Source of the DNA: Terriglobales bacterium
Lineage (GTDB): Bacteria > Acidobacteriota > Terriglobia > Terriglobales > Acidobacteriaceae
Reading direction: 5' to 3'
Length of the DNA stretch: 64,000 bases
Assembly (NCBI GenBank): GCA_035629075.1
Contig: DASPIK010000086.1
Span: 17,027-81,026 of the forward strand
Part shown: positions 1 through 64,000 of the stretch, piece after piece
Numbering within the stretch: the first letter of the stretch is position 1
Layout: each line of letters begins with the position of its first letter
Notes under the pieces: model-generated
Databases searched by the model: none
Told to the model about the DNA's origin: nothing
What the model saw: the letters and a program-made list of their open reading frames with translations, nothing else
Program-made: the position numbers and the translations under genes

Positions 1-306
1 AACCGTCCGCAGCACGTCCATGGGCAACGCATGCCTGGGTGCCTGCCGCAGCAGGCTGATGATAGAAGCGTCGAGTTTGCTCTCCCGCCATAGGCAGATG
101 CGAAGATCCTGCAGTTCAGCTCTTGTCGGAAGCCATCCGCGCCAGAGCAGAAAGCAGACTTCCTCGAACGTGGCCTGATCGGCCAGATCGTGAATGTCGT
201 ATCCTCGATAAGCCAACACTCCATTATCGCCATCGATGTAGCAGATGCTGGAGTTTGCGGCGGTAACGCCTTCAAGCCCGCGGCCCACAATCGGTGTGCT
301 TCCCAT
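1..306 (-). CDS. Citrate synthase family protein, N-terminal 102 codons (gene continues beyond the left edge)
   Basis: Not in the ORF track because it is truncated. Manual reverse translation from ATG at 306 gives MGSTPIVGRGLEGVTAANSSICYIDGDNGVLAYRGYDIHDLADQATFEEVCFLLWRGWLPT. This matches the citrate/2-methylcitrate synthase N-terminus (GLEGV, IDG, YRGY-I-x-DLA, FEEV..LLW.G.LP). Confidence 0.75.
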   Translation of the reverse strand, partial: MGSTPIVGRGLEGVTAANSSICYIDGDNGVLAYRGYDIHDLADQATFEEVCFLLWRGWLPTRAELQDLRICLWRESKLDASIISLLRQAPRHALPMDVLRTV

Positions 307-612
307 TGTATCCCCCTGACTCTGGATGGTCGCGCGGTTGAATGTTGTTGCCTAGCTAACGAAACACCGTTGGAATCACAGAAGCGGCGTTTACTGAGAC
401 TCCGCCGTGATTTGCCCTGCCGCGCGTTGCCTTGTATATTCCTCTGTTCCCATAGGGGCTTCGGCACGCGTGTGTGTGGCGCATCCGGTGTGTCGAGTGC
501 AAGATGCGCTGCGGATCCGCGGTTACCCAAGCGGAACTGGGGCGACACACGTTCACGCCGAAGAAACTAGACGGCTCGTTCCGCCATCTCCCCAGGAATC
601 GGAGAAAACTGC

Positions 613-2805
613 ATGATGCGTCGCGGCATTCTAATCGCAACCCTTATCTTGGCAATCGCTGGCATGGCGGTCGCGGAAGAGGGAATGTGGTTGTTCAATC
701 ACCCGCCCACAGCAAAGATCAAGGCGAAATACGGCTTTGAACTCACGCAGCCGTGGCTCGACCATACGCGCCTGTCATCTGTACGGTTTAACAACGGCGG
801 CTCGGGATCTTTCGTCTCTCCTGAAGGTCTGACCTTCACCAACCATCACGTCGCGCAGACCTGTCTTTACGGTCTCTCCAAGGAGGGCCAGGATCTCTAT
901 AAGACCGGCTTTTATGCGAAGACACGCGCTGAAGAACCCCGGTGCCCAGATCTTGAACTGAACCAGTTAGTGGGCATCGAAGACGTAACCGAGAAAGTCA
1001 ACGCCGGGATCAAGAACGACACGCCAGCAGCCGAAGCCGGCACCATCCAACGCAAGAACATGTCGCAGATTGAAAACGACTGCACGAAGAGCACCGGCAA
1101 CCGTTGCGATGTGGTCACGCTCTATGCTGGCGGTCAGTTTCATTTGTACCAGTACAAGAAGTACACGGACGTGCGCCTGGTGTTCGCGCCCGAGTTCGGC
1201 ATCGCGTTCTTCGGTGGCGATCCCGACAACTTCGAGTTCCCGCGTTACGACCTCGATGTCACGTTCTTCCGGGTCTACGAGAATGGCCAGCCTGCCAAAC
1301 TCGGCAGCAATCACTTCAAGTGGACGACGACAGGCGTAAAGGATGGCGACCTTGTATTCGTGTCCGGGCATCCAGGCTCGACCGGTCGCCTGAACACCAT
1401 GGCGCAAATGGAGTTCTTGCGGGAAGTGGCTTACCCGTGGCAATTGAAGTCGCTCGCCCGCCGTGTCGCCCTGATGAAGAACTACATGGCGCAGTCGGCG
1501 GAAAATGCTCGCCGGGCGCAAGAATTGTTGTTCGGGCTTGAGAACTCGCAGAAGGCCATCAAGGGCTACAACTCCGGCCTGCTTGACGAATCGTTGATGG
1601 CGAAGAAGGCGGCCGAAGAGAAGAAATACATCGAGTGGGTCAATGCTGATCCCAAGCGCAAGGCTGAATTCGGTGCGCCCTGGCCCGACATTGCTAAGGC
1701 CATGCAGGTCCAAAAAGAGATCTACATGCCCCTGACTTACCTCGAGCGGCGGAACGGTTTCCGCGGCACGCTTGCAGGTATCGCACGCACCCTACTCCGC
1801 GTCACGGAGGAGAAGACCAAACCCAATACTGACCGCTTGCGCGAATACCGAGAGTCGGCACTGCCGTCCCTGGAGCAATCGCTTTTCGCAGGAGACCCGA
1901 TCTACAAGGACTTCGAGGAACTTCAGCTGGCCGACTCCATGAAGGAGATGGCCGAGCAGATGCCCAATAACGCTCTGCTGGAGAAGATTCTCAACGGCCG
2001 CACGCCCGACCAAGCTGCTAAAGAGATGATCTCCGCCACTAAGTTGAACGACGTGGCAGTCCGCAAGGAACTCTACAACGGCGGCGTAAAGGCGGTTCAG
2101 GCCAGCACCGACCCGCTGATCCGGGCGATGATCCTCATCGATCCCGAAGCTCGCAAAGTTCGCAGGCAGTATGAAGACGAGGTCGAGTCGGTCGAGCGTA
2201 CCGGCGGTGCCAGACTGGCGAAAATTCGGTTTGCGCAGGAAGGTTACAGCACGGCGCCAGATGCAACTTTCACGCTCCGCCTCAGCTACGGTGCGGTAAA
2301 AGGATTTGTCGAGGACGGCCGCGGCAGCATCGCCAAAAAGGGCGAGAAGGTTCCGTACTTCACCACGATTGACGGGGCTTTCAAGCATGCGGATGCGCAC
2401 GGTAACAAAGCACCTTGGGAATTGCCGCCAAGCTGGATCAAAGCAAAAGGCAAGCTGAATGGCCAAACGCCGCTGAACTTTGTCTCGACGCCTGACATCA
2501 TTGGCGGCAACTCGGGTTCACCGGTCGTCAACAAGGCTGGTGAAGTCGTAGGCATCATCTTCGACGGCAACATACAGTCGCTCCCGTGGCGCTTCCAGTA
2601 CGAAGACGTTGTCGGACGCGCCGTGAGCGTTGACGCCCGCGGCATCATCGAGGCGCTCCGAAACATCTATGGCGCCGGTGCACTCGCCGATGAACTGACC
2701 AGGGGTGCAAAGGCTGCTTCTGGCCCTAAGACCGTTACCCACAAAAAGAACGGCAGAAAAGCTATTGAGCAAAAGGCAACGGTCAAAGCAGAACCCAAGC
2801 AGTAG
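613..2805 (+). CDS. Peptidase S46 family dipeptidyl-peptidase (DPP7/DPP11-like), secreted
   Basis: 730-aa ORF. A signal peptide is followed by AEEGMWLFNHPP (S46 N-terminal hallmark). TNHHV marks the catalytic His region and GGNSGSPVVN the catalytic Ser near the C-terminus. Confidence 0.85.
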   Translation: MMRRGILIATLILAIAGMAVAEEGMWLFNHPPTAKIKAKYGFELTQPWLDHTRLSSVRFNNGGSGSFVSPEGLTFTNHHVAQTCLYGLSKEGQDLYKTGFYAKTRAEEPRCPDLELNQLVGIEDVTEKVNAGIKNDTPAAEAGTIQRKNMSQIENDCTKSTGNRCDVVTLYAGGQFHLYQYKKYTDVRLVFAPEFGIAFFGGDPDNFEFPRYDLDVTFFRVYENGQPAKLGSNHFKWTTTGVKDGDLVFVSGHPGSTGRLNTMAQMEFLREVAYPWQLKSLARRVALMKNYMAQSAENARRAQELLFGLENSQKAIKGYNSGLLDESLMAKKAAEEKKYIEWVNADPKRKAEFGAPWPDIAKAMQVQKEIYMPLTYLERRNGFRGTLAGIARTLLRVTEEKTKPNTDRLREYRESALPSLEQSLFAGDPIYKDFEELQLADSMKEMAEQMPNNALLEKILNGRTPDQAAKEMISATKLNDVAVRKELYNGGVKAVQASTDPLIRAMILIDPEARKVRRQYEDEVESVERTGGARLAKIRFAQEGYSTAPDATFTLRLSYGAVKGFVEDGRGSIAKKGEKVPYFTTIDGAFKHADAHGNKAPWELPPSWIKAKGKLNGQTPLNFVSTPDIIGGNSGSPVVNKAGEVVGIIFDGNIQSLPWRFQYEDVVGRAVSVDARGIIEALRNIYGAGALADELTRGAKAASGPKTVTHKKNGRKAIEQKATVKAEPKQ

Positions 2806-2828
2806 CGATTGAGCCATGAGAGCGGCGG

Positions 2829-2865
2829 GCCGCACCCTTTTCCTCGTTCATGGGGAGGGTGCGGC
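2829..2865 (+). terminator. Hairpin downstream of the S46 peptidase gene (possible terminator)
   Basis: gccgcaccc (2829-2837) pairs with gggtgcggc (2857-2865), about 25 nt after the stop codon. There is no clean U-tract. Confidence 0.3.
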
Positions 2866-3049
2866 TCCGCTGTGTTACCAATTCATCAGGCAGGTTCCTC
2901 TAAAGCTGCTTATAGCTGATCAGACACGTTCCACTGAGGGCTGAGAGCTGATGGCTGGCAGCTGGCTTACCCAATGCCCGCAAAGTACCCCGTAAGTTGG
3001 ATAGAAAGAGCCACTTTCACCTTTTCTTCGCCTGCGCTAGAATGCGCGG

Positions 3050-4294
3050 GTGGACCTATCCTCCAAGCTCCGAATATTGGCCGACGCGGCGAAGTACGAC
3101 GCTTCTTGCGCCAGTAGCGGCGCTCGCCGGGCAAATGACGGGAAGAGCCTCGGCAGCAATTCCGGATGCGGCGTCTGCCACAGCTACACGCCTGACGGCC
3201 GTTGCATTTCTCTGCTGAAGGTCCTGCTGACGAACTACTGCATCTACGATTGCGTCTTCTGCGTCAATCGGGTTTCCAGTGACATCGAGCGCACCCGCTT
3301 CACACCCGCAGAGGTTATTAACCTCACGCTCGACTTTTACCGGCGCAACTACATCGAAGGGCTATTTCTCAGCTCGGGAATCATTCAGTCGCCCGACTAC
3401 ACGATGGAGCAACTCATCACCGTTGCACGGACGCTCCGGACCGAGCACCGATTCGCCGGCTACATTCACCTGAAGGCAATTCCCGGCTCTTCCACACTCT
3501 TGCTGGATGAAGCTGGCCGCTGGGCCGACCGCCTGAGCGCCAACATCGAACTGCCCACGCAAACTGATCTGGATACTCTCGCACCAGAGAAGCAGGTTCC
3601 GGTCATTGAATCGACCATGCAGGAGATCAAGATGAAGGCGGAGGAAAGCCGGGTCGAGAGAAAGAGAACCCGCCGTGCGCCTCGCTTTGCGCCTGCCGGG
3701 CAGAGCACGCAGCTCATCGTGGGTGCGACACCCAGCACAGATTCGCAAATCCTGCGCACGGCTGACCGGCTTTACGGCAGCTATGGTTTGCGGCGCGTTT
3801 ACTACTCCGCCTTTAGTCCGTTCCCAAAAGCTGACGCGCGATTACCTATCCAGGCTCCGCCTCTTCTGCGCGAGCATCGCCTGTATCAGGCGGATTGGCT
3901 GCTCCGGTACTACGGCTTCACGATCAGCGAAGTCACCGAGGAACCGAATCTCGACATGGAACGTGACCCTAAGCTTGCATGGGCACTCCGACATCGCGAG
4001 TTCTTCCCTATCGACATCAACAATGCTTCGCGCGAAGCATTGTTGCGCGTGCCCGGACTGGGATATCGCAACGCCAACCGTATTCTTTCCATTCGTCGCT
4101 ATCACCGCCTCACTCTGGCTGATTTGGCAAAGTTACGCGTGGCACTCACCCGCTTGAAGCCCTTCGTCATCACGGCAGATTTCAATCCCGATGCACTGCA
4201 GCTCGACCGTGCGGATCTGCCGCAGCGAATTGTGCAGCCGCAACAGATGGGCCTATTCCAATCGGCGCTTGAGGCGCAGTCGGGTGAGTTGTGA
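3050..4294 (+). CDS. Putative DNA modification/repair radical SAM protein with C-terminal helix-hairpin-helix
   Basis: 414-aa ORF with GTG start. It has the radical-SAM cluster motif CIYDCVFC and the C-terminal HhH LLRVPGLGYRNANRIL. Its stop overlaps the start of the next ORF by 4 nt. Confidence 0.85.
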   Translation: MDLSSKLRILADAAKYDASCASSGARRANDGKSLGSNSGCGVCHSYTPDGRCISLLKVLLTNYCIYDCVFCVNRVSSDIERTRFTPAEVINLTLDFYRRNYIEGLFLSSGIIQSPDYTMEQLITVARTLRTEHRFAGYIHLKAIPGSSTLLLDEAGRWADRLSANIELPTQTDLDTLAPEKQVPVIESTMQEIKMKAEESRVERKRTRRAPRFAPAGQSTQLIVGATPSTDSQILRTADRLYGSYGLRRVYYSAFSPFPKADARLPIQAPPLLREHRLYQADWLLRYYGFTISEVTEEPNLDMERDPKLAWALRHREFFPIDINNASREALLRVPGLGYRNANRILSIRRYHRLTLADLAKLRVALTRLKPFVITADFNPDALQLDRADLPQRIVQPQQMGLFQSALEAQSGEL

Positions 4295-5715
4295 GACAGG
4301 TTGAGATAACCCGCAGCTTCAAGGCATGGCAGTACGCCGCGCGCGACTTGCTGCGCAATGGGGTCCCGCCGAGCGAAGTGATTTGGCACGAACGAGCGGC
4401 ACAACAATCTGCTTTGTTCGCGCAGAACGCAACGACGCGCGTTGATGCCAACAACACGGCCGGTTCCAGCGAAATCCGCGTTCCCGCTCGATTCCTCGAT
4501 GTCGCCAAACACGTAGCCGCGCATAGGACTGCCTCGAAATGGGCTTCGCTCTATACCGTCTTGTGGCGAATCGTGCATGAAAACCGGAATCTGTTACGTG
4601 TGCAAGTCGATCCTGACGTCGAAAGCCTCCTGCGAATGGATCGAGAGGTGCGTCACGACGCTCATCGAATGCAGGGTTTTTTGCGCTTCCGCAAGGTCTT
4701 GAACGATGGCTCTGACTATTACGTCGCGTGGTACCGACCGGACCACTACGTAGTTCCAATGGTCGCGCCGTTCTTCGCGAACCGGTTCAGCACGATGAGA
4801 TGGTCGATACTGACGCCGGATTGCTCCGCAGATTGGAACGGCTCCGAGTTGCGATTCGGCCCTGGCGTAGATCGCACTCGTGCTCCTGCCGATGATGAAC
4901 TCGAAAAACTGTGGCGCACCTACTACCAGGCGACTTACAACCCGGCGCGCACGAATGTGAAGCTCATGCGACAGGAGATGCCAGCACGGCACTGGGCCAC
5001 GCTGCCCGAAGCCGACGCGATTGCTCAGGCCCTAATTGACGCACCGCACCGCATTCACCGCATGGAAGAGGCGGCGAAGCAAGCGCCTAGCGCACTGTCT
5101 CTTGTTCCGGCAACGAGCAGCCTAGATGAGCTCCGCGCCGCCGCCACCCACTGTGATGGGTGCCCGCTGCACCGATGTGCCACCCAGACCGTATTTGGCG
5201 AAGGTCCGCAGCAGGCGCGCGTGGTCCTCATCGGCGAGCAGCCCGGGGATCAGGAGGATCTCGCAGGCAAGCCTTTCGTTGGCCCTGCGGGTGAGGTGCT
5301 TGATCGTGCGCTGCGCGAAGCTGGTCTCAATCGTTCCGCGATCTACATTACGAACGCCGTCAAGCACTTCAAGTTTGTCGAGCGTGGAAAGCGCCGCCTG
5401 CATCAGACGCCCAGGCCTCTGGAAGTCGTGGCCTGCCGGCCATGGCTCGAGGCGGAACTTCGTGTGATCCGCCCCGAGATAATCGTCTGCCTTGGATCGA
5501 CTGCCTCACGATCGCTTTTGGGAGCGACATTTCAGCTTATGCGCGAGCGTGGCCGCTTTCTTCAGACACGCTGGGCTCCCAAACTCATCGCTACCCTCCA
5601 TCCCTCGGCCGTGTTGCGGGCTGGCGTGGACGAAGACCAGCAACGCGCGTACGAAATGCTTCGCGACGACTTACGCGTGGTGGCGGGCGAGCTTAAGCGC
5701 ACCACCTCTGACTAA
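4291..5715 (+). CDS. DUF4130-like domain fused to a UdgX-type (family 4-like) uracil-DNA glycosylase domain
   Basis: 474 aa. The N-terminal half carries YVAWYRPDHYVV, WSILTPD and LWRTYYQATYNPAR. The C-terminal half carries FGEGP, GEQPGDQEDLAGKPFVGPAGEVL, the KRRLH loop, HPS and Fe-S cysteines (CDGC, ACRPW, VCLG). Confidence 0.85.
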   Translation: MRQVEITRSFKAWQYAARDLLRNGVPPSEVIWHERAAQQSALFAQNATTRVDANNTAGSSEIRVPARFLDVAKHVAAHRTASKWASLYTVLWRIVHENRNLLRVQVDPDVESLLRMDREVRHDAHRMQGFLRFRKVLNDGSDYYVAWYRPDHYVVPMVAPFFANRFSTMRWSILTPDCSADWNGSELRFGPGVDRTRAPADDELEKLWRTYYQATYNPARTNVKLMRQEMPARHWATLPEADAIAQALIDAPHRIHRMEEAAKQAPSALSLVPATSSLDELRAAATHCDGCPLHRCATQTVFGEGPQQARVVLIGEQPGDQEDLAGKPFVGPAGEVLDRALREAGLNRSAIYITNAVKHFKFVERGKRRLHQTPRPLEVVACRPWLEAELRVIRPEIIVCLGSTASRSLLGATFQLMRERGRFLQTRWAPKLIATLHPSAVLRAGVDEDQQRAYEMLRDDLRVVAGELKRTTSD

Positions 5716-6109
5716 GCCGCGTCCCGCTTCTGCGTACTGGAGTTCTTTCGCGACGAGGCATTCGCTTTCCGAGGCTCCCCAAGATGTTGCGCAGCGCTCT
5801 TTCTCGTGTGCGGGTGCTCCGCCTGCCAATTGCTAAGCTGACGCTTTCGCTTAGCCCGGAACCCCTGCTCGCTTGGTGTTAGCTTGGATTCCGCTTTCGG
5901 TCTGCAACTGTGCCCTGTTCGTGTTGTTTCTTGCCTTTCACAGGCTCGTAGCCGGGGCAGCAACGGTTCTCATTTTTTGCCATTACCGTAAGACTGGACC
6001 GGTCAGGCGCGACGTTGTCAGACGCTGCGAGCAGCGAGTTTCTCGTTTTACCGCAAGGAAAGAAAAACCGCGCCATAGTCGGGCGGTGAAAAATCCTTTG
6101 TGGTCGGAG

Positions 6110-6676
6110 CTAAGCCACCTGCTGCCGCTGTTTCTGCTCCGAAAACACCGCGATCATTTCGCGATTGAACGCTGGAATGTCAGTCGGCTGACGGCTGCTC
6201 ACCCAGTTACGATCCCGCACGCATTCCTGATCGACCCAGTCCGCTCCTGCGTTCTTGAGATCATCCTGGATTGTGTGATAGCTCGTCATTCGACGGCCCT
6301 TCACCAACCCAGCCGACACCAACAGCCATGGCCCGTGGCAGATCACGGCTATCGGCTTTCCGGAGCGATCTATCTTGCGCACGAATTCCTGCGCCATCTT
6401 GTTGACGCGCAGATTGTCGGCGTTGAGAGCGCCGCCCGGCAGAAGTACTGCGTCAAAGTCGTCAGGATTGGCACGGTCAAGACCCATGTCCACTTTGATC
6501 TTGTCTGCTTTCTCATCGTGTTTAAAACCCTGTACTTCGCCTTGTTTCGGCGAGACGACCAGAGCTTTTGCACCAGCACTTTCCAATGCTTTCCTCGGTT
6601 CGGTCAATTCTGATTGCTCGAAGTCGTCGGTCACCAGAATGGCGACACGCATTCCATCCAGTTGATTTCCGGCCAT
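6110..6676 (-). CDS. DJ-1/PfpI family protein (intracellular protease / general stress protein 18-like)
   Basis: 188 aa with RVAILVTDDFEQSELTEP and the nucleophile elbow IAVICHGPWLL, typical of PfpI/YhbO class I glutamine-amidotransferase-like proteins. Confidence 0.85.
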   Translation of the reverse strand: MAGNQLDGMRVAILVTDDFEQSELTEPRKALESAGAKALVVSPKQGEVQGFKHDEKADKIKVDMGLDRANPDDFDAVLLPGGALNADNLRVNKMAQEFVRKIDRSGKPIAVICHGPWLLVSAGLVKGRRMTSYHTIQDDLKNAGADWVDQECVRDRNWVSSRQPTDIPAFNREMIAVFSEQKQRQQVA

Positions 6677-6793
6677 TGCCGTCTCTCCTTCTTGGAATCA
6701 GCAGTGTCTGAGTATTAGGTTTGGGTGTATGGTGTTTGATGCGATAGACAGTGCCCTCAGCACTACAACCCCGTTCCATCCGCCAACTAAGGA

Positions 6794-9166
6794 CTATTTG
6801 CCGCCAGTGACCGCGATCGGAGCCGAAAGCACTCGCGCCGAATTCCGCGGTTTACGAGGAGTAGTTTTCCAAAGCGCAGCGGCCTCGGCGTTGTCGCCGG
6901 AGCGGTAGTAGGCTTCCGAAAGATGCTGGCGGATCGCAGCAAGTTCCTTAAGATTTGTGTTCTTCTGAGAGGCGAACAGAACGGCCTTCTTCAGCACGGC
7001 GACGGCCTGCGAGTACTCGCGACGTTTCAGATGGACGAAGCCGAGAGTGTCCAGCACTTGAGCACTGTCAGGACGCAGTGTCCGTGCGTGGAGTGCCAGC
7101 GAAATAGCGCGGTCGAGATCTTTCCCTTCGTTCGCCAACAGCCACGCCAGGTTGTTTGCAGCTATACCCGAAGCATCGCCCTCGCGAACGGCGAGATCGT
7201 ACTCGCGAATAGCTGCGGGCACGTTCCGCTCCTCCTCGGCGCGCACAGCGCGGAGCACGGCAGATCGGCTTCCGCCAATCGCAGAACCCGCAGCCAACGC
7301 AGAGACGTAGTCACCCCGGTTCGCCTGTATGCCGGCGAGCAGAGCCGCTGAGGTAGCGCGTTTCGGGTCTACGGACAATGCTCGCTGGAAGCACCGGCGG
7401 GCATCGGCGTGCCATCCGCGTTCCGCATAGATTCGGCCAGCGATCTCCCACAGGGGAGCGGATGCAGGCGGCATCTCGGCGATCCGCTCCAATTTGGCGA
7501 GCATGGGTTTGGTGATTTTGCCGCGACGATACACCCGTGAAAGACCCTCCAGCGCTTCTTCTGAACGCGGTTCCAAAGCAATCGCCTGTTCGAAAGCTCC
7601 GAGCGCTGAAGGTATGTTTCCTTGCGCCAGAGCAATTTTCCCAAGCGTGACGTGCGGTTCCGCGTTGCCAGTGTCCAGTTTGATAGCTCGACGAGCAATC
7701 AATGCTGCGGACTCGTATCGCCGCTGTTCCGCCAGCACCCGGGCGAACAAGTTCAGCGCCTGTACGTTGCCCGGTTCTTCGCGAACTACCGAAATCACGT
7801 ACTCCTCCGCTCCAGAAGAATCGCCGGTCCTGAGTGCGTCCGCCGCCAACGCGAGCCGCGCCGGAACATAAGACGGGTCCTGCTCGTACGAGGTCGTAAA
7901 GTCTGTGCGAGCATTGGCGGTTTCTCCCCGCAGGTACTTAACTACCCCGCGGACGTAATGCGCTGAGGGTGAACTGGGAGCCTGCGCGACCGCGCCCTCG
8001 GCGTGTACTGCCGCCTTCGTGAGATTCCGTTCCGCGATGGCGATTTCCGCTTCCAGCGTGCTGACGGTTGCCGGGTCAAGTTCCTGTCGATACTGCTCCA
8101 GGTGCAGACGCGCGGCAGCGGTCGCATTCTCGGGCACCTCTGCACCCGCCCCCTTGCCCCCGGCCTGGAGGTCGGCCTCTATAACGCGCGCAGCAACCGA
8201 TGCGCGGTTCGCTGCAGTTTCCGGAGCGAACTTCCCCGCTCTCGACCAGAGCCAGCCCGTCCGGACCTTCTTCTCCATGGGCGGAGAGCGGAGCGCGATC
8301 GTATATCGATCAAGAGCCGAGATCGGCTGGCCCGAGATGAACTTGAAATCCGAGAGCGCGATCGGCAGATCCGGTCGCAGGCGATCGGCATGCGCCAATA
8401 TCTTCTCGGCATCGCCGACTCTCGAAGTACGTTGCAGGAATTGCGCGAGTCGCAGATTCGCTTCTACGGTATCCTCGGCAGCGACCGCATTACGATAAGC
8501 CTGCTCCGCAGCCCCGGCATCCCCTTCCTGCTCTTCGAGCCGTCCCAAGGCCAGCCACGGCCTGGAACTGGCAGGTTGGGCCGCCGCTGCCTGCCTCAGA
8601 ACTCTTCTCGCATCTTCGACTCGGTCTTCGCGGTTGTAGATGTCAGCCAGAGCAACAGCAACGTTCACCCTCTGCGGATCCGATTCCAGCACGCGCTCAA
8701 ACGCCTTTTGTGCCAGGCGCGTGTCGCCCACTGCCGAAGAGGCTGCCCCTAGCAGGGCGAGACCATCCACGTTGGCCGACGCAAGTTGCAGGACCGTATG
8801 CGCTTGTTCCGTCGCACGTTGCGCAGCCCCGCCGGCCAGATAGATTTCCCCAAGGCGAAGATGGGCCGGTACGTTCTTCGCATCAGTTTCGGCAGCGGCC
8901 TGAAACGCCGCGAAAGCTTCGTTCACCTTGTCCAATCGCCAGAAACATTCGCCCATCCGAAAATAGACCTGCGAGCGCAGATGGTGATCACTGGCGGGAA
9001 TGTGCGCGAGTAGTGCGGCGTACTTGGACAGCGCCTTCTCGGTGCTTCCCTGCTTCTCAAACTGATAGGCACGCTCAAAACGATAACGAGAGACGCTGGA
9101 GCAACCGGTACCAAGACCGATGATGACCGCGAGAAAGACAAAGGAAAGTAGTATCCGACGGGACAT
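6794..9166 (-). CDS. TPR-repeat lipoprotein
   Basis: 790 aa. Signal peptide with lipobox-like LGTGCSS, then many Ala/Leu/Tyr-rich 34-aa TPR-like repeats throughout. Confidence 0.8.
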   Translation of the reverse strand: MSRRILLSFVFLAVIIGLGTGCSSVSRYRFERAYQFEKQGSTEKALSKYAALLAHIPASDHHLRSQVYFRMGECFWRLDKVNEAFAAFQAAAETDAKNVPAHLRLGEIYLAGGAAQRATEQAHTVLQLASANVDGLALLGAASSAVGDTRLAQKAFERVLESDPQRVNVAVALADIYNREDRVEDARRVLRQAAAAQPASSRPWLALGRLEEQEGDAGAAEQAYRNAVAAEDTVEANLRLAQFLQRTSRVGDAEKILAHADRLRPDLPIALSDFKFISGQPISALDRYTIALRSPPMEKKVRTGWLWSRAGKFAPETAANRASVAARVIEADLQAGGKGAGAEVPENATAAARLHLEQYRQELDPATVSTLEAEIAIAERNLTKAAVHAEGAVAQAPSSPSAHYVRGVVKYLRGETANARTDFTTSYEQDPSYVPARLALAADALRTGDSSGAEEYVISVVREEPGNVQALNLFARVLAEQRRYESAALIARRAIKLDTGNAEPHVTLGKIALAQGNIPSALGAFEQAIALEPRSEEALEGLSRVYRRGKITKPMLAKLERIAEMPPASAPLWEIAGRIYAERGWHADARRCFQRALSVDPKRATSAALLAGIQANRGDYVSALAAGSAIGGSRSAVLRAVRAEEERNVPAAIREYDLAVREGDASGIAANNLAWLLANEGKDLDRAISLALHARTLRPDSAQVLDTLGFVHLKRREYSQAVAVLKKAVLFASQKNTNLKELAAIRQHLSEAYYRSGDNAEAAALWKTTPRKPRNSARVLSAPIAVTGGK

Positions 9167-9267
9167 GAACGCCGCTCAGCCAGAGCGTGTCCGTAAGATG
9201 AGCAGCGTTTCGTTAGAGATGCAATTGGGCCTGCTTTTAAGTTCGCCGTACAGGCAACTGCCTGGCG

Positions 9268-10407
9268 CTAGCTCATCGTCTCCACCTCAACAACCGGCGG
9301 CCCGCCTCCCGGCTGCACCTCCGTTGTGCGTTTGAGCTGCCCGCACGCCGCATAGATGTCCCGCCCTCTTGGCCTTCTAATAAATGCAGGAATACCGGCG
9401 CGCACAAGTATTCTCTGGAAGCTCAGGACACGATCTTCCTCGGGCGTCGCAAACGGAATGTCAGGCCCGGGATTGAGCGCGATAAGATTGACCTTCCCAC
9501 GAATGCCCCTGAGTAGCTTCACTATCTCGCGGGCGTTTTCAGCCTGGTCATTGACGTCGCGCAATAGCACGTATTCAAACGTGAGCTTCTCCCGTGCGCG
9601 CAACGGAAAGTCTCGTACAGCGTTCAACAATTGCTGAAGGTTCCACTTGCGGTTGATCGGCATCACACGTTCGCGCAGTTCATCATTTGAGGCGTTCAAG
9701 GAGATGGCCAGCTTTGGACGCACCGGTTCCTTCGCGAAGTCGTAAATGCGTGGAACGATTCCGGCTGTCGAAACCGTCATGCGCGATTCCGGGATGCCGA
9801 CGCCGTCAACCAAGAGGTGAACCGCTTGCATGAAGTTGTCGTAGTTCAGGAATGGCTCACCCATCCCCATGAAGACCAAGTTGATCCGGTCACTTCCGAT
9901 CGCTACATCGCGGTCGTTCAGGACGGCGAGTATCTGGCCGACTATCTCCCCGGCAGCCAGGCTGCGCTTCACTCCCAAGAGTGCGGTCAAACAGAATTGG
10001 CAATTAACGGCACAGCCGACCTGACTCGACACGCAGATGGTGGCACGGTTGAAGTCACGCTTCTGCTCATCTTCGCTACCGTCTCCCTCTTCGCCGCCGT
10101 CCCCCTCAGGCATCCACACCGTCTCAACCGTTTGGCCATCGCTGAGTGAAATCAGGTAACGGATCGTTCCATCAACCGACATGAACTTGTTCTGAATTGT
10201 TGGCAGTCCGACGGTAAAGCGGCTTTCGAGCTGCTCCCGAATTGCTTTCGGAAGCGTCGAAATATGCTCAATATTTCCAATCCGCTGCCGGTACACGGCC
10301 TCAAACAGCTGCTTACCTCTGTAGGGTGGCTCGCCCAGACCCGTCAAAATGGCCGTAAGTCCTTGAATATCAAGGCCTAATATCTCGATTTGTTTCCGGT
10401 CAGACAT
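9268..10407 (-). CDS. rlmN: 23S rRNA (adenine2503-C2)-methyltransferase, radical SAM
   Basis: 379 aa with the radical-SAM motif CAVNCQFC, FMGMGEPFLNYD and C-terminal AACGQL, consistent with RlmN length and architecture. Confidence 0.9.
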   Translation of the reverse strand: MSDRKQIEILGLDIQGLTAILTGLGEPPYRGKQLFEAVYRQRIGNIEHISTLPKAIREQLESRFTVGLPTIQNKFMSVDGTIRYLISLSDGQTVETVWMPEGDGGEEGDGSEDEQKRDFNRATICVSSQVGCAVNCQFCLTALLGVKRSLAAGEIVGQILAVLNDRDVAIGSDRINLVFMGMGEPFLNYDNFMQAVHLLVDGVGIPESRMTVSTAGIVPRIYDFAKEPVRPKLAISLNASNDELRERVMPINRKWNLQQLLNAVRDFPLRAREKLTFEYVLLRDVNDQAENAREIVKLLRGIRGKVNLIALNPGPDIPFATPEEDRVLSFQRILVRAGIPAFIRRPRGRDIYAACGQLKRTTEVQPGGGPPVVEVETMS

Positions 10408-10585
10408 GCATCCAATTACCTGTTTAACAGATTAGAATCAGTTGCGGCGACAAGGAAGCAGCCGAATCCAGCGGACAACCACAAAAGGCCCCAGTCTTTC
10501 GCTTCGGGCTTGCAGCACGATTTAGCAGTGGTGTGCATTTGCGGCTCCCCGCATCGGTTTACACGCGCAAGCATGGGGATCGGAA

Positions 10586-11863
10586 ATGGTCGAAGAACTT
10601 CGAAATATTAACCGCACAGTACTGCCTAACGGCTTGACAATCATAACTGAGGCCATGACTCATATTCGCTCGGTGTCTATCGGCATATGGGTGAAGGCCG
10701 GCTCTCGCCATGAAGACGCCGAGCACAACGGCATCACTCATTTTATAGAGCACATGGTGTTCAAAGGCACGGCTACCCGCTCAGCCGAAGACATCGCCCG
10801 CCAAGTGGACTCCATCGGCGGCAACATGGATGCGTTCACCGCAAAAGAATGCATCTGCTTCAATGTCAAAGTGTTGGACGAACATCTTCCAATCGCACTT
10901 GAAGTCCTGAGCGACCTCGTACTGAACCCAGTCTTTGACGTAAAGGACATAACTCGTGAGCGCGGAGTGATTCTGGAAGAGATCAAAATGGACGAGGACA
11001 ACCCCGACTATCTCGTTCACGAAATCTTTACCCAGAACTTCTGGAAGGACCACCCGCTAGGTAAGCCGATCTTGGGCACGAAGGAGACCGTCCGGCGCTT
11101 CGAGCAGCAGATGGTGAAAGACTATTGGTCGCACCGATTCCAGCCCGGCAACCTTATCGTATGTGCAGCGGGTCGCATCGACCACCAGCAATTCACTGAC
11201 CTGATCAGCCATCACTTTGCCTCACTCGCGAACGGCACGAATGGGTTCCATGAGGCGCCGCCTAAAACCGTAGCGCGAATCATCATGAGGAATAAGAAGG
11301 CGCTTGAACAGGTGCAGATCTGTCTAGGGGTGCCGTCTCACCCCATCTCGCATGATAAGCGATACGCTTCTTATCTCTTGAACACAGTCCTTGGCGGTGG
11401 CATGAGCTCGCGTCTGTTTCAGAACGTTCGTGAACGACAAGGTCTGGCCTATTCGGTTTTCAGCGACCTAAACCCGTATCGCGATACCGGCTGCCTGTCT
11501 GTGTATGCAGGGACGTCGCGCAAGACGGCTCCCCTGGTCGTCCAATCCGTCGTTGCCGAGTTCCACCGCCTCAAGGCAGAAGAGGTTCCCGCCGAGGAAC
11601 TGCGCCGCGCAAAGGATCAGCTCAAAGGCAGCCTTATGCTGAGCCTTGAATCCAGCACGGCACGAATGAGCAATCTTGCCCGCCAGGAAATGTACTTCGG
11701 GCGATTCCTTTCGATGGACGAAATCATCGCCCGTATCGAAGCCGTGACCGCCGACGACATTGTTCAGCTTGCGAACGAGTTCTTCCGACCGGAGCACATT
11801 GCAGTAACAGTGCTTGGCAACTTGACTGGGATGAAGCTTACACGCGAACAGCTAGCGTGTTGA
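10586..11863 (+). CDS. M16 family (pitrilysin/insulinase-like) zinc peptidase
   Basis: 425 aa with the inverted zinc motif HFIEHMVFKGT (HxxEH) and typical M16B length. Confidence 0.85.
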   Translation: MVEELRNINRTVLPNGLTIITEAMTHIRSVSIGIWVKAGSRHEDAEHNGITHFIEHMVFKGTATRSAEDIARQVDSIGGNMDAFTAKECICFNVKVLDEHLPIALEVLSDLVLNPVFDVKDITRERGVILEEIKMDEDNPDYLVHEIFTQNFWKDHPLGKPILGTKETVRRFEQQMVKDYWSHRFQPGNLIVCAAGRIDHQQFTDLISHHFASLANGTNGFHEAPPKTVARIIMRNKKALEQVQICLGVPSHPISHDKRYASYLLNTVLGGGMSSRLFQNVRERQGLAYSVFSDLNPYRDTGCLSVYAGTSRKTAPLVVQSVVAEFHRLKAEEVPAEELRRAKDQLKGSLMLSLESSTARMSNLARQEMYFGRFLSMDEIIARIEAVTADDIVQLANEFFRPEHIAVTVLGNLTGMKLTREQLAC

Positions 11864-12056
11864 CATCACCGCACGTGTCGGCGACTATTGCCTACTTTGA
11901 CAACAGTTGGCCAGATAAGTAACATCGACCTATTCGGGGAGAGCTGCGGCTCTGTAATCCTTGAAGAGGCTCTCGAGGAATATCCAGCCGGATTTATACC
12001 TCGCCATCCATCCCGGAAGAGAGACTCTTCATCCAGCAAAGTTCAAGAGGAGTAGT

Positions 12057-12542
12057 ATGCGGAAGCAAAAAGGATTTTCACTGATAGAACTGCTTATCGT
12101 TGTTGCCATCATTTTGATCATCGCGGCCATCGCGATACCCAATCTGCTGCGCTCGCGCATATCCGCAAACGAAGCTTCCGCAGTAGCGTCGATTCGGGCG
12201 ATCAGTACGGCAGAAATCTCGTACGCCACCACGTACCCTCAGTTGGGATTTGCTGACAGTTTGGAAAAACTCGGTCCCGGAAATGCCGGAAAGCCGACGC
12301 CTGAGGCGGCGAACCTAATTGATCCGGCGTTGGCTCGAGGCGAAAAGAGCGGTTATAGGTTCACCCTGACCCCGTCGCGATCCAGCAAGGAAGGCGCAAA
12401 CAACGGCTTCACCATCGTGGCCGAGCCAACCGCTCCCGGGCAAACGGGCATACGAACATTCTGCAGCAACCAGAGCTCAATTCTCTATTACCAAGCTGAC
12501 GGTGGCGCCTGCGTCCCTGGCACTTCCCCAGTGCTCGAGTAA
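12057..12542 (+). CDS. Type IV pilin / pseudopilin with prepilin-type N-terminal cleavage-methylation signal
   Basis: Internal ATG of ORF 11961-12542, preceded by aagaggag. The N-terminus is MRKQKG|FSLIELLIVVAIILIIAAIAIPNLLRSRISANEASAV, a short type IVa-like leader with Glu at +5. Confidence 0.85.
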   Translation: MRKQKGFSLIELLIVVAIILIIAAIAIPNLLRSRISANEASAVASIRAISTAEISYATTYPQLGFADSLEKLGPGNAGKPTPEAANLIDPALARGEKSGYRFTLTPSRSSKEGANNGFTIVAEPTAPGQTGIRTFCSNQSSILYYQADGGACVPGTSPVLE

Positions 12543-12673
12543 GTTTTCTGGCAGGAACAACTTCGCAGTGCTTCGCTCGCGCGATCAAGAGGCTCCTCCA
12601 GATCGCGAGTGCTCCCAAAGCCCTGAGCGACTTTTCCGATCGCGCACTCAGGAGTGGCTTGATTCGGTAACTG

Positions 12674-13498
12674 CTACTGAGGAGATTGGCTCGGCCCGGG
12701 TTTCTGCGGGGCTGGAGATTGCCCAAATCCGCCTTGGGGAGATTGCCCGAATCCGCCTTGAGTATTCAGACCGCCGGGGCCGGTGGGAACCATGCCTCCG
12801 AGGCCAACCTGGCTTGGCACATATGGCCCGGTGATCAGGCCTCCGCGATCCATCGTCGGGTCGTAGATAAATTCCCACTCGTTGTAGTGATCTTTCTCGT
12901 TGAACGCCTTGAGCGACTTCTTTTCGCTCGTGCTCGTGACTCCGATGATTGGGCCGCCGCCGAAGGTCTTGCCTGCCAACCCACCAGCTCCTGCCGAAGT
13001 GCCAGACGCACCCGAGGCAGGCTGAGGTGACGCCGACAAAGTAGAGCTCTGCCCTGACGACCCCGATAACAACGAGCCGCTGGACGCACCAGAAGAACCG
13101 GATAACGAACCGGGAGCAACGCCCGGACCGGTCGCCGAACCCGGCGTTTTCGGTGTCAGCTTTACTTCTCCGAAGTGCAGCAAACGAAAATCTTTCCCCG
13201 TAATCGGGTCTTTGTAACGCTTGCGCAGGAACCGCATATTATTGGTGTTCTGAAGCTGCTCGATGCTGACCGGGTAACGGCCGAACTTCTTGTAGTACTT
13301 TTTGATAGCGCGCGAGTATTGCGCTCCCCGGTGGACCAACTCTTCTTCGCGGTCCCGCTTTATCTGAGTCACCACGGCAGGCGCCGTCGCCATAAGCGCG
13401 ATGGCAAGCATAGTCACCATGATCATGATCGCCATCATCATGTAGCCCTGCTGTGAGCGACGCCGCGTTGTGACCCTCCAAGAGTGGTGAAGAAACAT
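12674..13498 (-). CDS. GspG-like pseudopilin-related protein with non-canonical N-terminus and Gly/Ser/Pro-rich tail
   Basis: 274 aa. The hydrophobic N-terminal segment QQGYMMMAIMIMVTMLAI lacks Glu+5. It is followed by RGAQYSRAIKKYYKKFGRYPVSIEQL...RKRYKDPITGKDF (GspG-like core) and a low-complexity C-terminal half. This is the last gene of the pilus-like operon. Confidence 0.6.
   Translation of the reverse strand: MFLHHSWRVTTRRRSQQGYMMMAIMIMVTMLAIALMATAPAVVTQIKRDREEELVHRGAQYSRAIKKYYKKFGRYPVSIEQLQNTNNMRFLRKRYKDPITGKDFRLLHFGEVKLTPKTPGSATGPGVAPGSLSGSSGASSGSLLSGSSGQSSTLSASPQPASGASGTSAGAGGLAGKTFGGGPIIGVTSTSEKKSLKAFNEKDHYNEWEFIYDPTMDRGGLITGPYVPSQVGLGGMVPTGPGGLNTQGGFGQSPQGGFGQSPAPQKPGPSQSPQ
12714..12761. 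repeat. 2 x 24-bp tandem repeat inside the GspG-like gene (encodes QGGFGQSP twice)
   Basis: ggagattgcccaaatccgccttgg (12714-12737) is followed directly by ggagattgcccgaatccgccttga (12738-12761). A degenerate third copy starts at 12681. Confidence 0.8.
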
Positions 13499-13519
13499 AA
13501 AACCTTGTCTGAGCCGAGG

Positions 13520-14137
13520 CTAACCTTGAATCAGCGGAATCGTTTGAGTGTTGTTGCTCAACACGTCCTGAATCTCGACCGAGGTCGGGTTGATCTTGAC
13601 AATTCTGTAGCGCCCAGCGACGATGTCACCTTCACGCGCAGAAAAGACGCTGTCTCCCTGCGTCAGAAAGATGCTCCTCGGCTCGCCCGATCTGGTCGCA
13701 TAGCCGAAGAATTTCAGGTTAATGGGCGGAGGAGGCGGCGGTCCCTGTGGAACGCTCGCCACCTCCTCGTCACGCCTCGGATTATCCACAGGTTCAGGGA
13801 TTTCAGGGGCGGACTCCGCGCTGAAGATGTTTCGGCCGGTTCCCTCGTACTTCACGTCCTCGCTCATCTTTAACAGGTCGAAACGAAGCCGTGGGTCGAG
13901 TGTTGGCGTCAGAGCGGCCGAAAGATACCTGTTCCGATCCGTAGTCGGCCTGCGTTGCGGCCCGGAGTCTGTTGCCGCTGCTTGCTTTTGTGCCGCGGGT
14001 CGATTGGCAGTAGCGCCGGACCTTTGTGACGGTGTGGCCGGAGATGTAAACAGCGTGCGCGCAACAAGGACCAGTGCGATCACAAGCAGCCCAACGGCAA
14101 TGGCTGTTTTCTTCTTGTTCTCTGTCCCTACTTTCAT
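13520..14137 (-). CDS. PilP/GspC-like pilus assembly protein (membrane-anchored, Pro-rich linker)
   Basis: 205 aa with an N-terminal TM anchor, a PPPPPP linker and the C-terminal beta domain FFGYATRSGEPRSIFLTQGDSVFSAREGDIVAGRYRIVKINPTSVEIQD. Its position follows pilO. Confidence 0.5.
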   Translation of the reverse strand: MKVGTENKKKTAIAVGLLVIALVLVARTLFTSPATPSQRSGATANRPAAQKQAAATDSGPQRRPTTDRNRYLSAALTPTLDPRLRFDLLKMSEDVKYEGTGRNIFSAESAPEIPEPVDNPRRDEEVASVPQGPPPPPPINLKFFGYATRSGEPRSIFLTQGDSVFSAREGDIVAGRYRIVKINPTSVEIQDVLSNNTQTIPLIQG

Positions 14138-14697
14138 GCCGCTGCCTCGTTCCTGATGTAGGTTTCCACCCGCATTTGTAGCTGAACGGAGCCGGGATTC
14201 TGGCCGGACGCTTGCTGCCCCCCAAGGGAGATCGCATCGATGATGAAAAACGTCTTCTCACGTTCAAGTGCATTGATAAAACGCATCACCTGCCCGTAGC
14301 CACCGCTGAACGTGGCCTCCACCACGACTCGCCTCAATGCAGGAACCTCTGTCGGCTCTGTCTTGTACTGCGCGGCGGCCATCCTGACGCCGTTTGCAGA
14401 AGCGACCCTGCCTAGCGCGTCCGGCACGTTTGCGAACTTCTCCGGGAGCCGCTCTTTGTAAAATTGCTGAATTTGCGTGTCAGCCTGCACCACCTTCTCG
14501 TCGATGCCTCGCAACGGGAGCGCTTCCCGAGTCTTCTGCTGTAGCTCGGTCCAAAGCTCGTGAAGACGGTTCTGGCTGGTTCGGGCGGCGCGTCCAATGG
14601 GCGAAATCAACACAATGCCGCACGCGATATCAATAATGAGCAGCGCAACAAGGACGGCGGTCAATTTGCGGCGTGCATCTTTCACGTCAGGCATCAT
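14134..14697 (-). CDS. pilO: PilO/GspM-like pilus assembly protein
   Basis: 187 aa, single N-terminal TM helix, coiled region and C-terminal ferredoxin-like part. 4-nt overlaps with both neighbours in pilM-N-O-P order. Confidence 0.6.
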   Translation of the reverse strand: MMPDVKDARRKLTAVLVALLIIDIACGIVLISPIGRAARTSQNRLHELWTELQQKTREALPLRGIDEKVVQADTQIQQFYKERLPEKFANVPDALGRVASANGVRMAAAQYKTEPTEVPALRRVVVEATFSGGYGQVMRFINALEREKTFFIIDAISLGGQQASGQNPGSVQLQMRVETYIRNEAAA

Positions 14698-15314
14698 TGA
14701 CCTCCTTGCTGCGTTTGCGCAGTTTGTGGCGTTCCGAGCTCGAAGCTCGGAACGTAAACGGCGCTGATCTCAAACTTGAACTCGCTGGACCCGGAATTGG
14801 CCAAGTTCGGAGCCGCCTCGTTGATCACTGCGGCATTCCGGAAGTGCGCCGCGCCCTCAAGTCGGCGGACAAGGTCGATTGCGCGATCCCGCGACTGTCC
14901 CGCTACAACAAGCCGTAATTCAAGCTGGTTGTCTTCCGTGATCTCGGGTCTGATCGTGGTCACCTGAAGGCCTGCTGGGACGATCCTTTCGAGGTCGCTT
15001 AGAACTTGTGTCCACGAGAAAGCCTTGCGGGCGATCAAGGTGTTGATGAACTGCGATTCATCGCGGGTGCTGCGGTTTTCGGGACGGTTTAAGAATGCCT
15101 CGGCAGAAGCGCGGACGCGGTCGCGTTCCGCTATCTGCGCGCGCAATTCGTTCTCCTGCCTGCTGACACTACGCCAAGCGATGGTGGCGCTTACTGCCGC
15201 GTAGACCAAGCCAAACGTCACGGCGGCCAGCACGGCTACGACGATTCCCCATCTGAACAGGAAACGCCGAACGTCCTGGTAGGGCTGCGTTGCGAGATTG
15301 ATATTCAGGCGCAT
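14694..15314 (-). CDS. pilN: PilN-like fimbrial assembly protein
   Basis: 206 aa starting MRLNINLATQPY, then one TM helix, matching the usual PilN N-terminus and size. Confidence 0.7.
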   Translation of the reverse strand: MRLNINLATQPYQDVRRFLFRWGIVVAVLAAVTFGLVYAAVSATIAWRSVSRQENELRAQIAERDRVRASAEAFLNRPENRSTRDESQFINTLIARKAFSWTQVLSDLERIVPAGLQVTTIRPEITEDNQLELRLVVAGQSRDRAIDLVRRLEGAAHFRNAAVINEAAPNLANSGSSEFKFEISAVYVPSFELGTPQTAQTQQGGQ

Positions 15315-15315
15315 G

Positions 15316-16206
15316 TCAGGAGACCAATGCCCCCACGATGCCGGCCAGCAGTGGTCGCTGCTGGGCTGGAATGGATACGGTGCCGATCATGGACGAGGTA
15401 ACCAACTCCTCAGCTCGGATACCGATGCTCTCTTCCATCACAGACGCGAGATCCGGGATTGCTGTCGTGCCGCTGAGCAGAATTCGTTCGACCTTCACCC
15501 CGTACGTATCCTGCATGAATACCAGCGACGGGTAGATATCTTCGACGAGTTGGGTCGGACCAACCGCTCCGGACTCGATCACGCGGAAAAGCAGTAAATC
15601 GTCTTCGTGAACGATGGCGATGCTGACGGTGTCCTCGGCTATCTTGACCAGCAGCGTCGGACGAGCGGCATCTACCAGTCCCAGCGCTGCGAGGGTAGAC
15701 GGAACCACCACGCCCGGGCTGAACCCGGCTTCGCGAACCACGGACTCGTATTCTTCCAGTACCGTGGGCAGCGCGACTGCCGCCACCACGCGAACGATTC
15801 CGTTTGCACGCCGCACGTCATAAGACACTTTGGCGCGCTCCACCTCGAATGGTAAGGCCTTCTTCAGGCGGAAGCGCACAACAGACTCTGCGTCTTGCGC
15901 CTTCTCTGGCATTGCATCGAAATCGAGCAAGGCAATTCGGCATGCCGCATCAGGGATCACCGCAACCACGTCACGATGGCGTCCCTCAACACCAGCGAGT
16001 GCATCCGCAACGGCGGTGGCAACCGCATCGCGCCGCGTCACGTTCGCAGTCGTGAGTCCGGGCGCAATTGCGCCGGGCGGGAGGGTCCGGATGGAGCACG
16101 TCTCAAGGCTGCGTCCATGATCAGACATGCGCCCCGCGATCACCCGGTCTGCGGCGATCTCGCAAGCGACCTTGAGATTGCCCGGTCTATTCAGCTTTTC
16201 TTTCAT
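15316..16206 (-). CDS. pilM: PilM/GspL-like actin-fold pilus assembly protein (short form)
   Basis: 296 aa cytoplasmic protein immediately upstream of pilN (1-nt gap) and downstream of the secretion ATPase. The call rests on position and composition; I read no strong motif. Confidence 0.6.
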   Translation of the reverse strand: MKEKLNRPGNLKVACEIAADRVIAGRMSDHGRSLETCSIRTLPPGAIAPGLTTANVTRRDAVATAVADALAGVEGRHRDVVAVIPDAACRIALLDFDAMPEKAQDAESVVRFRLKKALPFEVERAKVSYDVRRANGIVRVVAAVALPTVLEEYESVVREAGFSPGVVVPSTLAALGLVDAARPTLLVKIAEDTVSIAIVHEDDLLLFRVIESGAVGPTQLVEDIYPSLVFMQDTYGVKVERILLSGTTAIPDLASVMEESIGIRAEELVTSSMIGTVSIPAQQRPLLAGIVGALVS

Positions 16207-16272
16207 TCGGTATCAGGTGCACGGCCGCTTTGGGCGGCCGTGTCTCTTCTTGAATCTCGTCTCTTACGACCG

Positions 16273-17949
16273 CTATCGCATCGTCTCGATGAACGTAACC
16301 TTGTTGATTTCCTTCAGGGTCGTAACGCCGGCCCTAACTTTATCAAGCGCCGACTCGCGAAGGAACTTCATTCCTTCGTCACGAGCAGCGCGGCGAATCT
16401 CCGAACTCGGACGCTTGGCGAGAATCATTTCACGAACACGATCACTGAGATCGAGCAACTCGTGAATCGCCGTACGGCCCCGGAACCCCGTCCCGGAGCA
16501 CTCGATGCAGCCTTCGCCTTCGTAGAATGGCACGTGCAGCCACTCGCTAGTTTCAAGTCCGCTGGCTTCGAGCACGTCCGCTGGATAGAACACCGTCTTT
16601 TTACAGTCGTTGCAGATGAGGCGAACAAGGCGTTGTGCCAGTACGCAATTGAGAGCCGAGACGAAGTTATATGGCTCGATTCCCATGTGCAGAAAGCGTC
16701 CAATTACGTCCACAACGTTGTTGGCGTGAACGGTAGTAAATACCAGGTGGCCCGTGAGTGCGGACTGGATCGCGATTTCGGCCGTCTCTCGGTCGCGAAT
16801 CTCGCCGACCATGATCTTGTCAGGGTCGTGCCGGAGAATGGATCGCAGACCGCGAGCGAAAGTCAGGCCTTTCTTTTCATTAACCGGTATCTGGGTCACG
16901 CCCCGAATCTGGTACTCAACCGGATCTTCAATCGTGATGATCTTGTCTTCTTCCGTTTTGATCTCGTTCAACCCGGCGTAAAGCGTCGTGGTCTTTCCGG
17001 AACCCGTAGGCCCGGTTACCAGCACCATGCCGTAAGGCTCGGCGATATAACGACGAAACTTCTTCAGATCGTCGTCGCTGAACCCGACCACGTCCAGCGT
17101 AAGCCGGTGAAACTTTTCGCTCATCGACTCTTTGTCGAGCACGCGGAGCACGGCATCTTCCCCGAAAATCGAGGGCATGATGGAGACGCGGAAGTCGATC
17201 TGGCGACCACTGTACTTCACGCGAAAACGGCCATCCTGGGGGACGCGGCGCTCGGCAATGTCGAGTTCTGACATGACCTTCACGCGCGAAATGATGGTTG
17301 AATGATGCTCCTTAGCGATAGGCGACATTGCCGGCTGGAGCACGCCGTCTATGCGGTACTTAATCATCACAGAGTCGTCGCCGGTTTCGATGTGGATATC
17401 CGATGCGCGCCTCTGCAGGGCGGTGAAGATGGTCGTATCAACCAGTCGGATGATCGGACTGATATCGGTTTCGGCCGTCAGCCTTTCGATCGAGATAGTC
17501 TCGTCACCGGTCTCATCTTCACGGATGAGGTCAAGGGTGAACGCTTCGCTTGCTTCTTCAAGGACCCGCTGAGACTGCTCGGTCTTCTTGAGAATGTCAT
17601 TAATCTGATTGAGCGTCGCCACCTTCGTGCGAATGCGCTTGCCGAGCATGAGACCGATTTCGTCGATCATCATGAGTTGACTCGGATCTGCGATGGCGAT
17701 CTCCAGGCGGCCATCCTTCTCTTCCAGTGGCACGAAGTTGTAACGGAACATCAGGTCCACTGGTATCTTGCGGAAGAGCTCGTTGTTCAGGTGAAAGTTG
17801 CGCAGGTCCACGAAGTCGCATCGGTATCGCCGCGCCAGGTCTCGGGTCTTCTGCTCTTCTTCCGCAGGCGTGCCAACAATCACGTGATTGCCGTTGGAGC
17901 CGCCGTTTACAAAAAGGGATTGCGTATTTGCCATAAATCCAGTTCTCAA
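16273..17949 (-). CDS. pilB: Type II/IV secretion system ATPase (PilB/GspE family)
   Basis: 558 aa with Walker A GPTGSGKTTTLY, Asp/His boxes (RHDPDKIMVGEIRD, TGHLVFTTVHAN) and a tetracysteine motif (CNDCKK...CIECSGTG). Confidence 0.9.
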   Translation of the reverse strand: MRTGFMANTQSLFVNGGSNGNHVIVGTPAEEEQKTRDLARRYRCDFVDLRNFHLNNELFRKIPVDLMFRYNFVPLEEKDGRLEIAIADPSQLMMIDEIGLMLGKRIRTKVATLNQINDILKKTEQSQRVLEEASEAFTLDLIREDETGDETISIERLTAETDISPIIRLVDTTIFTALQRRASDIHIETGDDSVMIKYRIDGVLQPAMSPIAKEHHSTIISRVKVMSELDIAERRVPQDGRFRVKYSGRQIDFRVSIMPSIFGEDAVLRVLDKESMSEKFHRLTLDVVGFSDDDLKKFRRYIAEPYGMVLVTGPTGSGKTTTLYAGLNEIKTEEDKIITIEDPVEYQIRGVTQIPVNEKKGLTFARGLRSILRHDPDKIMVGEIRDRETAEIAIQSALTGHLVFTTVHANNVVDVIGRFLHMGIEPYNFVSALNCVLAQRLVRLICNDCKKTVFYPADVLEASGLETSEWLHVPFYEGEGCIECSGTGFRGRTAIHELLDLSDRVREMILAKRPSSEIRRAARDEGMKFLRESALDKVRAGVTTLKEINKVTFIETMR

Positions 17950-17996
17950 ATCAGGTGCCAGTCAACAAATGGGCCGAAGGATCTGACTGGCCTCGA

Positions 17997-19205
17997 CTAG
18001 CGAATGCCGCCCGCGCCGAGCGTGAAGATCGGCAGGTACAGCGAAATCAGCACGAATGCCACGACCGTCCCCATGACGATCAGGATGGCCGGTTCAATCA
18101 GTGACATGGCAGCCGTGAGGGCGTTCTGAACGTCCTCTTCATAGAATTCGGCGACCGAAGTCAGCATGGTTGGCAGCGCGCCCGTTGACTCGCCAACCTC
18201 CAGCATTTCCACCGTCAGCTCGGGAAACGCGTTTGTCTCCTCAAGGCTGCGTGAGAGTGGACGCCCTTCCCGCACCTTCTGCGTCGCATAGCCGACCGCT
18301 TTGCTCACGAACCGGCTCTGAATAGATGCCGCTGCCGTCTCAAGGGCTGGAACCAGCGGCAAACCACCGGAGAGCAGCGTCGCCATCATGCGCGCGAACA
18401 CAGCCACTTGGTACTTAAGCCAAATGGCCCCAAGCCCCGGTAGCGCCACGCGAACTCTGTCGATGCGCTCCGATCCGGTCTCGCTCTTAGCCAGCCGCCA
18501 GATTGCGAAGATCGCTGCGGCAACCGCCGCCAGAAACACGAAAAAGTACTTCTGCGCGGCTGTTCCAACGCTCAACATGAATTCGGTGAGCGCCGGAACC
18601 TCCGTCCCAAGCTGCTCATACAGATTGGCGAACTGTGGAACGACGTACGTGACCAGGAACGTCAACATCACCACGACAAGCACAACCAGCAATGCCGGAT
18701 AGATCAGCGAGGCCGTTAGCTTTTTTCGAAAGCTCATAGCCATCCGCTGAAAGTGGACATAGCGCGTCAACACTTCTTCCAGATTGCCGCTCTTCTCTCC
18801 CGCGAGCAGCGTGGTGGTGTAGATCTTTGGGAAGACGCCCTGCGCGGCGAATGAGTCCGACAGCAGTTCGCCGCTTTTCACGCGGTCTCGCACGTTCTGA
18901 AGAATGGAGCGAAAATACCCCGCCTTCTGGCGCTTAATCAGCAGGTCCAGCGCGTTGAGAATCGGCAAGCCCGCATGAATCAGCGTCACGAACTGCTGAT
19001 TGAAAATGACAAACTGCGACAGCTTAATTCGCCGGCGTCGTAGCTGAATCCCATCTGGGCCCACGATTCCACGGGTCTTAATCTCGTAGACAAGAAGGCC
19101 CTGCTGTGAGAATCGTTCGCGCAGTTCGGCCTCTGAGCGCGCGTTCTCCACCTGTTGCGAGACATGGCCGCGCTCGTCAGCCACCTTTACTAAATATTCT
19201 GCCAT
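17997..19205 (-). CDS. pilC: Type II secretion system F family platform protein (PilC/GspF)
   Basis: 402 aa with the duplicated T2SF domain architecture, three TM segments and a C-terminal LYLPIF motif. Confidence 0.9.
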   Translation of the reverse strand: MAEYLVKVADERGHVSQQVENARSEAELRERFSQQGLLVYEIKTRGIVGPDGIQLRRRRIKLSQFVIFNQQFVTLIHAGLPILNALDLLIKRQKAGYFRSILQNVRDRVKSGELLSDSFAAQGVFPKIYTTTLLAGEKSGNLEEVLTRYVHFQRMAMSFRKKLTASLIYPALLVVLVVVMLTFLVTYVVPQFANLYEQLGTEVPALTEFMLSVGTAAQKYFFVFLAAVAAAIFAIWRLAKSETGSERIDRVRVALPGLGAIWLKYQVAVFARMMATLLSGGLPLVPALETAAASIQSRFVSKAVGYATQKVREGRPLSRSLEETNAFPELTVEMLEVGESTGALPTMLTSVAEFYEEDVQNALTAAMSLIEPAILIVMGTVVAFVLISLYLPIFTLGAGGIR

Positions 19206-19434
19206 CTGGTGCTCTGCTGTTGACTAATAGTGTAACACTCGATGTACCCGGCGATGCGACAGTCACGTGTCGTCGCAAGCACCTGAGACGAGCGACATTT
19301 ATACACCTATCCCGACGTTTTCGGTGCAAAAACGTTGCAGGGTCCGAGTAGCCGCGGCACGCGCAAGTATCGAAAAGCACTGGAGAACCCCACATCCTGC
19401 ACTCGGCCGTTGGATCCTCAAAGTTTGCGACTTC

Positions 19435-20103
19435 TTATTGCGCTAACTCGTTAGCATCAACCGTCTCCACGCCACGGGGCGGCGTAAACTTGAACCGCGA
19501 ATCCGGGATGGGGATGTTCACATTCTGCGACGAGAACCGAAACTCCGTAGTTGAACCGTCAATCTCTTGAGCAAGCAGCCGATGGAAACTGCCATCAGGA
19601 GCGACCTCCATGATGACATCGGAAATCCTGTCGGTCATGTTCCGTGGGATACCACGGAGCACGATATTGCCAGGCACGAGCGGCTTGATGTCGGGCGCGA
19701 TGGAAAGGCCAGTGAACTCTTTTTCAAGCCTGGTCCTGCCGAGCATATACGCGAGCGGAGTACGTAAGTCGTCCAATTTCTTAATGGATGTCCTGCGAGC
19801 CTGCTTATCTCCCGGAACGTAGAACCAAGCCGTCTTGCCGTCCGTCAGGAAAAGCTTCTCGCGGGGTTCCCGGTACTCCCACCGCATGCGCCCAGGCTTC
19901 TTCAGCCAGAGGGTGCCCGACTCAGAACGTGAGATCCCTGCTCCCCGGTAGATTTCAACGAAGTCAGCTTTCAGAGTGATGAGGCTGTTATAGTGGCGAT
20001 CCACCTTTGCGGCAATCTGTCGCACGTCAGCCTGAGCGGCTGCACTCGCCGATAGGCCTGCCGCAGCAACGACGATAACGAAAAGACGTTTAAGAAAGTA
20101 CAT
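19435..20103 (-). CDS. LolA-like outer-membrane lipoprotein carrier family protein
   Basis: 222 aa with a signal peptide, then TLKADFVEIYRG...GTLWLKKPGRMRWEYREPREKLFLTDGKTAWFYVPGDKQ, the LolA-fold signature region. Confidence 0.7.
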   Translation of the reverse strand: MYFLKRLFVIVVAAAGLSASAAAQADVRQIAAKVDRHYNSLITLKADFVEIYRGAGISRSESGTLWLKKPGRMRWEYREPREKLFLTDGKTAWFYVPGDKQARRTSIKKLDDLRTPLAYMLGRTRLEKEFTGLSIAPDIKPLVPGNIVLRGIPRNMTDRISDVIMEVAPDGSFHRLLAQEIDGSTTEFRFSSQNVNIPIPDSRFKFTPPRGVETVDANELAQ

Positions 20104-20286
20104 TTCGTTACCAGTTTCAGGCTTTCTGACGGGGGTTGCAAGTCGCCGGGCGTGCGCCCCCAGCGGCGACGCTATCCCTACGCTCGGTTCATGTTCAGCG
20201 ACTGCGCCGGTGCTTTTTCCCGGTTAACTCCGTTACAGCGACCCCGCAGCGATATCGGACGTGGTAACGACCTCTGTCCTGTCCGT

Positions 20287-21204
20287 CTAGGGTGCAGTGT
20301 CGGTCTGAGGCTCAGAGGGGCCGCCCGGCAACCCGAAATGTACGTACGGTTTCTTTTCAGGAGACTGCAATTCGACTCGGCCGTCCGGCAGCAGTCTGTA
20401 AATCTGGCCTGTCGGATCAACCGGCACGTCTGTCAGCCATCCGGCCGCCACCATCTCCTCAAAATTGCTGGGAGTTCTTCCAGTACTCTCGCGGAACTTG
20501 CGGACAAGTCGCTCGAGCGTTGGAACCTCCTCGTCGATCTTGAGTGCGATTAGATGCTGCAGTGCATTCTTTCGAACCGACTCCGCCGATGACGTTTCGT
20601 AGATCTTCGTCCACAGGAGCCGGGCGGTTTCGGGGTTGCCACCCTTCTCGGCAGTCGTGGCGGCTAGAACGTGAAGCGCCGGGTTCGCGTTTGGAACCTG
20701 CGAGCCTCGAAGAAATACCTCCGAAGCCTCACGGTACGCCCCCATGTCGTAGTAGATGAAACCGAGGTTGTAGTAGAGCGTCCAATCGCTGGGATTGGCA
20801 GCTATGCCGCGCTCCACGAGTTGCGCAGCCTTGTCCGGCTGTCCCGCGCCGCTCGGTGATTTCTGAGACAGGAAGATCGATCCGAACTGGTAAGCAACGA
20901 GCAACTGCGGATCGAGGGTCGTACTGATATCTAGTAGCTGATACAGCAGCGGATACGTGGCCATTCCATCTACGTGCCGCCTGCCGTAATACTGCACTGC
21001 CCGCGTCCAGTAGATGTCTGCCATCAGCCCCGTGTAGCCGAGGCTTGCCTTCTTCAAAACAGCTGCAGAGGGAATGTACAGTGCCTCTTCTTCAGTCGTC
21101 CGTGCGCGCACGCGATCCAGCGGCGCAAGCAGGAAAGCCGCCCCCGAGATGCACAGGAGCAGCATCGTCCCGAAAATCACAGTAATGCGTCTGCGGGGCT
21201 TCAT
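20287..21204 (-). CDS. Membrane-anchored TPR-like protein, hypothetical
   Basis: 305 aa, one N-terminal TM helix, helical-repeat composition. 4-nt overlap with the upstream ABC permease gene. Confidence 0.6.
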   Translation of the reverse strand: MKPRRRITVIFGTMLLLCISGAAFLLAPLDRVRARTTEEEALYIPSAAVLKKASLGYTGLMADIYWTRAVQYYGRRHVDGMATYPLLYQLLDISTTLDPQLLVAYQFGSIFLSQKSPSGAGQPDKAAQLVERGIAANPSDWTLYYNLGFIYYDMGAYREASEVFLRGSQVPNANPALHVLAATTAEKGGNPETARLLWTKIYETSSAESVRKNALQHLIALKIDEEVPTLERLVRKFRESTGRTPSNFEEMVAAGWLTDVPVDPTGQIYRLLPDGRVELQSPEKKPYVHFGLPGGPSEPQTDTAP

Positions 21205-21977
21205 TTGAGATTTCGTCGTTCAAAGATGATGATTGCGCCCGCGATCGCCGCGCCAGCGTAGAGCACTGCGTAAAGCGTGTTGAGCCCAATCAAAGATCCT
21301 GCAACGCCGTTGCCGTGAGCCACAGTCGAGATCACATTTAACGACGCGAAATTCGGAACGACATGAGCGGCGGCCATCGCGATCCAGCGAGGCACCCCAT
21401 GCATCATGGCGGCAAAGGCTCTCAGATCTTCTGCGAACGTACCGATGACCACAATGGCGAGCGTGAACACGGCGGAAAGCAGCGGCGATGAGAACGTTGA
21501 GAAGAAAAGGGTGACAGCCGTGATGATCACGAACTGCAGCACGATGAAATACAGTGCTACCAGAAGCCAGCCGTCACGAGTCTCGAAACGATGAACAACA
21601 ACAAGCAGGGCCAGGAAAAAGCCCACCGCCATGAAAAACGCATTGACGACCAGCGTTCCGGTCAATCCGAAGAACTTGCCGACAATGAACTCCCACCGAC
21701 GTACTGGCCGCGCGAGCACGGTGTAGAGCGTGCGCTTTTCAATTTCCTTCGAGACCAGCCCTATGCCGATGAATATGGCGATGACGATACCGAAAACTGA
21801 AATTGCCGTTAGACCGAGGTTAACCAGGATCAAGCGCTCGATGCCAATTGAAATTTGGCCGAACAGCACGGACGAGGCCACCATCAGAAGCGCGAATACG
21901 ATCAGGTTGTAGAGCACCCGATCCCGTACCGCTTCCCTGAACGTGTTGAAAGCGATGCTCTTGATTCGCGCCGTCAC
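21201..21977 (-). CDS. ABC-2 type transporter permease
   Basis: 258 aa with six predicted TM helices and the N-terminal FNTFREAVRDRVLYNL motif common in ABC-2 permeases. It overlaps the ATPase gene by 4 nt. Confidence 0.75.
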   Translation of the reverse strand: MTARIKSIAFNTFREAVRDRVLYNLIVFALLMVASSVLFGQISIGIERLILVNLGLTAISVFGIVIAIFIGIGLVSKEIEKRTLYTVLARPVRRWEFIVGKFFGLTGTLVVNAFFMAVGFFLALLVVVHRFETRDGWLLVALYFIVLQFVIITAVTLFFSTFSSPLLSAVFTLAIVVIGTFAEDLRAFAAMMHGVPRWIAMAAAHVVPNFASLNVISTVAHGNGVAGSLIGLNTLYAVLYAGAAIAGAIIIFERRNLK

Positions 21978-22912
21978 TGTGCCACCTCCTGGACTTCAGC
22001 GGTCAGCCGTTCCACGAAGTAATCTTCAAGTGTGGCCCGCACAGGATTGATCGAGATGATCTGGGCGCCGTTTCGGCGCAACTCATCGATAGCAGCATTG
22101 AGAATGACTTCCCTAACCACTGCACGCCCGATGTCACCGGTCATGTAGCATTCGGCTCCAAGATCGAACAGTGCACGCAACGCCGACCCGCCCTGCCACA
22201 CGACTTCGAACTTTCCCTGAACCTTCGATGTGAGATCGGCAACAACCCCAACGCCGCGCAGCTCCCCTTTGTCGAGCACGGCGACGCGATCGCACAGAGC
22301 CTCGGCGTCGGCCAGAATGTGGGTCGAGAAGAAGATCGTCTTCCCTTCGTCCTTGAGACTCTGAATCAGGTCGCGGACTTCCCGGCGACCCATCGGGTCA
22401 AGTCCGGACATAGGCTCATCGAGAAATACCAGCTTGGGGTCGTGAATAATCGCCTGCGCAATGCCGACGCGCTGCGACATGCCCTTCGAGAACTTGCGCA
22501 ACTGCAACTTGGGCGAGACATCACCCAACCCAACGCGCTGAAGCACCGACTCGACTCGGCGCTTGCGGTCACCCGCAGGAATGCCCGAGATCTGCGCATA
22601 ATAGTGCAGCAGTTCGTGCGCGGTCAGATAGTCGTAGAAATACGGCTGCTCGGGCTGGAACCCGACCTGCGCCTTCATCCGCGGATCGTCCAGCGCCATC
22701 CCCAGAATCTTAGCCGACCCAGTCGTAGGAAAGATCAGGCCCATCAGCAGTTTGAGCGTCGTCGTCTTCCCCGCGCCGTTGGGGCCGAGATATCCAAATA
22801 TCTCCCCCTCCTCAACCGTTAACGTGAGGGGCCGCAAAGCACACTTCGGCCGCTTGCGCCAGAAGCCGACGCTATAGGTCTTCTCAAGAGCAAAAGTCTC
22901 GATAGCAGACAT
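21974..22912 (-). CDS. ABC transporter ATP-binding protein
   Basis: 312 aa with Walker A GPNGAGKTTT, signature FSKGMSQRV and Walker B LVFLDEPMSGLD. Confidence 0.9.
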   Translation of the reverse strand: MSAIETFALEKTYSVGFWRKRPKCALRPLTLTVEEGEIFGYLGPNGAGKTTTLKLLMGLIFPTTGSAKILGMALDDPRMKAQVGFQPEQPYFYDYLTAHELLHYYAQISGIPAGDRKRRVESVLQRVGLGDVSPKLQLRKFSKGMSQRVGIAQAIIHDPKLVFLDEPMSGLDPMGRREVRDLIQSLKDEGKTIFFSTHILADAEALCDRVAVLDKGELRGVGVVADLTSKVQGKFEVVWQGGSALRALFDLGAECYMTGDIGRAVVREVILNAAIDELRRNGAQIISINPVRATLEDYFVERLTAEVQEVAQ

Positions 22913-23090
22913 TCAGTTTTCCACCGCCGATGCTGTGAAACGTCTATGCGGTTCGCTTCGAACAGTCCAGTTCGCGATGTGAGTTGCTGGGTGAATGGAT
23001 TATAGCTGACCTGATCTTTCAAAGAAGGAGAAAACGATAACGCAGCGCATGGCTAGCAATTTCTGAGACACCTTTCGCCGAGTTCTGCGA

Positions 23091-24890
23091 TTAAAACGAT
23101 GCTCCCGCCTTTAAGACGGGGGCCGCCGAACGAGAAGGATCCGACACGGGCATCGAAGCGCTCGCATTTGCGGTCGCTGGGCGATAAATCTTCAACAAGC
23201 CCAGGTACTTCTTGGGCAGGTCAGGATGTACTTCGATTCGACCGTCACCCAGCCACTTCGCTTCGAGTATGGCGGTCTTGAACTCCTCAACACTTTCCAG
23301 ATTCACGTATTCCACAGCGGGTTCGGCAGGCCCTGTGCGGGTTGGGTCTTCAAACCCAATCAGACTCGGTATATCGAGCAGCGAAATTGGCTCTCGAAGG
23401 TCGCGCACCGGCAATCCAAACGTGATTAGAGGTACCTCGTGGTACGCGCCCTTATCAAAGTTATCGTTGGTCAACCTCCAGCGCGGTCCATGGTCAGAGA
23501 GCAAGACCAGCTTATTGTGATTGACCGGATCGAGGAATCCGGATCTGCGAATCTCGTCGACAACTACGGCCTGTACGTTTTCGAGTTTCCATGCGTTCAA
23601 GCCGATCGGATCACCGGCAACCCTAAGTTGCTGCCATTCCGCGCTGAAATCCCGCAGCGAATCCACTCGGGCACCCAACACCAGATAGCGGTAAATCGGG
23701 GACAAATCAGCAAACCGTGGATAGACTTCGTCATGCAAATATCCCAGGTGTGCGACCGCGAAGACCGGTTGCGGACCTTCGTGCGAACTCAGGATGTCGC
23801 GGACCACAGCACGCAAGTCGAAGGCGTACGTCCCCGCCTGGTTGGACGGAGTTCCGGCAAAAGGGATTCGAGGCAACCGCGAAACGATGAACGGAAGCAG
23901 TATGCTTCCGTTCTTTGCCGCACACGTAGCCTCCCGCAACCACCCCATATGTCCGCTCTGATCGTGATCGAAGCCAGCCACTGACCCAACATAGCTTGTT
24001 ATTTGATCGGTGAAAAAGCTCCAGGTTTGGAATCCCCTATTTTCGGCTTCCTTTACGAGTTGAAAAGGGGAGCGACTCCAGTCTGGCGACTGAAACGTAA
24101 GCATTACCCCTGTTTCACGCACGGGGCGGTGCATGATAATTGCGGTCCATACCGCGTTCGTTAGCAACCCGGGCGTAATTGCACGCTCATAAAATGCGCC
24201 GCCATTTTCCCGCGAGAATTTCCGGAGTGTTCCCAGGTCCATATGGCTTCCTAGGGAATCGATTCCGAGAACGACCGTTGACCCTCGATTTACCTGCCGC
24301 CCTGAACCGAATACCGGTACTTGCGTCAGCAACCATCCACAAGTGACAAGAATCATTCCGGGCACTACCGCCCGCAGAACGCTTACACGGCGCGATGAGG
24401 TGACGTGAATCAAGACTCCGACCGCTACGAGCAATGAGCAGAGTAGTACGTAGGCCCACAGCAAGGTGACGTGGCGAAGCGGAGCAAATACGGCGTTGGT
24501 AAGGACGGCTGGAAACTCGAACGCCACGCCGAGCGTGAGGCTGATGTAAGCGATTGCTGGTTGCAATAACCGCACAGAAGCGGAATGCGTGTCACTCCAT
24601 GAAAAAACAACGAATACAGCGGCGGAAACTACAAACAATATCGCAGCGGAAACCAGAAACTCGGGAATGAGGTGCAACACTCCCACAGCAACTCCGGGAA
24701 ATGCGATCCAGAAGGGCACCTCTTTCGTAGCCGGATATTCCATCAGGTTCATCCCACCGGCTAGCACGGCTGAAAGCGGCCAAATCATGAACCAAAAGAC
24801 TGCCAGGTGGGCTACTCGCGACATGAATCGACGGAAAAGCCTCGCGGGTTCACGATGAGGATTTGCGATTCCAGGCATAACACCGGCCAC
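23091..24890 (-). CDS. Polytopic membrane protein with alkaline-phosphatase/sulfatase-superfamily-like periplasmic domain (EptA/LtaS/PptA-like)
   Basis: 599 aa with about 5 N-terminal TM helices and a soluble domain carrying VVLGIDSLG and LLSDHGPRW. The GTG at 24890 abuts the pilin stop codon; alternative in-frame ATG starts lie at 24878 and 24824. Confidence 0.55.
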   Translation of the reverse strand: MAGVMPGIANPHREPARLFRRFMSRVAHLAVFWFMIWPLSAVLAGGMNLMEYPATKEVPFWIAFPGVAVGVLHLIPEFLVSAAILFVVSAAVFVVFSWSDTHSASVRLLQPAIAYISLTLGVAFEFPAVLTNAVFAPLRHVTLLWAYVLLCSLLVAVGVLIHVTSSRRVSVLRAVVPGMILVTCGWLLTQVPVFGSGRQVNRGSTVVLGIDSLGSHMDLGTLRKFSRENGGAFYERAITPGLLTNAVWTAIIMHRPVRETGVMLTFQSPDWSRSPFQLVKEAENRGFQTWSFFTDQITSYVGSVAGFDHDQSGHMGWLREATCAAKNGSILLPFIVSRLPRIPFAGTPSNQAGTYAFDLRAVVRDILSSHEGPQPVFAVAHLGYLHDEVYPRFADLSPIYRYLVLGARVDSLRDFSAEWQQLRVAGDPIGLNAWKLENVQAVVVDEIRRSGFLDPVNHNKLVLLSDHGPRWRLTNDNFDKGAYHEVPLITFGLPVRDLREPISLLDIPSLIGFEDPTRTGPAEPAVEYVNLESVEEFKTAILEAKWLGDGRIEVHPDLPKKYLGLLKIYRPATANASASMPVSDPSRSAAPVLKAGASF

Positions 24891-25346
24891 CTAACGCAGC
24901 AAGTTCACGCCGGGAGTGCATACGGCGCCCAGGTAAGCGAAATAGAGTTCAGCTGGCGTGTTAGCGCAGAACGATCGGTTGCCCGAAATGCCTGGCTGGA
25001 GCGGTACGGCGTCGGCAGTAAACTGGTTCGTCGTTCCTGTCGCAGAATATCGGTATCCGTTGTGTTGGTTTGGAGCATTCGCGATCTCGGGCGGCAACAA
25101 GTCCGCATGCGCTTCGTCGGGCGCACTACTCGGCCCGAGATTTTCGAGAGATGCGGGATACTTTCCGAAAGAAATCTTGTAGGCGATCTGAGACGTTGTT
25201 ATCGAACGAAGAGTACTGACCGCCGAGGCTTCGTTGGCCGCTATGCGAGCGCGGCTCAGCACGGGTACTGCCAGAGCGGCAAGCACCAGCATGATGGCGA
25301 CCACGATCAGCAGCTCGATTAAGGAAAAACCTCTGCTCCGGCGCAT
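24891..25346 (-). CDS. Type IV pilin / pseudopilin (prepilin-type N-terminal methylation signal)
   Basis: 151 aa starting MRRSRG|FSLIELLIVVAIMLVLAALAVPVLSRARIAANEASAV. Confidence 0.85.
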   Translation of the reverse strand: MRRSRGFSLIELLIVVAIMLVLAALAVPVLSRARIAANEASAVSTLRSITTSQIAYKISFGKYPASLENLGPSSAPDEAHADLLPPEIANAPNQHNGYRYSATGTTNQFTADAVPLQPGISGNRSFCANTPAELYFAYLGAVCTPGVNLLR

Positions 25347-25370
25347 ATCGGCCTCGAAAATCGAATTCGA

Positions 25371-26777
25371 TCAACTCTCTGTTACGGGCTCAGCTTGCTT
25401 AATTGAAACGCGACGACGTAAGCCGAAGCTCTGCTTGAATCTGACGTTCAAATCACTGAGGAGTTCGGCAACGACATATGAACTGAGAAGCAACATCACT
25501 GGCTCAATCGCGTACCGATATCGCTCGGAAGGCAGCGTGAGATAGTAGACAGCCGGGTACGTGACGATCACTCCCAGGTACAGAAGCGCACCCGCCAACC
25601 GCCTTGCAAGTGTCGCTATTAGCCCCAGCAACATCAGTAGCGAAAAACCCGCGTAGAGGGGTGCCACCTCGCCAAATTTGGCGTCAGTCCAGAAAACCCA
25701 GGTGCGCTTAATGGTTAGCTGAACGAACTCCAGCGGATACTCACGAACAAACTGAAACGCCTCGCGCTTTGCCTGAGCCACGTACTCCATCTCTCCGAGA
25801 CGCCGATATTTCTCGAACTCCCATTTGTTCAGACTGGGATGTTTCCCGAACCAGCCCATGCCAAAGCTGTGGTGATAGTTGCTCAAATGAAATTCGAAAC
25901 CGGCATTGCCGCGAATGAAAACCCACTGGTGCATCACCAGGCGATTGCGAACCAGCCAAGGCGAGACCAAAGCAGCCATAACGACCGCGGCGACAACGAC
26001 GTTGCGCCACTGAAGAGATCGCCTTTTCCAGAGATGCCAGACCGGCCAAGCAAACGAAAGCGGCATGAACGCCAGCAGCGCCGGGTTCGTCAATGCGGCC
26101 ACGGCCCAAAGCGCACCGAAGCCAATCCAACGCCACGCAGAAGAATTCTCGGCCAGAGTGAACGCGATAAAGAACAACCAAGCGAGCAGCAGTCCGGAAA
26201 CACTAGTGTCCCACATGCAGGTCACTGGCCAGAACATGAACAAGGCGCCAGCAGACCATATCCAACCAGCGCTGGCAGCGACCTTCTTCCCGAAGGTGCG
26301 TTCGCCGATTCTCACCATTGGTATCGTCGTGAGGGCGCTGAACAACCCGTTTAGGGCCAGAATGACGATTCCAGAGGCCTTACTGAAAACGCCGAATACT
26401 TTGAAAATGAAAGCGCACATCGCGGGGTAGACAGGTCCGATCCATGTGGTCGGCCCTGTTCCGCCCCCGAAAGGAGATGAAAAGCCATGGCCTGTGGCGA
26501 GGGAACTGGCAACCTGTCCCGTTTCCCACCCGAATGGGAAGTGTATATAGGGGTAGTGCGGCGGCGCGTACGGGACGCCCAAGTCGGTCGGGGGGAACTC
26601 GTAGGTTTTGAAATAAAGAATAAGCGCGAGTCGGATTACGAACCCGACTGTCACCATCCACGCCAGAACGAAGCCCGCCGTCCGCTCCACTGGTTTGGAA
26701 TCCGCAAATCCCCAAAGTTGCACCGTCGCCCGTAACATCGCCGTTCCTCTGCTTTTAGCCGCCGAAAACCACCCCAA
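25371..26777 (-). CDS. GT-C fold glycosyltransferase (PMT_2 / ArnT-like, GT39/83-type)
   Basis: 468 aa, more than 10 TM helices, with the first periplasmic loop motif GWETGQVASSLATGHGFSSPFGGGTGPTTWIGPVYP. Clear paralogue of aa 40-470 of ORF 54485-56650. Confidence 0.75.
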   Translation of the reverse strand: MGWFSAAKSRGTAMLRATVQLWGFADSKPVERTAGFVLAWMVTVGFVIRLALILYFKTYEFPPTDLGVPYAPPHYPYIHFPFGWETGQVASSLATGHGFSSPFGGGTGPTTWIGPVYPAMCAFIFKVFGVFSKASGIVILALNGLFSALTTIPMVRIGERTFGKKVAASAGWIWSAGALFMFWPVTCMWDTSVSGLLLAWLFFIAFTLAENSSAWRWIGFGALWAVAALTNPALLAFMPLSFAWPVWHLWKRRSLQWRNVVVAAVVMAALVSPWLVRNRLVMHQWVFIRGNAGFEFHLSNYHHSFGMGWFGKHPSLNKWEFEKYRRLGEMEYVAQAKREAFQFVREYPLEFVQLTIKRTWVFWTDAKFGEVAPLYAGFSLLMLLGLIATLARRLAGALLYLGVIVTYPAVYYLTLPSERYRYAIEPVMLLLSSYVVAELLSDLNVRFKQSFGLRRRVSIKQAEPVTES

Positions 26778-26844
26778 TAAAAAGGGGAGCTTCGGTCTTC
26801 CCGCTGCTCCCCTGATTTATAGCCTAAGCTTTTAATGCGTTGGA

Positions 26845-27336
26845 TTAGAGCGGCGGCAAGGCCACGCACGCTGCTGCATCAGCCGGAGCTGTTCCAGCGG
26901 TATTCTGGAATATGGTACCGGTCGCAGTGGCGCAGAACGCGCGGTTGCCGGTCGTGGTTCTCGTAATCGGAACAGCGGTCGTCAGGAAGTTGGTTGTGGG
27001 AGTAGCTGCAGTCACGGCAAAGGTGTACCCGGATTTCTGGCTTGGAGCGGTAGAAAGAATCGGGTCGATCAAGCAGGCACCCGTGGAGCTAACCGTGCTG
27101 GCAGAGCAGTCCGCCGCGGAGCCGCCAAGCTTTGCAATCGTATCGGCGTACGTACCGTAGCTGGTGAAATACGTGATCTGGGCGGTTACGATGGTGCGCT
27201 CGGACGCAACAGCAGAGGCTTCGTTAGCAGCAATGCGCGAACGCAGCAGGTTCGGGATTGCGATGGCGGCGATGATCAGGATGATCGCCACGACGATCAG
27301 CAATTCGATAAGCGAAAAGCCCTTCTGTCTCTTCAT
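26845..27336 (-). CDS. Type IV pilin / pseudopilin (prepilin-type N-terminal methylation signal)
   Basis: Internal ATG (27336) of ORF 26845-27408, preceded by aggagaagag. The N-terminus is MKRQKG|FSLIELLIVVAIILIIAAIAIPNLLRSRIAANEASAV. Confidence 0.85.
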   Translation of the reverse strand: MKRQKGFSLIELLIVVAIILIIAAIAIPNLLRSRIAANEASAVASERTIVTAQITYFTSYGTYADTIAKLGGSAADCSASTVSSTGACLIDPILSTAPSQKSGYTFAVTAATPTTNFLTTAVPITRTTTGNRAFCATATGTIFQNTAGTAPADAAACVALPPL

Positions 27337-27430
27337 GGTTCTTTCTCTTCTCCTAGAAGATCTTGTGAATTCTCGCTGCTGGAATCCCTGTTCTGCGTTC
27401 CAGAGCACTGACTTCGACCGGCGATATCAA

Positions 27431-27448
27431 TTGCACCGGTCGTGCCAC
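27431..27448 (-). promoter_or_regulatory. Sigma54 (-24/-12) type promoter for the pilin operon
   Basis: The minus strand reads gTGGCACGaccgGTGCAa. GG and GC are separated by 10 nt, and there is one mismatch to TGGCACG-N4-TTGCW. The site lies about 95 nt upstream of the pilin ATG at 27336. Confidence 0.55.
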
Positions 27449-27566
27449 TCTGGATTTCGGACCCTTCGAATTCTCTGGATGACGCGTATGTCTCTGATTG
27501 TGTGGCTGTTAGGGATCTCGGAGGAAGGTGTAACAAGCCCGCAAAGGCGTGCGCAAACCGGCAAGG

Positions 27567-27608
27567 TTGACAAATTCTGTCAAGCCGCACTGACAGAATC
27601 TGTCAAGG
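27567..27608 (-). promoter_or_regulatory. Putative enhancer (UAS) with three CTGTCA motifs, including a perfect 8-bp inverted repeat
   Basis: The sequence is ttgacaaaTTCTGTCAagccgcacTGACAGAAtCTGTCAagg. The inverted repeat is 27575-27582 / 27591-27598. The site lies 120-170 bp upstream of the sigma54-like promoter. Confidence 0.4.
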
Positions 27609-27720
27609 AGAGATCTTTATCGGGCGTTTAGACCTGTCGCGCCCGGGCGAAGTGCAGCAACAGCACTGGAATGCAGGACACCAAGCCAGCTTAGTGACTC
27701 AGTCAGGAATCAGATCAGTT

Positions 27721-27756
27721 CACAAACAGCAAAGCCCCGCACCTGACGCGGGGCTT
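27721..27756 (-). terminator. Rho-independent terminator of erpA
   Basis: 9-bp GC-rich stem aagccccgc / gcggggctt (27732-27740 / 27748-27756). On the minus strand it is followed by tttgctgtttgtg. It lies about 40 nt after the erpA stop. Confidence 0.6.
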
Positions 27757-27793
27757 CTACTACTGATCTCTGTCGATTGGTCGCTCGCCGTTC

Positions 27794-28153
27794 TTAAACC
27801 TGGAACGACGAACCGCATCCGCAGGTGCTGCGAACGTTCGGGTTCTCGAATTTGAACCCGGCGCCTTCCAGCGTCTCGACGTAGTCGACGGTCGCGCCAG
27901 ACAGGTACATCAGGGACGTGGCGTCGACGAACACCTTCAGGCCGTCGAAATCGAAAGTCTTGTCCATCATCCCAGCACCGCTCTCAAACTGCATGGAGTA
28001 CTGGAAACCGGAGCAGCCGCCGCCAACAACGCCCACGCGCAGTCCGGCAGGCACGGGATTCTGCTGCGCCATGATCTCTTTCACCTTTGAAATCGCGTTC
28101 GGGGTGAAGGTCACTGGCGCCGTCTTGGTAGTCACATCAGGGGTCGTTGCCAT
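27794..28153 (-). CDS. erpA: Iron-sulfur cluster insertion protein (HesB/IscA/ErpA family)
   Basis: 119 aa with GGGCSGFQY and the C-terminal CGCGSSF cysteine triad. Confidence 0.9.
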   Translation of the reverse strand: MATTPDVTTKTAPVTFTPNAISKVKEIMAQQNPVPAGLRVGVVGGGCSGFQYSMQFESGAGMMDKTFDFDGLKVFVDATSLMYLSGATVDYVETLEGAGFKFENPNVRSTCGCGSSFQV

Positions 28154-28302
28154 CGGTTCTCCTAAGCTTGTTCGGTGGATTATAGCAAACTTCCCGAAGT
28201 CACACGGATGCTCGGAAAGCCCTCCTACACTTGGATGAGGTTAACGCGCCTGTGGTCGCAAACACCTGGACTGCTCTGTGCGGGTCCTTCTCTGCCCTGC
28301 GG

Positions 28303-28310
28303 GACTGTTC
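28303..28310. repeat. Target-site duplication, left copy (gactgttc)
   Basis: The 8-bp direct repeat immediately outside IRL is identical to 31153-31160 immediately outside IRR. The boundary is ambiguous by 1-2 nt. Confidence 0.75.
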
Positions 28311-28338
28311 GGTAGTGGTGCAGTTTGAATTTCCACAG
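28311..28338. repeat. Left terminal inverted repeat (IRL) of the IS1-like element
   Basis: ggtagtggtgcagtttgaatttccacag is the exact reverse complement of 31125-31152 (28/28). Confidence 0.85.
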
Positions 28339-28375
28339 GGGTTGACCCAGAGTACGAACTCCGTACACTGAGAGC

Positions 28376-28498
28376 ATGACAGCGAAGAAAAAGACGCCTC
28401 CCAAGAAGCAGCCGAAACCAGCAGCCAAAAAGAAAAGCCGCGAGGATGTGAACCAGGCGGCTTTCAGGATTGTGAGGGAAGCAACTGATAAGGACTAG
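28376..28498 (+). CDS. Small Lys-rich protein (40 aa), hypothetical
   Basis: Below the ORF-track size cutoff. Sequence: MTAKKKTPPKKQPKPAAKKKSREDVNQAAFRIVREATDKD. It is preceded by TTGACC-16 nt-TACACT (28342-28369), only 6 nt before the ATG, so the mRNA would be leaderless-like. Confidence 0.35.
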   Translation: MTAKKKTPPKKQPKPAAKKKSREDVNQAAFRIVREATDKD

Positions 28499-29529
28499 GC
28501 GTTCGCCTGTTCTCCCTCGAAATTTAAGAACATTGATGCATTTCTCTTGGGAAACACTCGATTTACGAGGTCGTAAAATTTGTCCCATTCGGCTATCCCA
28601 AATGCTCTAGCCATGCCGATCAGTTCATATAGATGGCGCGTGAGTTGCGGATGTCCGACGTCTGCCGTCAGATGCTGGTAGTGCTGATGTTCGCGGTACC
28701 CATTTTCATTTACCGGATTCCGCTTCTTCAATTCCTCCAACACCCCCGGGGCTAGTCGTGCATATACCAAATCATTCACAATAGCCCCCATGATTGGGGA
28801 CATGCGTCCGTCATTCCAATTCCATCCCTTGAGCCTGAATACCTGTTTGTAAAACTCCATCGGGAAAGTCTTCGCGTATTCCAGCAGTTCATCGGAGATG
28901 TAGCGCTTCAGGATTTCCTGAAGCATCTCACGCTCGCGATACTCCTGGTACCCGGTAATTTCGTGGACGAGTGCGACGATGCCGACTTTTGCGAATGCAC
29001 GCACTAGGATTTCGCACTGCTTCGCTATATCGAGTTGTTGGTAATTTAGTGCGCCCTTCTCGCGTGCAGCCAGCACCGCATCGCAAAGTTCGGGAAGGAT
29101 GGTCGCCTCATATCCATAGGCGAGCTGGCCCTGAGCCTTAAAACAAATTGGGCTGGTGATCATCTCTCGTAAAGTGTCTGATATGAATGGGTTGAGAGAC
29201 TTCGTGCCAGTAAAATTCGTGAGCCGATCTCCCCCCGATTTGGTGGCGGTTCCGGCGCTCATCTTTAACGCCGAAAGCATACCGCCCTGTGTTAGCACCG
29301 TGCGGCCATCATCCAAAACGTAGCAGGGAATCTCGGCATCAACAATCCGCAGCGGTCTATCAGGGGAGCCATATTCGGCCCTAGGGACGTGCCCCTTGCC
29401 CTTACGCTCTTTCCCCCAACGGGCCTCAGCAGCAGCACTGGCGATTGCCCTGCGTTCTTCGGCGGATAGTTTTTCGGCGCGCGCCTTTCCGCCCCTGGAC
29501 TGAATGACCTCGTCTTTATCGTCGGCCAT
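28495..29529 (-). CDS. Phage-type P63C-domain-like protein (passenger gene)
   Basis: The ATG at 29529 is preceded by ggaggtgatgctc (strong SD). The ORF-track start at 29613 lies inside the transposase promoter. GGKARAEKLSAEERRAIASAAAEARW and IPCYVLDDGRTVLTQGGM resemble prophage P63C-domain proteins; this is from memory and needs an HMM check. Confidence 0.55.
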   Translation of the reverse strand: MADDKDEVIQSRGGKARAEKLSAEERRAIASAAAEARWGKERKGKGHVPRAEYGSPDRPLRIVDAEIPCYVLDDGRTVLTQGGMLSALKMSAGTATKSGGDRLTNFTGTKSLNPFISDTLREMITSPICFKAQGQLAYGYEATILPELCDAVLAAREKGALNYQQLDIAKQCEILVRAFAKVGIVALVHEITGYQEYREREMLQEILKRYISDELLEYAKTFPMEFYKQVFRLKGWNWNDGRMSPIMGAIVNDLVYARLAPGVLEELKKRNPVNENGYREHQHYQHLTADVGHPQLTRHLYELIGMARAFGIAEWDKFYDLVNRVFPKRNASMFLNFEGEQANA

Positions 29530-29606
29530 GAGCATCACCTCCATGCTTACACTAGCAAACCAGAAAGCACCTTGCAAGCATTTTCCTGCACGCATGTCGA
29601 ATTTCC

Positions 29607-29635
29607 TTGACATGCTTGCTGAGCAAGCATAATGT
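29607..29635 (+). promoter_or_regulatory. Sigma70-like promoter of the transposase gene with a palindromic spacer (putative operator)
   Basis: TTGACA (29607-29612), a 17-nt spacer TGCTTGCtgaGCAAGCA and TAATGT (29630-29635). The ATG at 29645 is only 9 nt downstream, so the leader is very short or absent. Confidence 0.45.
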
Positions 29636-29644
29636 ACTCACATT

Positions 29645-30526
29645 ATGAATCGCCTGAGCACGGAAAAGCGGGTTCAAGTGGTAGCGGCGCTAGTCGAAGG
29701 AAGCAGCATCAATGCTACGGTTCGCATGACCGGAGTTGCGAAGCACACAATCCTGAACCTGCTTCGTGATCTCGGGATGGCGTGCGCTGAATACCATTTC
29801 AAGAACGTGCGCAATCTGCGCGTTCGCCGCTTGCAGTGCGATGAAATTTGGGCGTTCGTGGGAGCCAAGAAAAAGAACGCCACACCCGAACAGAAGCATG
29901 ACGGATGGGGCGATGCGTGGACCTGGACCGGAATCGATGCCGACACGAAGCTTTGTGTTTCGTACCTTGTAGGCCTTCGTGATAAGGGCTGCGCATTCGA
30001 GTTCATGCTGGATTGCGCGGACCGCATCATTGGACGGCCCCAGATCACCACGGATGCCCTGAAAGCCTATCCAGACGCCATTGAAGCGGCTTTTGGCGCG
30101 GATGTGGACTACGCGCAACTGCACAAGATTTACGGGGCATCAGCCGAACCAGAAACGCGCTATAGCCCAGCTACCTGCATTGGAGCAGACATGAAAGTTA
30201 TCAGCGGGAATCCAGACCCGAAGCACGTCAACACCTCTTATGTTGAACGCCAGAACCTTACGATGCGGATGTCGATGCGCCGATTCACTCGCCTAACCAA
30301 TGGCTTCAGCAAGAAGCTTGAGAATCACTCTCATGCGATTTCGCTGCACTTCATGCACTACAACTTCTGCCGGATTCACAAAACCCTGAAAGTCACGCCA
30401 GCAATGGAAGCTGGTCTTACCGATCACGTCTGGACGATTGAGGAATTGTGCAGCTTGATGCCAGAGCCGAACGTAGCGAAGTCAACCATTGAACACGATT
30501 TGATTTGCAAGGCTCTTGGGGAATAA
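29645..30526 (+). CDS. IS1-family-like DDE transposase
   Basis: 293 aa. N-terminal HTH (RVQVVAALVEGSSINATVRMTGVAKHTILNLL), then LQCDEIWAFVG, TWTGIDADTKL and YVERQNLTMRMSMRRFTRLTNGFSKKLENH...HYNFCRIHKTLKVTPAMEAGLTDHVWTIEEL, as in IS1/ISMhu11-type transposases (family call from memory). Confidence 0.75.
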   Translation: MNRLSTEKRVQVVAALVEGSSINATVRMTGVAKHTILNLLRDLGMACAEYHFKNVRNLRVRRLQCDEIWAFVGAKKKNATPEQKHDGWGDAWTWTGIDADTKLCVSYLVGLRDKGCAFEFMLDCADRIIGRPQITTDALKAYPDAIEAAFGADVDYAQLHKIYGASAEPETRYSPATCIGADMKVISGNPDPKHVNTSYVERQNLTMRMSMRRFTRLTNGFSKKLENHSHAISLHFMHYNFCRIHKTLKVTPAMEAGLTDHVWTIEELCSLMPEPNVAKSTIEHDLICKALGE

Positions 30527-30530
30527 AGCA

Positions 30531-30562
30531 AAGGCCGCAGAGTTAGCAGGCTCTGCGGCCTT
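30531..30562 (+). terminator. 12-bp perfect hairpin directly after the transposase stop codon
   Basis: aaggccgcagag (30531-30542), loop ttagcagg, ctctgcggcctt (30551-30562). No strong U-tract. Confidence 0.5.
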
Positions 30563-30841
30563 CAATGATTCGATCAACCCACAGCGACACCCAACGATGC
30601 CCTTGCGGAATCGACCATGCCAATACCGAAACCAATTAAATGCCAGACACTCCACTTCGTCAAGAGAAGAGAAAGCGAAAGCGTTACTTTCGAATGTCTG
30701 TGGTACCCACCAAAGAAGCTATTGGGTATTATTGTTGGGCTCCTCGAAGCTTAGCAGATTCGGGGAGTAATCCGGCCCTTCGGCGAACACCGATGGGCGA
30801 CTGTAGGACGTAGCCTTGGGGCCAGCCCGAGGTTATCGTTC

Positions 30842-30967
30842 ATGTCGATACCACAACCAGGGCGCAAGCCACGTTGCTATATCCTTCGTGCATCGACCAC
30901 CGTTAATGGTGTGAAGATCTACGCCAGGGACTATGGCAAGCGGGCTTTCCGCATCCCGATCTACTAG
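30842..30967 (+). CDS. Possible 41-aa ORF in the IS non-coding tail
   Basis: GAGGT lies 8 nt upstream of the ATG. Sequence: MSIPQPGRKPRCYILRASTTVNGVKIYARDYGKRAFRIPIY. I recognise no family, and the region could equally be non-coding. Confidence 0.2.
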   Translation: MSIPQPGRKPRCYILRASTTVNGVKIYARDYGKRAFRIPIY

Positions 30968-31075
30968 AGCGTGATGCCGCCCACCCCGCGTAAGCGGGGA
31001 CGCGCAGGTTCCGGCGGCGCGGTAAATAAGACGGCCCTCATTTCAGTCGCTTGATGCTAAGTCCCGGGAAGCTCT

Positions 31076-31120
31076 AAGGCTGCCAGTCGCAAGGTTGGCA
31101 GCCTTATCTGTTTGTCTTGT
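31076..31120 (+). terminator. Rho-independent terminator just inside IRR
   Basis: 10-bp stem aaggctgcca / tggcagcctt (31076-31085 / 31096-31105), followed by atctgtttgtcttgt. Confidence 0.6.
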
Positions 31121-31124
31121 GCTG

Positions 31125-31152
31125 CTGTGGAAATTCAAACTGCACCACTACC
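31125..31152. repeat. Right terminal inverted repeat (IRR) of the IS1-like element
   Basis: ctgtggaaattcaaactgcaccactacc is the reverse complement of IRL. Confidence 0.85.
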
Positions 31153-31160
31153 GACTGTTC
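31153..31160. repeat. Target-site duplication, right copy (gactgttc)
   Basis: Identical to 28303-28310. Confidence 0.75.
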
Positions 31161-31332
31161 TCGAAACTTGCTTTTGAAACCTCGAGCAGGGATATAATGT
31201 CGCGCAAGGCCCCCTACACGCGGCCCGACCTCTGGGGTACCGGGGGATCCTTCTTCCCGGCCACCACGGGGCATGTGGGGACGAAATCGGCCGCGCGTAC
31301 AGGGACCGGCTCGAAACTGACCGAGGTGTCGT

Positions 31333-31602
31333 ATGCCGCTGATGTCGATGCTGCTGGTTATTTGGGCCGTCCTGACGACCATCCTGGTGATCCTCCTCAT
31401 TTACCGCAGCACCCTCAGTATGCACGAGGACGATCAGCTCTTCCTGGACCAGTCAGAGTCCCATATGGAGAAAGAGCAAACCGCGCTCATCGCCCGGATC
31501 AATCGACTGCAGACTCCGGTTCGCCTGCTAGGAGCCGCTTCAGGCCTCCTGATCCTTATCGTCTTTGGCATGTGGATCTGGCAGGGCCTCAATCAGATGT
31601 AG
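31333..31602 (+). CDS. Small membrane protein (two TM helices flanking an acidic coiled segment), hypothetical
   Basis: 89 aa. SD gaggtg lies 4 nt upstream, and third codon positions are strongly G/C-biased, unlike the overlapping 191-aa ORF. TM segments are LLVIWAVLTTILVILLIY and LLGAASGLLILIVFGMWIW. Confidence 0.6.
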   Translation: MPLMSMLLVIWAVLTTILVILLIYRSTLSMHEDDQLFLDQSESHMEKEQTALIARINRLQTPVRLLGAASGLLILIVFGMWIWQGLNQM

Positions 31603-31772
31603 CCGCTAGCTATCCGGGCAAGCCCGCCCGACTTCGCAGCGGGCTCACGCTATCCAACTTCGAAGCGTGAGTCCCGTTGTGTGCCCGCCATCCGATCCCT
31701 CCTAGAAATTAAGCACGAAAACTCTGGCCAGCAGCACAAAGTCGTTCTAATAATGACCAGAGACTCACAGGA

Positions 31773-32309
31773 ATGACCCACGAACAGCTCGTCACCAGAG
31801 CCATCGAGTGGCTACGACGCTACCGCTGCGGCATCGTCCTCTCCGAACAGACCTGCTCGACGGGAGAGGTGCCCGACGCAATCGGCTGGAAGGGCAAGGG
31901 CCATTCTGTCCTCATCGAATGCAAGGCGTCGCGTGCCGACTTCCTGGCCGACCGCCAAAAACCGTGGCGAATTCAACCCGAGCTCGGAGTTGGTGCCGAA
32001 CGGTACTTCTTAGCGCCTCGGGGAATAATCGCCGCTGCCGCCCTCCCACCCTCTTGGGGCCTGCTCGAAGTGCATCAGCGGCAGGTGCATGTCGTTGTAA
32101 AGGCCAAGAGGAACCAGAGATCTCAGGAAGGGTTCCTGGCCGAAATGAACCTGCTGTTGGCCAGCTTGCGCCGCGTGGAGGTCAGGATCGAGCCTCAGAC
32201 GATTACCGATTTCCTGAAATGGAAGAACCGTCTGGCTACGTATAACGGCGGCCAATACCCATCCGAACTCGTCAGCCCCGCCGAAGAAAGCAACGTCCAT
32301 CTCGAGTAG
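31773..32309 (+). CDS. PD-(D/E)xK nuclease-fold protein, MmcB-family-like
   Basis: 178 aa. VPDAIGW...SVLIECKASRADFLADRQKPW...GAERYFLAP matches the D...ExK core and the K-x-S-R-x-DF-x-x-D pattern I associate with MmcB-type DNA repair nucleases (from memory). Confidence 0.5.
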   Translation: MTHEQLVTRAIEWLRRYRCGIVLSEQTCSTGEVPDAIGWKGKGHSVLIECKASRADFLADRQKPWRIQPELGVGAERYFLAPRGIIAAAALPPSWGLLEVHQRQVHVVVKAKRNQRSQEGFLAEMNLLLASLRRVEVRIEPQTITDFLKWKNRLATYNGGQYPSELVSPAEESNVHLE

Positions 32310-32373
32310 TGTTCGGCGCCCGACTCTCAGCGTGCACGCAGAACCCGGCCCTGCCCAAAACGTACTGGCACCC

Positions 32374-34308
32374 TCACTCGGTCTTCAAGAAAATCGCTGC
32401 AAGTGGCGGCAACGATAGCGTCAGTGACTGAGGCCTGCCATGATACGGCACCGGCGAAGCTTCCACTGCTCCCATGTTGCCGTGCCCGCTTCCGCCGTAG
32501 AGCGCGGCGTCGCTGTTCATGATCTCCTGCCATTTGCCGCCGCGAGGTACACCTACTCGGTAGTTGTGCCGAGGAACCGGTGTGAAATTGCACACGACCA
32601 ATACGCTGTCGCCTGGCTTTGAACCGTGTCGCATGTAACTCAACACACTGTTCTCCATGTCATCCGCATCGACCCACTCGAAGCCGCTCGCGTCGAAATC
32701 CCGTTCATGCATCGCCGCCAAGTCGCGGTACATCCGGTTCATGTCCTCCACGAACCTCTGTAGTCCCCGGTTTGCCTCCAGCTCAGACTCGTGCCAATCC
32801 AGCGATCTCTCGTGATACCACTCCGAGAATTGTCCGAATTCGCTGCCCATGAACAGAAGCTTCTTGCCGGGCTGAGAGTACATGTACGCATAAAGCAGCC
32901 GAAGATTGGCGAACTTTTGCCAGTGGTCGCCAGGCATCTTGCCCAACAGCGAACCCTTGCCGTACACGACTTCATCGTGGGAAAGCGAAAGCACAAAATT
33001 TTCGTTGAAGGCATAGAGTGCGCGGAACGTCAGCTTGTTGTGATGGAATTTGCGGTACATCGGATCGTTGGCCATGTACGCAAGGGTGTCGTGCATCCAC
33101 CCCATATCCCACTTCATACCGAACCCCAAGCCACCCACATAAGTCGGGCGCGACACCATCGGCCAAGCGCTCGATTCTTCTGCTATCGTCTGGACTCCCG
33201 GGTAGCTCGAGTAGATGTCGTCGTTGAAGCGTCGAAGAAAGTCGATTGCTTCGAGGTTCTCGCGCCCACCGTACTGGTTCGGCACCCATTCACCAGGCTT
33301 TCGCGAGTAGTCAAGGTACAGCATGGACGCGACCGCATCTAGGCGTAGGCCGTCCGCGTGATACGCATCCAGCCAGAACATCGCGCTGCTCATGAGGAAG
33401 CTACGTACCTCTCCCCGTCCGTAGTTGAAGATGTAACTGCCCCAGTCCGGGTGAAACCCCTTTCGCGGATCTGCGTGCTCGAATAGGTGCGTTCCGTCAA
33501 AAAACGCAAGACCATGCTCATCGGCCGGAAAATGCGACGGAACCCAATCAAGAATGACGCCTATTCCAAGCTGGTGGAGATAGTCGATCAGAAACATCAA
33601 GTCCTGCGGAGTACCGTATCGGCTCGTGGGCGCAAAGTAGCTTGTCGTTTGGTATCCCCAGGATCCGTAGAACGGATGCTCCATGACAGGCATGAACTCA
33701 ACATGAGTAAAGTTCATGCGCTTCAGATAGTCACCTAGCAGAGGGGCAATTTCTCGATAGTTAAGAAACCGATCACCACTTTCCACGCGCCGCCAGGAAC
33801 CAAGGTGCACCTCGTAGATGTTCAGCGGTCTTGCCAGCGCGTTCTGCTGGGCTCTGGTCGCCATCCACTCCGAGTCGTTCCATTCGTACGCAAGGTCCCA
33901 CACGACGGATGCGGTTCCGGGCGGTGTCTCAGCGAAAACCGCGAAAGGGTCGGCCTTGTCCACCCGATAGCCGACGTATCGGGAGACGATGTGAAATTTG
34001 TACCTTGACCCTTTCGCCGCAGCCGGTACGAAACCCTCCCAGACGCTAGCGCTGCCGCGCGATAACTGGTGCTCGTCGGGGCTCCAGCCGTTGAAATCTC
34101 CCATTACACTAACGCGGTCAGCATTGGGTGCCCATACTGCGAAGTGCGCACCCTGCACTCCGTCGCGCGTAACGATTCGTGATCCCAGTCGCTCATGAAG
34201 GCGCCTATGTGTTCCTTCGGCGAAGAGTTGATTATCGGTTTCGCTAAACAGAACTACGTCCCGCATCCCTGCGCGACCATGCAGAATGTCAAGTTCACCC
34301 GCCATCAC
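32374..34308 (-). CDS. glgB: 1,4-alpha-glucan branching enzyme
   Basis: 644 aa GH13 protein with [38 protein letters not shown] and LSHDEVV conserved blocks. Confidence 0.9.
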
Positions 34309-34320
34309 ACTTCCCTTCGT

Positions 34321-36075
34321 TTAAGCCACCCGGCGTAATCCTCGAGCTTCATCAGCACGCTCGTCGAGCAACCGGGTTATACCGGACATCGGAACTCTCA
34401 CCCACGCCGGACGATTGTTGATCTCGTACCCAAGCTCGTAGACAGCCTTCTCCAGTTGAAGGACGTTCAACAGCCTGGCCAGAGTCCGTCGGTCCTGAGG
34501 CAAAAATGAAGCCCCACTGCAGGTTCGAAGGTACTCCCTTATGAATGCCGCCGAAACCCACGCGGCCCAAGCTGCAGTAAACCGCTCCGTGGCAGGCAAC
34601 GCCGGGCTCCAATCCGATCCCGCAGCAAACGCAGCCCCTCCACTGGCAATCGCGCTCTGCCGCTCCAGCAGCACGCTGAACCCTGCATATTGAAACGACC
34701 TCAGCATTCCTGCGACATCCTGCAGAGGTGACCTCTTGATTTTGCGCTCGCGAATCGACCTCAACGGCTCGCCTTCGAAATCGATGATGACGAAGTCGTC
34801 GCCTGTGAAAAGCACCTGGCCCAGATGGTAGTCTCCATGCACTCGAATGCGAGTTGCAGTCACTTCCATGTCGAGGATCGCGCGGAACTGATCGAGCAAT
34901 TCATCCTCACGACTCAGCAACTGTTCCGCATGCACGCGATCACTGGGGCTGAGCAAAGCGGCGTGGGACCGCAGTAATTCCAAGACGATAGCGGTCAGCT
35001 CTTCCATAGAGCCGACTACGTACCGCCTGTAATCGGGGGTGAAAACCTCGGGCGCGAAATTCGGATCTTTCCCCAATGCGAGCGTGACGTGCATTTCCGC
35101 AGTACGTCGGCCTAGCAATTCTGCAGACCGCAGAAAGTCCCCCGCAACGTCCTCCACAAAATGCGGAATGTCCTCTTGAGCTAGTTGCAGCAACGGCTCG
35201 GCAGGCACTTGATTATTGTTGATTTTCTCGACTTGCGTTAGTGCCTTGTCACAGGACGCGCGCAAACTCGCCAGCGTGTAGGTCCACGCATCGCCACGGT
35301 TGGGCACGAACCCATGCAGGATAGCCAGAGTATTCGGCTCAGGGTCGTTGTCGTGCAGTTCCAGAGCGCCCGCCACTGGAGCGCAATTCGCAAACCCATG
35401 CTCCGTAAGGAAGTGTCCGATCTCGAAGTCCGGATTGATCCCCCGGTCCACTCTTCGGAACAGCTTCAGTATCAGCCTCTCTCCGAATCGCAGAGAGGTA
35501 TTGCTCTGTTCTCCGCGCATGAATGTCGATTCCAGCGCACTGCCATAATCGCCCCTAAGTCGGTCGAAACTAATGGTGCGAATGCCATCGATCTCGCCCG
35601 CATCCGTCGAGATCTTCTTCTGTCCATCGATCCAGTCGAGCAGTGCACAAGCAAATTGCCGATCGCGTGCTGCGTCGTAGACCACCCCGGCTTCAGACGC
35701 GACAACAAGGCGGAACAGCACTCCTGCGGGATCGCGTTCCAGCAGTTCGTCACCCGCCTGTCCCGGTACGAAGGACATCGGAAGCACATACGTGTCCGGG
35801 CTACCTTGTTGATATGCAACATGCACCAAAGCTATTGAGTACGTCGATTCCTTGTATCTGATCGTAGCCCTCTCAATGATTCTTGCTGCCCGAACCTGCC
35901 GTCCCTTTCCACCGAACCAGCGCCTTGACTTCAAAACCGACGGCAGCAGAACCTCAAGATCCGCCTTGTTACGGCCCATCAGGATGTTTTCCCACGCTCC
36001 CTCGACGTTCAGGACAGGAACATTGCCCCTACCGCTGTCGGTGCTCGCAGCTCGGACGTCGAGATTAGAAGACAT
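34321..36075 (-). CDS. mak: Maltokinase (Pep2/Mak; aminoglycoside-phosphotransferase fold)
   Basis: 584 aa with RVHGDYHLGQVLFTGDDFVIIDFEGEPLRSIRERKIKRSPLQDVAGMLRSFQYA. The gene sits between glgE and glgB with 12-16 nt gaps. Confidence 0.75.
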   Translation of the reverse strand: MSSNLDVRAASTDSGRGNVPVLNVEGAWENILMGRNKADLEVLLPSVLKSRRWFGGKGRQVRAARIIERATIRYKESTYSIALVHVAYQQGSPDTYVLPMSFVPGQAGDELLERDPAGVLFRLVVASEAGVVYDAARDRQFACALLDWIDGQKKISTDAGEIDGIRTISFDRLRGDYGSALESTFMRGEQSNTSLRFGERLILKLFRRVDRGINPDFEIGHFLTEHGFANCAPVAGALELHDNDPEPNTLAILHGFVPNRGDAWTYTLASLRASCDKALTQVEKINNNQVPAEPLLQLAQEDIPHFVEDVAGDFLRSAELLGRRTAEMHVTLALGKDPNFAPEVFTPDYRRYVVGSMEELTAIVLELLRSHAALLSPSDRVHAEQLLSREDELLDQFRAILDMEVTATRIRVHGDYHLGQVLFTGDDFVIIDFEGEPLRSIRERKIKRSPLQDVAGMLRSFQYAGFSVLLERQSAIASGGAAFAAGSDWSPALPATERFTAAWAAWVSAAFIREYLRTCSGASFLPQDRRTLARLLNVLQLEKAVYELGYEINNRPAWVRVPMSGITRLLDERADEARGLRRVA

Positions 36076-36091
36076 AAATTACCCCAACGGA

Positions 36092-38110
36092 TCACATGAA
36101 GTAGTCGAAATCGCGCTCTGTCCGCAGCCGGCGGCGAATAGCGAAGATGTGCGCCGGGACGAGATTCGGATCGAGTTCAACGAAGTTGCGCTCGCCGTGC
36201 CAGAAGAAGCGTGCATTGCCAAGCAGGTCGTGCGCCTGATAGCTCTGTTGCGGGTCGATTTGCAGTCGTTCCAAAGGCAGCGTCAACCAACCAGACTGCT
36301 TGTGGTAAGGGTCGAGGTTGACCACCGTGACCACTATGTTCGAAAGGTCTCGCGTGGCTTTTGAATACGCAATGATCTGCTCATTATCGATTTCGTGAAA
36401 ACGCAGTAACTCGTTACTCTGCAGCGCGGCATTCTCGTGACGAATTCGATTTAGGCGAGCGATCAGATCTTTCAAGCTGTCGCTGCGACCGATGTCCCAG
36501 CGCTTAATCTCGTACTTTTCTGAGTTGAGGTACTCTTCCCTTCCTGGAGCCAGTGGTTCATTCTCCAGCAGCTCATACGCGGGCCCATAAACGCCGTAGT
36601 TCGAACTCAAAGTAGCCGCGAGTATCACTCGCGTTGCGAACGCTGCCCTGTTGGCGTAGTGCAGATATTCCGGAAGTATGTCCGGAGTGTTGGGCCAGAA
36701 GTTCGGGCGAAAGAAGTCCCGTGCGTCGCTCCTCGTCAGCTCTGTCAGATACTGCGTCAGTTCGAGCTTTGTGTTGCGCCACGTGAAATATGTATACGAC
36801 TGCGTAAAGCCGAGCTTCGCCAGGCGGTACATGACCTTCGGACGCGTGAATGCTTCGCTGAGAAAAATCACTTCCGGGTACTCCGCCTTGACTTCGGCAA
36901 TGAGCCATTGCCAGAACGGAAAAGGTTTAGTGTGAGGATTATCGACTCGGAAGATCCGAATTCCCTGCTCGAGCCAAAATGCCACTACGTCCTTGAGTTC
37001 TTGCCACAGCGCTTGCCAGTCTTCGCTTTCGAAATTGAACGGATAGATGTCTTCGTACTTTTTAGGAGGATTCTCGGCGTACTGGATAGACCCGTCCGGC
37101 CGGTGCTTGTACCACTCCGGGTGCTCTTTTACATACGGATGATCAGGTGTCGTCTGAAACGCAACATCCAGGGCAAGTTCGATGCCGCGGTCGGCCGCTT
37201 TTTCGCGCAGGCGACGTAAGTCCTCCAGCGTTCCCAGGGAAGGATGCACTCCCTTATGCCCGCCCGAGTCCGCGCCAATAGCCCAAGGGCTGCCAACATC
37301 GTCCGCTTTCGCGATCGGGTTGTTGTTCTTGCCTTTTCTTTTTGTGTAGCCGATCGGGTGAATTGGCGGCAGGTACAGCACATCGAAGCCCATCGAGGCG
37401 ACATAATCCAAACACTGCTCGCAATCAGCCAAAGAGCCATGTCGCTGCGGGTCTGAGGTGCACGATCTCGGAAACAGTTCGTACCATGAGCTGAACTGCG
37501 CCTTCTTGCGTTCAACCACGATCCGCAACTCCCGATCGTAGGTGGCTGCGTGCCGCCGGTCCACATACTTGTCCGCAATGGTCGCCAGTCTCTGATCCAG
37601 CGCGCTGTTGGCCCGTTCTTCTACGTCGTTTTCACCGCGCAACACCGCCAGCCACCGCTGCAATCGCCGCGCATCCTCTCCGCTGGCGCGTTGCGCAGCG
37701 CGTTCGATCAGCGCCACGCCCACCAGCAGATCCACTGAGATTTCCTGCCCAGCTTTGAGCTTCTTCTCGAAATCGCGCCGCCACGACCGGAACTCGTCCA
37801 CCCATGCCATAACTGTGAATTGATAGGTGGTCATGTCGCTCGCCTCGAAACTGCCGATCCAGCGGTCGTTTCCGAGTTCCCGCATCGGGCTCTCGAACCA
37901 TTCGGAATCTGCGGCTCGCCTGTGCAGCACGATTGCGGAGATCAGGTCGTGACCGTCAGTGAACACGTCCGCCGTGACCTCTACCAGATCACCAACTACT
38001 CGCTTCGCGGGGAACCGCCCATCGTCCACAGCAGGCTTGACGTTCTCAATTACGACCCTGGCAGGTGGGCCCTGGTCTGTTCGAGGCGAAACAGTCATCA
38101 GCTCAGTCAA
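36092..38110 (-). CDS. glgE: Alpha-1,4-glucan:maltose-1-phosphate maltosyltransferase
   Basis: 672 aa. The N-terminus VVIENVKPAVDDGRFPAKRVVGDLVEVTADVFTDGHD is the GlgE signature, followed by a GH13 core (FRVDNPHTKP). Confidence 0.9.
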   Translation of the reverse strand: MTELMTVSPRTDQGPPARVVIENVKPAVDDGRFPAKRVVGDLVEVTADVFTDGHDLISAIVLHRRAADSEWFESPMRELGNDRWIGSFEASDMTTYQFTVMAWVDEFRSWRRDFEKKLKAGQEISVDLLVGVALIERAAQRASGEDARRLQRWLAVLRGENDVEERANSALDQRLATIADKYVDRRHAATYDRELRIVVERKKAQFSSWYELFPRSCTSDPQRHGSLADCEQCLDYVASMGFDVLYLPPIHPIGYTKRKGKNNNPIAKADDVGSPWAIGADSGGHKGVHPSLGTLEDLRRLREKAADRGIELALDVAFQTTPDHPYVKEHPEWYKHRPDGSIQYAENPPKKYEDIYPFNFESEDWQALWQELKDVVAFWLEQGIRIFRVDNPHTKPFPFWQWLIAEVKAEYPEVIFLSEAFTRPKVMYRLAKLGFTQSYTYFTWRNTKLELTQYLTELTRSDARDFFRPNFWPNTPDILPEYLHYANRAAFATRVILAATLSSNYGVYGPAYELLENEPLAPGREEYLNSEKYEIKRWDIGRSDSLKDLIARLNRIRHENAALQSNELLRFHEIDNEQIIAYSKATRDLSNIVVTVVNLDPYHKQSGWLTLPLERLQIDPQQSYQAHDLLGNARFFWHGERNFVELDPNLVPAHIFAIRRRLRTERDFDYFM

Positions 38111-38363
38111 CGAGTAGCTTTCTCCAGATCAGGTGATGTGCCGACGCTCAGGCGTACAGCACCCGGCGTTTCCATCGTCGTCCGTGTAGTCGTCGAGTTA
38201 TTTCGTTGCTAGTGGGATGAGACTTCTGAATGGGGTGTCACCTGCGTAACACCGCGAGATGCGCAGCAGACTAGATCTGCACTGCAGACTAGAGCACCGT
38301 AGGCGAAGCACGGCAAAAGGTATGAAAGTGCCTCGTGAGGCACTCTCGTCAGCTCCGGAACTC

Positions 38364-38402
38364 CACCACAAACAAGCACGGCAGCCCTTTCGAGCTGCCG
38401 TG
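38364..38402 (-). terminator. Rho-independent terminator of topA
   Basis: 9-bp stem cacggcagc / gctgccgtg (38377-38385 / 38394-38402). On the minus strand it is followed by cttgtttgtggtgg. It lies about 60 nt after the topA stop. Confidence 0.55.
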
Positions 38403-38460
38403 TACCTGGCTTGTTTCATCCCGAGCGGATGAGAGATGCTGTCTCGAGTGTGCGACTTTC

Positions 38461-40953
38461 TCACGCCACGACTTGAGGTTCTTTCGGCTCACCTTCCGTC
38501 GGACGGGTTGGATCCGGGCGCTTGTAGTCGCACTCCGGACAGGCAATCACCGGACCTTCCTTCAACGTTTTCTGCACAAGGTAGTCGCTGTCGCCGTTGG
38601 GACACTTCTCATCAACAGGGCGGTTGGCTGACGTGAACTTGCACTTCGGGTAGTTCGTGCACCCATAGAAAGTTGTGCCCCGTCGGCGTGCCTTCTTCTC
38701 GACCAGTTCCCCGGACTTGCACTCCGGACACTTCATGCCGATGAAGTTCTGCTTGATCCACTTGCATTCCGGATAACCGCTGCACGAGACGAACTCGCCA
38801 TAACGCCCGTGACGCAAAACGAGGTTTCGTCCGCAGTTCGGGCACGTTTCTTCCAGCGGAATGTCAGGCACCTTCTTCTGCTGATCGAGGCGGCGTGTGG
38901 TCTTGCATTCCGGATACCCGGTGCAAGCCATAAATTGTCCGAAGCGTCCGCGCTTCAGAACCATCGGACGACCGCAGTTCTCGCAGTATTCCTCTTCCTG
39001 CGTCTCCTGCATCTCGGCGTTGTCCAGGTCCGGCAGGTCGATTGGGTTTTCCTTTGTGAACGTGCAGGAGTTCGGATCTTTCTTGTCATACGCGCTGCAC
39101 GCGTAAAACGACCCGTGCTTGCCCCACTTGATGACCAGCGGCGACCCGCAGCGCTCGCATTTCTCGTCCGTCGCCTTTTCCATGCGCTTGATGTTCTCCA
39201 TGTGCTTGCGCGCATAGTCCAGGTCTCGTTCAAATTTTTCGTAGAAGCCCTTCAGGGCATCCGTCCAGCGCTCGTTGCCATCTTCGATCTCGTCCAACTC
39301 CTCTTCGAGTCGAGCCGTGTACGCCGGATCGAAAATGTCCTTGAAGTTGGCCACGAGTTGGTCCGTTACGACGAACCCGATTTCCGTCGGAGCAAACTTT
39401 CCGCCTACCTTTTGCACGTACTGCCGTTCCTGAATCGTGCTGAGGATCGTCGCATACGTCGAAGGCCGCCCGATGCCGCGCTCTTCCAGTTCCTTCACCA
39501 GTGAAGCTTCGTTGTAACGCGGTGGCGGTTCCGTAAAGTGCTGCTCCGGTTTCAGCTCTCGTAACTTCAAAATCTGCCCGGCTTCCAGCGGAGGCAACTT
39601 GTGCTTCAGCGCCTCGTCCTCTTCGTCCTTGCCTTCCTTCGACTCTTCGTAAACCTTGAGGAAGCCATCGAACTTCAGCACCGAACCGGTCACGCGGAAC
39701 GGGAACGCCTCGCCTTCTTTGGGCTGAGCGTCGATGTCGACCGTGGTCTGATCAAATACGGCCGGGTTCATTTGCGACGCCACGAAACGCTGCCAGATCA
39801 GCTTGTAAACCTTGTACTCGTCTTCCTGGAGATACTTCTTGATCTCCTCCGGATTGCGGCTCACTGATGTCGGACGGATCGCTTCATGCGCTTCCTGCGC
39901 GCCCTTCTGCTTCGACTTGTAGAAGTTTGGCGACTCCGGCAGATACTGCGGGCCGTACTCCCGCCCGATCATCTCGCGCACTTCCGTCAGCGCGTCATTG
40001 CTTACGCGCGTCGAGTCAGTACGCATGTACGTGATCAGGCCGATCGTTCCCTCGCTGCCAAGATCAACGCCCTCATAGAGCCGTTGGGCAATCATCATCG
40101 CGCGTTTCACGCTGAAGCGCAGCTTGCGCGAGGCGTCTTGCTGGAACTTGGATGTCGTGAACGGAGCGGCTGCGTTCCTACGCCGTTCCTTCTTGTCGAC
40201 CGAGCGAACGGTCCACGTCGCATCCTTAAGCAGTGTCTCGATGCGGCGGGCTTCCTGCTCGTTAGGAATGACATTCTTTTCTGGATTCGCACCAACCAGT
40301 CTTGCGTCGAACGCCGGAGGCTTCCCGGCTGCGAGGTGCGCGTCCATTGTCCAGTATTCGGTCTTTTCGAAGGCCTTGATCTCACGCTCGCGCTCCACGA
40401 TCAGCCGCAGTGCGACTGTCTGAACGCGCCCGGCACTTAGACCACGGCGAACCTTATCCCATAGGAGCGGCGAGACCTGGTAGCCCACGAGCCGGTCCAG
40501 CACACGCCGAGTCTGCTGCGCGTCTACCAGGTTGCGGTCGATGTCACGCGGATGCTGAAAAGCATCCTGAACTGCTTTTTTGGTGATCTCGTTGAAGGTG
40601 ACCCGTCGAATGACAACAGCGTCGGCCCCTTTCTTTCGTTTCGGGGTGCCGTCGCCCGCGAGTTCGTCGGCGAGGTGAGCGGCGATAGCTTCGCCTTCCC
40701 GATCCGGGTCAGGCGCCAGATACACGGCGTCCGCCGACTTCGCAAGCTTCTTCAGCTTGGCCAAGACCTTTTCTTTACCGGGTATTACGACCAGATCAGT
40801 CGAAAACTCGTTGTTGATATCAACGCCGAGCGTGCTCTTCGGCAGGTCCTTCACATGACCCAGCGAAGCCTCAACCTCGAAATCCTTACCTAGGTATTTC
40901 TGGATTGTCTTGGCTTTTGCCGGCGACTCAACAATAACTAAACCTTTTGCCAA
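38461..40953 (-). CDS. topA: DNA topoisomerase I with C-terminal zinc-ribbon repeats
   Basis: 830 aa. Toprim start LVIVESPAKAKTIQKYLG, the active-site region YMRTDS and several CxxC...CxxC zinc fingers at the C-terminus. Confidence 0.95.
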   Translation of the reverse strand: MAKGLVIVESPAKAKTIQKYLGKDFEVEASLGHVKDLPKSTLGVDINNEFSTDLVVIPGKEKVLAKLKKLAKSADAVYLAPDPDREGEAIAAHLADELAGDGTPKRKKGADAVVIRRVTFNEITKKAVQDAFQHPRDIDRNLVDAQQTRRVLDRLVGYQVSPLLWDKVRRGLSAGRVQTVALRLIVEREREIKAFEKTEYWTMDAHLAAGKPPAFDARLVGANPEKNVIPNEQEARRIETLLKDATWTVRSVDKKERRRNAAAPFTTSKFQQDASRKLRFSVKRAMMIAQRLYEGVDLGSEGTIGLITYMRTDSTRVSNDALTEVREMIGREYGPQYLPESPNFYKSKQKGAQEAHEAIRPTSVSRNPEEIKKYLQEDEYKVYKLIWQRFVASQMNPAVFDQTTVDIDAQPKEGEAFPFRVTGSVLKFDGFLKVYEESKEGKDEEDEALKHKLPPLEAGQILKLRELKPEQHFTEPPPRYNEASLVKELEERGIGRPSTYATILSTIQERQYVQKVGGKFAPTEIGFVVTDQLVANFKDIFDPAYTARLEEELDEIEDGNERWTDALKGFYEKFERDLDYARKHMENIKRMEKATDEKCERCGSPLVIKWGKHGSFYACSAYDKKDPNSCTFTKENPIDLPDLDNAEMQETQEEEYCENCGRPMVLKRGRFGQFMACTGYPECKTTRRLDQQKKVPDIPLEETCPNCGRNLVLRHGRYGEFVSCSGYPECKWIKQNFIGMKCPECKSGELVEKKARRRGTTFYGCTNYPKCKFTSANRPVDEKCPNGDSDYLVQKTLKEGPVIACPECDYKRPDPTRPTEGEPKEPQVVA

Positions 40954-41048
40954 TGTACTTACCCTATGATTCCCTACTTCGAATGTATGGCGGAATGATT
41001 GTAATGAACGATGAAACTAGCACGTTCTGTCAACCCCTGTCGAACCGC

Positions 41049-42317
41049 TCACATTGTTCTCACGTAGTTCTTGCCCGGCATTTGCCTAATCTTTCCAGCA
41101 AGTTCCAGCTCAAATAGGGCTGTGAAAATCTCTGAAGATGAGAGCTGCGGTTCCAGCGCTTCAATCATTTCGTCAATTTGGGTGGCCTGATCTGCCTTGA
41201 TCAGCGCGAAAACCTTTTTCTCATTAGGCGAGAGCGCTTCCTCGAACAGCGATGCGGTTGTCGGTTGAGCCGTTGCACTCTGTGCTGCCGGCTCGAGTTG
41301 CACCTTAACGTGCGTCGGCAGCTCTTCCCATATGTCCTCCCAGGTTGCCACAAGCTTCGCGCCCTGCTTTATCAAGGTGTTGGGAGTCCAAGAGAGCTTG
41401 TTTGTAACGTTCCCCGGAACTGCGAAAATATCGCGGTTCTGTTCCAATGCGCAACGTGAGGTGATTCTGGTGCCGCTATATTCACCCGCCTCGACCACCA
41501 ATACCCCGATAGAAAGCCCGCTGATGATCCGATTTCGGATGGGAAAATTCTGCGGCGCAGCGAACGTGCCCATCGCAAACTCAGAAACGATTGCACCGCC
41601 AGCCTCGAGTATCTGGTCCGCGATTCTCTTATTTTCTTTGGGATAAATGACGTCGACCCCGGTGCCAAGGACGGCCACGGTCTTGCCTTTCGCTGCCAGA
41701 CACCCTCGGTGGGCGGCAGTATCCACTCCGCGTGCCAACCCGCTGAATATGATGAGTCCATGTGCCGCCAGGTCGCAGGACAGCCTCTCTGCCATTCCTA
41801 GTCCGTACGGAGTCGGGTGCCTGGTACCGACAACCGCGATCCCCGGTTGAGAAAGCGCCTCGACACTGCCTCTGACGTAGAGAATCGTCGGAGGATCGTA
41901 GATCTCCCTCAACTCAGACGGGTATTCCGGATCGTCGAGCATTACAACATGCGCGCCAGCGGTCGTAGCCCGCACCATCTCCTCGCTCGCGGCCTCCAGC
42001 GATTGCCCCAGCGCTATTCCCTGTGCCGACTGCGCCTGCAACCCTGCTGCTTCCAACTCAGTCAGCGATGCGTGGAACACTCTCTCGATCCCACCAAAGT
42101 GCTCTACCAACTTTCGTGACCGAGTCGCGCCCAGACCCAGGGTCATTTTCAAGGCCAGCCAGTAAGTAGTTGTCGAATCGAGTATCTGCCCACTCCCCGC
42201 CACGTCCCCTCCTTCCATCAGCACCCGCGCATCAACGCTCATCTTCACCAACAACTGCGTCCCATATCGCTTAAGCTGATGGGTTAAGGCTCTTATCCAA
42301 ACCTTCTCGGGCAGCAT
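41049..42317 (-). CDS. dprA: DNA-processing protein DprA (Smf)
   Basis: Motifs IAVVGTRHPTPYG, SGLARGVDTAAH and GTRITSRCALEQNRDIFAVPG, with conserved dprA-topA synteny. The start is uncertain; in-frame alternatives about 25-35 codons downstream would fit typical DprA length better. Confidence 0.85.
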   Translation of the reverse strand: MLPEKVWIRALTHQLKRYGTQLLVKMSVDARVLMEGGDVAGSGQILDSTTTYWLALKMTLGLGATRSRKLVEHFGGIERVFHASLTELEAAGLQAQSAQGIALGQSLEAASEEMVRATTAGAHVVMLDDPEYPSELREIYDPPTILYVRGSVEALSQPGIAVVGTRHPTPYGLGMAERLSCDLAAHGLIIFSGLARGVDTAAHRGCLAAKGKTVAVLGTGVDVIYPKENKRIADQILEAGGAIVSEFAMGTFAAPQNFPIRNRIISGLSIGVLVVEAGEYSGTRITSRCALEQNRDIFAVPGNVTNKLSWTPNTLIKQGAKLVATWEDIWEELPTHVKVQLEPAAQSATAQPTTASLFEEALSPNEKKVFALIKADQATQIDEMIEALEPQLSSSEIFTALFELELAGKIRQMPGKNYVRTM

Positions 42318-42373
42318 AGCCGCTCGACCGTCTCTCTGAACCAGGGTTTGTTAAAATGTTCGGTTTTTGGAAC

Positions 42374-43216
42374 ATGCGTAAACTCTGCATATCCGCGATC
42401 TCTTTCCTGAACACTGCCCCGCTCATGTGGGACTTTGAGCATGGCTCCGCTGGCGATGACTTCGACATCGTCTACACGGTTCCGTCCCAATGTGCAGAGG
42501 CTTTGCGATCAGGCTCGGCCGATATCGGCATCATCCCGGCGGCCGCGTACGCCAGCATTCCCGACCTGGTGATCCTGCCTGACGTGGCCATAGCCGCCAA
42601 GGGTCCGGTTCGCTCCATTCTGCTGGTCAGCAGAGTTCCCCTCGAACAGATTCGCACGGTTGCAGCCGACACGTCTTCCCGCACATCCGTGGCACTGTTG
42701 CACATTCTATTCAGTCGATTTTGGGGCGGGGATCGCGAGTTTGTCCCCATGCCTCCGCAGCTCGACTCAATGCTGGCGCGCTGCGATGCCGCTCTATTAA
42801 TCGGCGACGCGGCCCTCGTTGTGGACCGTTCGCGTTATCTCACGTGGGATCTTGCTGAAGAATGGCAGCATCTGACCTCCAATCCGTTTGTTTTCGCCTT
42901 CTGGGCCGTACGGCTACGCGCTCTGAACGAATTGCGTGCGGATCTCGATCTCGCGGCGATGTTCCGAGATTCTCGCGACCATGGCCTTGAACCGGGCAGC
43001 GTTGCCCAAATTGCGCGTGAATGGGGCCCTCGACTGGGCCTTTCTGAAGCGGACGTCTCGGCTTACCTTACAGTCAATGTCGACTACAACCTTGACGCCG
43101 AGAATCGGAAAGGGCTTCAGCTGTTCTATAGCTGTGCCCACAAGTGCGGCGCAATCCCTCGCGACCCGCAGTTGCGATTCTTGGGCGTGAGTGCCCTCTG
43201 CGACGTTCTGGGGTAA
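42374..43216 (+). CDS. mqnA: Chorismate dehydratase (futalosine pathway MqnA)
   Basis: The second ATG of ORF 42356-43216 gives MRKLCISAISFLNTAPLMW, a MqnA-type N-terminus (periplasmic-binding-protein-like fold, VitK2 biosynthesis family). Confidence 0.75.
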   Translation: MRKLCISAISFLNTAPLMWDFEHGSAGDDFDIVYTVPSQCAEALRSGSADIGIIPAAAYASIPDLVILPDVAIAAKGPVRSILLVSRVPLEQIRTVAADTSSRTSVALLHILFSRFWGGDREFVPMPPQLDSMLARCDAALLIGDAALVVDRSRYLTWDLAEEWQHLTSNPFVFAFWAVRLRALNELRADLDLAAMFRDSRDHGLEPGSVAQIAREWGPRLGLSEADVSAYLTVNVDYNLDAENRKGLQLFYSCAHKCGAIPRDPQLRFLGVSALCDVLG

Positions 43217-43332
43217 GTCTCGGATCCAATTTCGTCTAAATTGCAGGCTCTCAGGCGAGAGAACCGTCGCGCAACTCTCGTCCTGCGTCTAACGGAACTG
43301 GCGTTCGGGGCTTAACCCACGCCGCTTCGCTT

Positions 43333-44004
43333 ATGTCATTGACTCTCGCCGCATTCGCCGCTCTTGCCGCCGAAACCTCACCGATCTGGAAATGGGTATA
43401 TCGTCTCGGGGGCATAGGCCTGATTCTGCTCGGAATTGCCGACAATTCCTTCGTCCCCCTCCCCGGCAGCATGGACGCGTTTACTATCCTGCTCTCGGCA
43501 CAATACCGAGACTGGTGGCCCTATTACGGCGCCATGGCCACCACCGGATCGGTTTTCGGTGGTTTCCTCACCTATCGTCTCGCTCGCAAAGGCGGCAAGG
43601 AAACGCTGGAAAAGAAAGTAGGACAGCAGCGCGCAGAGAAGGTTTACAAGAAGTTCGAGAAGCATGGTTGGTTTTGGGTCATGCTGGGAGCTATGCTGCC
43701 ACCGCCCTTCCCAATCGTCCCGTTCCTCATGGCGGCGGGTGCATTACAGTACCCGCTCAAGAACTTTGTTGCGGCGCTTGGTCTCGGGCGTGCAGTACGT
43801 TTTTTCGCCGTCGCCTATGTGGGCCACCGTTATGGCAAGCACATCATCAGCTTCTTCGGGCAGTACTATCTCCCGATGCTGTACTTCGCGATCACCGTAG
43901 GAGTACTGGCAGGCATTGGGGCCTTGCTCTACTGGAAGTGGTACCTGCCTCGCAAAAAGGCCCGACAGCAGGACGCCACAGCAGCGGAACCTAAGGCTGC
44001 CTAA
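43333..44004 (+). CDS. DedA/YqaA (VTT domain) family membrane protein
   Basis: 223 aa with 4-5 TM helices and ILLGIADNSFVPLPGSMDAFTILL, the VTT-type re-entrant motif. Confidence 0.65.
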   Translation: MSLTLAAFAALAAETSPIWKWVYRLGGIGLILLGIADNSFVPLPGSMDAFTILLSAQYRDWWPYYGAMATTGSVFGGFLTYRLARKGGKETLEKKVGQQRAEKVYKKFEKHGWFWVMLGAMLPPPFPIVPFLMAAGALQYPLKNFVAALGLGRAVRFFAVAYVGHRYGKHIISFFGQYYLPMLYFAITVGVLAGIGALLYWKWYLPRKKARQQDATAAEPKAA

Positions 44005-44095
44005 CTGCCTATTACGATACGAGAAGAGGTGTAAGTACCCGATTTACTCGAAACCCGAAACTTCTTTTAGCTACAATGTCGGTTTGAGCACATCC

Positions 44096-45142
44096 ATGTC
44101 CTTAACCAAGGCCCAAGCTCTCGACCTGTTCAGTTCCGACGATCTCATTGGCATCGGCATGGAGGCCGATTCGGTTCGACGCCGCCTTCACCCCGATGGC
44201 GTCGTTACCTACATCATCGATCGCAACATTAACTACACGAATTACTGCACCGAGTATTGCTCCTTCTGCGCCTTCTACCGCCCATTGAAAGGGCCCCTGG
44301 CGAAAGAAGGCTATGTGCTCCCGTTCGAGGTCATCTACGACAAGATTCACGAGACCATCGAGATGGGCGGCACGGGCGTGCTCATGCAGGGCGGCATTCA
44401 TCCGGACCTGAAGATCGACTGGTTTGAATCGCTGTTCAGCGGCATCAAGCAGCGCTTCCCCAGGATTCACCTGCACTGCCTTTCAGCCAGCGAAATACTC
44501 GGCATCGCTGAATACAGCAACATCTCGCTGGAAGAAACAATTAGGCGCCTGCGTGATGCTGGGCTTGATTCCATCCCGGGCGGGGGCGCCGAAATCCTTG
44601 ACGACGAAGTCCGGTTCAAAATAGCCCGCCTTAAGTGCATGACTGACGACTGGCTCGCCGTTCACCGTACCGCGCACAAACTCGGCATGCGGACTACCGC
44701 AACCATGATGTTCGGCGTCGGCGAAACGGTTGAGCACCGAATTAATCACTTCCAGCGCATATACGATCTCCAGGAAGAAACTGGCGGCTTCACAGCCTTT
44801 ATTCCTTGGACCTTCCAGCCCCACAACACCGCTCTTGGCGGTCGCGGATGGGATGAAGCGACCTCAGTCGAGTACCTGAAGACGCTCGCCATTTCGCGAA
44901 TATTCCTATCGAATTTTCAGAATGTTCAGTCAAGCTGGGTGACGCAGGGGACAAAGGTCTGCCAGCTCGGTTTGCGCTTCGGAGGAAATGACGTCGGCTC
45001 GGTCATGCTGGAAGAAAATGTCGTTCGCGCCGCCGGAACCATGAATTGCACTTCGGAAGAAGAGTTGCGGCGCATCATTCGCGATGCAGGCTTCCGCCCC
45101 GTGCAGCGCGATACGCTCTACCGCACTTTCTTCCTGAACTGA
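44096..45142 (+). CDS. mqnC: Radical SAM cyclic dehypoxanthinyl futalosine synthase (MqnC; MqnE not excluded)
   Basis: The internal ATG of ORF 43916-45142 gives MSLTKAQALDLF...VTYIIDRNINYTNYCTEYCSFCAFYR (CxxxCxxC). The upstream 60 codons overlap the DedA-like gene and look non-coding. Confidence 0.75.
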   Translation: MSLTKAQALDLFSSDDLIGIGMEADSVRRRLHPDGVVTYIIDRNINYTNYCTEYCSFCAFYRPLKGPLAKEGYVLPFEVIYDKIHETIEMGGTGVLMQGGIHPDLKIDWFESLFSGIKQRFPRIHLHCLSASEILGIAEYSNISLEETIRRLRDAGLDSIPGGGAEILDDEVRFKIARLKCMTDDWLAVHRTAHKLGMRTTATMMFGVGETVEHRINHFQRIYDLQEETGGFTAFIPWTFQPHNTALGGRGWDEATSVEYLKTLAISRIFLSNFQNVQSSWVTQGTKVCQLGLRFGGNDVGSVMLEENVVRAAGTMNCTSEEELRRIIRDAGFRPVQRDTLYRTFFLN

Positions 45143-45283
45143 TGCGCTGCCTATCTCGGCATGAGTTCTAAGTTCTTTTTTTGACGGACTGGACGTGAAC
45201 ACTCTTACTGAGAACCTTTCGCCGATTCTCACAGCCATCTCCAGCCTAAAATCTGCCTTCTGCTCAGAACGGGAGTATCAGGA

Positions 45284-46993
45284 ATGAAGTCTGTATTGAT
45301 CGTGGTTTGCTGCTGGATCGCCCTCCTGTGCGCTTCAGCAGACGCCCAGAATGCCGTTCAAACGCCCACGCCGGCTGTAGTGCGCGGGACTGTCGTGAAG
45401 GCGAACACCTCCGAGCCCGTGAAGAAGGCAAAGGTAACGCTCTACCCCACTTCTGCAAACTACGTGAGATCCAGTCGGTCTTCTTCCAACGAACCCCTGA
45501 CCACCGTGACTGACGCCTCCGGCGCTTTCGAATTCACAGGCGTCGCACCCGGCGAGTACCGGGCTGTCGCCAGCCGTTCAGGCTATGCCAACGCCGCGTT
45601 CGGGCGCCACAGTGCGGGACAGTTGATCAGCGTGCAAAGCGGGGAGCAGGTTCGAAACATCACTCTCCGTCTCTCGCCGTCCGCAGCCATAACCGGTCGA
45701 GTGGTGGACGAAGATGGCGAACCGATGGCCAACGTGAATATCACGGCGCTCCAGTATCGCTACATGCTTCACGCCCGAAAGCTTATGCCTGTCGGGAGCA
45801 CACAGACCGACGATCGCGGCGAATATCGACTCGGAGAACTCCGTCCCGGACGCTACTTCATTCAGGCAATCGCAACCGCCAACGAAGCTCCAAAGGGCAT
45901 GCGTTACGCAACCCGTTTTTTCCCGGACGCTAATTCGGTTGACGCCGCTTCGCCGATTCAAATTCGGGCAGGCGACGAGGCCGACGCGGCATTTCACCTT
46001 GCCCCCGCAAAGGCAGTTAACGTGAGCGGTGTGATCGTAGGTGCCGATCCCAGACAGCATTACAGTCTCATGCTCTCACAACCCGGTCTTGAATTTCCTA
46101 TGCGCGATGCTTCGCAGGCGGAAGTCAAGGCTGACGGTAGGTTCATCATCAGAGATGTCTTGCCCGGCACGTACCGCCTGCTCGCATACAGCTACGGTAA
46201 TCCGGCCATGACGCGCCGAACCTCGTCTTCGCGCAGTCCGGAGGACTTTGAGCCTGAGATCTCGATGGCACAACAGGAAATCGAAGTCGGAGACACCGAC
46301 GTCGACGGTATTCGCCTGAACCTCGCAGAATCGCGAAAACGCATGACTGAAGTTCCCGGTCAGATCCGAATTCAGTCGGCGAATCCCAAGCCGCTCGATC
46401 AGCTTCGTGTCACCGCTCAACCCACGCGTCTTGAAAGCTTTGCCGACTTCTTTGGCATGGCACAAGGCGGTTCGGGGCGCGTCAACAAAGACGGCAGTTT
46501 CACCCTGAGACTCGGCGCGAGCAGTCGTTATTTCACCAACATCAACGCTACCAGTGATAATTTCCAGGACTTCTATACCAAGTCGGTCACGTATGGCAAC
46601 CGTGACGTAACCGGCAACAGCTTCAACGTTGGCGCAACTGCCGGCAGACTCGAAATCGTCGTCGCTGACGACGGTGCCCGGATAGACGGCACGGTAACCG
46701 ATGCCAACAACCGCCTCTACCCCGGTGCGACCATCATCGCGATACCGGAAACCCAGTATCGCGACTGGTACGAGATGTACGGACGCGCGGAAACCGACCA
46801 GAAAGGGCGGTTCACCATGCGCGGACTTCGCCCGGGCGACTATACGTTGTTTGCCTGGGAAGATACCGAGGACGGAGCGTTCATGGATCCGGACTACATG
46901 CGTCCTTTCGAGCAACTCGGCGTTTCCGTCCGCGCCAAGTCCAACGGTCGGTATGAGATTACTCTCAAACTCGTTCCCGACATGGAAGAGTAA
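45284..46993 (+). CDS. Secreted carboxypeptidase-regulatory-like (CarboxypepD_reg) repeat protein
   Basis: 569 aa with a signal peptide and repeated G-x-V-x-D-x-x-G-x-P beta-sandwich modules (VRGTVVKANTSEPV, ITGRVVDEDGEPMANV, IDGTVTDANNRLYPGA). Confidence 0.7.
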   Translation: MKSVLIVVCCWIALLCASADAQNAVQTPTPAVVRGTVVKANTSEPVKKAKVTLYPTSANYVRSSRSSSNEPLTTVTDASGAFEFTGVAPGEYRAVASRSGYANAAFGRHSAGQLISVQSGEQVRNITLRLSPSAAITGRVVDEDGEPMANVNITALQYRYMLHARKLMPVGSTQTDDRGEYRLGELRPGRYFIQAIATANEAPKGMRYATRFFPDANSVDAASPIQIRAGDEADAAFHLAPAKAVNVSGVIVGADPRQHYSLMLSQPGLEFPMRDASQAEVKADGRFIIRDVLPGTYRLLAYSYGNPAMTRRTSSSRSPEDFEPEISMAQQEIEVGDTDVDGIRLNLAESRKRMTEVPGQIRIQSANPKPLDQLRVTAQPTRLESFADFFGMAQGGSGRVNKDGSFTLRLGASSRYFTNINATSDNFQDFYTKSVTYGNRDVTGNSFNVGATAGRLEIVVADDGARIDGTVTDANNRLYPGATIIAIPETQYRDWYEMYGRAETDQKGRFTMRGLRPGDYTLFAWEDTEDGAFMDPDYMRPFEQLGVSVRAKSNGRYEITLKLVPDMEE

Positions 46994-47056
46994 AAAAGCT
47001 GGACCGCAGTGCGCGGTCCAGCAACCAAGGAGACATCTAGCTTTAGGGGAAAGTCG

Positions 47057-47473
47057 CTATGCTGCCTGCTTCGCCGACTCGGGCTGATAGACCACATCTT
47101 CAATCCGCAGGTGACGAACGCCGGACGGCATCCTCCACTCAACAACGTCGCCAGCGCGGTACCCCAGCAAAGCCGTGCCGATAGGCGCTAAAACGGAGAC
47201 CCGGTTGCGAGTGAAATCAGCGTCACGCGGGAACACTAGCGTATAAGTAGTTTCCTTTCCGCTCTCAACGTCCTTCACCCGCACTGTTGAATTCATGGTA
47301 ACCACATCTCTCGGGACGGACATGGCCGGGACCGTCTCGGCCCGTTCCAACTCTTCCTCAAGCGCCGCAAGATATTCGCGGTCCCGATGAAACTTCCTGG
47401 TCGCCTCCAACAGGCTCCGCAGACGCTCCATGTCCTCGTACGTGACTACGAGCGTTCTCTTGTTTCTCTTCAT
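47057..47473 (-). CDS. rnk: GreA/GreB-family regulator of nucleoside diphosphate kinase (Rnk-like)
   Basis: Internal ATG at 47473, preceded by ggaggttaccca. 138 aa with a C-terminal Gre-type FKBP-like domain (VSVLAPIGTALLGYRAGDVVEW). The upstream 96 codons of the track ORF look non-coding. Confidence 0.8.
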   Translation of the reverse strand: MKRNKRTLVVTYEDMERLRSLLEATRKFHRDREYLAALEEELERAETVPAMSVPRDVVTMNSTVRVKDVESGKETTYTLVFPRDADFTRNRVSVLAPIGTALLGYRAGDVVEWRMPSGVRHLRIEDVVYQPESAKQAA

Positions 47474-47796
47474 TGGGTAACCTCCGCCTGATCTCGCACT
47501 GTCGTCGGCTTTCCGATCCGTCGCGACAGAACAGACAAATGCGCCACCTCCGACTGGATCAGCGTCAACATCGTCCGTTTTTCCTCCTCGTCCATCGCCT
47601 CCCGCGAGAGCAGGTATACAAGATTCGTCAGCTTCTGCAGTGAGTTGTTGAGGTCGCTTCTCAAGCGGTCCTCGTTGCGGTTCGAGCTGTCTGGCGTGCT
47701 GCGGACTGATGGTGACTGCAATGGACTGACCAGGTACTCCAGCGAACTCAAGCACTCCCACTTATCCGAGTAGGCGCCAATTACTTTTGTACTCAC
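47470..47796 (-). CDS. Hypothetical protein translationally coupled to rnk
   Basis: 108 aa with G/C-biased third positions. Its TGA overlaps the rnk ATG (ATGA). No family recognised. Confidence 0.45.
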   Translation of the reverse strand: MSTKVIGAYSDKWECLSSLEYLVSPLQSPSVRSTPDSSNRNEDRLRSDLNNSLQKLTNLVYLLSREAMDEEEKRTMLTLIQSEVAHLSVLSRRIGKPTTVRDQAEVTQ

Positions 47797-48322
47797 TAAC
47801 GATTCCCTCCACGAGGTTACAGAGTGGTAAGGGTGCGCAGGCCTCAGGGGCAGACATGCGCCTGCTAAAGAAAGCAGAAGGGAACGTGGTGGCTAACAAA
47901 TCCGGGCGCAGGTGAAACGAATGACGTTTACGCCGCTCAGCGAAATGGCGGGAGCGGTTTCCGGACGAAACACAAGCGTAGCCGTTCGCGCCAGTAGCGC
48001 ACATGCTGGAACAACCATCAGGTGTGCGGCGTCGGCAACGCGCTTACCATGCGTCAGGGAGAGCGGCGTCGCGACGAACGGCGTCACCATCGCAGCGAAC
48101 AGAACAAACATGGCTGCGAAGGCAACGACCAGGACTAATCGTCTCCCCATCATCATAGGTCGATGTTGGCACAGGCAGCCGGAACAATCAACTTACCTGC
48201 GCACGGTAGCGACGAGACGAAGCTGCTGGTTGGTTCAAGCTTACGCGCAACTTCCGCAACCTAAGCAGCCCTCTTCGCGGTACAATCTTTTTTTCCCTGA
48301 CCGGCAGTCTGTCGGCATTCTT

Positions 48323-49981
48323 GTGTTCGAGGGTCTGGCCCTGATCACCACATTTGCCATTTTTTGGTTCGAGTTCATCCAGCGCCGTGGCGGCGTCAAC
48401 CAGTGGCTCCAGTCGCACGTCTTCGACAAGACTTTCAAGGGCCTCTACGAACTGAACGCGTTCGACCTCTGTCTTCTGATCCCGTACTTCGTGGTCATGG
48501 TCGTTCTGGCCGGGTACGGAATTCATCGCTACATCCTGGTTTACAAGTACTACAAGCACAAGCAGCACAAACGTACCGAGCCGGCCGGATACTTTTCTGA
48601 AGAGCAGCTTCCGGTAGTGACCATCCAGTTGCCGATCTTCAACGAACAGTTCGTCATCGACCGCCTCGTGGACGCCGTCTGCCGAATCGACTACCCCAAG
48701 GACAAGCTAGACATACAGGTCCTCGACGACTCCACAGACGAAACGGTCGAGGTCGCCAGCGCCGTCGTGCGCCATTATGCCGAACAGGGCTATCCGGTCA
48801 GTTACCATCACCGCACGAATCGTCATGGCTTCAAGGCCGGCGCGCTTCAGGCCGGGATGGAGAAATCCCGCGGCGAGTTCATCGCCATCTTCGACGCCGA
48901 TTTCGTGCCGCCCTCAGATTGGCTGCGCAAGGTTATTCACCATTTCACCGATCCCAAGATCGGAATGGTGCAGACTCGTTGGACCCACATCAACCGCAAC
49001 TATTCTTTCCTGAGTGAAGTTGAGGGCATCCTGCTCGACGGCCACTTCGTACTCGAGCACGGCGCCCGCTCCCGTGCCGACGTCTTTTTCAATTTCAACG
49101 GAACTGCGGGTATGTGGCGCCGCAAAGCCATCGACGAAGCTGGTGGATGGGAGCACGACACCCTCACCGAAGACACGGACCTCAGCTACCGGGCGCAGAT
49201 GAAGGGCTGGAAGTTTGCATATTTGCAAGACGTCGAGTGCCCCGCTGAACTGCCGGTCGAAATGACCGCGTTCAAAACCCAGCAGGCACGCTGGGCCAAG
49301 GGACTCATCCAAGTCGGCCTCAAGATACTGCCGCGTGTACTAAAGAACCCCGACGTGCCGAAGCACGTGAAAGTCGAAGCCTGGTACCACCTGACCGCGA
49401 ATATCAGTTATCCGCTGATGATCGTGCTGAGCGTGCTGCTCATGCCCGCCATGATCATCCGCTCCTACCAGGGCTGGTTCCAGATGCTGTTCATCGACTT
49501 CCCGCTCTTCATGGCCTCGACCTTCTCGATTTCCAGCTTCTACTTGGTCTCTCAGAAGGAACTCTTCCCGAAGAAGTGGTATCGCACGTTCGCGTACCTG
49601 CCGTTCCTCATGGCCCTCGGCATCGGTCTGACCGTCACAAACACAAAGGCCGTCATAGAAGCCTTGATGGGCAAGCAGACAGCCTTCGCTCGAACGCCGA
49701 AATACCGCGTCGTCAGCAAAACTGACAAGCCGATCGCCTCCAAGTACCGCAAACGGCTGGGCATCATCCCTTGGATTGAGTTACTGATCGGCTGTTATTT
49801 CGCGTGGACGGTCTACTACGCGTTCAGCACGGAGAACTACTTCACGCTGCCATTCCTGATCCTGTTCGTGATTGGCTACTGGTACACGGGAGCACTCTCA
49901 TTGCTGCAAGGCCGCTTCGAACGCCTCGCCTGGCACGGCGAACCGCAAACAGCGAAGCCGTACCCAGCAGTGGGCTTCTAG
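48323..49981 (+). CDS. Processive family 2 glycosyltransferase (cellulose/glucomannan-synthase-like, integral membrane)
   Basis: Motifs VTIQLPIFNE, VLDDSTDET, AIFDADF, TEDTDLS and QQARWAKG (QxxRW), plus C-terminal TM helices. The start is uncertain. GTG at 48323 is my choice because the track extension back to 47912 is Ala/Arg/Thr-rich and overlaps minus-strand ORFs. Confidence 0.75.
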   Translation: MFEGLALITTFAIFWFEFIQRRGGVNQWLQSHVFDKTFKGLYELNAFDLCLLIPYFVVMVVLAGYGIHRYILVYKYYKHKQHKRTEPAGYFSEEQLPVVTIQLPIFNEQFVIDRLVDAVCRIDYPKDKLDIQVLDDSTDETVEVASAVVRHYAEQGYPVSYHHRTNRHGFKAGALQAGMEKSRGEFIAIFDADFVPPSDWLRKVIHHFTDPKIGMVQTRWTHINRNYSFLSEVEGILLDGHFVLEHGARSRADVFFNFNGTAGMWRRKAIDEAGGWEHDTLTEDTDLSYRAQMKGWKFAYLQDVECPAELPVEMTAFKTQQARWAKGLIQVGLKILPRVLKNPDVPKHVKVEAWYHLTANISYPLMIVLSVLLMPAMIIRSYQGWFQMLFIDFPLFMASTFSISSFYLVSQKELFPKKWYRTFAYLPFLMALGIGLTVTNTKAVIEALMGKQTAFARTPKYRVVSKTDKPIASKYRKRLGIIPWIELLIGCYFAWTVYYAFSTENYFTLPFLILFVIGYWYTGALSLLQGRFERLAWHGEPQTAKPYPAVGF

Positions 49982-50012
49982 GCGTGTAGCGCCCGATGCC
50001 TGTGATGATGTG

Positions 50013-50138
50013 GGGACGGGGCTGCCCCGTCCCAGACTGACGCGACCTGCGAAACAGCCCCGCAGGGGCGGCATTCATTTAGCCCAGCCCGGAAGGGCTG
50101 GGCTCGCGCGTTGAATCGTTCCGAAGCCCCGTAGGGGC
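50013..50138. repeat. REP-like cluster of four perfect GC-rich hairpins
   Basis: Hairpins are gggacggggc-t-gccccgtccc (50013-50033), gcccc-gca-ggggc (50057-50069), agcccagccc-ggaa-gggctgggct (50081-50104) and gcccc-gta-ggggc (50126-50138). The second and fourth share the core AGCCCCG[C/T]AGGGGCG[G/A]CA. Confidence 0.65.
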
Positions 50139-50219
50139 GACACACTGTTGTTCCCACGCTACTCAAGCACAACTAACGTACGATCTGCGTGTTCAAATAC
50201 GAGAGTTGGAGACGCGCCC

Positions 50220-51032
50220 ATGCGAAAGCTGACCATCATCCTTCTGGTGTTCTGTGCCTGCGCAGTCGCGCAGCAAGTTCCCGAAACTACGAACGACGTT
50301 CCCCAATTGAAAACACGCACAGACGTGACGGCCACCGATCGTGAAACCACGGCCGATGCGCAGGCGCCTGAAAAACAACTGTGGATCGTCCCCGCCGGTA
50401 CAAAGATTCCGGTCCAGCTTCGTCAGGCGATTTCCACCAAGAACGCCCAACCGGGCGACCCGATCTATGGCCAGACCACCTTTCCGGTATTCGTCGACGA
50501 CCAGATCATGATCCCGGGCGGCACTTTCGTTCAGGGCGTAGTCGATTCAGTGAAGCGCGCTGGACGCATCAAGGGCACGGCTGAGCTTCGTTTCCACCTC
50601 ACCAGGTTGATTTACCCGAACGGTTACGTCCTGAATATGGCGGCCGCGATCGACCAGGTACCCGGCTCTGAAACCGCCCAGATGAAGGAGCCGGGCACGG
50701 TAAAGCATGATTCGGAGAAAGGTAAGGACCTGGAAAAGATCGGAAGAGGAGCATCGCAGGGAGCTGCGATCGGCGGCGTTGCAGGTGTTGCAGTCAGCCC
50801 CAGCGCACGCGGTTTCGGCGTAGGTGGTTTGGCCGGAATCGCCGCAGGCAGCATGATCGGACTTCTTGCCCGCGGCAGCGATGTTCGCTTTGAAACCGGG
50901 ACGGTTGTCGATGTCGTGCTGAACCACGCCATCGCTCTCGATCAGCAAAAGATCCTTAAGCAGGCAGCCATGCCGGCGTACTATCCCCAGGCGCCAATCA
51001 TGGTGCCAATGCAGCAACGTCCTCAACAGTAG
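50220..51032 (+). CDS. Secreted protein with TrbI/VirB10-like beta-barrel segment and glycine-zipper region, hypothetical
   Basis: An internal ATG gives the signal peptide MRKLTIILLVFCACAVAQQ. VPAGTKIPVQLRQAISTKNAQPGDPIYG...IMIPGGTFVQG...RLIYPNGYV resembles the TrbI/VirB10 C-terminal domain pattern (from memory). GAAIGGVAGVAV...GVGGLAGIAAGSMIG is a glycine zipper. Confidence 0.6.
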   Translation: MRKLTIILLVFCACAVAQQVPETTNDVPQLKTRTDVTATDRETTADAQAPEKQLWIVPAGTKIPVQLRQAISTKNAQPGDPIYGQTTFPVFVDDQIMIPGGTFVQGVVDSVKRAGRIKGTAELRFHLTRLIYPNGYVLNMAAAIDQVPGSETAQMKEPGTVKHDSEKGKDLEKIGRGASQGAAIGGVAGVAVSPSARGFGVGGLAGIAAGSMIGLLARGSDVRFETGTVVDVVLNHAIALDQQKILKQAAMPAYYPQAPIMVPMQQRPQQ

Positions 51033-51042
51033 CGGGTGACGG

Positions 51043-51066
51043 TGCGCCGGGCGAAAACCCGGCGCA
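51043..51066 (+). terminator. Hairpin after the secreted-protein gene
   Basis: tgcgccggg-cgaaaa-cccggcgca starts 11 nt after the stop. No U-tract. Confidence 0.35.
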
Positions 51067-51753
51067 ATATGTGTCTGTCAACCTAGGCGCCTCCGTCCCA
51101 TGAGCTAAGTTGTCGAAGACCAAGAAGATATTCACCCGTCGACCCTGTCGGTTTTACCTCTCCCAATCTGTCACAATGGACGTAGCGGAAGAACGTCGCC
51201 CCGTATCTCATGTTGGATTTTTGGATCTAAGTCCTTTTAAAGCCTGATTTTGCGAGATTTCGGGGGGAGGGGTGCGATTGCTTTACTTCGGGTCATCAGA
51301 CTTAGTCTCCGACCTCGAAACCAGAAACCAAAAAGTGAGATCTGGTGTTATCCTTAGGCAGTGTTGATCTTGTACGTCATCCTTGTGCTGTGTACGGTGG
51401 CTGTCGTCGGCGTGGCGTTCGCTTGCTGGCGTCTTGTCCGGCGGCACCTGCAGTCGGCCCATTCGGAAATCCCTGCCACAGGAGTCCCTGTGACCGCCAT
51501 AACCGGTGTTCAAGGCGATGGCGTCCTGAATCGGCAATAGGCCTCAAGGCATCCGCGAGCAACCGTGGCCAGCGTCCGTCTGCACTAGTGCAGAGGAGTT
51601 CCTGCACGGATGACAACAGCACATGTTTACGGCCGTCAGTAAGCCTGCGGCTCTTGCGTACAGCGTTAGCGCCAAACGGCCACTACCCGCCCGCAAGTCC
51701 TTCAGGTTACTTAACGGCACTAGATAACACGCGCATTACTGGACATCGCATCT

Positions 51754-52641
51754 ATGACGACTCGAGAAATAACGATCGCGCACAGTCCTGATTCAGACGA
51801 CGCATTCATGTTTTACGGTCTGGCGACCAACAAGATCCGCGTACGCGGCTACAAGTTCACCCATACCCTCTGCGATATCGAAACCCTCAATCGCCAGGCG
51901 ATGGAGGGCGAGGGCCTTTACGACGTCACGGCGATCTCGTTCCACGCCTATCCGTATCTGCAGGACAAATACGCGCTTCTGCCCAGCGGTGGCAGCGTTG
52001 GCGACGGATACGGCCCCATGATCGTGGCCCACAAGGCTTACACGCTGGACGAGATCAAGGAGATGACCGTCGCCGTCCCCGGCACTTTGACCACGGCGTA
52101 CCTGGCCTTGAAGTTGTTCGCCCCTGAGATCAAAACGGAAGTGGTGCCTTTCGACCAGATTATTCCCCAAGTTCTCGAGGGCAAGTACCAGGCAGGCCTC
52201 ATCATTCATGAAGGACAACTGACCTACTCCAAGTCAGGACTGTTTCGAGTAGTCGATCTGGGCAAGTGGTTTCGTGATACCGAGAACCTGCCGCTTCCCC
52301 TTGGCGGGAACGCAATCCGCCGTGCTCTGGGGCCCGAGTTGATGACTCTGGTCGCGGCAACCATAAAGGAAAGCATTCAGTATTCACTGGATCACCGTGA
52401 AGAGGCACTTGAATACGCGATGCAGTTTGCTCGAGATCTCGACACACAGTTGGCAGATAAGTTCGTTGGAATGTATGTGAACGAACGCACTTTGGACTAC
52501 GGCTCGGATGGCCGCGAAGCCGTACATCGTCTGCTCGACATGGGTTACAAAGCGGGCGTCATCCCGCACCCGGCAAAAGTCGAATTCATCGACGACCGCC
52601 CTGTGCGCAGGCCAACCGCCCGAACTGCCGTTTCCGACTGA
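51754..52641 (+). CDS. MqnA/MqnD-family menaquinone (futalosine pathway) biosynthesis protein, probably 1,4-dihydroxy-6-naphthoate synthase
   Basis: 295 aa. ITIAHSPDSDDAFMFYGL resembles the MqnD-type SPCPND-x-F N-terminus, in the same fold family as ORF 42374-43216. Confidence 0.65.
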   Translation: MTTREITIAHSPDSDDAFMFYGLATNKIRVRGYKFTHTLCDIETLNRQAMEGEGLYDVTAISFHAYPYLQDKYALLPSGGSVGDGYGPMIVAHKAYTLDEIKEMTVAVPGTLTTAYLALKLFAPEIKTEVVPFDQIIPQVLEGKYQAGLIIHEGQLTYSKSGLFRVVDLGKWFRDTENLPLPLGGNAIRRALGPELMTLVAATIKESIQYSLDHREEALEYAMQFARDLDTQLADKFVGMYVNERTLDYGSDGREAVHRLLDMGYKAGVIPHPAKVEFIDDRPVRRPTARTAVSD

Positions 52642-52718
52642 CCAGACGCGCCGAAAAGACCAAAGGCCTCCACCCTCGTGGAGGCCTTTTCAGCTTTGTT
52701 CACGAAGCCACACTTCGC

Positions 52719-54455
52719 TTACTGCACCTTGACCGGCCAAGAGAATACCGGAGCGATGTCCACGGGGATGCCGTTGGCCGCCTTGAGCGAATGCTGCAAA
52801 TCGGCGGGCATCTTGCCATACTTTTCGAACAACTTCTCTGCACGGGCGCGGTCGCCGGTCGCTTCGATCTCGAGCAACTCTTTAAGCAGAGCATTAACAG
52901 CCGGCGTCATCTTCTTGACATCTAGAATATATCGTCCGCTCTGGGCATTGCGAGTGATGACTCCTTGCTCCGCCAGATAGTTGAATTCCATCATCGCAGC
53001 CTGACCATGCGCCTCGGCTACGCTGAACCGCACTGTCCTAAAGAAGTCGCCAACGTAAGAACTGGAGAACTCCGGCATGCGCTCCTTGGGCAGATAACCG
53101 CGATCCATCAGCCAGATCAAACCGAACATCCCGAGCACATCGGCTTTGGCTTCCTCCAGCGCGCTGAAGAGTGGTCCGATGGCCTCCCGGATGTCCACCT
53201 GTTTACCGTCCACTCGGGCATAAGCAGGGCCGAGTCCGTGCGCGATCTCATGCATCATGGTGTGGGCTAAATAGCCCTCACCGGACACCAGTTTGCCCTG
53301 GTCCTCACGCAGCATCGTCTTGGCCAGCGGCAGAATCACGTAGTTCACACGCGCATCCATGAAGTTCTTGAAGAACATCTTCTTAGTTCCCTTCTTCTCA
53401 TGAACGCGCGGATCGTTCGGCAGATTTGTCGCCACCGCCTGGTACCCATGGGTGAAGTCGCCAGTCCGGAAAGGGGCGTCCATCACCTCCATCGGCGTTT
53501 GCAGCCCCTTCTTCGAAGGCCGGTCCTCGGGTGCTAGCGGCAGAGCATCCTGGATATCGGGAACGTACTTTTCGAACAGCGCCAGTTTTTTGCTCTCCTC
53601 CTCATTGCGGATCATGACTGCAGCGCCATAGGAGGTTTTCACGCCGAGAAGTTCGTCGAGGTAGGTTTCGTACGGGGCGAATACAACATCGATTTTGGGA
53701 TTCTTCAGATCAAGCCACTTCAGGTCGCTCTGATAGTAATCGTCTGTGAGTAGAGCATCAGCACGCAAACGCAGGAATTCTGCGAAATCCTTGTCATCGC
53801 TCAATTCGGCTGCTTCGCGCAAGAGCTTCGCTGCAGGTTGAACAAACTGTCGGAAGGCGACGTGATAAGGCACACCTTCAAAACCGCCGTTGAGTCTATG
53901 CACGACCGTGTAGCCACTGTAGATTTCGGCCTTCTTGTCCGGGTTCTCTTTCACGTACTGCTCGATCTGTTCCCGCGTAACCTCCGCCGGATACAATGCA
54001 CGTCCCGGCGCCATCGACTCCGTTCCCACGAACGGCTTGTTCTCCTCAAGCAGGTCGAAGCGGCTGCCGTTGATGAAGAGGTATTTCCGGACTTTCTCGT
54101 CCCGGGGGAACTTGCTCCCTGCAAGCTGCTTGTACAGCGCCAGTCCCGCCGGATCGCTCTGTCGCCAGTAGATCGCCTCCATGTACTGCGACGCCTGCAC
54201 CAATTTGTCGACCAGTTGCCGTTCGCGCGCGGTCAGGCCTTTCGGGTTGAAAGGCATACGAACAGTCTTGAACTTCGCCAGGCGAGCATCCAGATCAGAG
54301 ACCACGACCATCTTCGACGAAATCGGCCCCGAAGCGGCTCGCCCCTCGCCGATTGGTCCTTTCTGGGTCTTCGGATTGACTCTGGTTGCGGCTTTCTGAG
54401 CGGACATTGGCAACACAAACGCCAGGAGCAAGAGCGGACAGAGGTATTTCGTCAT
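52719..54455 (-). CDS. M49 (dipeptidyl-peptidase III)-like zinc metallopeptidase, HEXXH variant, secreted
   Basis: ATG at 54455 gives the signal peptide MTKYLCPLLLLAFVLPMSAQ. Zinc motifs are MMHEIAHGLG and LEEAKADVLG (compare classical HEXXGH / EEXRAE). Confidence 0.7.
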   Translation of the reverse strand: MTKYLCPLLLLAFVLPMSAQKAATRVNPKTQKGPIGEGRAASGPISSKMVVVSDLDARLAKFKTVRMPFNPKGLTARERQLVDKLVQASQYMEAIYWRQSDPAGLALYKQLAGSKFPRDEKVRKYLFINGSRFDLLEENKPFVGTESMAPGRALYPAEVTREQIEQYVKENPDKKAEIYSGYTVVHRLNGGFEGVPYHVAFRQFVQPAAKLLREAAELSDDKDFAEFLRLRADALLTDDYYQSDLKWLDLKNPKIDVVFAPYETYLDELLGVKTSYGAAVMIRNEEESKKLALFEKYVPDIQDALPLAPEDRPSKKGLQTPMEVMDAPFRTGDFTHGYQAVATNLPNDPRVHEKKGTKKMFFKNFMDARVNYVILPLAKTMLREDQGKLVSGEGYLAHTMMHEIAHGLGPAYARVDGKQVDIREAIGPLFSALEEAKADVLGMFGLIWLMDRGYLPKERMPEFSSSYVGDFFRTVRFSVAEAHGQAAMMEFNYLAEQGVITRNAQSGRYILDVKKMTPAVNALLKELLEIEATGDRARAEKLFEKYGKMPADLQHSLKAANGIPVDIAPVFSWPVKVQ

Positions 54456-54484
54456 AGAAGTGAATTCCACGGCCGGCTGTCCAA

Positions 54485-56650
54485 TCAATCAAAAAATCGG
54501 TACTTGATCATGTGCCAGATCGCCGCAACGCCATCCTTCCAACCGATCTTCTTTCCTTCATCGTAGGTACGCCCGTGATACGAGCAAGGCACCTCATAGA
54601 TTCGGCAGCGCAGCTTGGCGGTCTTGATCGTGACTTCCGGTTCGAATCCGAAGCGGTTTGACTTCAACGTGATGTGGTCGAATATCTCGCGCCTGAAAGC
54701 CTTGTAGCCAACCTCCATGTCAGACAGGTTCAGGTCACTTAGCATGTTGCAAAACAGTGTCAACATGCGGTTCGCCTGGTAGTGCCAGAAATAAAGCACG
54801 CGGTGCGCGCCGCCGTGGAATCGATTGCCGAAAACGGCATCGGCCCGATTAGTGAGAATCGGCTCCAGCAAAACAGGAAAGTCCTTCGGGTCGTATTCGA
54901 GATCGGCATCCTGCACGAGGACGATGTCGCCGGTTGCGTTCTTGATGCCGGTGCGCACAGCCGCACCCTTCCCCTTGTTGACCTCGTGGTAGAGCACCTT
55001 CAGCGTGGCGTGAGAATAAAGAGCAGGAACATCGCGCTCCAGCTCAGCGAGAATCTCGCGTGTGCCGTCGCTTGAGTAATCGTCCACAATGACAATTTCC
55101 TTGTCGAGCGGCACGAGATCGGATTCCGGAGCAACCGTGGTGGCATGGACCACGGTATCAACAACACGACGGATAGTTTTCTTCTCGTTGTAGCAGGGGA
55201 TGATCAGCGACAGCGTCGTTGCCTGCTGTTTTTCGATACCAACCGTCGTACTAGATTGTGGAAGCGATAATGTCCTCGATTCAGCCATTTGTGCCTCGCG
55301 AGTCTCTGAAATTAAATATACCGCGAGAATGAGCAAGATCGGCTCAATCGGGTGGCGGTAACGAGCATGAGGGAAGCTGAGATAGTAAACAAGCGGGTAC
55401 ACCAAAATCAGTGATGCGAACAAAAATGCGCCCTTTTTCCGCTTGCGGATCGTCAGCAACAATCCAAAGAAGGCAAGCAGGGAGGAAGTCAGAAATAGCG
55501 CATTCCTTAACTCCGAATGGCCAGGGAACTTGCCCGTTTTCGGAACGCCGGCCCAGTAGTAAACGGCCTTGGCTGCCACCAGGTACGCGAACTTCCCAGG
55601 GTCACGTTCGACGAAGTCAAGGAACTGCTGCTTACGCTGCTCGACGTAGGCGACCTCGCCCATGCTCTTGTACTTCGCGAGTTCGAATCTGTTTTGTGTT
55701 GGGTGGAGCCACCACATCCACATACCGTTGGCATTCGGCGCGTTGCCGAGGCGCAACTCAACTCCCAGATTGCCGCGCACGAAGATAAACTTATCGAAGA
55801 CCTGGTAGTTGCGAACTTCCCAAGGCAACAGGACAGCTACGAAGACGAGCGCGGAAGCAAGCGCCGGCACGAACCAACGCAGTTGTTGACGCCACCGTCT
55901 CCACACGACCCACGCTGCCGCGAAAGGGAGAAAGGCGATGCAGGCGGGATTAGTGAGCGCGAGCACTCCCCAAGTGAACCCCCACCACAGCCACGTACGC
56001 AGGCGCGCGTCCTCCTCCAGCTTCAGCGTGAGCCAGACGACGACGGCCAGGAGGAACGCGGACAGACTCGTCTCCCATATCCATTTGATTGCCCAGTACA
56101 TGCAATAAGGAAACAACGTCCAGGTCCAGCCCGCCCATCGCGCGACTCGGTCTCCATACACGCGGCGTGCTATCAAATAGACGGGAATCGCTGTGAGCGC
56201 CGAAAACAGGCTGTTCAAGGTCAGCAGGAAAAACGCTGAAGACTGCGAGTACGTGCCGAACAGCTTGAATGCTAGCGCGGTGAGATAAGGGTAGACCGGT
56301 GCAACCCAACTGGTCGGGCCAGTGATGCCGTCAAAGGGGTTCGCAAAGCCAAAGCCGTTGGCGATTGACGCTGCTATCCGGCCGGTCTCGAAGCCGAATG
56401 AGAAGTTCTGAAAGCCGTTGAGCTTGTCAAAGGCACGCACTCGATAGGTGCCTAACAGCAGTATTCCCACCACGCGCAGGGCGAATCCCCAGAAAACCAT
56501 CGCAGCGATCGAGTTGCTGATGCCCGCCAGTTGCGACGCGACGGGGCTACGATCGGCTCGGGGGTGCAAGGAACCTGGCTGCCCAGAGTCGTGTTCTGCA
56601 AGCGTGCGACTTTGCATAGGGTGTCGGAACCTGTTTTCGTCGGGAAGCAA
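54485..56650 (-). CDS. Fusion protein: N-terminal GT-C (PMT_2/ArnT-like) membrane domain + C-terminal GT2 polyprenyl-phosphate sugar synthase-like domain
   Basis: 721 aa. The N-terminal polytopic part carries FGFETGRIAASIANGFGFANPFDGITGPTSWVAPVYP. The C-terminal part carries LSLIIPCYNE, VIVDDYSSDGT, VQDADLEYDP and FGNRF, typical of Dpm1/ArnC/GtrB-like GT2 enzymes. Confidence 0.8.
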   Translation of the reverse strand: MLPDENRFRHPMQSRTLAEHDSGQPGSLHPRADRSPVASQLAGISNSIAAMVFWGFALRVVGILLLGTYRVRAFDKLNGFQNFSFGFETGRIAASIANGFGFANPFDGITGPTSWVAPVYPYLTALAFKLFGTYSQSSAFFLLTLNSLFSALTAIPVYLIARRVYGDRVARWAGWTWTLFPYCMYWAIKWIWETSLSAFLLAVVVWLTLKLEEDARLRTWLWWGFTWGVLALTNPACIAFLPFAAAWVVWRRWRQQLRWFVPALASALVFVAVLLPWEVRNYQVFDKFIFVRGNLGVELRLGNAPNANGMWMWWLHPTQNRFELAKYKSMGEVAYVEQRKQQFLDFVERDPGKFAYLVAAKAVYYWAGVPKTGKFPGHSELRNALFLTSSLLAFFGLLLTIRKRKKGAFLFASLILVYPLVYYLSFPHARYRHPIEPILLILAVYLISETREAQMAESRTLSLPQSSTTVGIEKQQATTLSLIIPCYNEKKTIRRVVDTVVHATTVAPESDLVPLDKEIVIVDDYSSDGTREILAELERDVPALYSHATLKVLYHEVNKGKGAAVRTGIKNATGDIVLVQDADLEYDPKDFPVLLEPILTNRADAVFGNRFHGGAHRVLYFWHYQANRMLTLFCNMLSDLNLSDMEVGYKAFRREIFDHITLKSNRFGFEPEVTIKTAKLRCRIYEVPCSYHGRTYDEGKKIGWKDGVAAIWHMIKYRFFD

Positions 56651-56728
56651 GTAGATAGCTTATCATCCTGAGCGCCTGAAAGTGAGGTCACCGGAGGGCA
56701 ACGACTTCGCGAAAGCGCCCGTAAGCTA

Positions 56729-56757
56729 TTGACAGCGCTAGGACATAAGCCTAGACT
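56729..56757 (+). promoter_or_regulatory. Sigma70-like promoter upstream of nuoB
   Basis: TTGACA (56729-56734), a 17-nt spacer and TAGACT (56752-56757). This would give a 5' UTR of about 140 nt. Confidence 0.35.
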
Positions 56758-56899
56758 GGCATTGACTCCCAAGGTCTGAAAATTCTACGCAGCGGTTGCG
56801 AACATCCTTCAGCCGCGATGTGACCGTCGTCACTGTGCGCTTGGTTGGGGTAAGCGGACAATCGGAACAAAGAAATCAGTCCTCAGATGAGGGGCCTTC

Positions 56900-57499
56900 A
56901 TGGGCTGGCTGGATAATAGATTCGAAAAGAACTTTCTTGTTACCTCCGTCGACTACGTCTTCAACTGGGCGCGGAAGTCTGCACTTTGGCCGATGACTTT
57001 CGGCCTCGCCTGCTGCGCGATTGAAATGATCGCGTCGTCGACAGCGCGCTTTGATATTGCGCGATTCGGATCGGAGGTCTTCCGTCCCAGCCCGCGTCAG
57101 AGCGACCTGATGATTGTGTCGGGGACCGTGACGCTGAAGATGGCGCCAGTGGTCAAGCGCATCTACGACCAGATGCCAGACCCGAAGTGGGTAATCTCCA
57201 TGGGCGCATGTTCGTCTGTTGGCGGCCCGTTCAACACCTACGCGGTTTTGCAGGGTGTCGATCGCATTGTGCCGGTAGACGTTTACGTGATTGGGTGTCC
57301 GCCTCGTCCGGAGAACCTGTTCTATGCCCTGCTCAAACTGCAGGACAAAATCGACACGATGTCCATCGCCAAGCGCCCGACCGAAGTTCGCCTTGAAGAG
57401 AGCATGGTGGACCAGTTTAAGAACAACGTGCGCATCGCGCAGGCGCAGCAGCAGGAACAGGCTTTGACTAGCATCCAGAGTCCAGGCATGAACGCCTAA
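56900..57499 (+). CDS. nuoB: NADH-quinone oxidoreductase subunit B (stand-alone copy)
   Basis: 199 aa with [25 protein letters not shown] and VIGCPPRPE (N2 cluster cysteines). No other nuo genes are adjacent. Confidence 0.9.
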
Positions 57500-57571
57500 T
57501 TTCTCTCAGAGGTTCACAGAGCCGGGCCAGTGTGCCCGGCTTTTGCTTTGGGGAAAAAGCTGAGGACAAGC

Positions 57572-57892
57572 ATGGGGGAGTTCGTCAGAATCGGAAGCAC
57601 GGCAGAGATGCCTGAACCGGGGGAGGCAAAAGAATTCGAGGTAAACGGGCGCCTGATCTGCGTCGCGAACGTGGATGGTGACTACTCCGCAATGGACAAC
57701 GTGTGCGTACACCGAGGCGGCCCCTTGGGCCAAGGGTCTGTGGAGAGGCGGAAGGTCATCTGCCCGTGGCATGGGTGGGAATTTGACCCACTGACCGGAG
57801 CGGCGGCGCACAATCCACAGCACCGTGTCGCGATTTACGACTTGCGAATCGAAGGCGACGACGTACTGGTCTACACAACGCCGTTGATCTGA
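57572..57892 (+). CDS. Rieske [2Fe-2S] domain protein (ferredoxin/NirD-like)
   Basis: The internal ATG is preceded by gaggacaagc. The Rieske motifs are CVHRGGPL and CPWHGWEF. Confidence 0.8.
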   Translation: MGEFVRIGSTAEMPEPGEAKEFEVNGRLICVANVDGDYSAMDNVCVHRGGPLGQGSVERRKVICPWHGWEFDPLTGAAAHNPQHRVAIYDLRIEGDDVLVYTTPLI

Positions 57893-57915
57893 TTGAAACT
57901 CGTGCTTGAACAGGA

Positions 57916-59211
57916 TCAGCAGGAATAGACTCGGCCATTCGTGAGTCTATGTTGCAGCATGGAAGCGATCTGGTCCACATCGGTTGGACCTATGTTGCAG
58001 ACGAGGCGATGATCCAAAAATGCCGACTTGTTACTGCCCACGGCGTCGCGTCGAACCTGAACCAGGAGGCCCTGAACAGCAACTGGGTCGAACTTGGCGG
58101 GGGTGAGGCGAACGATTTCCGTAAGAGTTTCGCCCACCGCCAGCGGGTGCCTGTACGGACGCTCGCTCGTCATGGCGTCGAAAGTATCCGCCACACTGAT
58201 CAGGCGAACCGCGATTGGCAGTTCCTCGCCACGCACGTGATCCGGGTAGCCCGACCCGTCGGCCCGCTCATGATGCCATCGAACAACGTCAGGAATCTTG
58301 GGCCATGGGAAGTCCACTCCCGAAACGATCCGATGTCCAACGACGGTATGGTCGGCCATCTCGCGGAACTCTTCTGCGTCCAGCGCAGCGGGCTTGCTGA
58401 AGATGTGATTGTCGACTGCGACCTTGCCAATGTCGTGCAGGTAACCAGCAGCCTTTATCCCGGAGATGTCCGTCGGCCCCAGTCCGATCGCTTCTGCAAT
58501 CGCAGCCGCGTAGCGGCCCACGCGCAACGAGTGCCCGTGCACGCTGACGTGCTTGATATCGATAGCTGCCGCGAAAGCTTCCAACGCGTTGTCGTAGAAC
58601 TTGTGTATAGAACCGAGCAGACGAAGGTTTTCCGTAACGCGATACTCGAGCGACTGCTTCAGTGCATGGTTCTGAACCGCGACAGCGACATAGTTCGACA
58701 AAAGCGCCAAAGCCCCTAACTCATCCGCGTCGTAAGTCGAGTTGTCTTCCCGGCGGCCCAACGCAATCGCACCCACAAGCTTGCCTCCGACGCGCAAAGG
58801 CGCGAGACAGCGGAACAGTTCAGGCGCGACGTTGCCATTCTTGGTGAAAAAATTGGCGTAGCTGTCTCGTTCCAGACCAACGGGGGAGCGCAGAATAGCC
58901 AGTGCGTGCACATGCTTCGGCAGCAGCGGAATCATTGCGACATCTGGGAAAGGCACGAAGCCCTGCGCCGCAAGCGACGTGAGCATTGCGGGCTTGTCGC
59001 TGAAGGTGAACAGGACACCTTCACGCGCACCGAGAGCCTCGCGCAGACGCGCCAGCATCACGCTCGCGGTCTCAGAAAAATCACGGTCAGCCGTGATTTC
59101 GCTACCGAGATCTGAGAGCGCTCCAAACGTGAGGAGGAGCCGCCGAAAGTTTTGTCGCGTCACCGGCACTCGATCGAGGCGGGAGACGCCAGAGCAAGTT
59201 GAGGGTATCAC
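57916..59211 (-). CDS. GAF domain + HD-GYP domain protein (putative cyclic-di-GMP phosphodiesterase)
   Basis: 431 aa with HDIGK and HHERADGSGYP motifs in the C-terminal half and a GAF-like N-terminal half. Confidence 0.85.
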   Translation of the reverse strand: MIPSTCSGVSRLDRVPVTRQNFRRLLLTFGALSDLGSEITADRDFSETASVMLARLREALGAREGVLFTFSDKPAMLTSLAAQGFVPFPDVAMIPLLPKHVHALAILRSPVGLERDSYANFFTKNGNVAPELFRCLAPLRVGGKLVGAIALGRREDNSTYDADELGALALLSNYVAVAVQNHALKQSLEYRVTENLRLLGSIHKFYDNALEAFAAAIDIKHVSVHGHSLRVGRYAAAIAEAIGLGPTDISGIKAAGYLHDIGKVAVDNHIFSKPAALDAEEFREMADHTVVGHRIVSGVDFPWPKIPDVVRWHHERADGSGYPDHVRGEELPIAVRLISVADTFDAMTSERPYRHPLAVGETLTEIVRLTPAKFDPVAVQGLLVQVRRDAVGSNKSAFLDHRLVCNIGPTDVDQIASMLQHRLTNGRVYSC

Positions 59212-59356
59212 GACTTTCGTAACCCGGAAGAGCGTGGCACACGCCTGCTATTAGTGAGTTTGGTGCGCCGCCAACCCATGGGCTCCAGATTGTTTTGCTC
59301 CGTTCCGGCTGCTCACGGCATCTGTACTTACTTGATTTCTCGAGCGGGCAGGTGAA

Positions 59357-60328
59357 ATGAAGATCGCGAACGACGTCACGGAATTGATCGGACGTACACC
59401 CCTGGTGTACTTGAACAAGATCACCGAAGGATGCCACGCCCGGGTTGCGGCGAAACTGGAAAGCTTCAATCCGTGCAACAGCGTCAAGGACCGAATCGGC
59501 GTAAGCATGGTTCGCGAAGCGGAGCGCGCGGGTACCATCCAGCCGGGTAAGACAGTTCTTGTCGAGCCAACAAGCGGCAATACTGGGATTGCGCTGGCGT
59601 TCGTGGCGGCAGCGCGAGGGTATCGACTCATTCTGACCATGCCTGAAACAATGAGCCTCGAACGCCGGGTTCTGCTACGTGCGATGGGCGCGGAAGTGGT
59701 CCTTACGCCTGGCCCGAAGGGCATGAAGGGCGCGATCGCAAAAGCACAGGAAATCTTGGGCGAAACCCCAAACGCCTACATGCTGCAGCAGTTCGACAAT
59801 TCGGCGAACCCGCAAATTCACCGCGAGACGACTGGACCTGAGATTTGGGAAGACACTGACGGCAAAGTCGATATCCTGGTCTCCGGGGTTGGGACGGGTG
59901 GAACCCTGACCGGTGTTGGCGAGTACATCAGGCCCAAGAAGCCGGACTTTAAGATCGTGGCGGTGGAGCCTGAGGAGAGCCCGGTCATCTCCGGAGGGCA
60001 GCCCGGACCACACAAGATTCAGGGGATCGGGGCCGGATTCATTCCCAAGAACCTGCGGACCGAGTTTATCGACGAGATCATCAGGGTCGATGCCGAACAG
60101 TCGGTTGAAATGGCACGCCGCCTGGCCAAAGAAGAGGGCCTGCTTGTTGGAATTTCGTGTGGAGCAGCAGCGGTAGCAGCGGTACAGGTAGCACAACGTC
60201 CCGAAAACGCCGGAAAACTAATCGTCGTCGTACTTCCTGATTTCGGCGAGCGTTATCTCACGAGCGTGCTCTTTTCGCAACTGCGAGAGGAAGCTTTACG
60301 CATGGAAACGGTCGAGGTGCTCGTCTAG
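59357..60328 (+). CDS. cysK: Cysteine synthase A (O-acetylserine sulfhydrylase)
   Basis: 323 aa with [19 protein letters not shown] (PLP lysine), [10 protein letters not shown] and GTGGTLTG. Confidence 0.95.
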
Positions 60329-60418
60329 CGAAGCGCCCGTACAAAATCCGCAACACGAAAGCGGCAGCTCGCGTGAGCTGCCGCTTCCCTTCTGAGCCAC
60401 AACTTCTAGCCACAAGTT

Positions 60419-60781
60419 CTAATATGTTTGACTGCCCGACAGGACGGCTGCAATCTTCTGTAGCAACGCTTCCGATGTGATCTGCGCATCGTCGCAGGTG
60501 CAAATCCCTGTCGAGGGATCGAACTTGTCGCAGCATATGAAGATGACGGGCACGTGGATGTCCGCCCTGGCGCGCTCGATTAGAATTCGCTCTGCATGTG
60601 CGGAGACTCCCACCAGTAAAAGGTCGAAACTACGAGTTGACAGCAAATTGATTGCCTTGACCGGCTGTGCAGCACTCGTTACAGAGTAGCCGGCCTTTGT
60701 AAGGAGGACATGACGGTTTGTCAGCAACCTTGGATTGTGTCCCAGCGAAAGGATTGAACGTGGCCCGTGCATACATCGCAC
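60419..60781 (-). CDS. Receiver-domain-like protein lacking the canonical acidic pocket (pseudo-receiver), hypothetical
   Basis: 120 aa with a CheY-like alpha/beta pattern (SILSLGHN..., FDLLLVGVS, PVIFICC), but the Asp-Asp pocket and phosphoacceptor Asp positions are substituted. Confidence 0.4.
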   Translation of the reverse strand: MRCMHGPRSILSLGHNPRLLTNRHVLLTKAGYSVTSAAQPVKAINLLSTRSFDLLLVGVSAHAERILIERARADIHVPVIFICCDKFDPSTGICTCDDAQITSEALLQKIAAVLSGSQTY

Positions 60782-60893
60782 CCGACTGCATAAAGATTAG
60801 GGCAGTATAGCTGCTGAGGAATATAGGTGCGCGCCCTTATTCACCTTATAAGGTAATTTGCTCGTTGGGAGTAAGGCTCGGGTTCTTTTCAGA

Positions 60894-61607
60894 TCAGAAG
60901 TGCGCTTGAAGGTCCGAAAAACGATCAACGATCAGCAGCCTGCCTTCCACGTTGTCGGTTAGCACCTTGCCTTGTTCCAGAACCCAAGTCATGTCGTGGG
61001 GAATGAACACGGCATTCAGTCCAACAGCAAGTGCAGGATTGATGTCTGACTTGGGGCTATTGCCGACCATCCATGTATTGTCCGCGGCCAGACCGTACTT
61101 CTCGACAATAGATCTGTACGTGGGCGGATCCTTCTCAGCTACTATCTCCACAGCCGAGAAGTAGTCCTTCACGCCGGAGCGCTCGACTTTGGCGGACTGC
61201 TCGGTGATGTTGCCTTTGGTCATCATGATCAGGTGGTGCCGCCCAGAGAGATACTGCAGCGTTTCAGGCACTCCTTCGAACATCTCAATCGGATGCTCGG
61301 CGATCATGTGGGCGAAACTGTGAATGGTTTCGTGCAGCGCGGGCGTAATCGGCTCGACTGAAAGCCGCTCGAATGTCCGCATAAGGGCATGCGCGAAACT
61401 ATGTAATCCGTAGCCGTGGCTGATGATGCATTCGCGCTCAACGTCATTGAGCACAGCTCGAACTTCCTCGCGCGTGTATTCCTGGTGATTCAAGAACGAG
61501 ATGAATTCGGCGATGGCGCGCTCGAAATAGATGTTGTTGGCCCACAGCGTATCGTCGGCATCGATCAGCAGGGTCTGCCTGCCGTTGCTTTTTTCGTTCG
61601 TTCCCAT
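60894..61607 (-). CDS. HAD superfamily hydrolase
   Basis: The internal ATG gives MGTNEKSNGRQTLLIDADDTLW (motif I DxDxT). MMTKG is motif II-like and VGNSPKSDI is motif III/IV. Confidence 0.75.
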   Translation of the reverse strand: MGTNEKSNGRQTLLIDADDTLWANNIYFERAIAEFISFLNHQEYTREEVRAVLNDVERECIISHGYGLHSFAHALMRTFERLSVEPITPALHETIHSFAHMIAEHPIEMFEGVPETLQYLSGRHHLIMMTKGNITEQSAKVERSGVKDYFSAVEIVAEKDPPTYRSIVEKYGLAADNTWMVGNSPKSDINPALAVGLNAVFIPHDMTWVLEQGKVLTDNVEGRLLIVDRFSDLQAHF

Positions 61608-61780
61608 TGTGATTCCAGCTTTCATCATAAAGGACGATGCGAGCACCTGCATCTGGATGTTTCTCACTTCGGAGCCGGCGCATACGGCCAAACAGGCACA
61701 GGGCCGGGACTTACCCGGCAGGACGAGCAAAGCTCACCAAATCCGTAGGTACCCGTCTATCTCTCTGCAAGGAGGCAGTG

Positions 61781-62617
61781 ATGCATAAGCGTAGATCAAC
61801 ATGGATGGGAGCGGTAATCGGTACAATTTTCGCGCTCACCTTTTCGCTGGGCGCGCATGCCGAGGATCTCCGTGAAGAGTTCCACCAGACGTATCCACTT
61901 GCGGCCAACGGGCAAGTTTCACTCGCTAATATCAACGGCAACGTGCAGGTCACGGCATGGGACCGCAATGAAGTGAAGGTGGACGCAGTCAAGCACGCCT
62001 CCACCGCCGAGAAGTTGCAGGAAGCGAAGATCGTCGTTGACACCAAGACGGATTCCATCGCCATAAAGACCGAGTACCCTCGCGATCGCCGGAATTACAG
62101 CAATCCTGCGAGTGTGGATTACATGTTGACAGTGCCGCGTAATGCGAAGCTGCACAAAATAGACCTGATCAATGGCGATCTTACGATCGATGGCATTACC
62201 AACGACATTCGCGCGAACTCGATCAACGGAAAGGTGAATGCCCGTGGACTGACCGGGCGCCTCGATCTCTCGACGGTTAACGGTAAGGTGTCGGCCAGTT
62301 TCGTCCGTCTGGGTGCGAACAATGTTCGACTGCATTCCGTCAATGGTCCACTAGAAGTAGTGTTGCCTTCTGATGTGCAAGCCGAAATCCATGCTTCAAC
62401 CCTCAACGGCAGTATCAGCAATGAATATGGCCTGAAGATCAGTCACCGGCGTTTTGTAGGTCACGACCTACGAGGCAAACTCGGGAACGGCGGCACGCTC
62501 GTCTCGCTGAAGAATGTGAACGGAAGTATCACGGTGCGTCACGCTTCCGACGGCAAGCCCTTGAGCAAGGCCACCAGTTTGGGATCCCCGGACACCACGG
62601 AAGAATCGAAATTGTAG
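61781..62617 (+). CDS. DUF4097-type beta-helix protein (putative adhesin-like), secreted
   Basis: ATG at 61781 is preceded by ggaggcagtg. A signal peptide is followed by repeated NG-x-(V/I/L) rungs (NINGNVQV, LINGDLTI, SINGKVNA, TVNGKVSA, SVNGPLEV, TLNGSISN, NVNGSITV). Confidence 0.7.
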   Translation: MHKRRSTWMGAVIGTIFALTFSLGAHAEDLREEFHQTYPLAANGQVSLANINGNVQVTAWDRNEVKVDAVKHASTAEKLQEAKIVVDTKTDSIAIKTEYPRDRRNYSNPASVDYMLTVPRNAKLHKIDLINGDLTIDGITNDIRANSINGKVNARGLTGRLDLSTVNGKVSASFVRLGANNVRLHSVNGPLEVVLPSDVQAEIHASTLNGSISNEYGLKISHRRFVGHDLRGKLGNGGTLVSLKNVNGSITVRHASDGKPLSKATSLGSPDTTEESKL

Positions 62618-62780
62618 GGACTGAATAGGCACTATCAACTTCGGCTACGGCCGAAAGTCGGGCCATGGCCTCCGACGCGGCCGCAAGATACGGTCCTCGC
62701 CCCAGGGCTGTATCAAGCGGTCGCGACGGGAAAATGTCTGATCAGGGGTACAATGTCTCGGCCCGACGCGACGGGTCGCC

Positions 62781-63488
62781 TTACTTCCTTCCGATCATTA
62801 GCAGCGCACCGATTCTCTTGAAGTCCCGCAGCTCTTCTGCGCTCGCGAACCACTTACCCGTGTACTCATCCGGAGTAGGTGTCAGATCGGGTATGCGCTT
62901 GGCCTGAACGGAAGCAAAGCTGTGCTTCCTGAGCAGGTCGAGGTACTCCTGCTCGGACCGTACCTGTACCGGCACCTTAAGTTCGCTCACCCACCTTAGG
63001 GAGTATGGATTGTCCTTGTACAGGTTGATGAGGATGAACAATTCCCCACCCGGCGCGAGGACGCGCAATAACTCATCCAGTGCCTTGTCCTGATCTGCGT
63101 AGTAGTAGAACGACTCGATGGAGAGCACGCGATCAAAGAAGTTGTCCTGCCAAGGAATCTGCTCGGCCGAACCCCAAACGTACATCACGTTCTCGAATTC
63201 GCGAGACTGTGCCCGGGCGCGACGCACCATCTCGTCGGACACGTCGAGCCCGACGACCTGTCCGGCATCTCCGCTGCCCTCGCCCACCATTCGAGCCATG
63301 ATCCGAGTGGCCCACCCCGACCCGCAACCGAGGTCCAGTACGCGATGGCCGGGTTTCAGGCCCATCAACTGGATTGTCTGCTCGGCAATGCTGATGTGGT
63401 GTCGCTCCATTTCTTCGCCACGGCCCTCTTCGGCCCAGCGGTTGAACTCCTGCTGTAGACGCTCGTTCGGGGACTTCGGATCCGGCAT
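62781..63488 (-). CDS. Class I SAM-dependent methyltransferase
   Basis: 235 aa with the SAM-binding motif I VLDLGCGSGW and post-I VVGLDVSDEM. Confidence 0.85.
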   Translation of the reverse strand: MPDPKSPNERLQQEFNRWAEEGRGEEMERHHISIAEQTIQLMGLKPGHRVLDLGCGSGWATRIMARMVGEGSGDAGQVVGLDVSDEMVRRARAQSREFENVMYVWGSAEQIPWQDNFFDRVLSIESFYYYADQDKALDELLRVLAPGGELFILINLYKDNPYSLRWVSELKVPVQVRSEQEYLDLLRKHSFASVQAKRIPDLTPTPDEYTGKWFASAEELRDFKRIGALLMIGRK

Positions 63489-63539
63489 CTTGCAACCTCC
63501 ACGCGATTTAAAACTTCTATGCTACAGTTGCCGTCCGCT

Positions 63540-63737
63540 ATGGCTCAATCTCCGCCTCAGTCGCACACCGGGCCTGATCCTTCGCCTGCAGAGCGCAAGG
63601 ACGCAACAGGCGGTCTGTACTGCCCTCGCTGCGCCCGCGAGGTCGACGATCCCCTAACATGCGGAGACTGCTCCGCTGTGATTTGCCGAGTGTGCGGAAC
63701 GCCGCTCGAGTCGCCTGACGACCTCGCCTTTGGATAA
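63540..63737 (+). CDS. Small zinc-ribbon protein, hypothetical
   Basis: 65 aa from the second ATG, with CPRC...CGDC...CRVC cysteine pairs. Coding status is uncertain. Confidence 0.35.
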   Translation: MAQSPPQSHTGPDPSPAERKDATGGLYCPRCAREVDDPLTCGDCSAVICRVCGTPLESPDDLAFG

Positions 63738-63740
63738 CAC

Positions 63741-64000
63741 ATGAGCATGCCACGTGCCGCCTCTTCCCAACCAACGCCGTCACTAGGCGTAGTGGAAGGT
63801 TCCCGGCCTGGCCTCGTTCGCGGTCTCTCCCTGCTCGACTCTGTGCTCCTGCTGTGCGGCGGCATCATTGGCTCCGGAATCTTTTTGACGGCCGGGCAGA
63901 TCGCAGAGCAGGTGCGCACGCCTGGCCTCTTCCTGCTCGTGTGGGTAGCGGGAGGCATGATCAGTCTGCTTGCCTGTTTCGCATTCGCCGAACTGGGTTC
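63741..64000 (+). CDS. Amino acid permease (APC family), N-terminal fragment running off the right edge
   Basis: Manual translation gives MSMPRAASSQ...GLSLLDSVLLLCGGIIGSGIFLTAGQIAEQV...WVAGGMISLLACFAFAELG, the typical APC first two TM helices (GSGIF motif, AEL). Confidence 0.7.
   Translation, partial: MSMPRAASSQPTPSLGVVEGSRPGLVRGLSLLDSVLLLCGGIIGSGIFLTAGQIAEQVRTPGLFLLVWVAGGMISLLACFAFAELG

Follow-up and report, generated by a model that had tools for sequence, protein, structure and literature searches.

A translationally coupled radical-SAM and DUF4130::UdgX gene pair behind a LexA-type box in a Terriglobales acidobacterium

What might a radical-SAM enzyme be doing when it is translated together with a protein that carries a UdgX-type uracil-DNA glycosylase domain? 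The question is raised by two adjoining genes in a 64,000-nucleotide stretch of DNA from a Terriglobales acidobacterium (contig DASPIK010000086.1; "the window" below means the whole of this stretch). The radical-SAM/DUF4130 module to which they belong is among the more widespread SOS-regulated gene pairs lacking an assigned reaction, and two literatures touch it without meeting, namely the comparative genomics of SOS regulons and the biochemistry of stand-alone UdgX. In the literature that we searched, no paper mentions both UdgX and radical SAM. Term searches of the UdgX biochemistry papers found neither an operon nor a fusion, nor any sign that LexA controls the gene; where these papers bring up the SOS response, it is solely as a consequence proposed to follow from the UdgX-DNA complex. 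An initial annotation of this DNA had called the module widespread but biochemically uncharacterised, a description that holds. The operon itself is already known: NCBIfam has a name for it and this genome record annotates it, and within the family the window is in no way out of the ordinary. Identical copies of both proteins are deposited in GenBank from a Terriglobales MAG, under these family names (ORF1 at 100% identity; ORF2 as HYH00425.1, [quoted passage not shown]).

The two reading frames, and the GTGA that joins them, lie just where the initial annotation placed them (Table 1). Start/stop overlaps of 4 nt or 1 nt recur in 32 of 77 related loci, and in 78 of 80 loci, drawn from six phyla, the radical-SAM gene immediately precedes its partner on the same strand. 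The neighbour test for TIGR03916 gave the same picture in the window, with a co-oriented TIGR03915/DUF4130 gene adjoining at a 4-nt overlap. No third gene is conserved beside the pair, and no other family is enriched among 146 flanking ORFs; the downstream neighbour here is a convergent DJ-1/PfpI gene. As part of a single joint reading that includes membership of the LexA/SOS regulon, we consider it somewhat probable that the pair forms a self-contained, translationally coupled two-gene operon.

Table 1. Position of the operon and its features within the window.
Feature	Position	Strand	Description
LexA-box-like direct repeat TTCAC-N6-TTCGC	3016..3031	+	one mismatch to TTCGC-N6-TTCGC; overlaps promoter -35/spacer
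-10 hexamer TAGAAT	3038..3043	+	6 nt before GTG start; implies leaderless transcript
ORF1	3050..4294	+	GTG start, 414 aa; TIGR03916 radical-SAM/HhH protein
Cys/His site C20 ... C43-H44 ... C52	3107..3205	+	N-terminal; candidate second metal or Fe-S site
Radical-SAM cluster motif CIYDCVFC	3239..3262	+	C64, C68, C71 (CxxxCxxC; span C64-C71)
Helix-hairpin-helix (HhH) region	4010..4099	+	ORF1 aa 321-350, including LLRVPGLGYRNANRIL; DNA-binding
QMGLF	4244..4258	+	ORF1 aa 399-403; candidate beta-sliding-clamp-binding motif in disordered C-terminal tail
GTGA start/stop overlap	4291..4294	+	ORF1 stop on ORF2 start; implies translational coupling
ORF2	4291..5715	+	GTG start, 474 aa; DUF4130::UdgX fusion
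DUF4130 / TIGR03915 domain	4309..5013	+	ORF2 aa 7-241
QSALF	4405..4419	+	ORF2 aa 39-43, low-confidence loop; weaker second clamp-motif-like peptide
UdgX-type family-4 uracil-DNA glycosylase domain	5086..5685	+	ORF2 aa 266-465
Motif A GEQPG	5233..5247	+	aa 315-319; equals residues 51-55 of M. smegmatis UdgX
R-loop KRRLH	5389..5403	+	aa 367-371; aligns with KRRIH 105-109 of UdgX
Motif B HPSAVLR	5599..5619	+	aa 437-443, equals H178-R184 of UdgX; HPS at 5599-5607, aa 437-439

The family assignments proposed at the outset (TIGR03916 for ORF1; TIGR03915 and TIGR03914 for ORF2) all score above their curated cut-offs. ORF1 matches TIGR03916 at 574.5 bits (cut-off 343.5), covering model positions 2-401 of 415. 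Its radical-SAM motif and C-terminal HhH, both already read from the sequence by the initial annotation, are present. The three cluster cysteines are invariant in 30 homologues, and so are C20, C43-H44 and C52, which recur in a 48%-identical Acinetobacter protein; judged by this conservation, these extra N-terminal residues are a probable second metal site, in a region that AlphaFold models with low confidence. Within the HhH region LLRVPGLGYRNANRIL covers aa 331-346, and R333, P335, G336 and G338 are invariant. The Pfam HHH_3 match (E = 4.3e-5) lies inside the TIGR03916 match and, at 24 bits, under the Pfam threshold of 27, while a PDB search with ORF1 finds a ComEA-type HhH chain at E = 0.012. 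The HhH call is the weakest point among the confirmed features. The AlphaFold model of ORF1 (pLDDT 78) has generic radical-SAM cores as its only PDB matches, the Foldseek top 50 being cores such as those of HydE, HydG, RlmN, MiaB and BioB at about 15% identity.

ORF2 is indeed a fusion of DUF4130 to a family-4-type glycosylase with Fe-S cysteines. The N-terminal half matches TIGR03915 (206.9 bits, cut-off 112.25) and Pfam DUF4130 (PF13566; E = 7.8e-39, 133.5 bits, cut-off 27), contains the motifs YVAWYRPDHYVV, WSILTPD and LWRTYYQATYNPAR, and has invariant polar residues that include D107, D123, H125, R132, N217 and R220. For this domain of unknown function, AlphaFold 3 predicts a complex with the radical-SAM protein in Lachnospiraceae homologues, with a narrow single-strand channel and with DUF4130 sitting where MiaB has its RNA-binding (OB-fold) domain (bioRxiv 10.64898/2026.08.19.745780). 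The AlphaFold model of ORF2 has a pTM of 0.50 although both domains are confidently folded, which we read as a flexible tether between them.

The C-terminal half matches TIGR03914 ("UdgX family"; 274.5 bits, cut-off 189.95) and Pfam UDG (E = 2.2e-33). With phmmer it aligns to Mycobacterium smegmatis UdgX at E = 3e-65, so that chance resemblance is no issue, and the two are about 54-60% identical; Foldseek places the AlphaFold domain model on the UdgX crystal structures with a TM-score of 0.91-0.95, an rmsd of 1.1-1.5 A and 54% identity. All 24 fusions compared keep the cluster cysteines C288, C291, C382 and C400. The three UdgX hallmarks singled out by the initial annotation (GEQPG, KRRLH and HPS) are all in place. 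In motif A, E316 and Q317 are the counterparts of E52 and Q53 in the mycobacterial enzyme, and the form GEQPG, with Gln replacing Ala/Gly, is kept in 75 of 77 fused loci. Whether H371 would coincide with the crosslinking histidine had been left as a question for modelling: K367-H371 aligns residue for residue with K105-H109, H371 falling on the crosslinking His109, and the model superposes within the rmsd just given. A K-x-R-[ILM]-H-type loop with its histidine is kept in fusions at 77 of 80 loci. HPSAVLR fits the published motif B pattern HPS(S/A)(L/V)(L/V)R (PMC10359453). The domain keeps every residue required for the M. smegmatis UdgX reaction and, on these sequence grounds, is a predicted crosslinker.

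A further element is found near the end of ORF1. Clamp-binding peptides follow the consensus QL[S/D]LF, more generally QxxLF (PMC12309361); QMGLF fits the general form and sits in a flexible segment (pLDDT <50), which makes it a candidate member of the class. Q-[LM]-x-L-F is kept in 119 of 120 ORF1 homologues, and it or looser variants occur in most of 77 genome loci, in the Alphaproteobacteria at the extreme C-terminus. The identical peptide in Bacillus subtilis DnaE is a weak clamp binder (PMC12309361), and from the glycine at position 3 we would predict weak binding here too. The second such peptide, QSALF in ORF2, lies in a loop (aa 38-59) that also has a pLDDT <50. QxxLF is found in about 57 of 120 ORF2 homologues and xxxLF in about 25 more; among 20 diverse DUF4130 domains L42 is invariant and F43 nearly so.

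How, then, is the operon controlled? Within positions 2600-6200 the only promoter-like site is TTCACC-16-TAGAAT, and the ORF1 start has no Shine-Dalgarno-like sequence. The acidobacterial LexA box was defined in this analysis from about 70 metagenomic lexA promoters: in about 70 of 120 metagenome loci the pattern TTCGC-N6-TTCGC-TATAAT precedes lexA by 6-7 nt, and it recurs before recA and an imuA-like gene. The window promoter shares the leaderless geometry of these lexA promoters, with 6 nt between -10 hexamer and start codon. Its box lies 6 nt from the hexamer whereas the recovered lexA boxes abut theirs, although the scan pattern itself required them to do so. The two closest relatives (L204 and L205) have the repeat at this position too, and each departs from the box by a single mismatch of its own. 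Of 80 radical-SAM promoters, 15 contain a box with at most one mismatch, where the expectation is 0.0086 per promoter; across the whole window such boxes are not enriched (12 found, 10.6 expected), and there is no lexA gene within it. In other lineages, a perfect GTTC-N7-GTTC box is found at 41 alphaproteobacterial loci, for the most part some 27 nt before the radical-SAM start, and Comamonadaceae loci carry CTGT-N8-[AC]CAG boxes. In all, LexA boxes of four motif types are found upstream of the operon across lineages, and they point to a damage response. LexA control of the COG1573-COG4277 operon has been reported in Verrucomicrobia, Alphaproteobacteria and Bacteroidetes (PMC8565304), and in Acinetobacter a ddaA knockout lowers basal transcription of damage-response genes that include a radical-SAM gene and a TIGR03915 gene (PMC12392091). 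The operon probably belongs to the LexA regulon in this acidobacterium too, as its promoter sequence suggests.

The glycosylase is not a constant companion of the other two components. About half of the DUF4130 proteins nearest ORF2 are fused to a UDG and about half are without one; the two closest syntenic relatives have a DUF4130-only partner, as does the radical-SAM/DUF4130 pair of Acinetobacter, and the actinobacterial UdgX genes stand alone with no radical-SAM neighbour. UdgX is an optional add-on to the radical-SAM/DUF4130 core, not that core's substrate, and its absence from the closest relatives together with its solitary state in Actinobacteria means that the two activities may be only loosely connected. 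The mechanism offered by the initial annotation, in which the lesion is marked and then processed, was pure inference, and it is weakened by the dispensability of the UdgX domain and by the lack of a radical-SAM neighbour for the type of UdgX that has been studied.

The reading that we favour, by a modest degree of confidence, is a damage-induced and probably clamp-tethered radical enzyme complex acting on damaged DNA, with UdgX as its covalent anchor at uracil or abasic sites. LexA would probably repress the leaderless promoter through the repeat at 3016-3031, a box whose presence and geometry were established by sequence analysis, and damage would induce both proteins. ORF1 most likely heterodimerises with the DUF4130 domain of ORF2, as the AlphaFold 3 prediction for the homologues suggests; the pairing of the genes in nearly all loci is consistent with this. 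Through its QMGLF tail the complex might attach to beta clamps remaining at gaps and stalled primer ends, where the SOS polymerases also work. Deamination of exposed single-stranded DNA yields chiefly uracil; the UdgX domain, whose fold and residues are those of the known enzyme, would excise it and bond through His371 to the abasic sugar, shielding the site from breakage and pinning the complex to the DNA via the flexible linker. The radical-SAM subunit could then run a 5'-deoxyadenosyl-radical reaction on DNA nearby, most likely one that directly reverses or processes a lesion which blocks replication and is not excisable from a single-stranded template. A bolder version is doubtful: that the SOS-induced complex, tethered to the beta clamp, directly reverses or processes, by this radical chemistry, replication-blocking lesions in single-stranded template at stalled forks and, in the fused forms, might also process the UdgX-DNA crosslink. 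If this were true, spore photoproduct lyase would be the single precedent for such a DNA-repair chemistry, and the complex would represent a new class of clamp client. The "repair or modification" label of the family was vague until the UdgX-type crosslinker fusion, the candidate clamp-type tail and second metal site, and the acidobacterial LexA box were combined; together they make a specific and testable hypothesis.

Other readings of the same operon have to be weighed. The fusion of a trap to the partner of a radical enzyme, with a linker that would keep the active site near the crosslink, invites the idea of a self-resolving suicide repair, in which radical-SAM/DUF4130 undoes or cuts out the His-C1' crosslink and the operon is trap and resolvase in one; the UdgX literature describes no pathway dedicated to resolving the crosslink and turns to RecA or proteases. 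Each part also exists alone, however: UDG-less pairs are about as common as fused ones, even among the closest syntenic relatives and in Acinetobacter, and solitary UdgX genes do without the radical-SAM neighbour, so we hold this idea to be decidedly unlikely. We give no better chance to ordinary base-excision repair, which the SOS comparative-genomics papers assume for this operon and which would make the UDG domain a multiple-turnover glycosylase for uracil or for bases misincorporated by SOS polymerases, with the radical-SAM gene functionally separate. The domain does exceed the cut-off of the general family-4 model TIGR00758, but GEQPG, E316, R369 and H371 are all present, the histidine is kept in nearly all fusions, and it is mutation of His109 that turns M. 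smegmatis UdgX into a turnover enzyme; tight gene pairing and fusion to the radical-SAM partner domain also speak against independence.

A DNA modification system, in which a base or the backbone would be modified by the radical-SAM enzyme, with DUF4130 and UdgX as targeting modules, strikes us as unlikely, if a little less so. The family name "DNA modification/repair" leaves room for it, Aravind and colleagues have suggested that DUF4130 systems "might modify thymines", and the RNA-modifying RlmN and MiaB are among the closest structural neighbours of ORF1. Against this stand the LexA boxes upstream, the poor fit of a single-use covalent anchor to genome-wide targeting, and the surroundings, which include no conserved restriction, methylase or defence partner and in which PADLOC gives no defence-system match for ORF1, ORF2 or the downstream ORF. 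The PADLOC result bears equally on a very improbable last reading, anti-phage defence, by which UdgX would crosslink uracil-containing phage DNA and the radical enzyme damage it. Phages with such DNA would be poisoned by a suicide crosslinker specific for uracil, and in the Moraxellaceae damage-response and defence networks share a regulator (PMC12392091); but the flanking genes are housekeeping ones that differ between loci, with no defence island, and the gene hardly occurs in phage records and is found mostly on non-mobilizable replicons.

With M. smegmatis UdgX (PDB 6ail, 6ajo, 6iod and others; TIGR03914) the window domain shares fold, motifs A and B, the R-loop with its crosslinking histidine and the cluster cysteines; it differs in being the C-terminal half of a 474-aa protein that has DUF4130 as its N-terminal half, and in being co-translated with a radical-SAM enzyme behind a LexA-type box. 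The mycobacterial and Rhodococcus UdgX proteins that have been studied are stand-alone, of about 210 aa, and without such neighbours. SRAP/HMCES/YedK offers a functional analogy only. Each molecule acts once, by covalent attachment to an abasic site, and the protein has links with the SOS response and with mutagenic polymerase operons; its fold and chemistry are unrelated and it excises no base. SRAP forms a Cys2 thiazolidine, UdgX a His-C1' bond.

SplB (COG1533), to our knowledge the sole precedent for direct reversal of a DNA lesion by a radical-SAM enzyme, is, like ORF1, a radical-SAM enzyme; it acts on DNA and is SOS-regulated in several lineages. ORF1 has an additional N-terminal Cys/His triad, the HhH region and the clamp-type tail. 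ORF1 as a relative of SplB was considered and rejected, there being no PDB sequence match and SplB lying outside the top 50 Foldseek matches. RlmN and MiaB combine, like ORF1, a radical-SAM core with an accessory nucleic-acid-binding module and are among its best structural matches, but their substrates are RNA and they have no UDG fusion, LexA box or clamp-type motif. In Caulobacter, the genome paper lists CC2333 among four COG1573 UDGs of that species. The window operon itself is a member of the TIGR03916/TIGR03915 pair (the "COG1573-COG4277 UDG operon" of SOS regulons), with the same families, order, strand and overlap; what sets the acidobacterial version apart is its TTCGC-N6-TTCGC box and leaderless promoter.

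With respect to gene content, the two ORFs, their GTGA start/stop overlap and all of the motifs quoted in the initial annotation were recovered at their assigned positions, and the unit consists of two genes, the radical-SAM gene ORF1 and the DUF4130::UdgX fusion gene ORF2 (see table). The profile searches it had called for score well over the curated cut-offs: 574.5 bits for ORF1 with TIGR03916 and, for ORF2, 206.9 bits with TIGR03915 and 274.5 bits with TIGR03914 ('UdgX family uracil-DNA binding protein'); Pfam also returns DUF4130 and UDG in ORF2. The helix-hairpin-helix claimed for ORF1 lies inside the TIGR03916 match but scores under Pfam's own threshold, and for this reason it is the weakest element of the assignment. 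The ORF2 sequence is identical to that of HYH00425.1 ('UdgX family uracil-DNA binding protein [Terriglobales bacterium]'); the locus was therefore already annotated in the way described, and within its family, a catalogued 'known unknown', it is an ordinary case. The initial annotation was right about the contents and fair about what was already known; what we add here is a clamp-type tail, an extra Cys/His triad, a lineage-specific LexA box and the optional character of the UdgX domain.

Coordinates of the operon, its sequence elements and its neighbours (window numbering)
Feature	Position (nt)	Strand	Remark
Peptidase S46 gene	613-2805		upstream of ORF1
Perfect 10-bp hairpin	2829-2865		after the peptidase S46 gene
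Candidate LexA box TTCAC-N6-TTCGC	3016-3031		followed by CTGCGC
-10-like hexamer TAGAAT	3038-3043		6 nt before the GTG start
Two-gene unit	3050-5715	+	ORF1 and ORF2
ORF1, radical-SAM protein	3050-4294	+	414 aa
C20, C43-H44, C52	3107-3205	+	ORF1 aa 20-52, just upstream of CxxxCxxC
QMGLF			ORF1 aa 399-403
ORF1 C-terminus	4271-4291	+	aa 408-414
ORF2, DUF4130::UdgX	4291-5715	+	474 aa
QSALF			ORF2 aa 39-43
Rejected third ORF	5873-6613	+	spurious
DJ-1/PfpI gene	6110-6676	-	convergent; real gene downstream of ORF2
Second radical-SAM gene	9268-10407	-	probably RlmN

The plus-strand ORF that might have counted as a third gene was rejected as spurious: it matches no family or defence system, has an odd amino-acid composition and no homologue among the fetched loci, and overlaps the genuine DJ-1/PfpI gene on the opposite strand. 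An Rfam scan of window positions 1-12000 gave no match. The second radical-SAM gene, which carries an RlmN N-terminal domain, is unrelated to the operon and is probably an ordinary 23S rRNA/tRNA methyltransferase RlmN.

A scan for relatives, limited to one genome per species, found 589, and the best 80 of these, which we have examined, belong to the Acidobacteriota, Verrucomicrobiota, Planctomycetota, Myxococcota and Pseudomonadota, together with one actinobacterium. Of the 80 loci, 78 have the radical-SAM gene as the immediate upstream neighbour in the same orientation, with a 4-nt or 1-nt stop/start overlap in 32 of 77, and all of the 120 best ORF2 homologues have both DUF4130 and UDG. No third partner gene is conserved, no family recurring in more than 5 of 146 flanking ORFs, which makes the pair autonomous. 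Conservation across phyla is strikingly high for the radical-SAM protein (65-70% identity) and lower for DUF4130 (~40-50%) and the UdgX domain (~50-55%). In Sphingomonas an ORF of ~160 aa stands between the two genes; in one locus (L047, 7492-7965) it is a hemerythrin (HHE) according to Pfam, and those of L049, L053, L055, L057 and L067 are similar to it as judged by their shared N-terminal sequence. In these aerobes the hemerythrin may have a part in guarding or sensing the oxygen-sensitive Fe-S clusters of the two proteins.

The UdgX domain of ORF2 matches Mycobacterium smegmatis UdgX with E = 3e-65, and the motifs GEQPGD, KRRLH (KRRIH in the mycobacterial enzyme) and HPSAVLR are all in register. 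Moreover, two dozen crystal structures of UdgX can be superposed on the AlphaFold model of ORF2 (pLDDT 83), with TM-scores of 0.91-0.95 and an rmsd of 1.1-1.5 A. Alignment and superposition together identify His371 as the counterpart of the crosslinking His109. GEQPG is kept in 75 of 77 fusions and the Arg-x-His loop in 77 of 80 loci, which argues that the fused domains are, by their motifs, UdgX-type crosslinkers and not generic family-4 enzymes. The domain is catalytically complete in its residues and, in the model, flexibly linked (pTM 0.50). Foldseek matches to the full ORF2 model are dominated by the UDG domain, and the DUF4130 profile finds nothing meaningful among the PDB sequences.

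As for the radical-SAM protein, its model (pLDDT 78) resembles only generic radical-SAM cores (HydE, HydG, RlmN, MiaB and BioB, at ~15% identity), and ORF1 has no meaningful match among the PDB sequences. A kinship with spore photoproduct lyase was rejected, this enzyme being absent from the top 50 structural matches and from the PDB sequence matches; the 'SplB-like' label of older work is likewise unsupported. Just upstream of the canonical cluster motif, the signature KYDxSCxSSG ... GxCH[SA]Y..DGRC is invariant across phyla and contributes three cysteines and one histidine, all kept even in an Acinetobacter protein of 48% identity. From the invariance of these residues, ORF1 probably has a second site here, for a metal or an Fe-S cluster. 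This N-terminal motif is not described in the literature that we searched on the module.

The last 18 residues of ORF1 are predicted to be disordered, and in 119 of 120 homologues this tail holds the motif Q-[LM]-x-L-F. The strict form occurs in 48 of 77 genome loci, most of the others having QxxLF, QLxLL, QLGFGF or QLQLPL; in Alphaproteobacteria the protein ends with the motif. The bacterial sliding-clamp-binding consensus is QL[S/D]LF or QxxLF, and the window's version, QMGLF, shows weak binding in B. subtilis (PMC12309361). The ORF1 tail corresponds to this consensus and is a candidate clamp binder. DUF4130 has a QxxLF peptide of its own, QSALF, which is less conserved and sits in a disordered loop. 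In many non-alphaproteobacterial homologues the clamp-type motif is followed by a C-terminus of the form ...A..TGEL or SGEL; G412 is invariant in a set of 30 sequences, and the codons of the ORF1 tail overlap the start of ORF2.

Turning to regulation, a perfect GTTC-N7-GTTC LexA box is found in 41 alphaproteobacterial loci, mostly ~27 nt before the radical-SAM start, and CTGT-N8-[AC]CAG boxes in four Comamonadaceae loci. These agree with the LexA control reported for the 'COG1573-COG4277' operon in Alphaproteobacteria, Verrucomicrobia and Bacteroidetes (PMC8565304). They also fit the results of a ddaA knockout in Acinetobacter, where a radical-SAM gene and a TIGR03915 gene are among the damage-response genes with lowered basal transcription (PMC12392091). 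In three Xanthomonas loci (L035, L063, L064) there is no recognisable LexA box upstream of the radical-SAM gene, and a conserved palindrome, GTCTCA-N5-TGAGAC, is found ~20-40 nt before its start. An Akkermansiaceae locus (L030) has TGTTC-N4-GAACG ~15 nt before this gene, one mismatch from what we take to be the verrucomicrobial LexA motif, TGTTC-N4-GAACA; such a site would fit the SOS control published for the operon in Verrucomicrobia.

Since the exact alphaproteobacterial box is absent upstream of ORF1, a lineage-specific form was derived from the data. The acidobacterial loci have in common a direct repeat, nTTC-N7-nTTCGC, beside a -10-like hexamer, and metagenomes were scanned with TTCGC-N6-TTCGC-TATAAT, the hexamer being required to abut the box. 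In ~70 of the 120 matches (L081-L200) the next gene is lexA, starting 6-7 nt past the hexamer (for example, L082, 8095-8116); two further matches lie upstream of recA and one upstream of a RecA-like (ImuA-type) gene. These lexA products carry the name 'repressor LexA' in their sources, in part with an assignment to Acidobacteriaceae. This identifies the repeat as the lineage's LexA box, consistent with the alphaproteobacterial kind of box attributed to Acidobacterium capsulatum in the title of Mazon et al. 2006. The short distance from TATAAT to the start suggests that the lexA mRNA of this lineage is leaderless; before the window's radical-SAM gene the spacing is likewise 6 nt, and the start codon is GTG. 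The box also stands before genes for a restriction-endonuclease-like protein (Pfam REase-ARP), for an AAA ATPase and for a protein of 910 aa (L156, L198, L176, L096), which hints at LexA control of some defence-like genes in Acidobacteria.

At the site corresponding to the window's promoter, TTCGC-N6-TTCTC is found in one of its two closest relatives and TTCGT-N6-TTCGC in the other. Of 80 radical-SAM genes, 15 have a box with at most one mismatch in the preceding 100 nt, 0.0086 being expected per promoter; at least 9 of the 15 are in loci assigned to Acidobacteriota or in the window's closest relatives, and the remainder in MAGs binned to other groups or without assigned taxonomy. Within the 64-kb window the box alone is not enriched; box, hexamer and spacing together occur once, against 0.04 expected. 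No lexA or recA gene is found in the window or the first 80 related loci. On these promoter sequences, LexA control of the operon seems likely.

The DUF4130 partner has been predicted to form a tight complex with the radical-SAM protein, with a narrow single-strand channel (bioRxiv 10.64898/2026.08.19.745780). From this prediction, the damage-type promoter, the coupled translation, the DNA-binding and clamp elements and the linked UdgX, we infer a damage-induced complex. It would attach to clamps where primer ends have stalled, and its UdgX domain would remove uracil from exposed DNA and stay covalently bound to the abasic site, shielding it from breakage. Radical chemistry, itself a guess, might then act on a neighbouring lesion for which excision from a single-stranded template is impossible.

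Alternatively, the radical enzyme could exist to process the UdgX adduct itself. Against this idea, the radical-SAM/DUF4130 and UdgX activities each occur without the other. The two closest relatives of ORF1 (79% and 74% identical), syntenic and with the same upstream peptidase S46 gene, have partners of 265 and 281 aa that end exactly where the UdgX domain would start. Similarly, an exhaustive DUF4130-domain search gave 2671 cluster representatives, and among the best 150 about half are of fused and half of stand-alone length. Conversely, neither a stand-alone UdgX with 98% identity to that of M. smegmatis nor a Rhodococcus homologue has a radical-SAM or DUF4130 neighbour; the biochemically studied type is stand-alone, whereas that of the window is DUF4130-fused and radical-SAM-paired. 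Beside the damage-induced complex that we favour, the pair could also serve ordinary base-excision repair or DNA modification. A role in anti-phage defence would be a further reading, but no defence-system model matches, and phage records hardly contain the gene, which is mostly on non-mobilizable replicons. One record filed as phage (L211, CAKLQH020000003.1, 'Acinetobacter phage MD-2021a', 240 kb) has glyQ and glyS beside the radical-SAM/DUF4130 pair and looks like a bacterial chromosome, so that the few 'phage' matches to the family are unreliable.

What the first reader, a model, noticed from the sequence alone, without database searches (positions are those of the whole stretch)
23091..27448. 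Operon with a sigma54-type promoter encoding two pilins interleaved with a GT-C glycosyltransferase and an alkaline-phosphatase-superfamily membrane enzyme: candidate pilin modification cassette
Seen: four co-directional minus-strand genes with very small gaps. They are a pilin (26845-27336), a 67-nt gap, a 468-aa polytopic GT-C-like protein (25371-26777), a 24-nt gap, a second pilin (24891-25346), a 0-12 nt gap, and a 599-aa protein with about 5 TM helices plus a large soluble domain (23091-24890). Both pilins have short type IVa-like leaders ending in G|FSLIELL. The 468-aa protein has the GT-C loop motif GWETGQVASSLATGHGFSSPF...GPTTWIGPVYP. The 599-aa protein carries VVLGIDSLG and LLSDHGPRW, reminiscent of the nucleophile and SDHG metal-binding motifs of EptA/LtaS/PptA-type enzymes. 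This last assignment is weak. Known: in Pseudomonas group IV pilin loci a GT-C enzyme (TfpW) encoded beside pilA arabinosylates the pilin. In Neisseria, PptA is a membrane alkaline-phosphatase-superfamily enzyme that adds phosphoethanolamine or phosphocholine to pilin. Inference: this looks like a self-contained cassette giving two alternative or co-assembled pilins both glycosyl and phospho-form decoration. I am not aware of that combination and gene order being described.
Basis: partly seen in the sequence, partly recalled or inferred. Interest (0 to 1): 0.65.

Follow-up and report, generated by a model that had tools for sequence, protein, structure and literature searches.

The report
Pilin locus with two candidate decorating enzymes
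A soil acidobacterium's main pilus-subunit gene is followed by a membrane sugar-transferase, a second pilus subunit and a previously unnamed membrane enzyme with a phosphatase-like fold; both enzymes recur in pilus gene clusters of related bacteria, so they probably decorate the pilus, though this is untested.

Summary
There are two type IVa pilins, a GT-C-fold glycosyltransferase and a 5-TM protein with an alkaline-phosphatase/sulfatase fold.

Corrections:
- The likely starts are ATG 26738 (GT-C) and ATG 24878 (the AP-fold enzyme).
- A strong terminator hairpin follows pilin 1.
- Soil metatranscriptome contigs cover only pilin 1, so it is mainly monocistronic.

New evidence:
- In 6 of 7 contexts examined, the closest GT-C homologues lie in the pilin cluster of type IV pilus loci, directly after the pilin gene(s) in five.
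- The 599-aa protein founds a small family with no Pfam or NCBIfam name: 145 cluster representatives among 1.84 billion.
- Its predicted active site is conserved: D211, T244-N245, H381/H386, D466-H467. The nucleophile is a threonine and there is no sulfatase CxPxR motif.
- Family members lie inside pilus clusters in three acidobacterial lineages and one myxobacterium, often beside other GT-C enzymes.
- One relative carries an ordinary PF00884 membrane enzyme in the same pilin island.

Best reading (about 0.5): a variable pilin-decoration island, with a TfpW-like sugar transfer plus a PptA-like phospho-form transfer to the pilin or its glycan. No chemistry has been shown. The exact four-gene order was not found elsewhere. 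This is a new variant of a known kind, of moderate interest.

The parts
27568..27605 (-). Two 15-bp palindromes TGACAGAWTYTGTCA, 23 bp centre to centre and about 130-150 bp upstream of the -24 element. Candidate binding sites for a PilR-type sigma54 activator.
   Evidence: the only matches in the window, with 0 expected in 100 shuffles. The sequence is read. The PilR assignment is inferred from my knowledge of (C/G)TGTC PilR sites.
27432..27447 (-). sigma54-type -24/-12 promoter TGGCACGACCGGTGCA, about 95 nt upstream of the pilin 1 ATG.
   Evidence: one mismatch, the only site in the window. RNA contigs from two soil metatranscriptomes end at 27405 and 27406, about 15 nt downstream of the predicted +1 (about 27421).
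26845..27336 (-). Pilin 1, a major-pilin-like type IVa prepilin. It has 163 aa, the leader MKRQKG, 4 Cys, and a globular part that is 28% Ser/Thr.
   Evidence: It is transcribed in soil metatranscriptomes X3, X4 and X6.
26776..26813 (-). Intrinsic terminator: an 8-bp stem (7 G-C pairs, 1 A-U pair) AGGGGAGC...GCUCCCCU, then UUUUAUU.
   Evidence: dG -25.4 kcal/mol, z -3.0, 0 of 200 shuffles as stable. Sequence. The X3 RNA contig runs 27 nt past it, to 26749, so some read-through is possible.
25371..26738 (-). GT-C-fold membrane glycosyltransferase (PMT_2-like). It is 455 aa from ATG 26738; the longest ORF reaches TTG 26777. E85 in the WETG loop is invariant.
   Evidence: AlphaFold pLDDT 88. Foldseek hits to AglB, STT3, PglB, ArnT and Pmt4. 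Homologues lie in the pilin cluster, directly after the pilins in five of six.
24891..25346 (-). Pilin 2, a type IVa prepilin of 151 aa with the leader MRRSRG and a C-terminal Cys pair. Its stop is 0-12 nt before the next gene's start.
23091..24878 (-). Membrane enzyme with five N-terminal TM helices and an alkaline-phosphatase/sulfatase-fold domain, from an unnamed family. Predicted active site: D211, T244-N245, H381, H386, D466-H467 (numbered on the 599-aa ORF from GTG 24890).
   Evidence: No Pfam or NCBIfam hit. Family of 32 homologues and 145 representatives. Model pLDDT 89. Foldseek hits to sulfatases and full-length PbgA. hhalign to a PF00884 protein, probability 97%. Conservation in 44 representatives.
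20287..22912 (-). ABC ATPase (21974-22912), ABC-2 permease (21201-21977) and TPR protein (20287-21204). This trio also follows the pilin or enzyme genes in relatives. Its layout resembles PilH/PilI/PilG.
   Evidence: The same trio occurs in L016, L021, L026 and L069. The PilGHI comparison rests on the literature (PMC6060248) and was not tested by sequence.
16273..20103 (-). LolA-like protein (19435-20103), PilC (17997-19205) and PilB (16273-17949). This is the pilus assembly core that places the cassette inside a T4aP cluster.
   Evidence: The same LolA-PilC-PilB run follows the GT-C in L065 and in the third locus, and LolA-PilC in L069.

Best explanation
This is the pilin end of a type IVa pilus cluster in a Terriglobia-class acidobacterium. 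It carries a variable 'pilin decoration' island.

Transcription (partly shown). Pilin 1 is read from a sigma54 promoter with upstream activator sites. Most transcripts stop at a terminator right after it. The GT-C gene, pilin 2 and the AP-fold gene are made at a lower level, by read-through or from an unseen promoter. Pilin 2 and the AP-fold gene are probably translationally coupled.

GT-C step (inferred). The GT-C enzyme sits in the inner membrane. It transfers a sugar from a polyprenyl-phosphate-sugar donor to Ser/Thr of the periplasmic globular domain of membrane-anchored pilin before assembly. E85 in its first periplasmic loop would act as the catalytic carboxylate.

AP-fold step (inferred). 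The 5-TM AP-fold enzyme has a periplasmic catalytic domain with a metal site (D211, D466, H467) and a Thr244 nucleophile. It takes a phospho-head-group from a membrane phospholipid through a covalent phospho-threonine intermediate, as EptA, LtaS and PptA do. It then passes the group to the pilin or to the pilin-bound glycan. The head-group could be phosphoethanolamine, phosphoglycerol or similar.

What is shown: the folds, the conserved residues, the synteny, and the pilin 1 transcript.
What is inferred: the substrates, the donors, the periplasmic topology, and the chemistry.
For: 1. Identity of the parts.

2. GT-C linkage to pilins. Six of the seven homologue contexts examined put the GT-C in the pilin cluster of a pilus locus:
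- L001: pilin-GT-C-AP.
- L065: pilC-pilS-pilR-pilin-GT-C-LolA-pilC-pilB.
- L066: pilin-pilin-GT-C.
- A third locus: pilS-pilR-pilin-pilin-GT-C-LolA-pilC-pilB.
- L067: pilS-pilR-GT-C-pilin x3.
- L069: pilin-pilin-GT-C-578aa-ABC-perm-TPR-LolA-pilC.

3. AP-family linkage to pilus genes, in separate lineages:
- Vicinamibacterales L016, L021, L026: pilB-pilT-pilC-pilS-pilR-AP-GT-C-like-pilin(s)-ABC-perm-TPR.
- Other Acidobacteriota L012, L013, L039, L048: pilB/pilT, pilD, YfhO-like, AP, two pilins.
- L052: pilin-pilin-AP.
- The myxobacterium Aggregicoccus: AP-pilD-pilS-pilR-pilMNOPQ.
- These members are scattered over the whole family tree.

4. L067 carries an unrelated PF00884 membrane enzyme with a Thr-type motif at the end of the same kind of island.

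5. The active site is conserved: D211, T244, N245, D466 and H467 in 43 of 44 representatives, and H381 and H386 in 42 of 44. These residues align to the D, T, H..H and DHG of a genuine PF00884 protein. There is no CxPxR sulfatase motif.

6. The globular domain of pilin 1 is 28% Ser/Thr.

7. A GT-C::GT2 fusion paralogue (39% identity) lies in the same window, and similar fusions occur among the homologues. This points to polyprenyl-phosphate-sugar donors.

8. Promoter, palindromes, terminator and RNA.
Against: - No biochemical or mass-spectrometry data exist for any member.
- Most AP-family loci with readable flanks are not in pilus clusters. Examples: L005, L006, L010, L015, L017-L020 and L023-L025. 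L008 lies in a sugar-biosynthesis cluster.
- At 41% identity the GT-C homologue L068 is not next to pilins either.
- A GT-C plus AP-fold pair is also the classic lipid A modification pair (ArnT/EptA).
- The window protein itself gives no PF00884 hit. The family link rests on profile and fold comparison.
- Foldseek TM-scores are low (0.27-0.46), although the probability is 1.0.
- GT-C, pilin 2 and AP transcripts were not seen in RNA contigs. Depth 0 in contigs does not prove absence.
- Periplasmic orientation is inferred only from the Arg-rich N-terminus and from analogy.
Confidence: 0.5

Rival explanations
1. The two enzymes modify an envelope lipid or polysaccharide (lipid A/LPS, EPS, or a periplasmic glucan), as ArnT/EptA, BcsG or OpgB do. 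They sit in the pilus cluster only because the surface glycan and the pili are co-regulated or functionally coupled.
For: - Sources name the GT-C homologues 'Ara4N transferase-like'.
- Many AP-family loci lack pilus genes. L008 lies among GT28, GT2, DegT and acyltransferase genes. L018 and L045 lie next to a PAP2 lipid phosphatase.
- GT-C neighbours of several subfamilies (YfhO, PMT_2, TMTC-like) occur without pilins.
Against: - The closest GT-C homologues lie between pilR or pilA and LolA-pilC-pilB in 6 of 7 contexts.
- The AP genes lie between pilR and pilA in Vicinamibacterales.
- Pilin 2 and the AP gene are 0-12 nt apart.
- No arn- or ept-type partner genes were seen in the island.
Confidence: 0.25
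2. The AP-fold protein is a pilus assembly or quality-control factor and not a decorating enzyme. It could be a PbgA-like lipid-binding or regulatory protein, or a hydrolase that removes a group from pilin or recycles a lipid carrier. Only the GT-C modifies pilin.
For: - Foldseek aligns the full length to PbgA/YejM (6xlp_A, 6v8q_A).
- In Aggregicoccus the gene sits next to pilD with no GT-C nearby.
- In L066 and L069 the same slot holds a different 578-586-aa membrane protein. The slot is therefore not tied to one chemistry.
Against: A full metal-plus-Thr nucleophile set is conserved in 42-43 of 44 representatives, which argues for catalysis. A Thr nucleophile in membrane-anchored AP-fold proteins is typical of transferases (EptA, LtaS); this is from my own knowledge.
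Confidence: 0.15
3. The adjacency is historical accident. The pilin region is a hotspot for insertions (an IS lies 1 kb upstream), and the enzymes have unrelated housekeeping roles.
For: An IS1-like element lies at about 28303-31160, just upstream. The gene content of the slot varies between relatives.
Against: The same two enzyme classes recur in pilus clusters across Terriglobia, Vicinamibacterales, another acidobacterial lineage and a myxobacterium, in different gene orders. Chance does not explain that.
Confidence: 0.07

Closest known systems
TfpW of Pseudomonas aeruginosa group IV pilin loci (GT-C pilin O-arabinofuranosyltransferase)
   Same: It is a GT-C-fold polytopic enzyme encoded directly downstream of pilA. 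In TfpW, a carboxylate motif in the first periplasmic loop is needed for pilin glycosylation (bioRxiv 10.1101/2020.04.19.049825). Homologues of the window's GT-C lie in the pilin cluster in six loci, directly after the pilin gene(s) in five.
   Different: - TfpW has a DDX motif, a proline-rich PL4 motif and a large C-terminal periplasmic TPR domain.
- The window protein is 455-468 aa, ends after its last helix, and has WETG (E85) in place of DDX.
- Sequence homology to TfpW was not tested.
- The sugar and the donor are unknown.
PptA (and PptB) of Neisseria: pilin phospho-form transferases of the EptA-like PF00884 family
   Same: It is a membrane-anchored, alkaline-phosphatase-superfamily enzyme with a Thr-type active site and a proposed action on pilin in the periplasm. 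Neisseria pilin carries both a glycan and phospho-forms (PMC4010543, PMC3656113, abstracts).
   Different: - The window protein hits neither PF00884 nor any EptA N-terminal domain model.
- It belongs to a separate small family.
- It is encoded in the pilin locus next to a GT-C, whereas, to my knowledge, pptA is not linked to pilE.
- The transferred group is unknown.
EptA/MCR-1, LtaS, OpgB, BcsG, EptC: 5-TM plus AP-domain phospho-head-group transferases
   Same: Architecture (N-terminal TM bundle plus periplasmic AP domain), metal ligands, Thr nucleophile position and the DHG motif.
   Different: The first metal ligand is Asp (GIDS) and not Glu. The TM domain has its own conserved motifs (WP, PEF, LEFPA). 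There is no curated family match.
PbgA/YejM (LapC)
   Same: Foldseek aligns about 600 columns covering both the TM and periplasmic domains.
   Different: TM-score is only 0.27-0.30. The genomic context is pili, not LPS regulation.
Myxococcus xanthus pil cluster (pilS-pilR-pilA-pilG-pilH-pilI-pilD)
   Same: A sigma54/PilR-type pilA promoter, and an ABC ATPase, an ABC-2 permease and a third protein following pilA (PMC6060248).
   Different: The enzymes and the second pilin lie between pilA and the ABC genes. Orthology of the trio to PilGHI was not tested.

Membership tests
Type IVa (pre)pilin, PF07963 N_methyl | Short basic leader ending in Gly, Phe+1, Glu+5, and a hydrophobic alpha1-N helix | tested here: met
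   E 6.7e-10 and 1.3e-8, both above the cut-off; leaders MKRQKG|F and MRRSRG|F, with E at +5.
Type IVa (pre)pilin, PF07963 N_methyl | C-terminal disulfide-bonded loop | tested here: met
   Cys129/Cys151 in pilin 1 (plus Cys71/Cys82) and Cys121/Cys137 in pilin 2. The pairing itself is inferred.
GT-C glycosyltransferase superfamily (PMT_2 / GT39-GT83-like) | Polytopic GT-C fold | tested here: met
   Model pLDDT 88. Foldseek probability 1.0 to AglB, STT3, PglB, ArnT and Pmt4.
GT-C glycosyltransferase superfamily (PMT_2 / GT39-GT83-like) | Pfam PF13231 above the gathering score | tested here: inconclusive
   25.8 bits against a cut-off of 26.1. Most homologues carry precomputed PF13231.
GT-C glycosyltransferase superfamily (PMT_2 / GT39-GT83-like) | Conserved carboxylate in the first periplasmic loop | tested here: met
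   E85 is invariant in 34 sequences. Its catalytic role is inferred.
TfpW | Encoded directly downstream of pilA | tested here: met
   homologues.
TfpW | DDX motif in PL1 and a large C-terminal periplasmic TPR domain | tested here: not met
   WETG stands in place of DDX, and the protein ends after its last TM helix.
TfpW | Sequence homology to TfpW | not tested
Alkaline-phosphatase superfamily / PF00884 Sulfatase domain | AP-type alpha/beta fold | tested here: met
   Foldseek E 2e-8, probability 1.0 to sulfatases and PbgA. TM-scores are 0.27-0.46.
Alkaline-phosphatase superfamily / PF00884 Sulfatase domain | Pfam PF00884 above the gathering score | tested here: not met
   The window protein gives no hit. 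Eleven of 26 family members give weak hits, the best at E 5e-5.
Alkaline-phosphatase superfamily / PF00884 Sulfatase domain | Metal-binding Asp after beta1 and a DHG motif | tested here: met
   hhalign probability 97% to the PF00884 protein P0244 aligns D211 and SDHG. Both are conserved in 43 of 44 representatives.
Formylglycine sulfatases | C/S-x-P-x-R nucleophile motif | tested here: not met
   The nucleophile position is T244-N245 (TPGLLTNAVW), with no CxPxR.
PptA/EptA phosphoethanolamine transferases | Curated PF00884 or NCBIfam EptA-type match, including the N-terminal TM domain model | tested here: not met
   No Pfam or NCBIfam hit.
PptA/EptA phosphoethanolamine transferases | 5-TM plus periplasmic AP domain with a Thr nucleophile | tested here: met
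   Topology is inferred.
PptA/EptA phosphoethanolamine transferases | Transfer of a phospho-head-group from a phospholipid to pilin | not testable with these tools
   This needs MS and enzymology.
sigma54-dependent promoter | GG-N10-GC with the TGGCACG-N4-TTGCW consensus, upstream activator sites, and a transcript start just downstream | tested here: met
   One mismatch. Two palindromes with 0 expected by chance. RNA contig ends at 27405 and 27406. Dependence on sigma54 or PilR itself was not tested.

The most novel reading that the evidence does not exclude
Acidobacteriota, and at least one myxobacterium, carry a variable pilin-decoration island. In it an unnamed family of AP-fold, Thr-nucleophile membrane transferases works alongside GT-C enzymes and gives type IV pili both a glycan and a phospho-form. 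The 599-aa family would be a third, independent lineage of pilin phospho-form transferases. Unlike the Neisseria enzymes it would be genetically tied to pilA, and the slot after pilA would swap enzymes between strains, as O-antigen loci do.
Probability: 0.35. Interest if true: 0.65.

Novelty: new variant of a known kind. Interest (0 to 1): 0.52.

Why it matters
Pilin decoration controls phage susceptibility, adhesion, aggregation and pilus dynamics in the few pathogens where it has been studied. Nothing is known about it in Acidobacteriota, which are among the most abundant soil bacteria.

If the model holds:
- It names a function for a protein family that has no annotation.
- It shows that glycan and phospho-form chemistries can be encoded together at pilA.
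- It gives a tractable test system. A cultured Aggregicoccus strain carries a family member next to pilD.

If it fails, the family is still a distinct, catalytically intact branch of membrane AP-fold enzymes that needs a substrate.

Tried and rejected
- A sequence search of the AP family profile against PDB chains found only a chance septin hit at E 0.27. Fold search was needed to place the family.
- Pfam and NCBIfam on the window's 599-aa protein gave nothing.
- phmmer with the window GT-C did not detect the GT-C-like neighbours in other lineages. A family HMM found only L026, at E 2e-5. Pfam at relaxed E-values gave sub-threshold GT-C-clan hits (DUF2142, PMT, PMT_2, PIG-V) and significant YfhO hits. 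I count the sub-threshold hits as suggestive only.
- I asked whether the 578-586-aa protein in the same slot in L066 and L069 belongs to the AP family or to the GT-C family of the window. hhalign rejects both, with probability below 1%. Its HDEFSY motif only hints at a GT-C-like enzyme.
- I asked whether pilus-linked AP members form one clade. They do not: 7 label changes are needed, no better than shuffled labels.
- RNA evidence for GT-C, pilin 2 and AP: no run holds them.
- The simple terminator scanner missed the pilin 1 terminator because its loop is longer than 8 nt. Direct folding found it.
- The genome search was shut, so the rest of the genome could not be searched for pilD, pilQ, pilT, pilSR or donor-synthesis genes (notice).
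- Literature searches found no description of this family or of acidobacterial pilin modification.

Full report
OBSERVATION

The four co-directional minus-strand ORFs exist as described. Both small proteins are type IV prepilins. They hit PF07963 (E 6.7e-10 and 1.3e-8) and several NCBIfam pilin models, with the Myxococcus PilA model as best hit. Their leaders are MKRQKG|FSLIELL and MRRSRG|FSLIELL.

The 468-aa ORF scores 25.8 bits on PMT_2, just under the 26.1 cut-off. Its 278 detectable homologues mostly carry PF13231. The 599-aa ORF hits nothing in Pfam or NCBIfam.

Two starts need correcting. The database gene models begin at ATG 26738 (455 aa) and ATG 24878 (595 aa). The TTG at 26777 lies inside a terminator U-tract.

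TRANSCRIPTION SIGNALS

- TGGCACGACCGGTGCA at 27432-27447(-) is one mismatch from the sigma54 consensus and is the only such site in the window. One site per 64 kb is expected by chance, so its value lies in its position, about 95 nt before the pilin 1 ATG.
- About 130-150 bp further upstream lie two 15-bp palindromes, TGACAGAWTYTGTCA, 23 bp apart. None is expected by chance. They look like enhancer-binding-protein sites. The PilR assignment is my inference.
- An 8-bp hairpin, mostly G-C pairs and followed by a U-tract, sits directly after pilin 1 (26776-26813). Its dG is -25.4 kcal/mol, z -3.0, and no shuffle out of 200 folds as well.
- Public soil metatranscriptomes contain contigs identical to the window at 26749-27405 (X3) and 26868-27406 (X4), and fragments in X6. 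The shared upstream end lies about 15 nt below the predicted +1.
- No RNA run holds pilin 2 or the AP-fold gene.

Pilin 1 is therefore expressed in soil, very probably from this promoter, and mostly as a monocistronic RNA. The downstream genes depend on read-through or on an unseen promoter. The X3 contig runs 27 nt past the terminator. Contigs cannot prove that the downstream RNA is absent.

THE GT-C ENZYME

The AlphaFold model built on 34 homologues has pLDDT 88. It matches oligosaccharyltransferases (AglB, STT3, PglB), ArnT, Pmt4 and EmbB at Foldseek probability 1.0. E85 in the WETG loop and much of the following loop are invariant.

Context is the stronger evidence. I could read seven homologue contexts, and in six the GT-C lies in the pilin cluster of a pilus locus, directly after the pilin gene(s) in five and before them in L067:
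- L001: pilin-GT-C-AP.
- L065: pilC-pilS-pilR-pilin-GT-C-LolA-pilC-pilB.
- L066: pilin-pilin-GT-C.
- A third locus: pilS-pilR-pilin-pilin-GT-C-LolA-pilC-pilB.
- L067: pilS-pilR-GT-C-three pilins.
- L069: pilin-pilin-GT-C-578aa-ABC-permease-TPR-LolA-pilC.

Only the 41%-identical L068 lies elsewhere, next to a GT2-methyltransferase fusion. The window has the L069 layout, with pilin 2 plus the AP-fold gene in the slot after the GT-C.

A paralogue at 54485-56650 is 39% identical and fused to a GT2 domain, and similar fusions occur among the homologues. This suggests polyprenyl-phosphate-sugar donors. The globular part of pilin 1 is 28% Ser/Thr.

THE 599-AA ENZYME

- Family size: only 32 homologues in the 5.8-billion-protein index. 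A profile search finds 145 cluster representatives among 1.84 billion proteins, about 45 of them full length.
- Fold: the model has pLDDT 89, with five long N-terminal helices and an alpha/beta domain. Foldseek gives sulfatases (E 2e-8) and full-length alignments to PbgA/YejM.
- Link to a known family: eleven of 26 members weakly touch PF00884. The more distant profile hits (E 1e-12 to 1e-4) are membrane proteins with a clear PF00884 domain.
- Active site: hhalign to one of these proteins (probability 97%) aligns GIDS to GVDS, TPGLLTNAVW to TPFARTFPAW, AHLGYLH to AHFCLAH, and SDHG to SDHG. In 44 representatives, D211, T244, N245, D466 and H467 are kept in 43, and H381 and H386 in 42. T244 sits at the N-terminus of a helix after strand 2, which is where AP-superfamily nucleophiles sit.
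- There is no CxPxR motif, so this is not a formylglycine sulfatase. A threonine at this position is typical of phospho-transferases and phosphodiesterases (EptA, LtaS, NPP; my knowledge).
- The TM part has its own conserved motifs: WP, PEF and LEFPA.

CONTEXT OF THE AP FAMILY

From 20 genome loci and 36 metagenome loci, plus direct look-ups, members lie in pilus clusters as follows:
- Terriglobia: the window and L001.
- Vicinamibacterales L016, L021 and L026: pilB-pilT-pilC-pilS-pilR-AP-GT-C-like-pilin(s)-ABC-permease-TPR.
- Another acidobacterial lineage, L012, L013, L039 and L048: pilB/pilT, a GT-C, pilD, a YfhO-like protein, AP and two pilins.
- L052: pilin-pilin-AP.
- The cultured myxobacterium Aggregicoccus: AP-pilD-pilS-pilR-pilMNOPQ.

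These members are spread over the whole family tree and do not form one clade.

Many other loci show no pilus genes within 8-10 kb. Some lie next to GT-C-like proteins, some next to a PAP2 lipid phosphatase, and one inside a sugar-biosynthesis cluster. Four loci have tandem paralogues.

In L067 a different, ordinary PF00884 membrane enzyme closes a GT-C-plus-three-pilin island. Its motifs are LETT, YTTFPITRS, AHSPFP and GDHGPR. In L066 and L069 the slot holds an unrelated 578-586-aa membrane protein.

An unchecked note from this scan describes a similar pilin island in another genome, bracketed by a phosphotransferase and a TMTC-like GT-C. I treat it as a lead only.

MECHANISM

My best reading (about 0.5) is a variable pilin-decoration island. 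The GT-C would O-glycosylate membrane-anchored pilin from a polyprenyl-phosphate sugar, as TfpW does. The AP-fold enzyme would take a phospho-head-group from a phospholipid onto Thr244 and pass it to the pilin or its glycan, as PptA, EptC, BcsG and LtaS do.

Shown: the folds, the conserved residues, the synteny and the pilin 1 transcript. Inferred: topology, donors, acceptors and chemistry.

Rivals:
- Envelope lipid or glycan modification of the ArnT/EptA type, sitting in the cluster for regulatory reasons (0.25).
- A non-decorating role for the AP-fold protein, PbgA-like or hydrolytic (0.15).
- Accidental adjacency (0.07).

COMPARISON AND NOVELTY

The window's GT-C works like TfpW but fails two of TfpW's defining features: it has no DDX motif and no C-terminal TPR domain. 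The AP-fold enzyme has the architecture of EptA, PptA, LtaS and PbgA, but it fails their curated models and forms its own family.

Pilins that carry both a glycan and phospho-forms are known in Neisseria. To my knowledge, the Neisseria genes are not clustered at the pilin gene. I found no paper on this family or on acidobacterial pilin modification.

The exact four-gene order is not conserved. What recurs is the set of modules: pilin(s), a GT-C, often an AP-fold enzyme, then an ABC trio. I rate this a new variant of a known kind, with interest about 0.5.

Noticed in passing
window 12048-12542 (+): A third major-pilin-like paralogue. Its N-terminal 30 residues are identical to pilin 1 and its globular domain differs. 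It lies on the opposite strand at the far end of the pilM/N/O operon.
   Followed up: partly
window 19435-22912 (-); L016, L021, L026, L069: An ABC ATPase, an ABC-2 permease and a TPR protein, followed here and in L069 by a LolA-like protein. The set forms a conserved block between the pilin region and pilC in Acidobacteriota. The layout recalls Myxococcus pilH/pilI/pilG. The TPR protein gives a weak Tgl (secretin pilotin) hit at E 0.007.
   Followed up: partly
window 54485-56650 (-): A 721-aa fusion of a GT-C domain (39% identical to the pilin-linked GT-C) with a C-terminal GT2 domain. It may make and use a polyprenyl-phosphate sugar.
   Followed up: partly
window 27794-31160: Relatives have pilS-pilR directly upstream of the pilin. 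This window instead has an ErpA/IscA-like gene and an IS1-like element carrying a P63C-domain gene. The activator for the sigma54 promoter must be encoded elsewhere.
   Followed up: no
L066 6359-8119; L069 7359-9095: A 578-586-aa polytopic protein with no Pfam family and an HDEFSYLL motif. It occupies the slot after the GT-C where the window has pilin 2 plus the AP-fold enzyme. The two copies are 77% identical to each other. It is related neither to the AP family nor to the window's GT-C family.
   Followed up: partly
L067 10089-11368: A PF00884 membrane protein with Thr-type motifs (LETT, YTTFPITRS, GDHGPR). It closes a pilS-pilR-GT-C-pilin x3 island, so a different AP-superfamily lineage sits in the same kind of place.
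   Followed up: partly
L004, L011, L014, L032: Tandem pairs of AP-family paralogues with no pilus genes nearby. In L004, L031 and L032 the upstream neighbour is an unannotated polytopic membrane protein.
   Followed up: no
window 27303: RNA contigs of X4 and X6 read G where the window has A, inside pilin 1. X3 agrees with the window. This looks like strain variation in the soil population.
   Followed up: no
L001 5813-6343: The pilin gene of the closest relative, a long-read MAG, reads out of frame over its last 40 or so codons. This is probably an assembly indel.
   Followed up: no
window 32374-38110 (-): A cluster of GlgE-type maltosyltransferase, maltokinase-like and branching-enzyme genes (an alpha-glucan pathway). 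It is unrelated to the finding.
   Followed up: no
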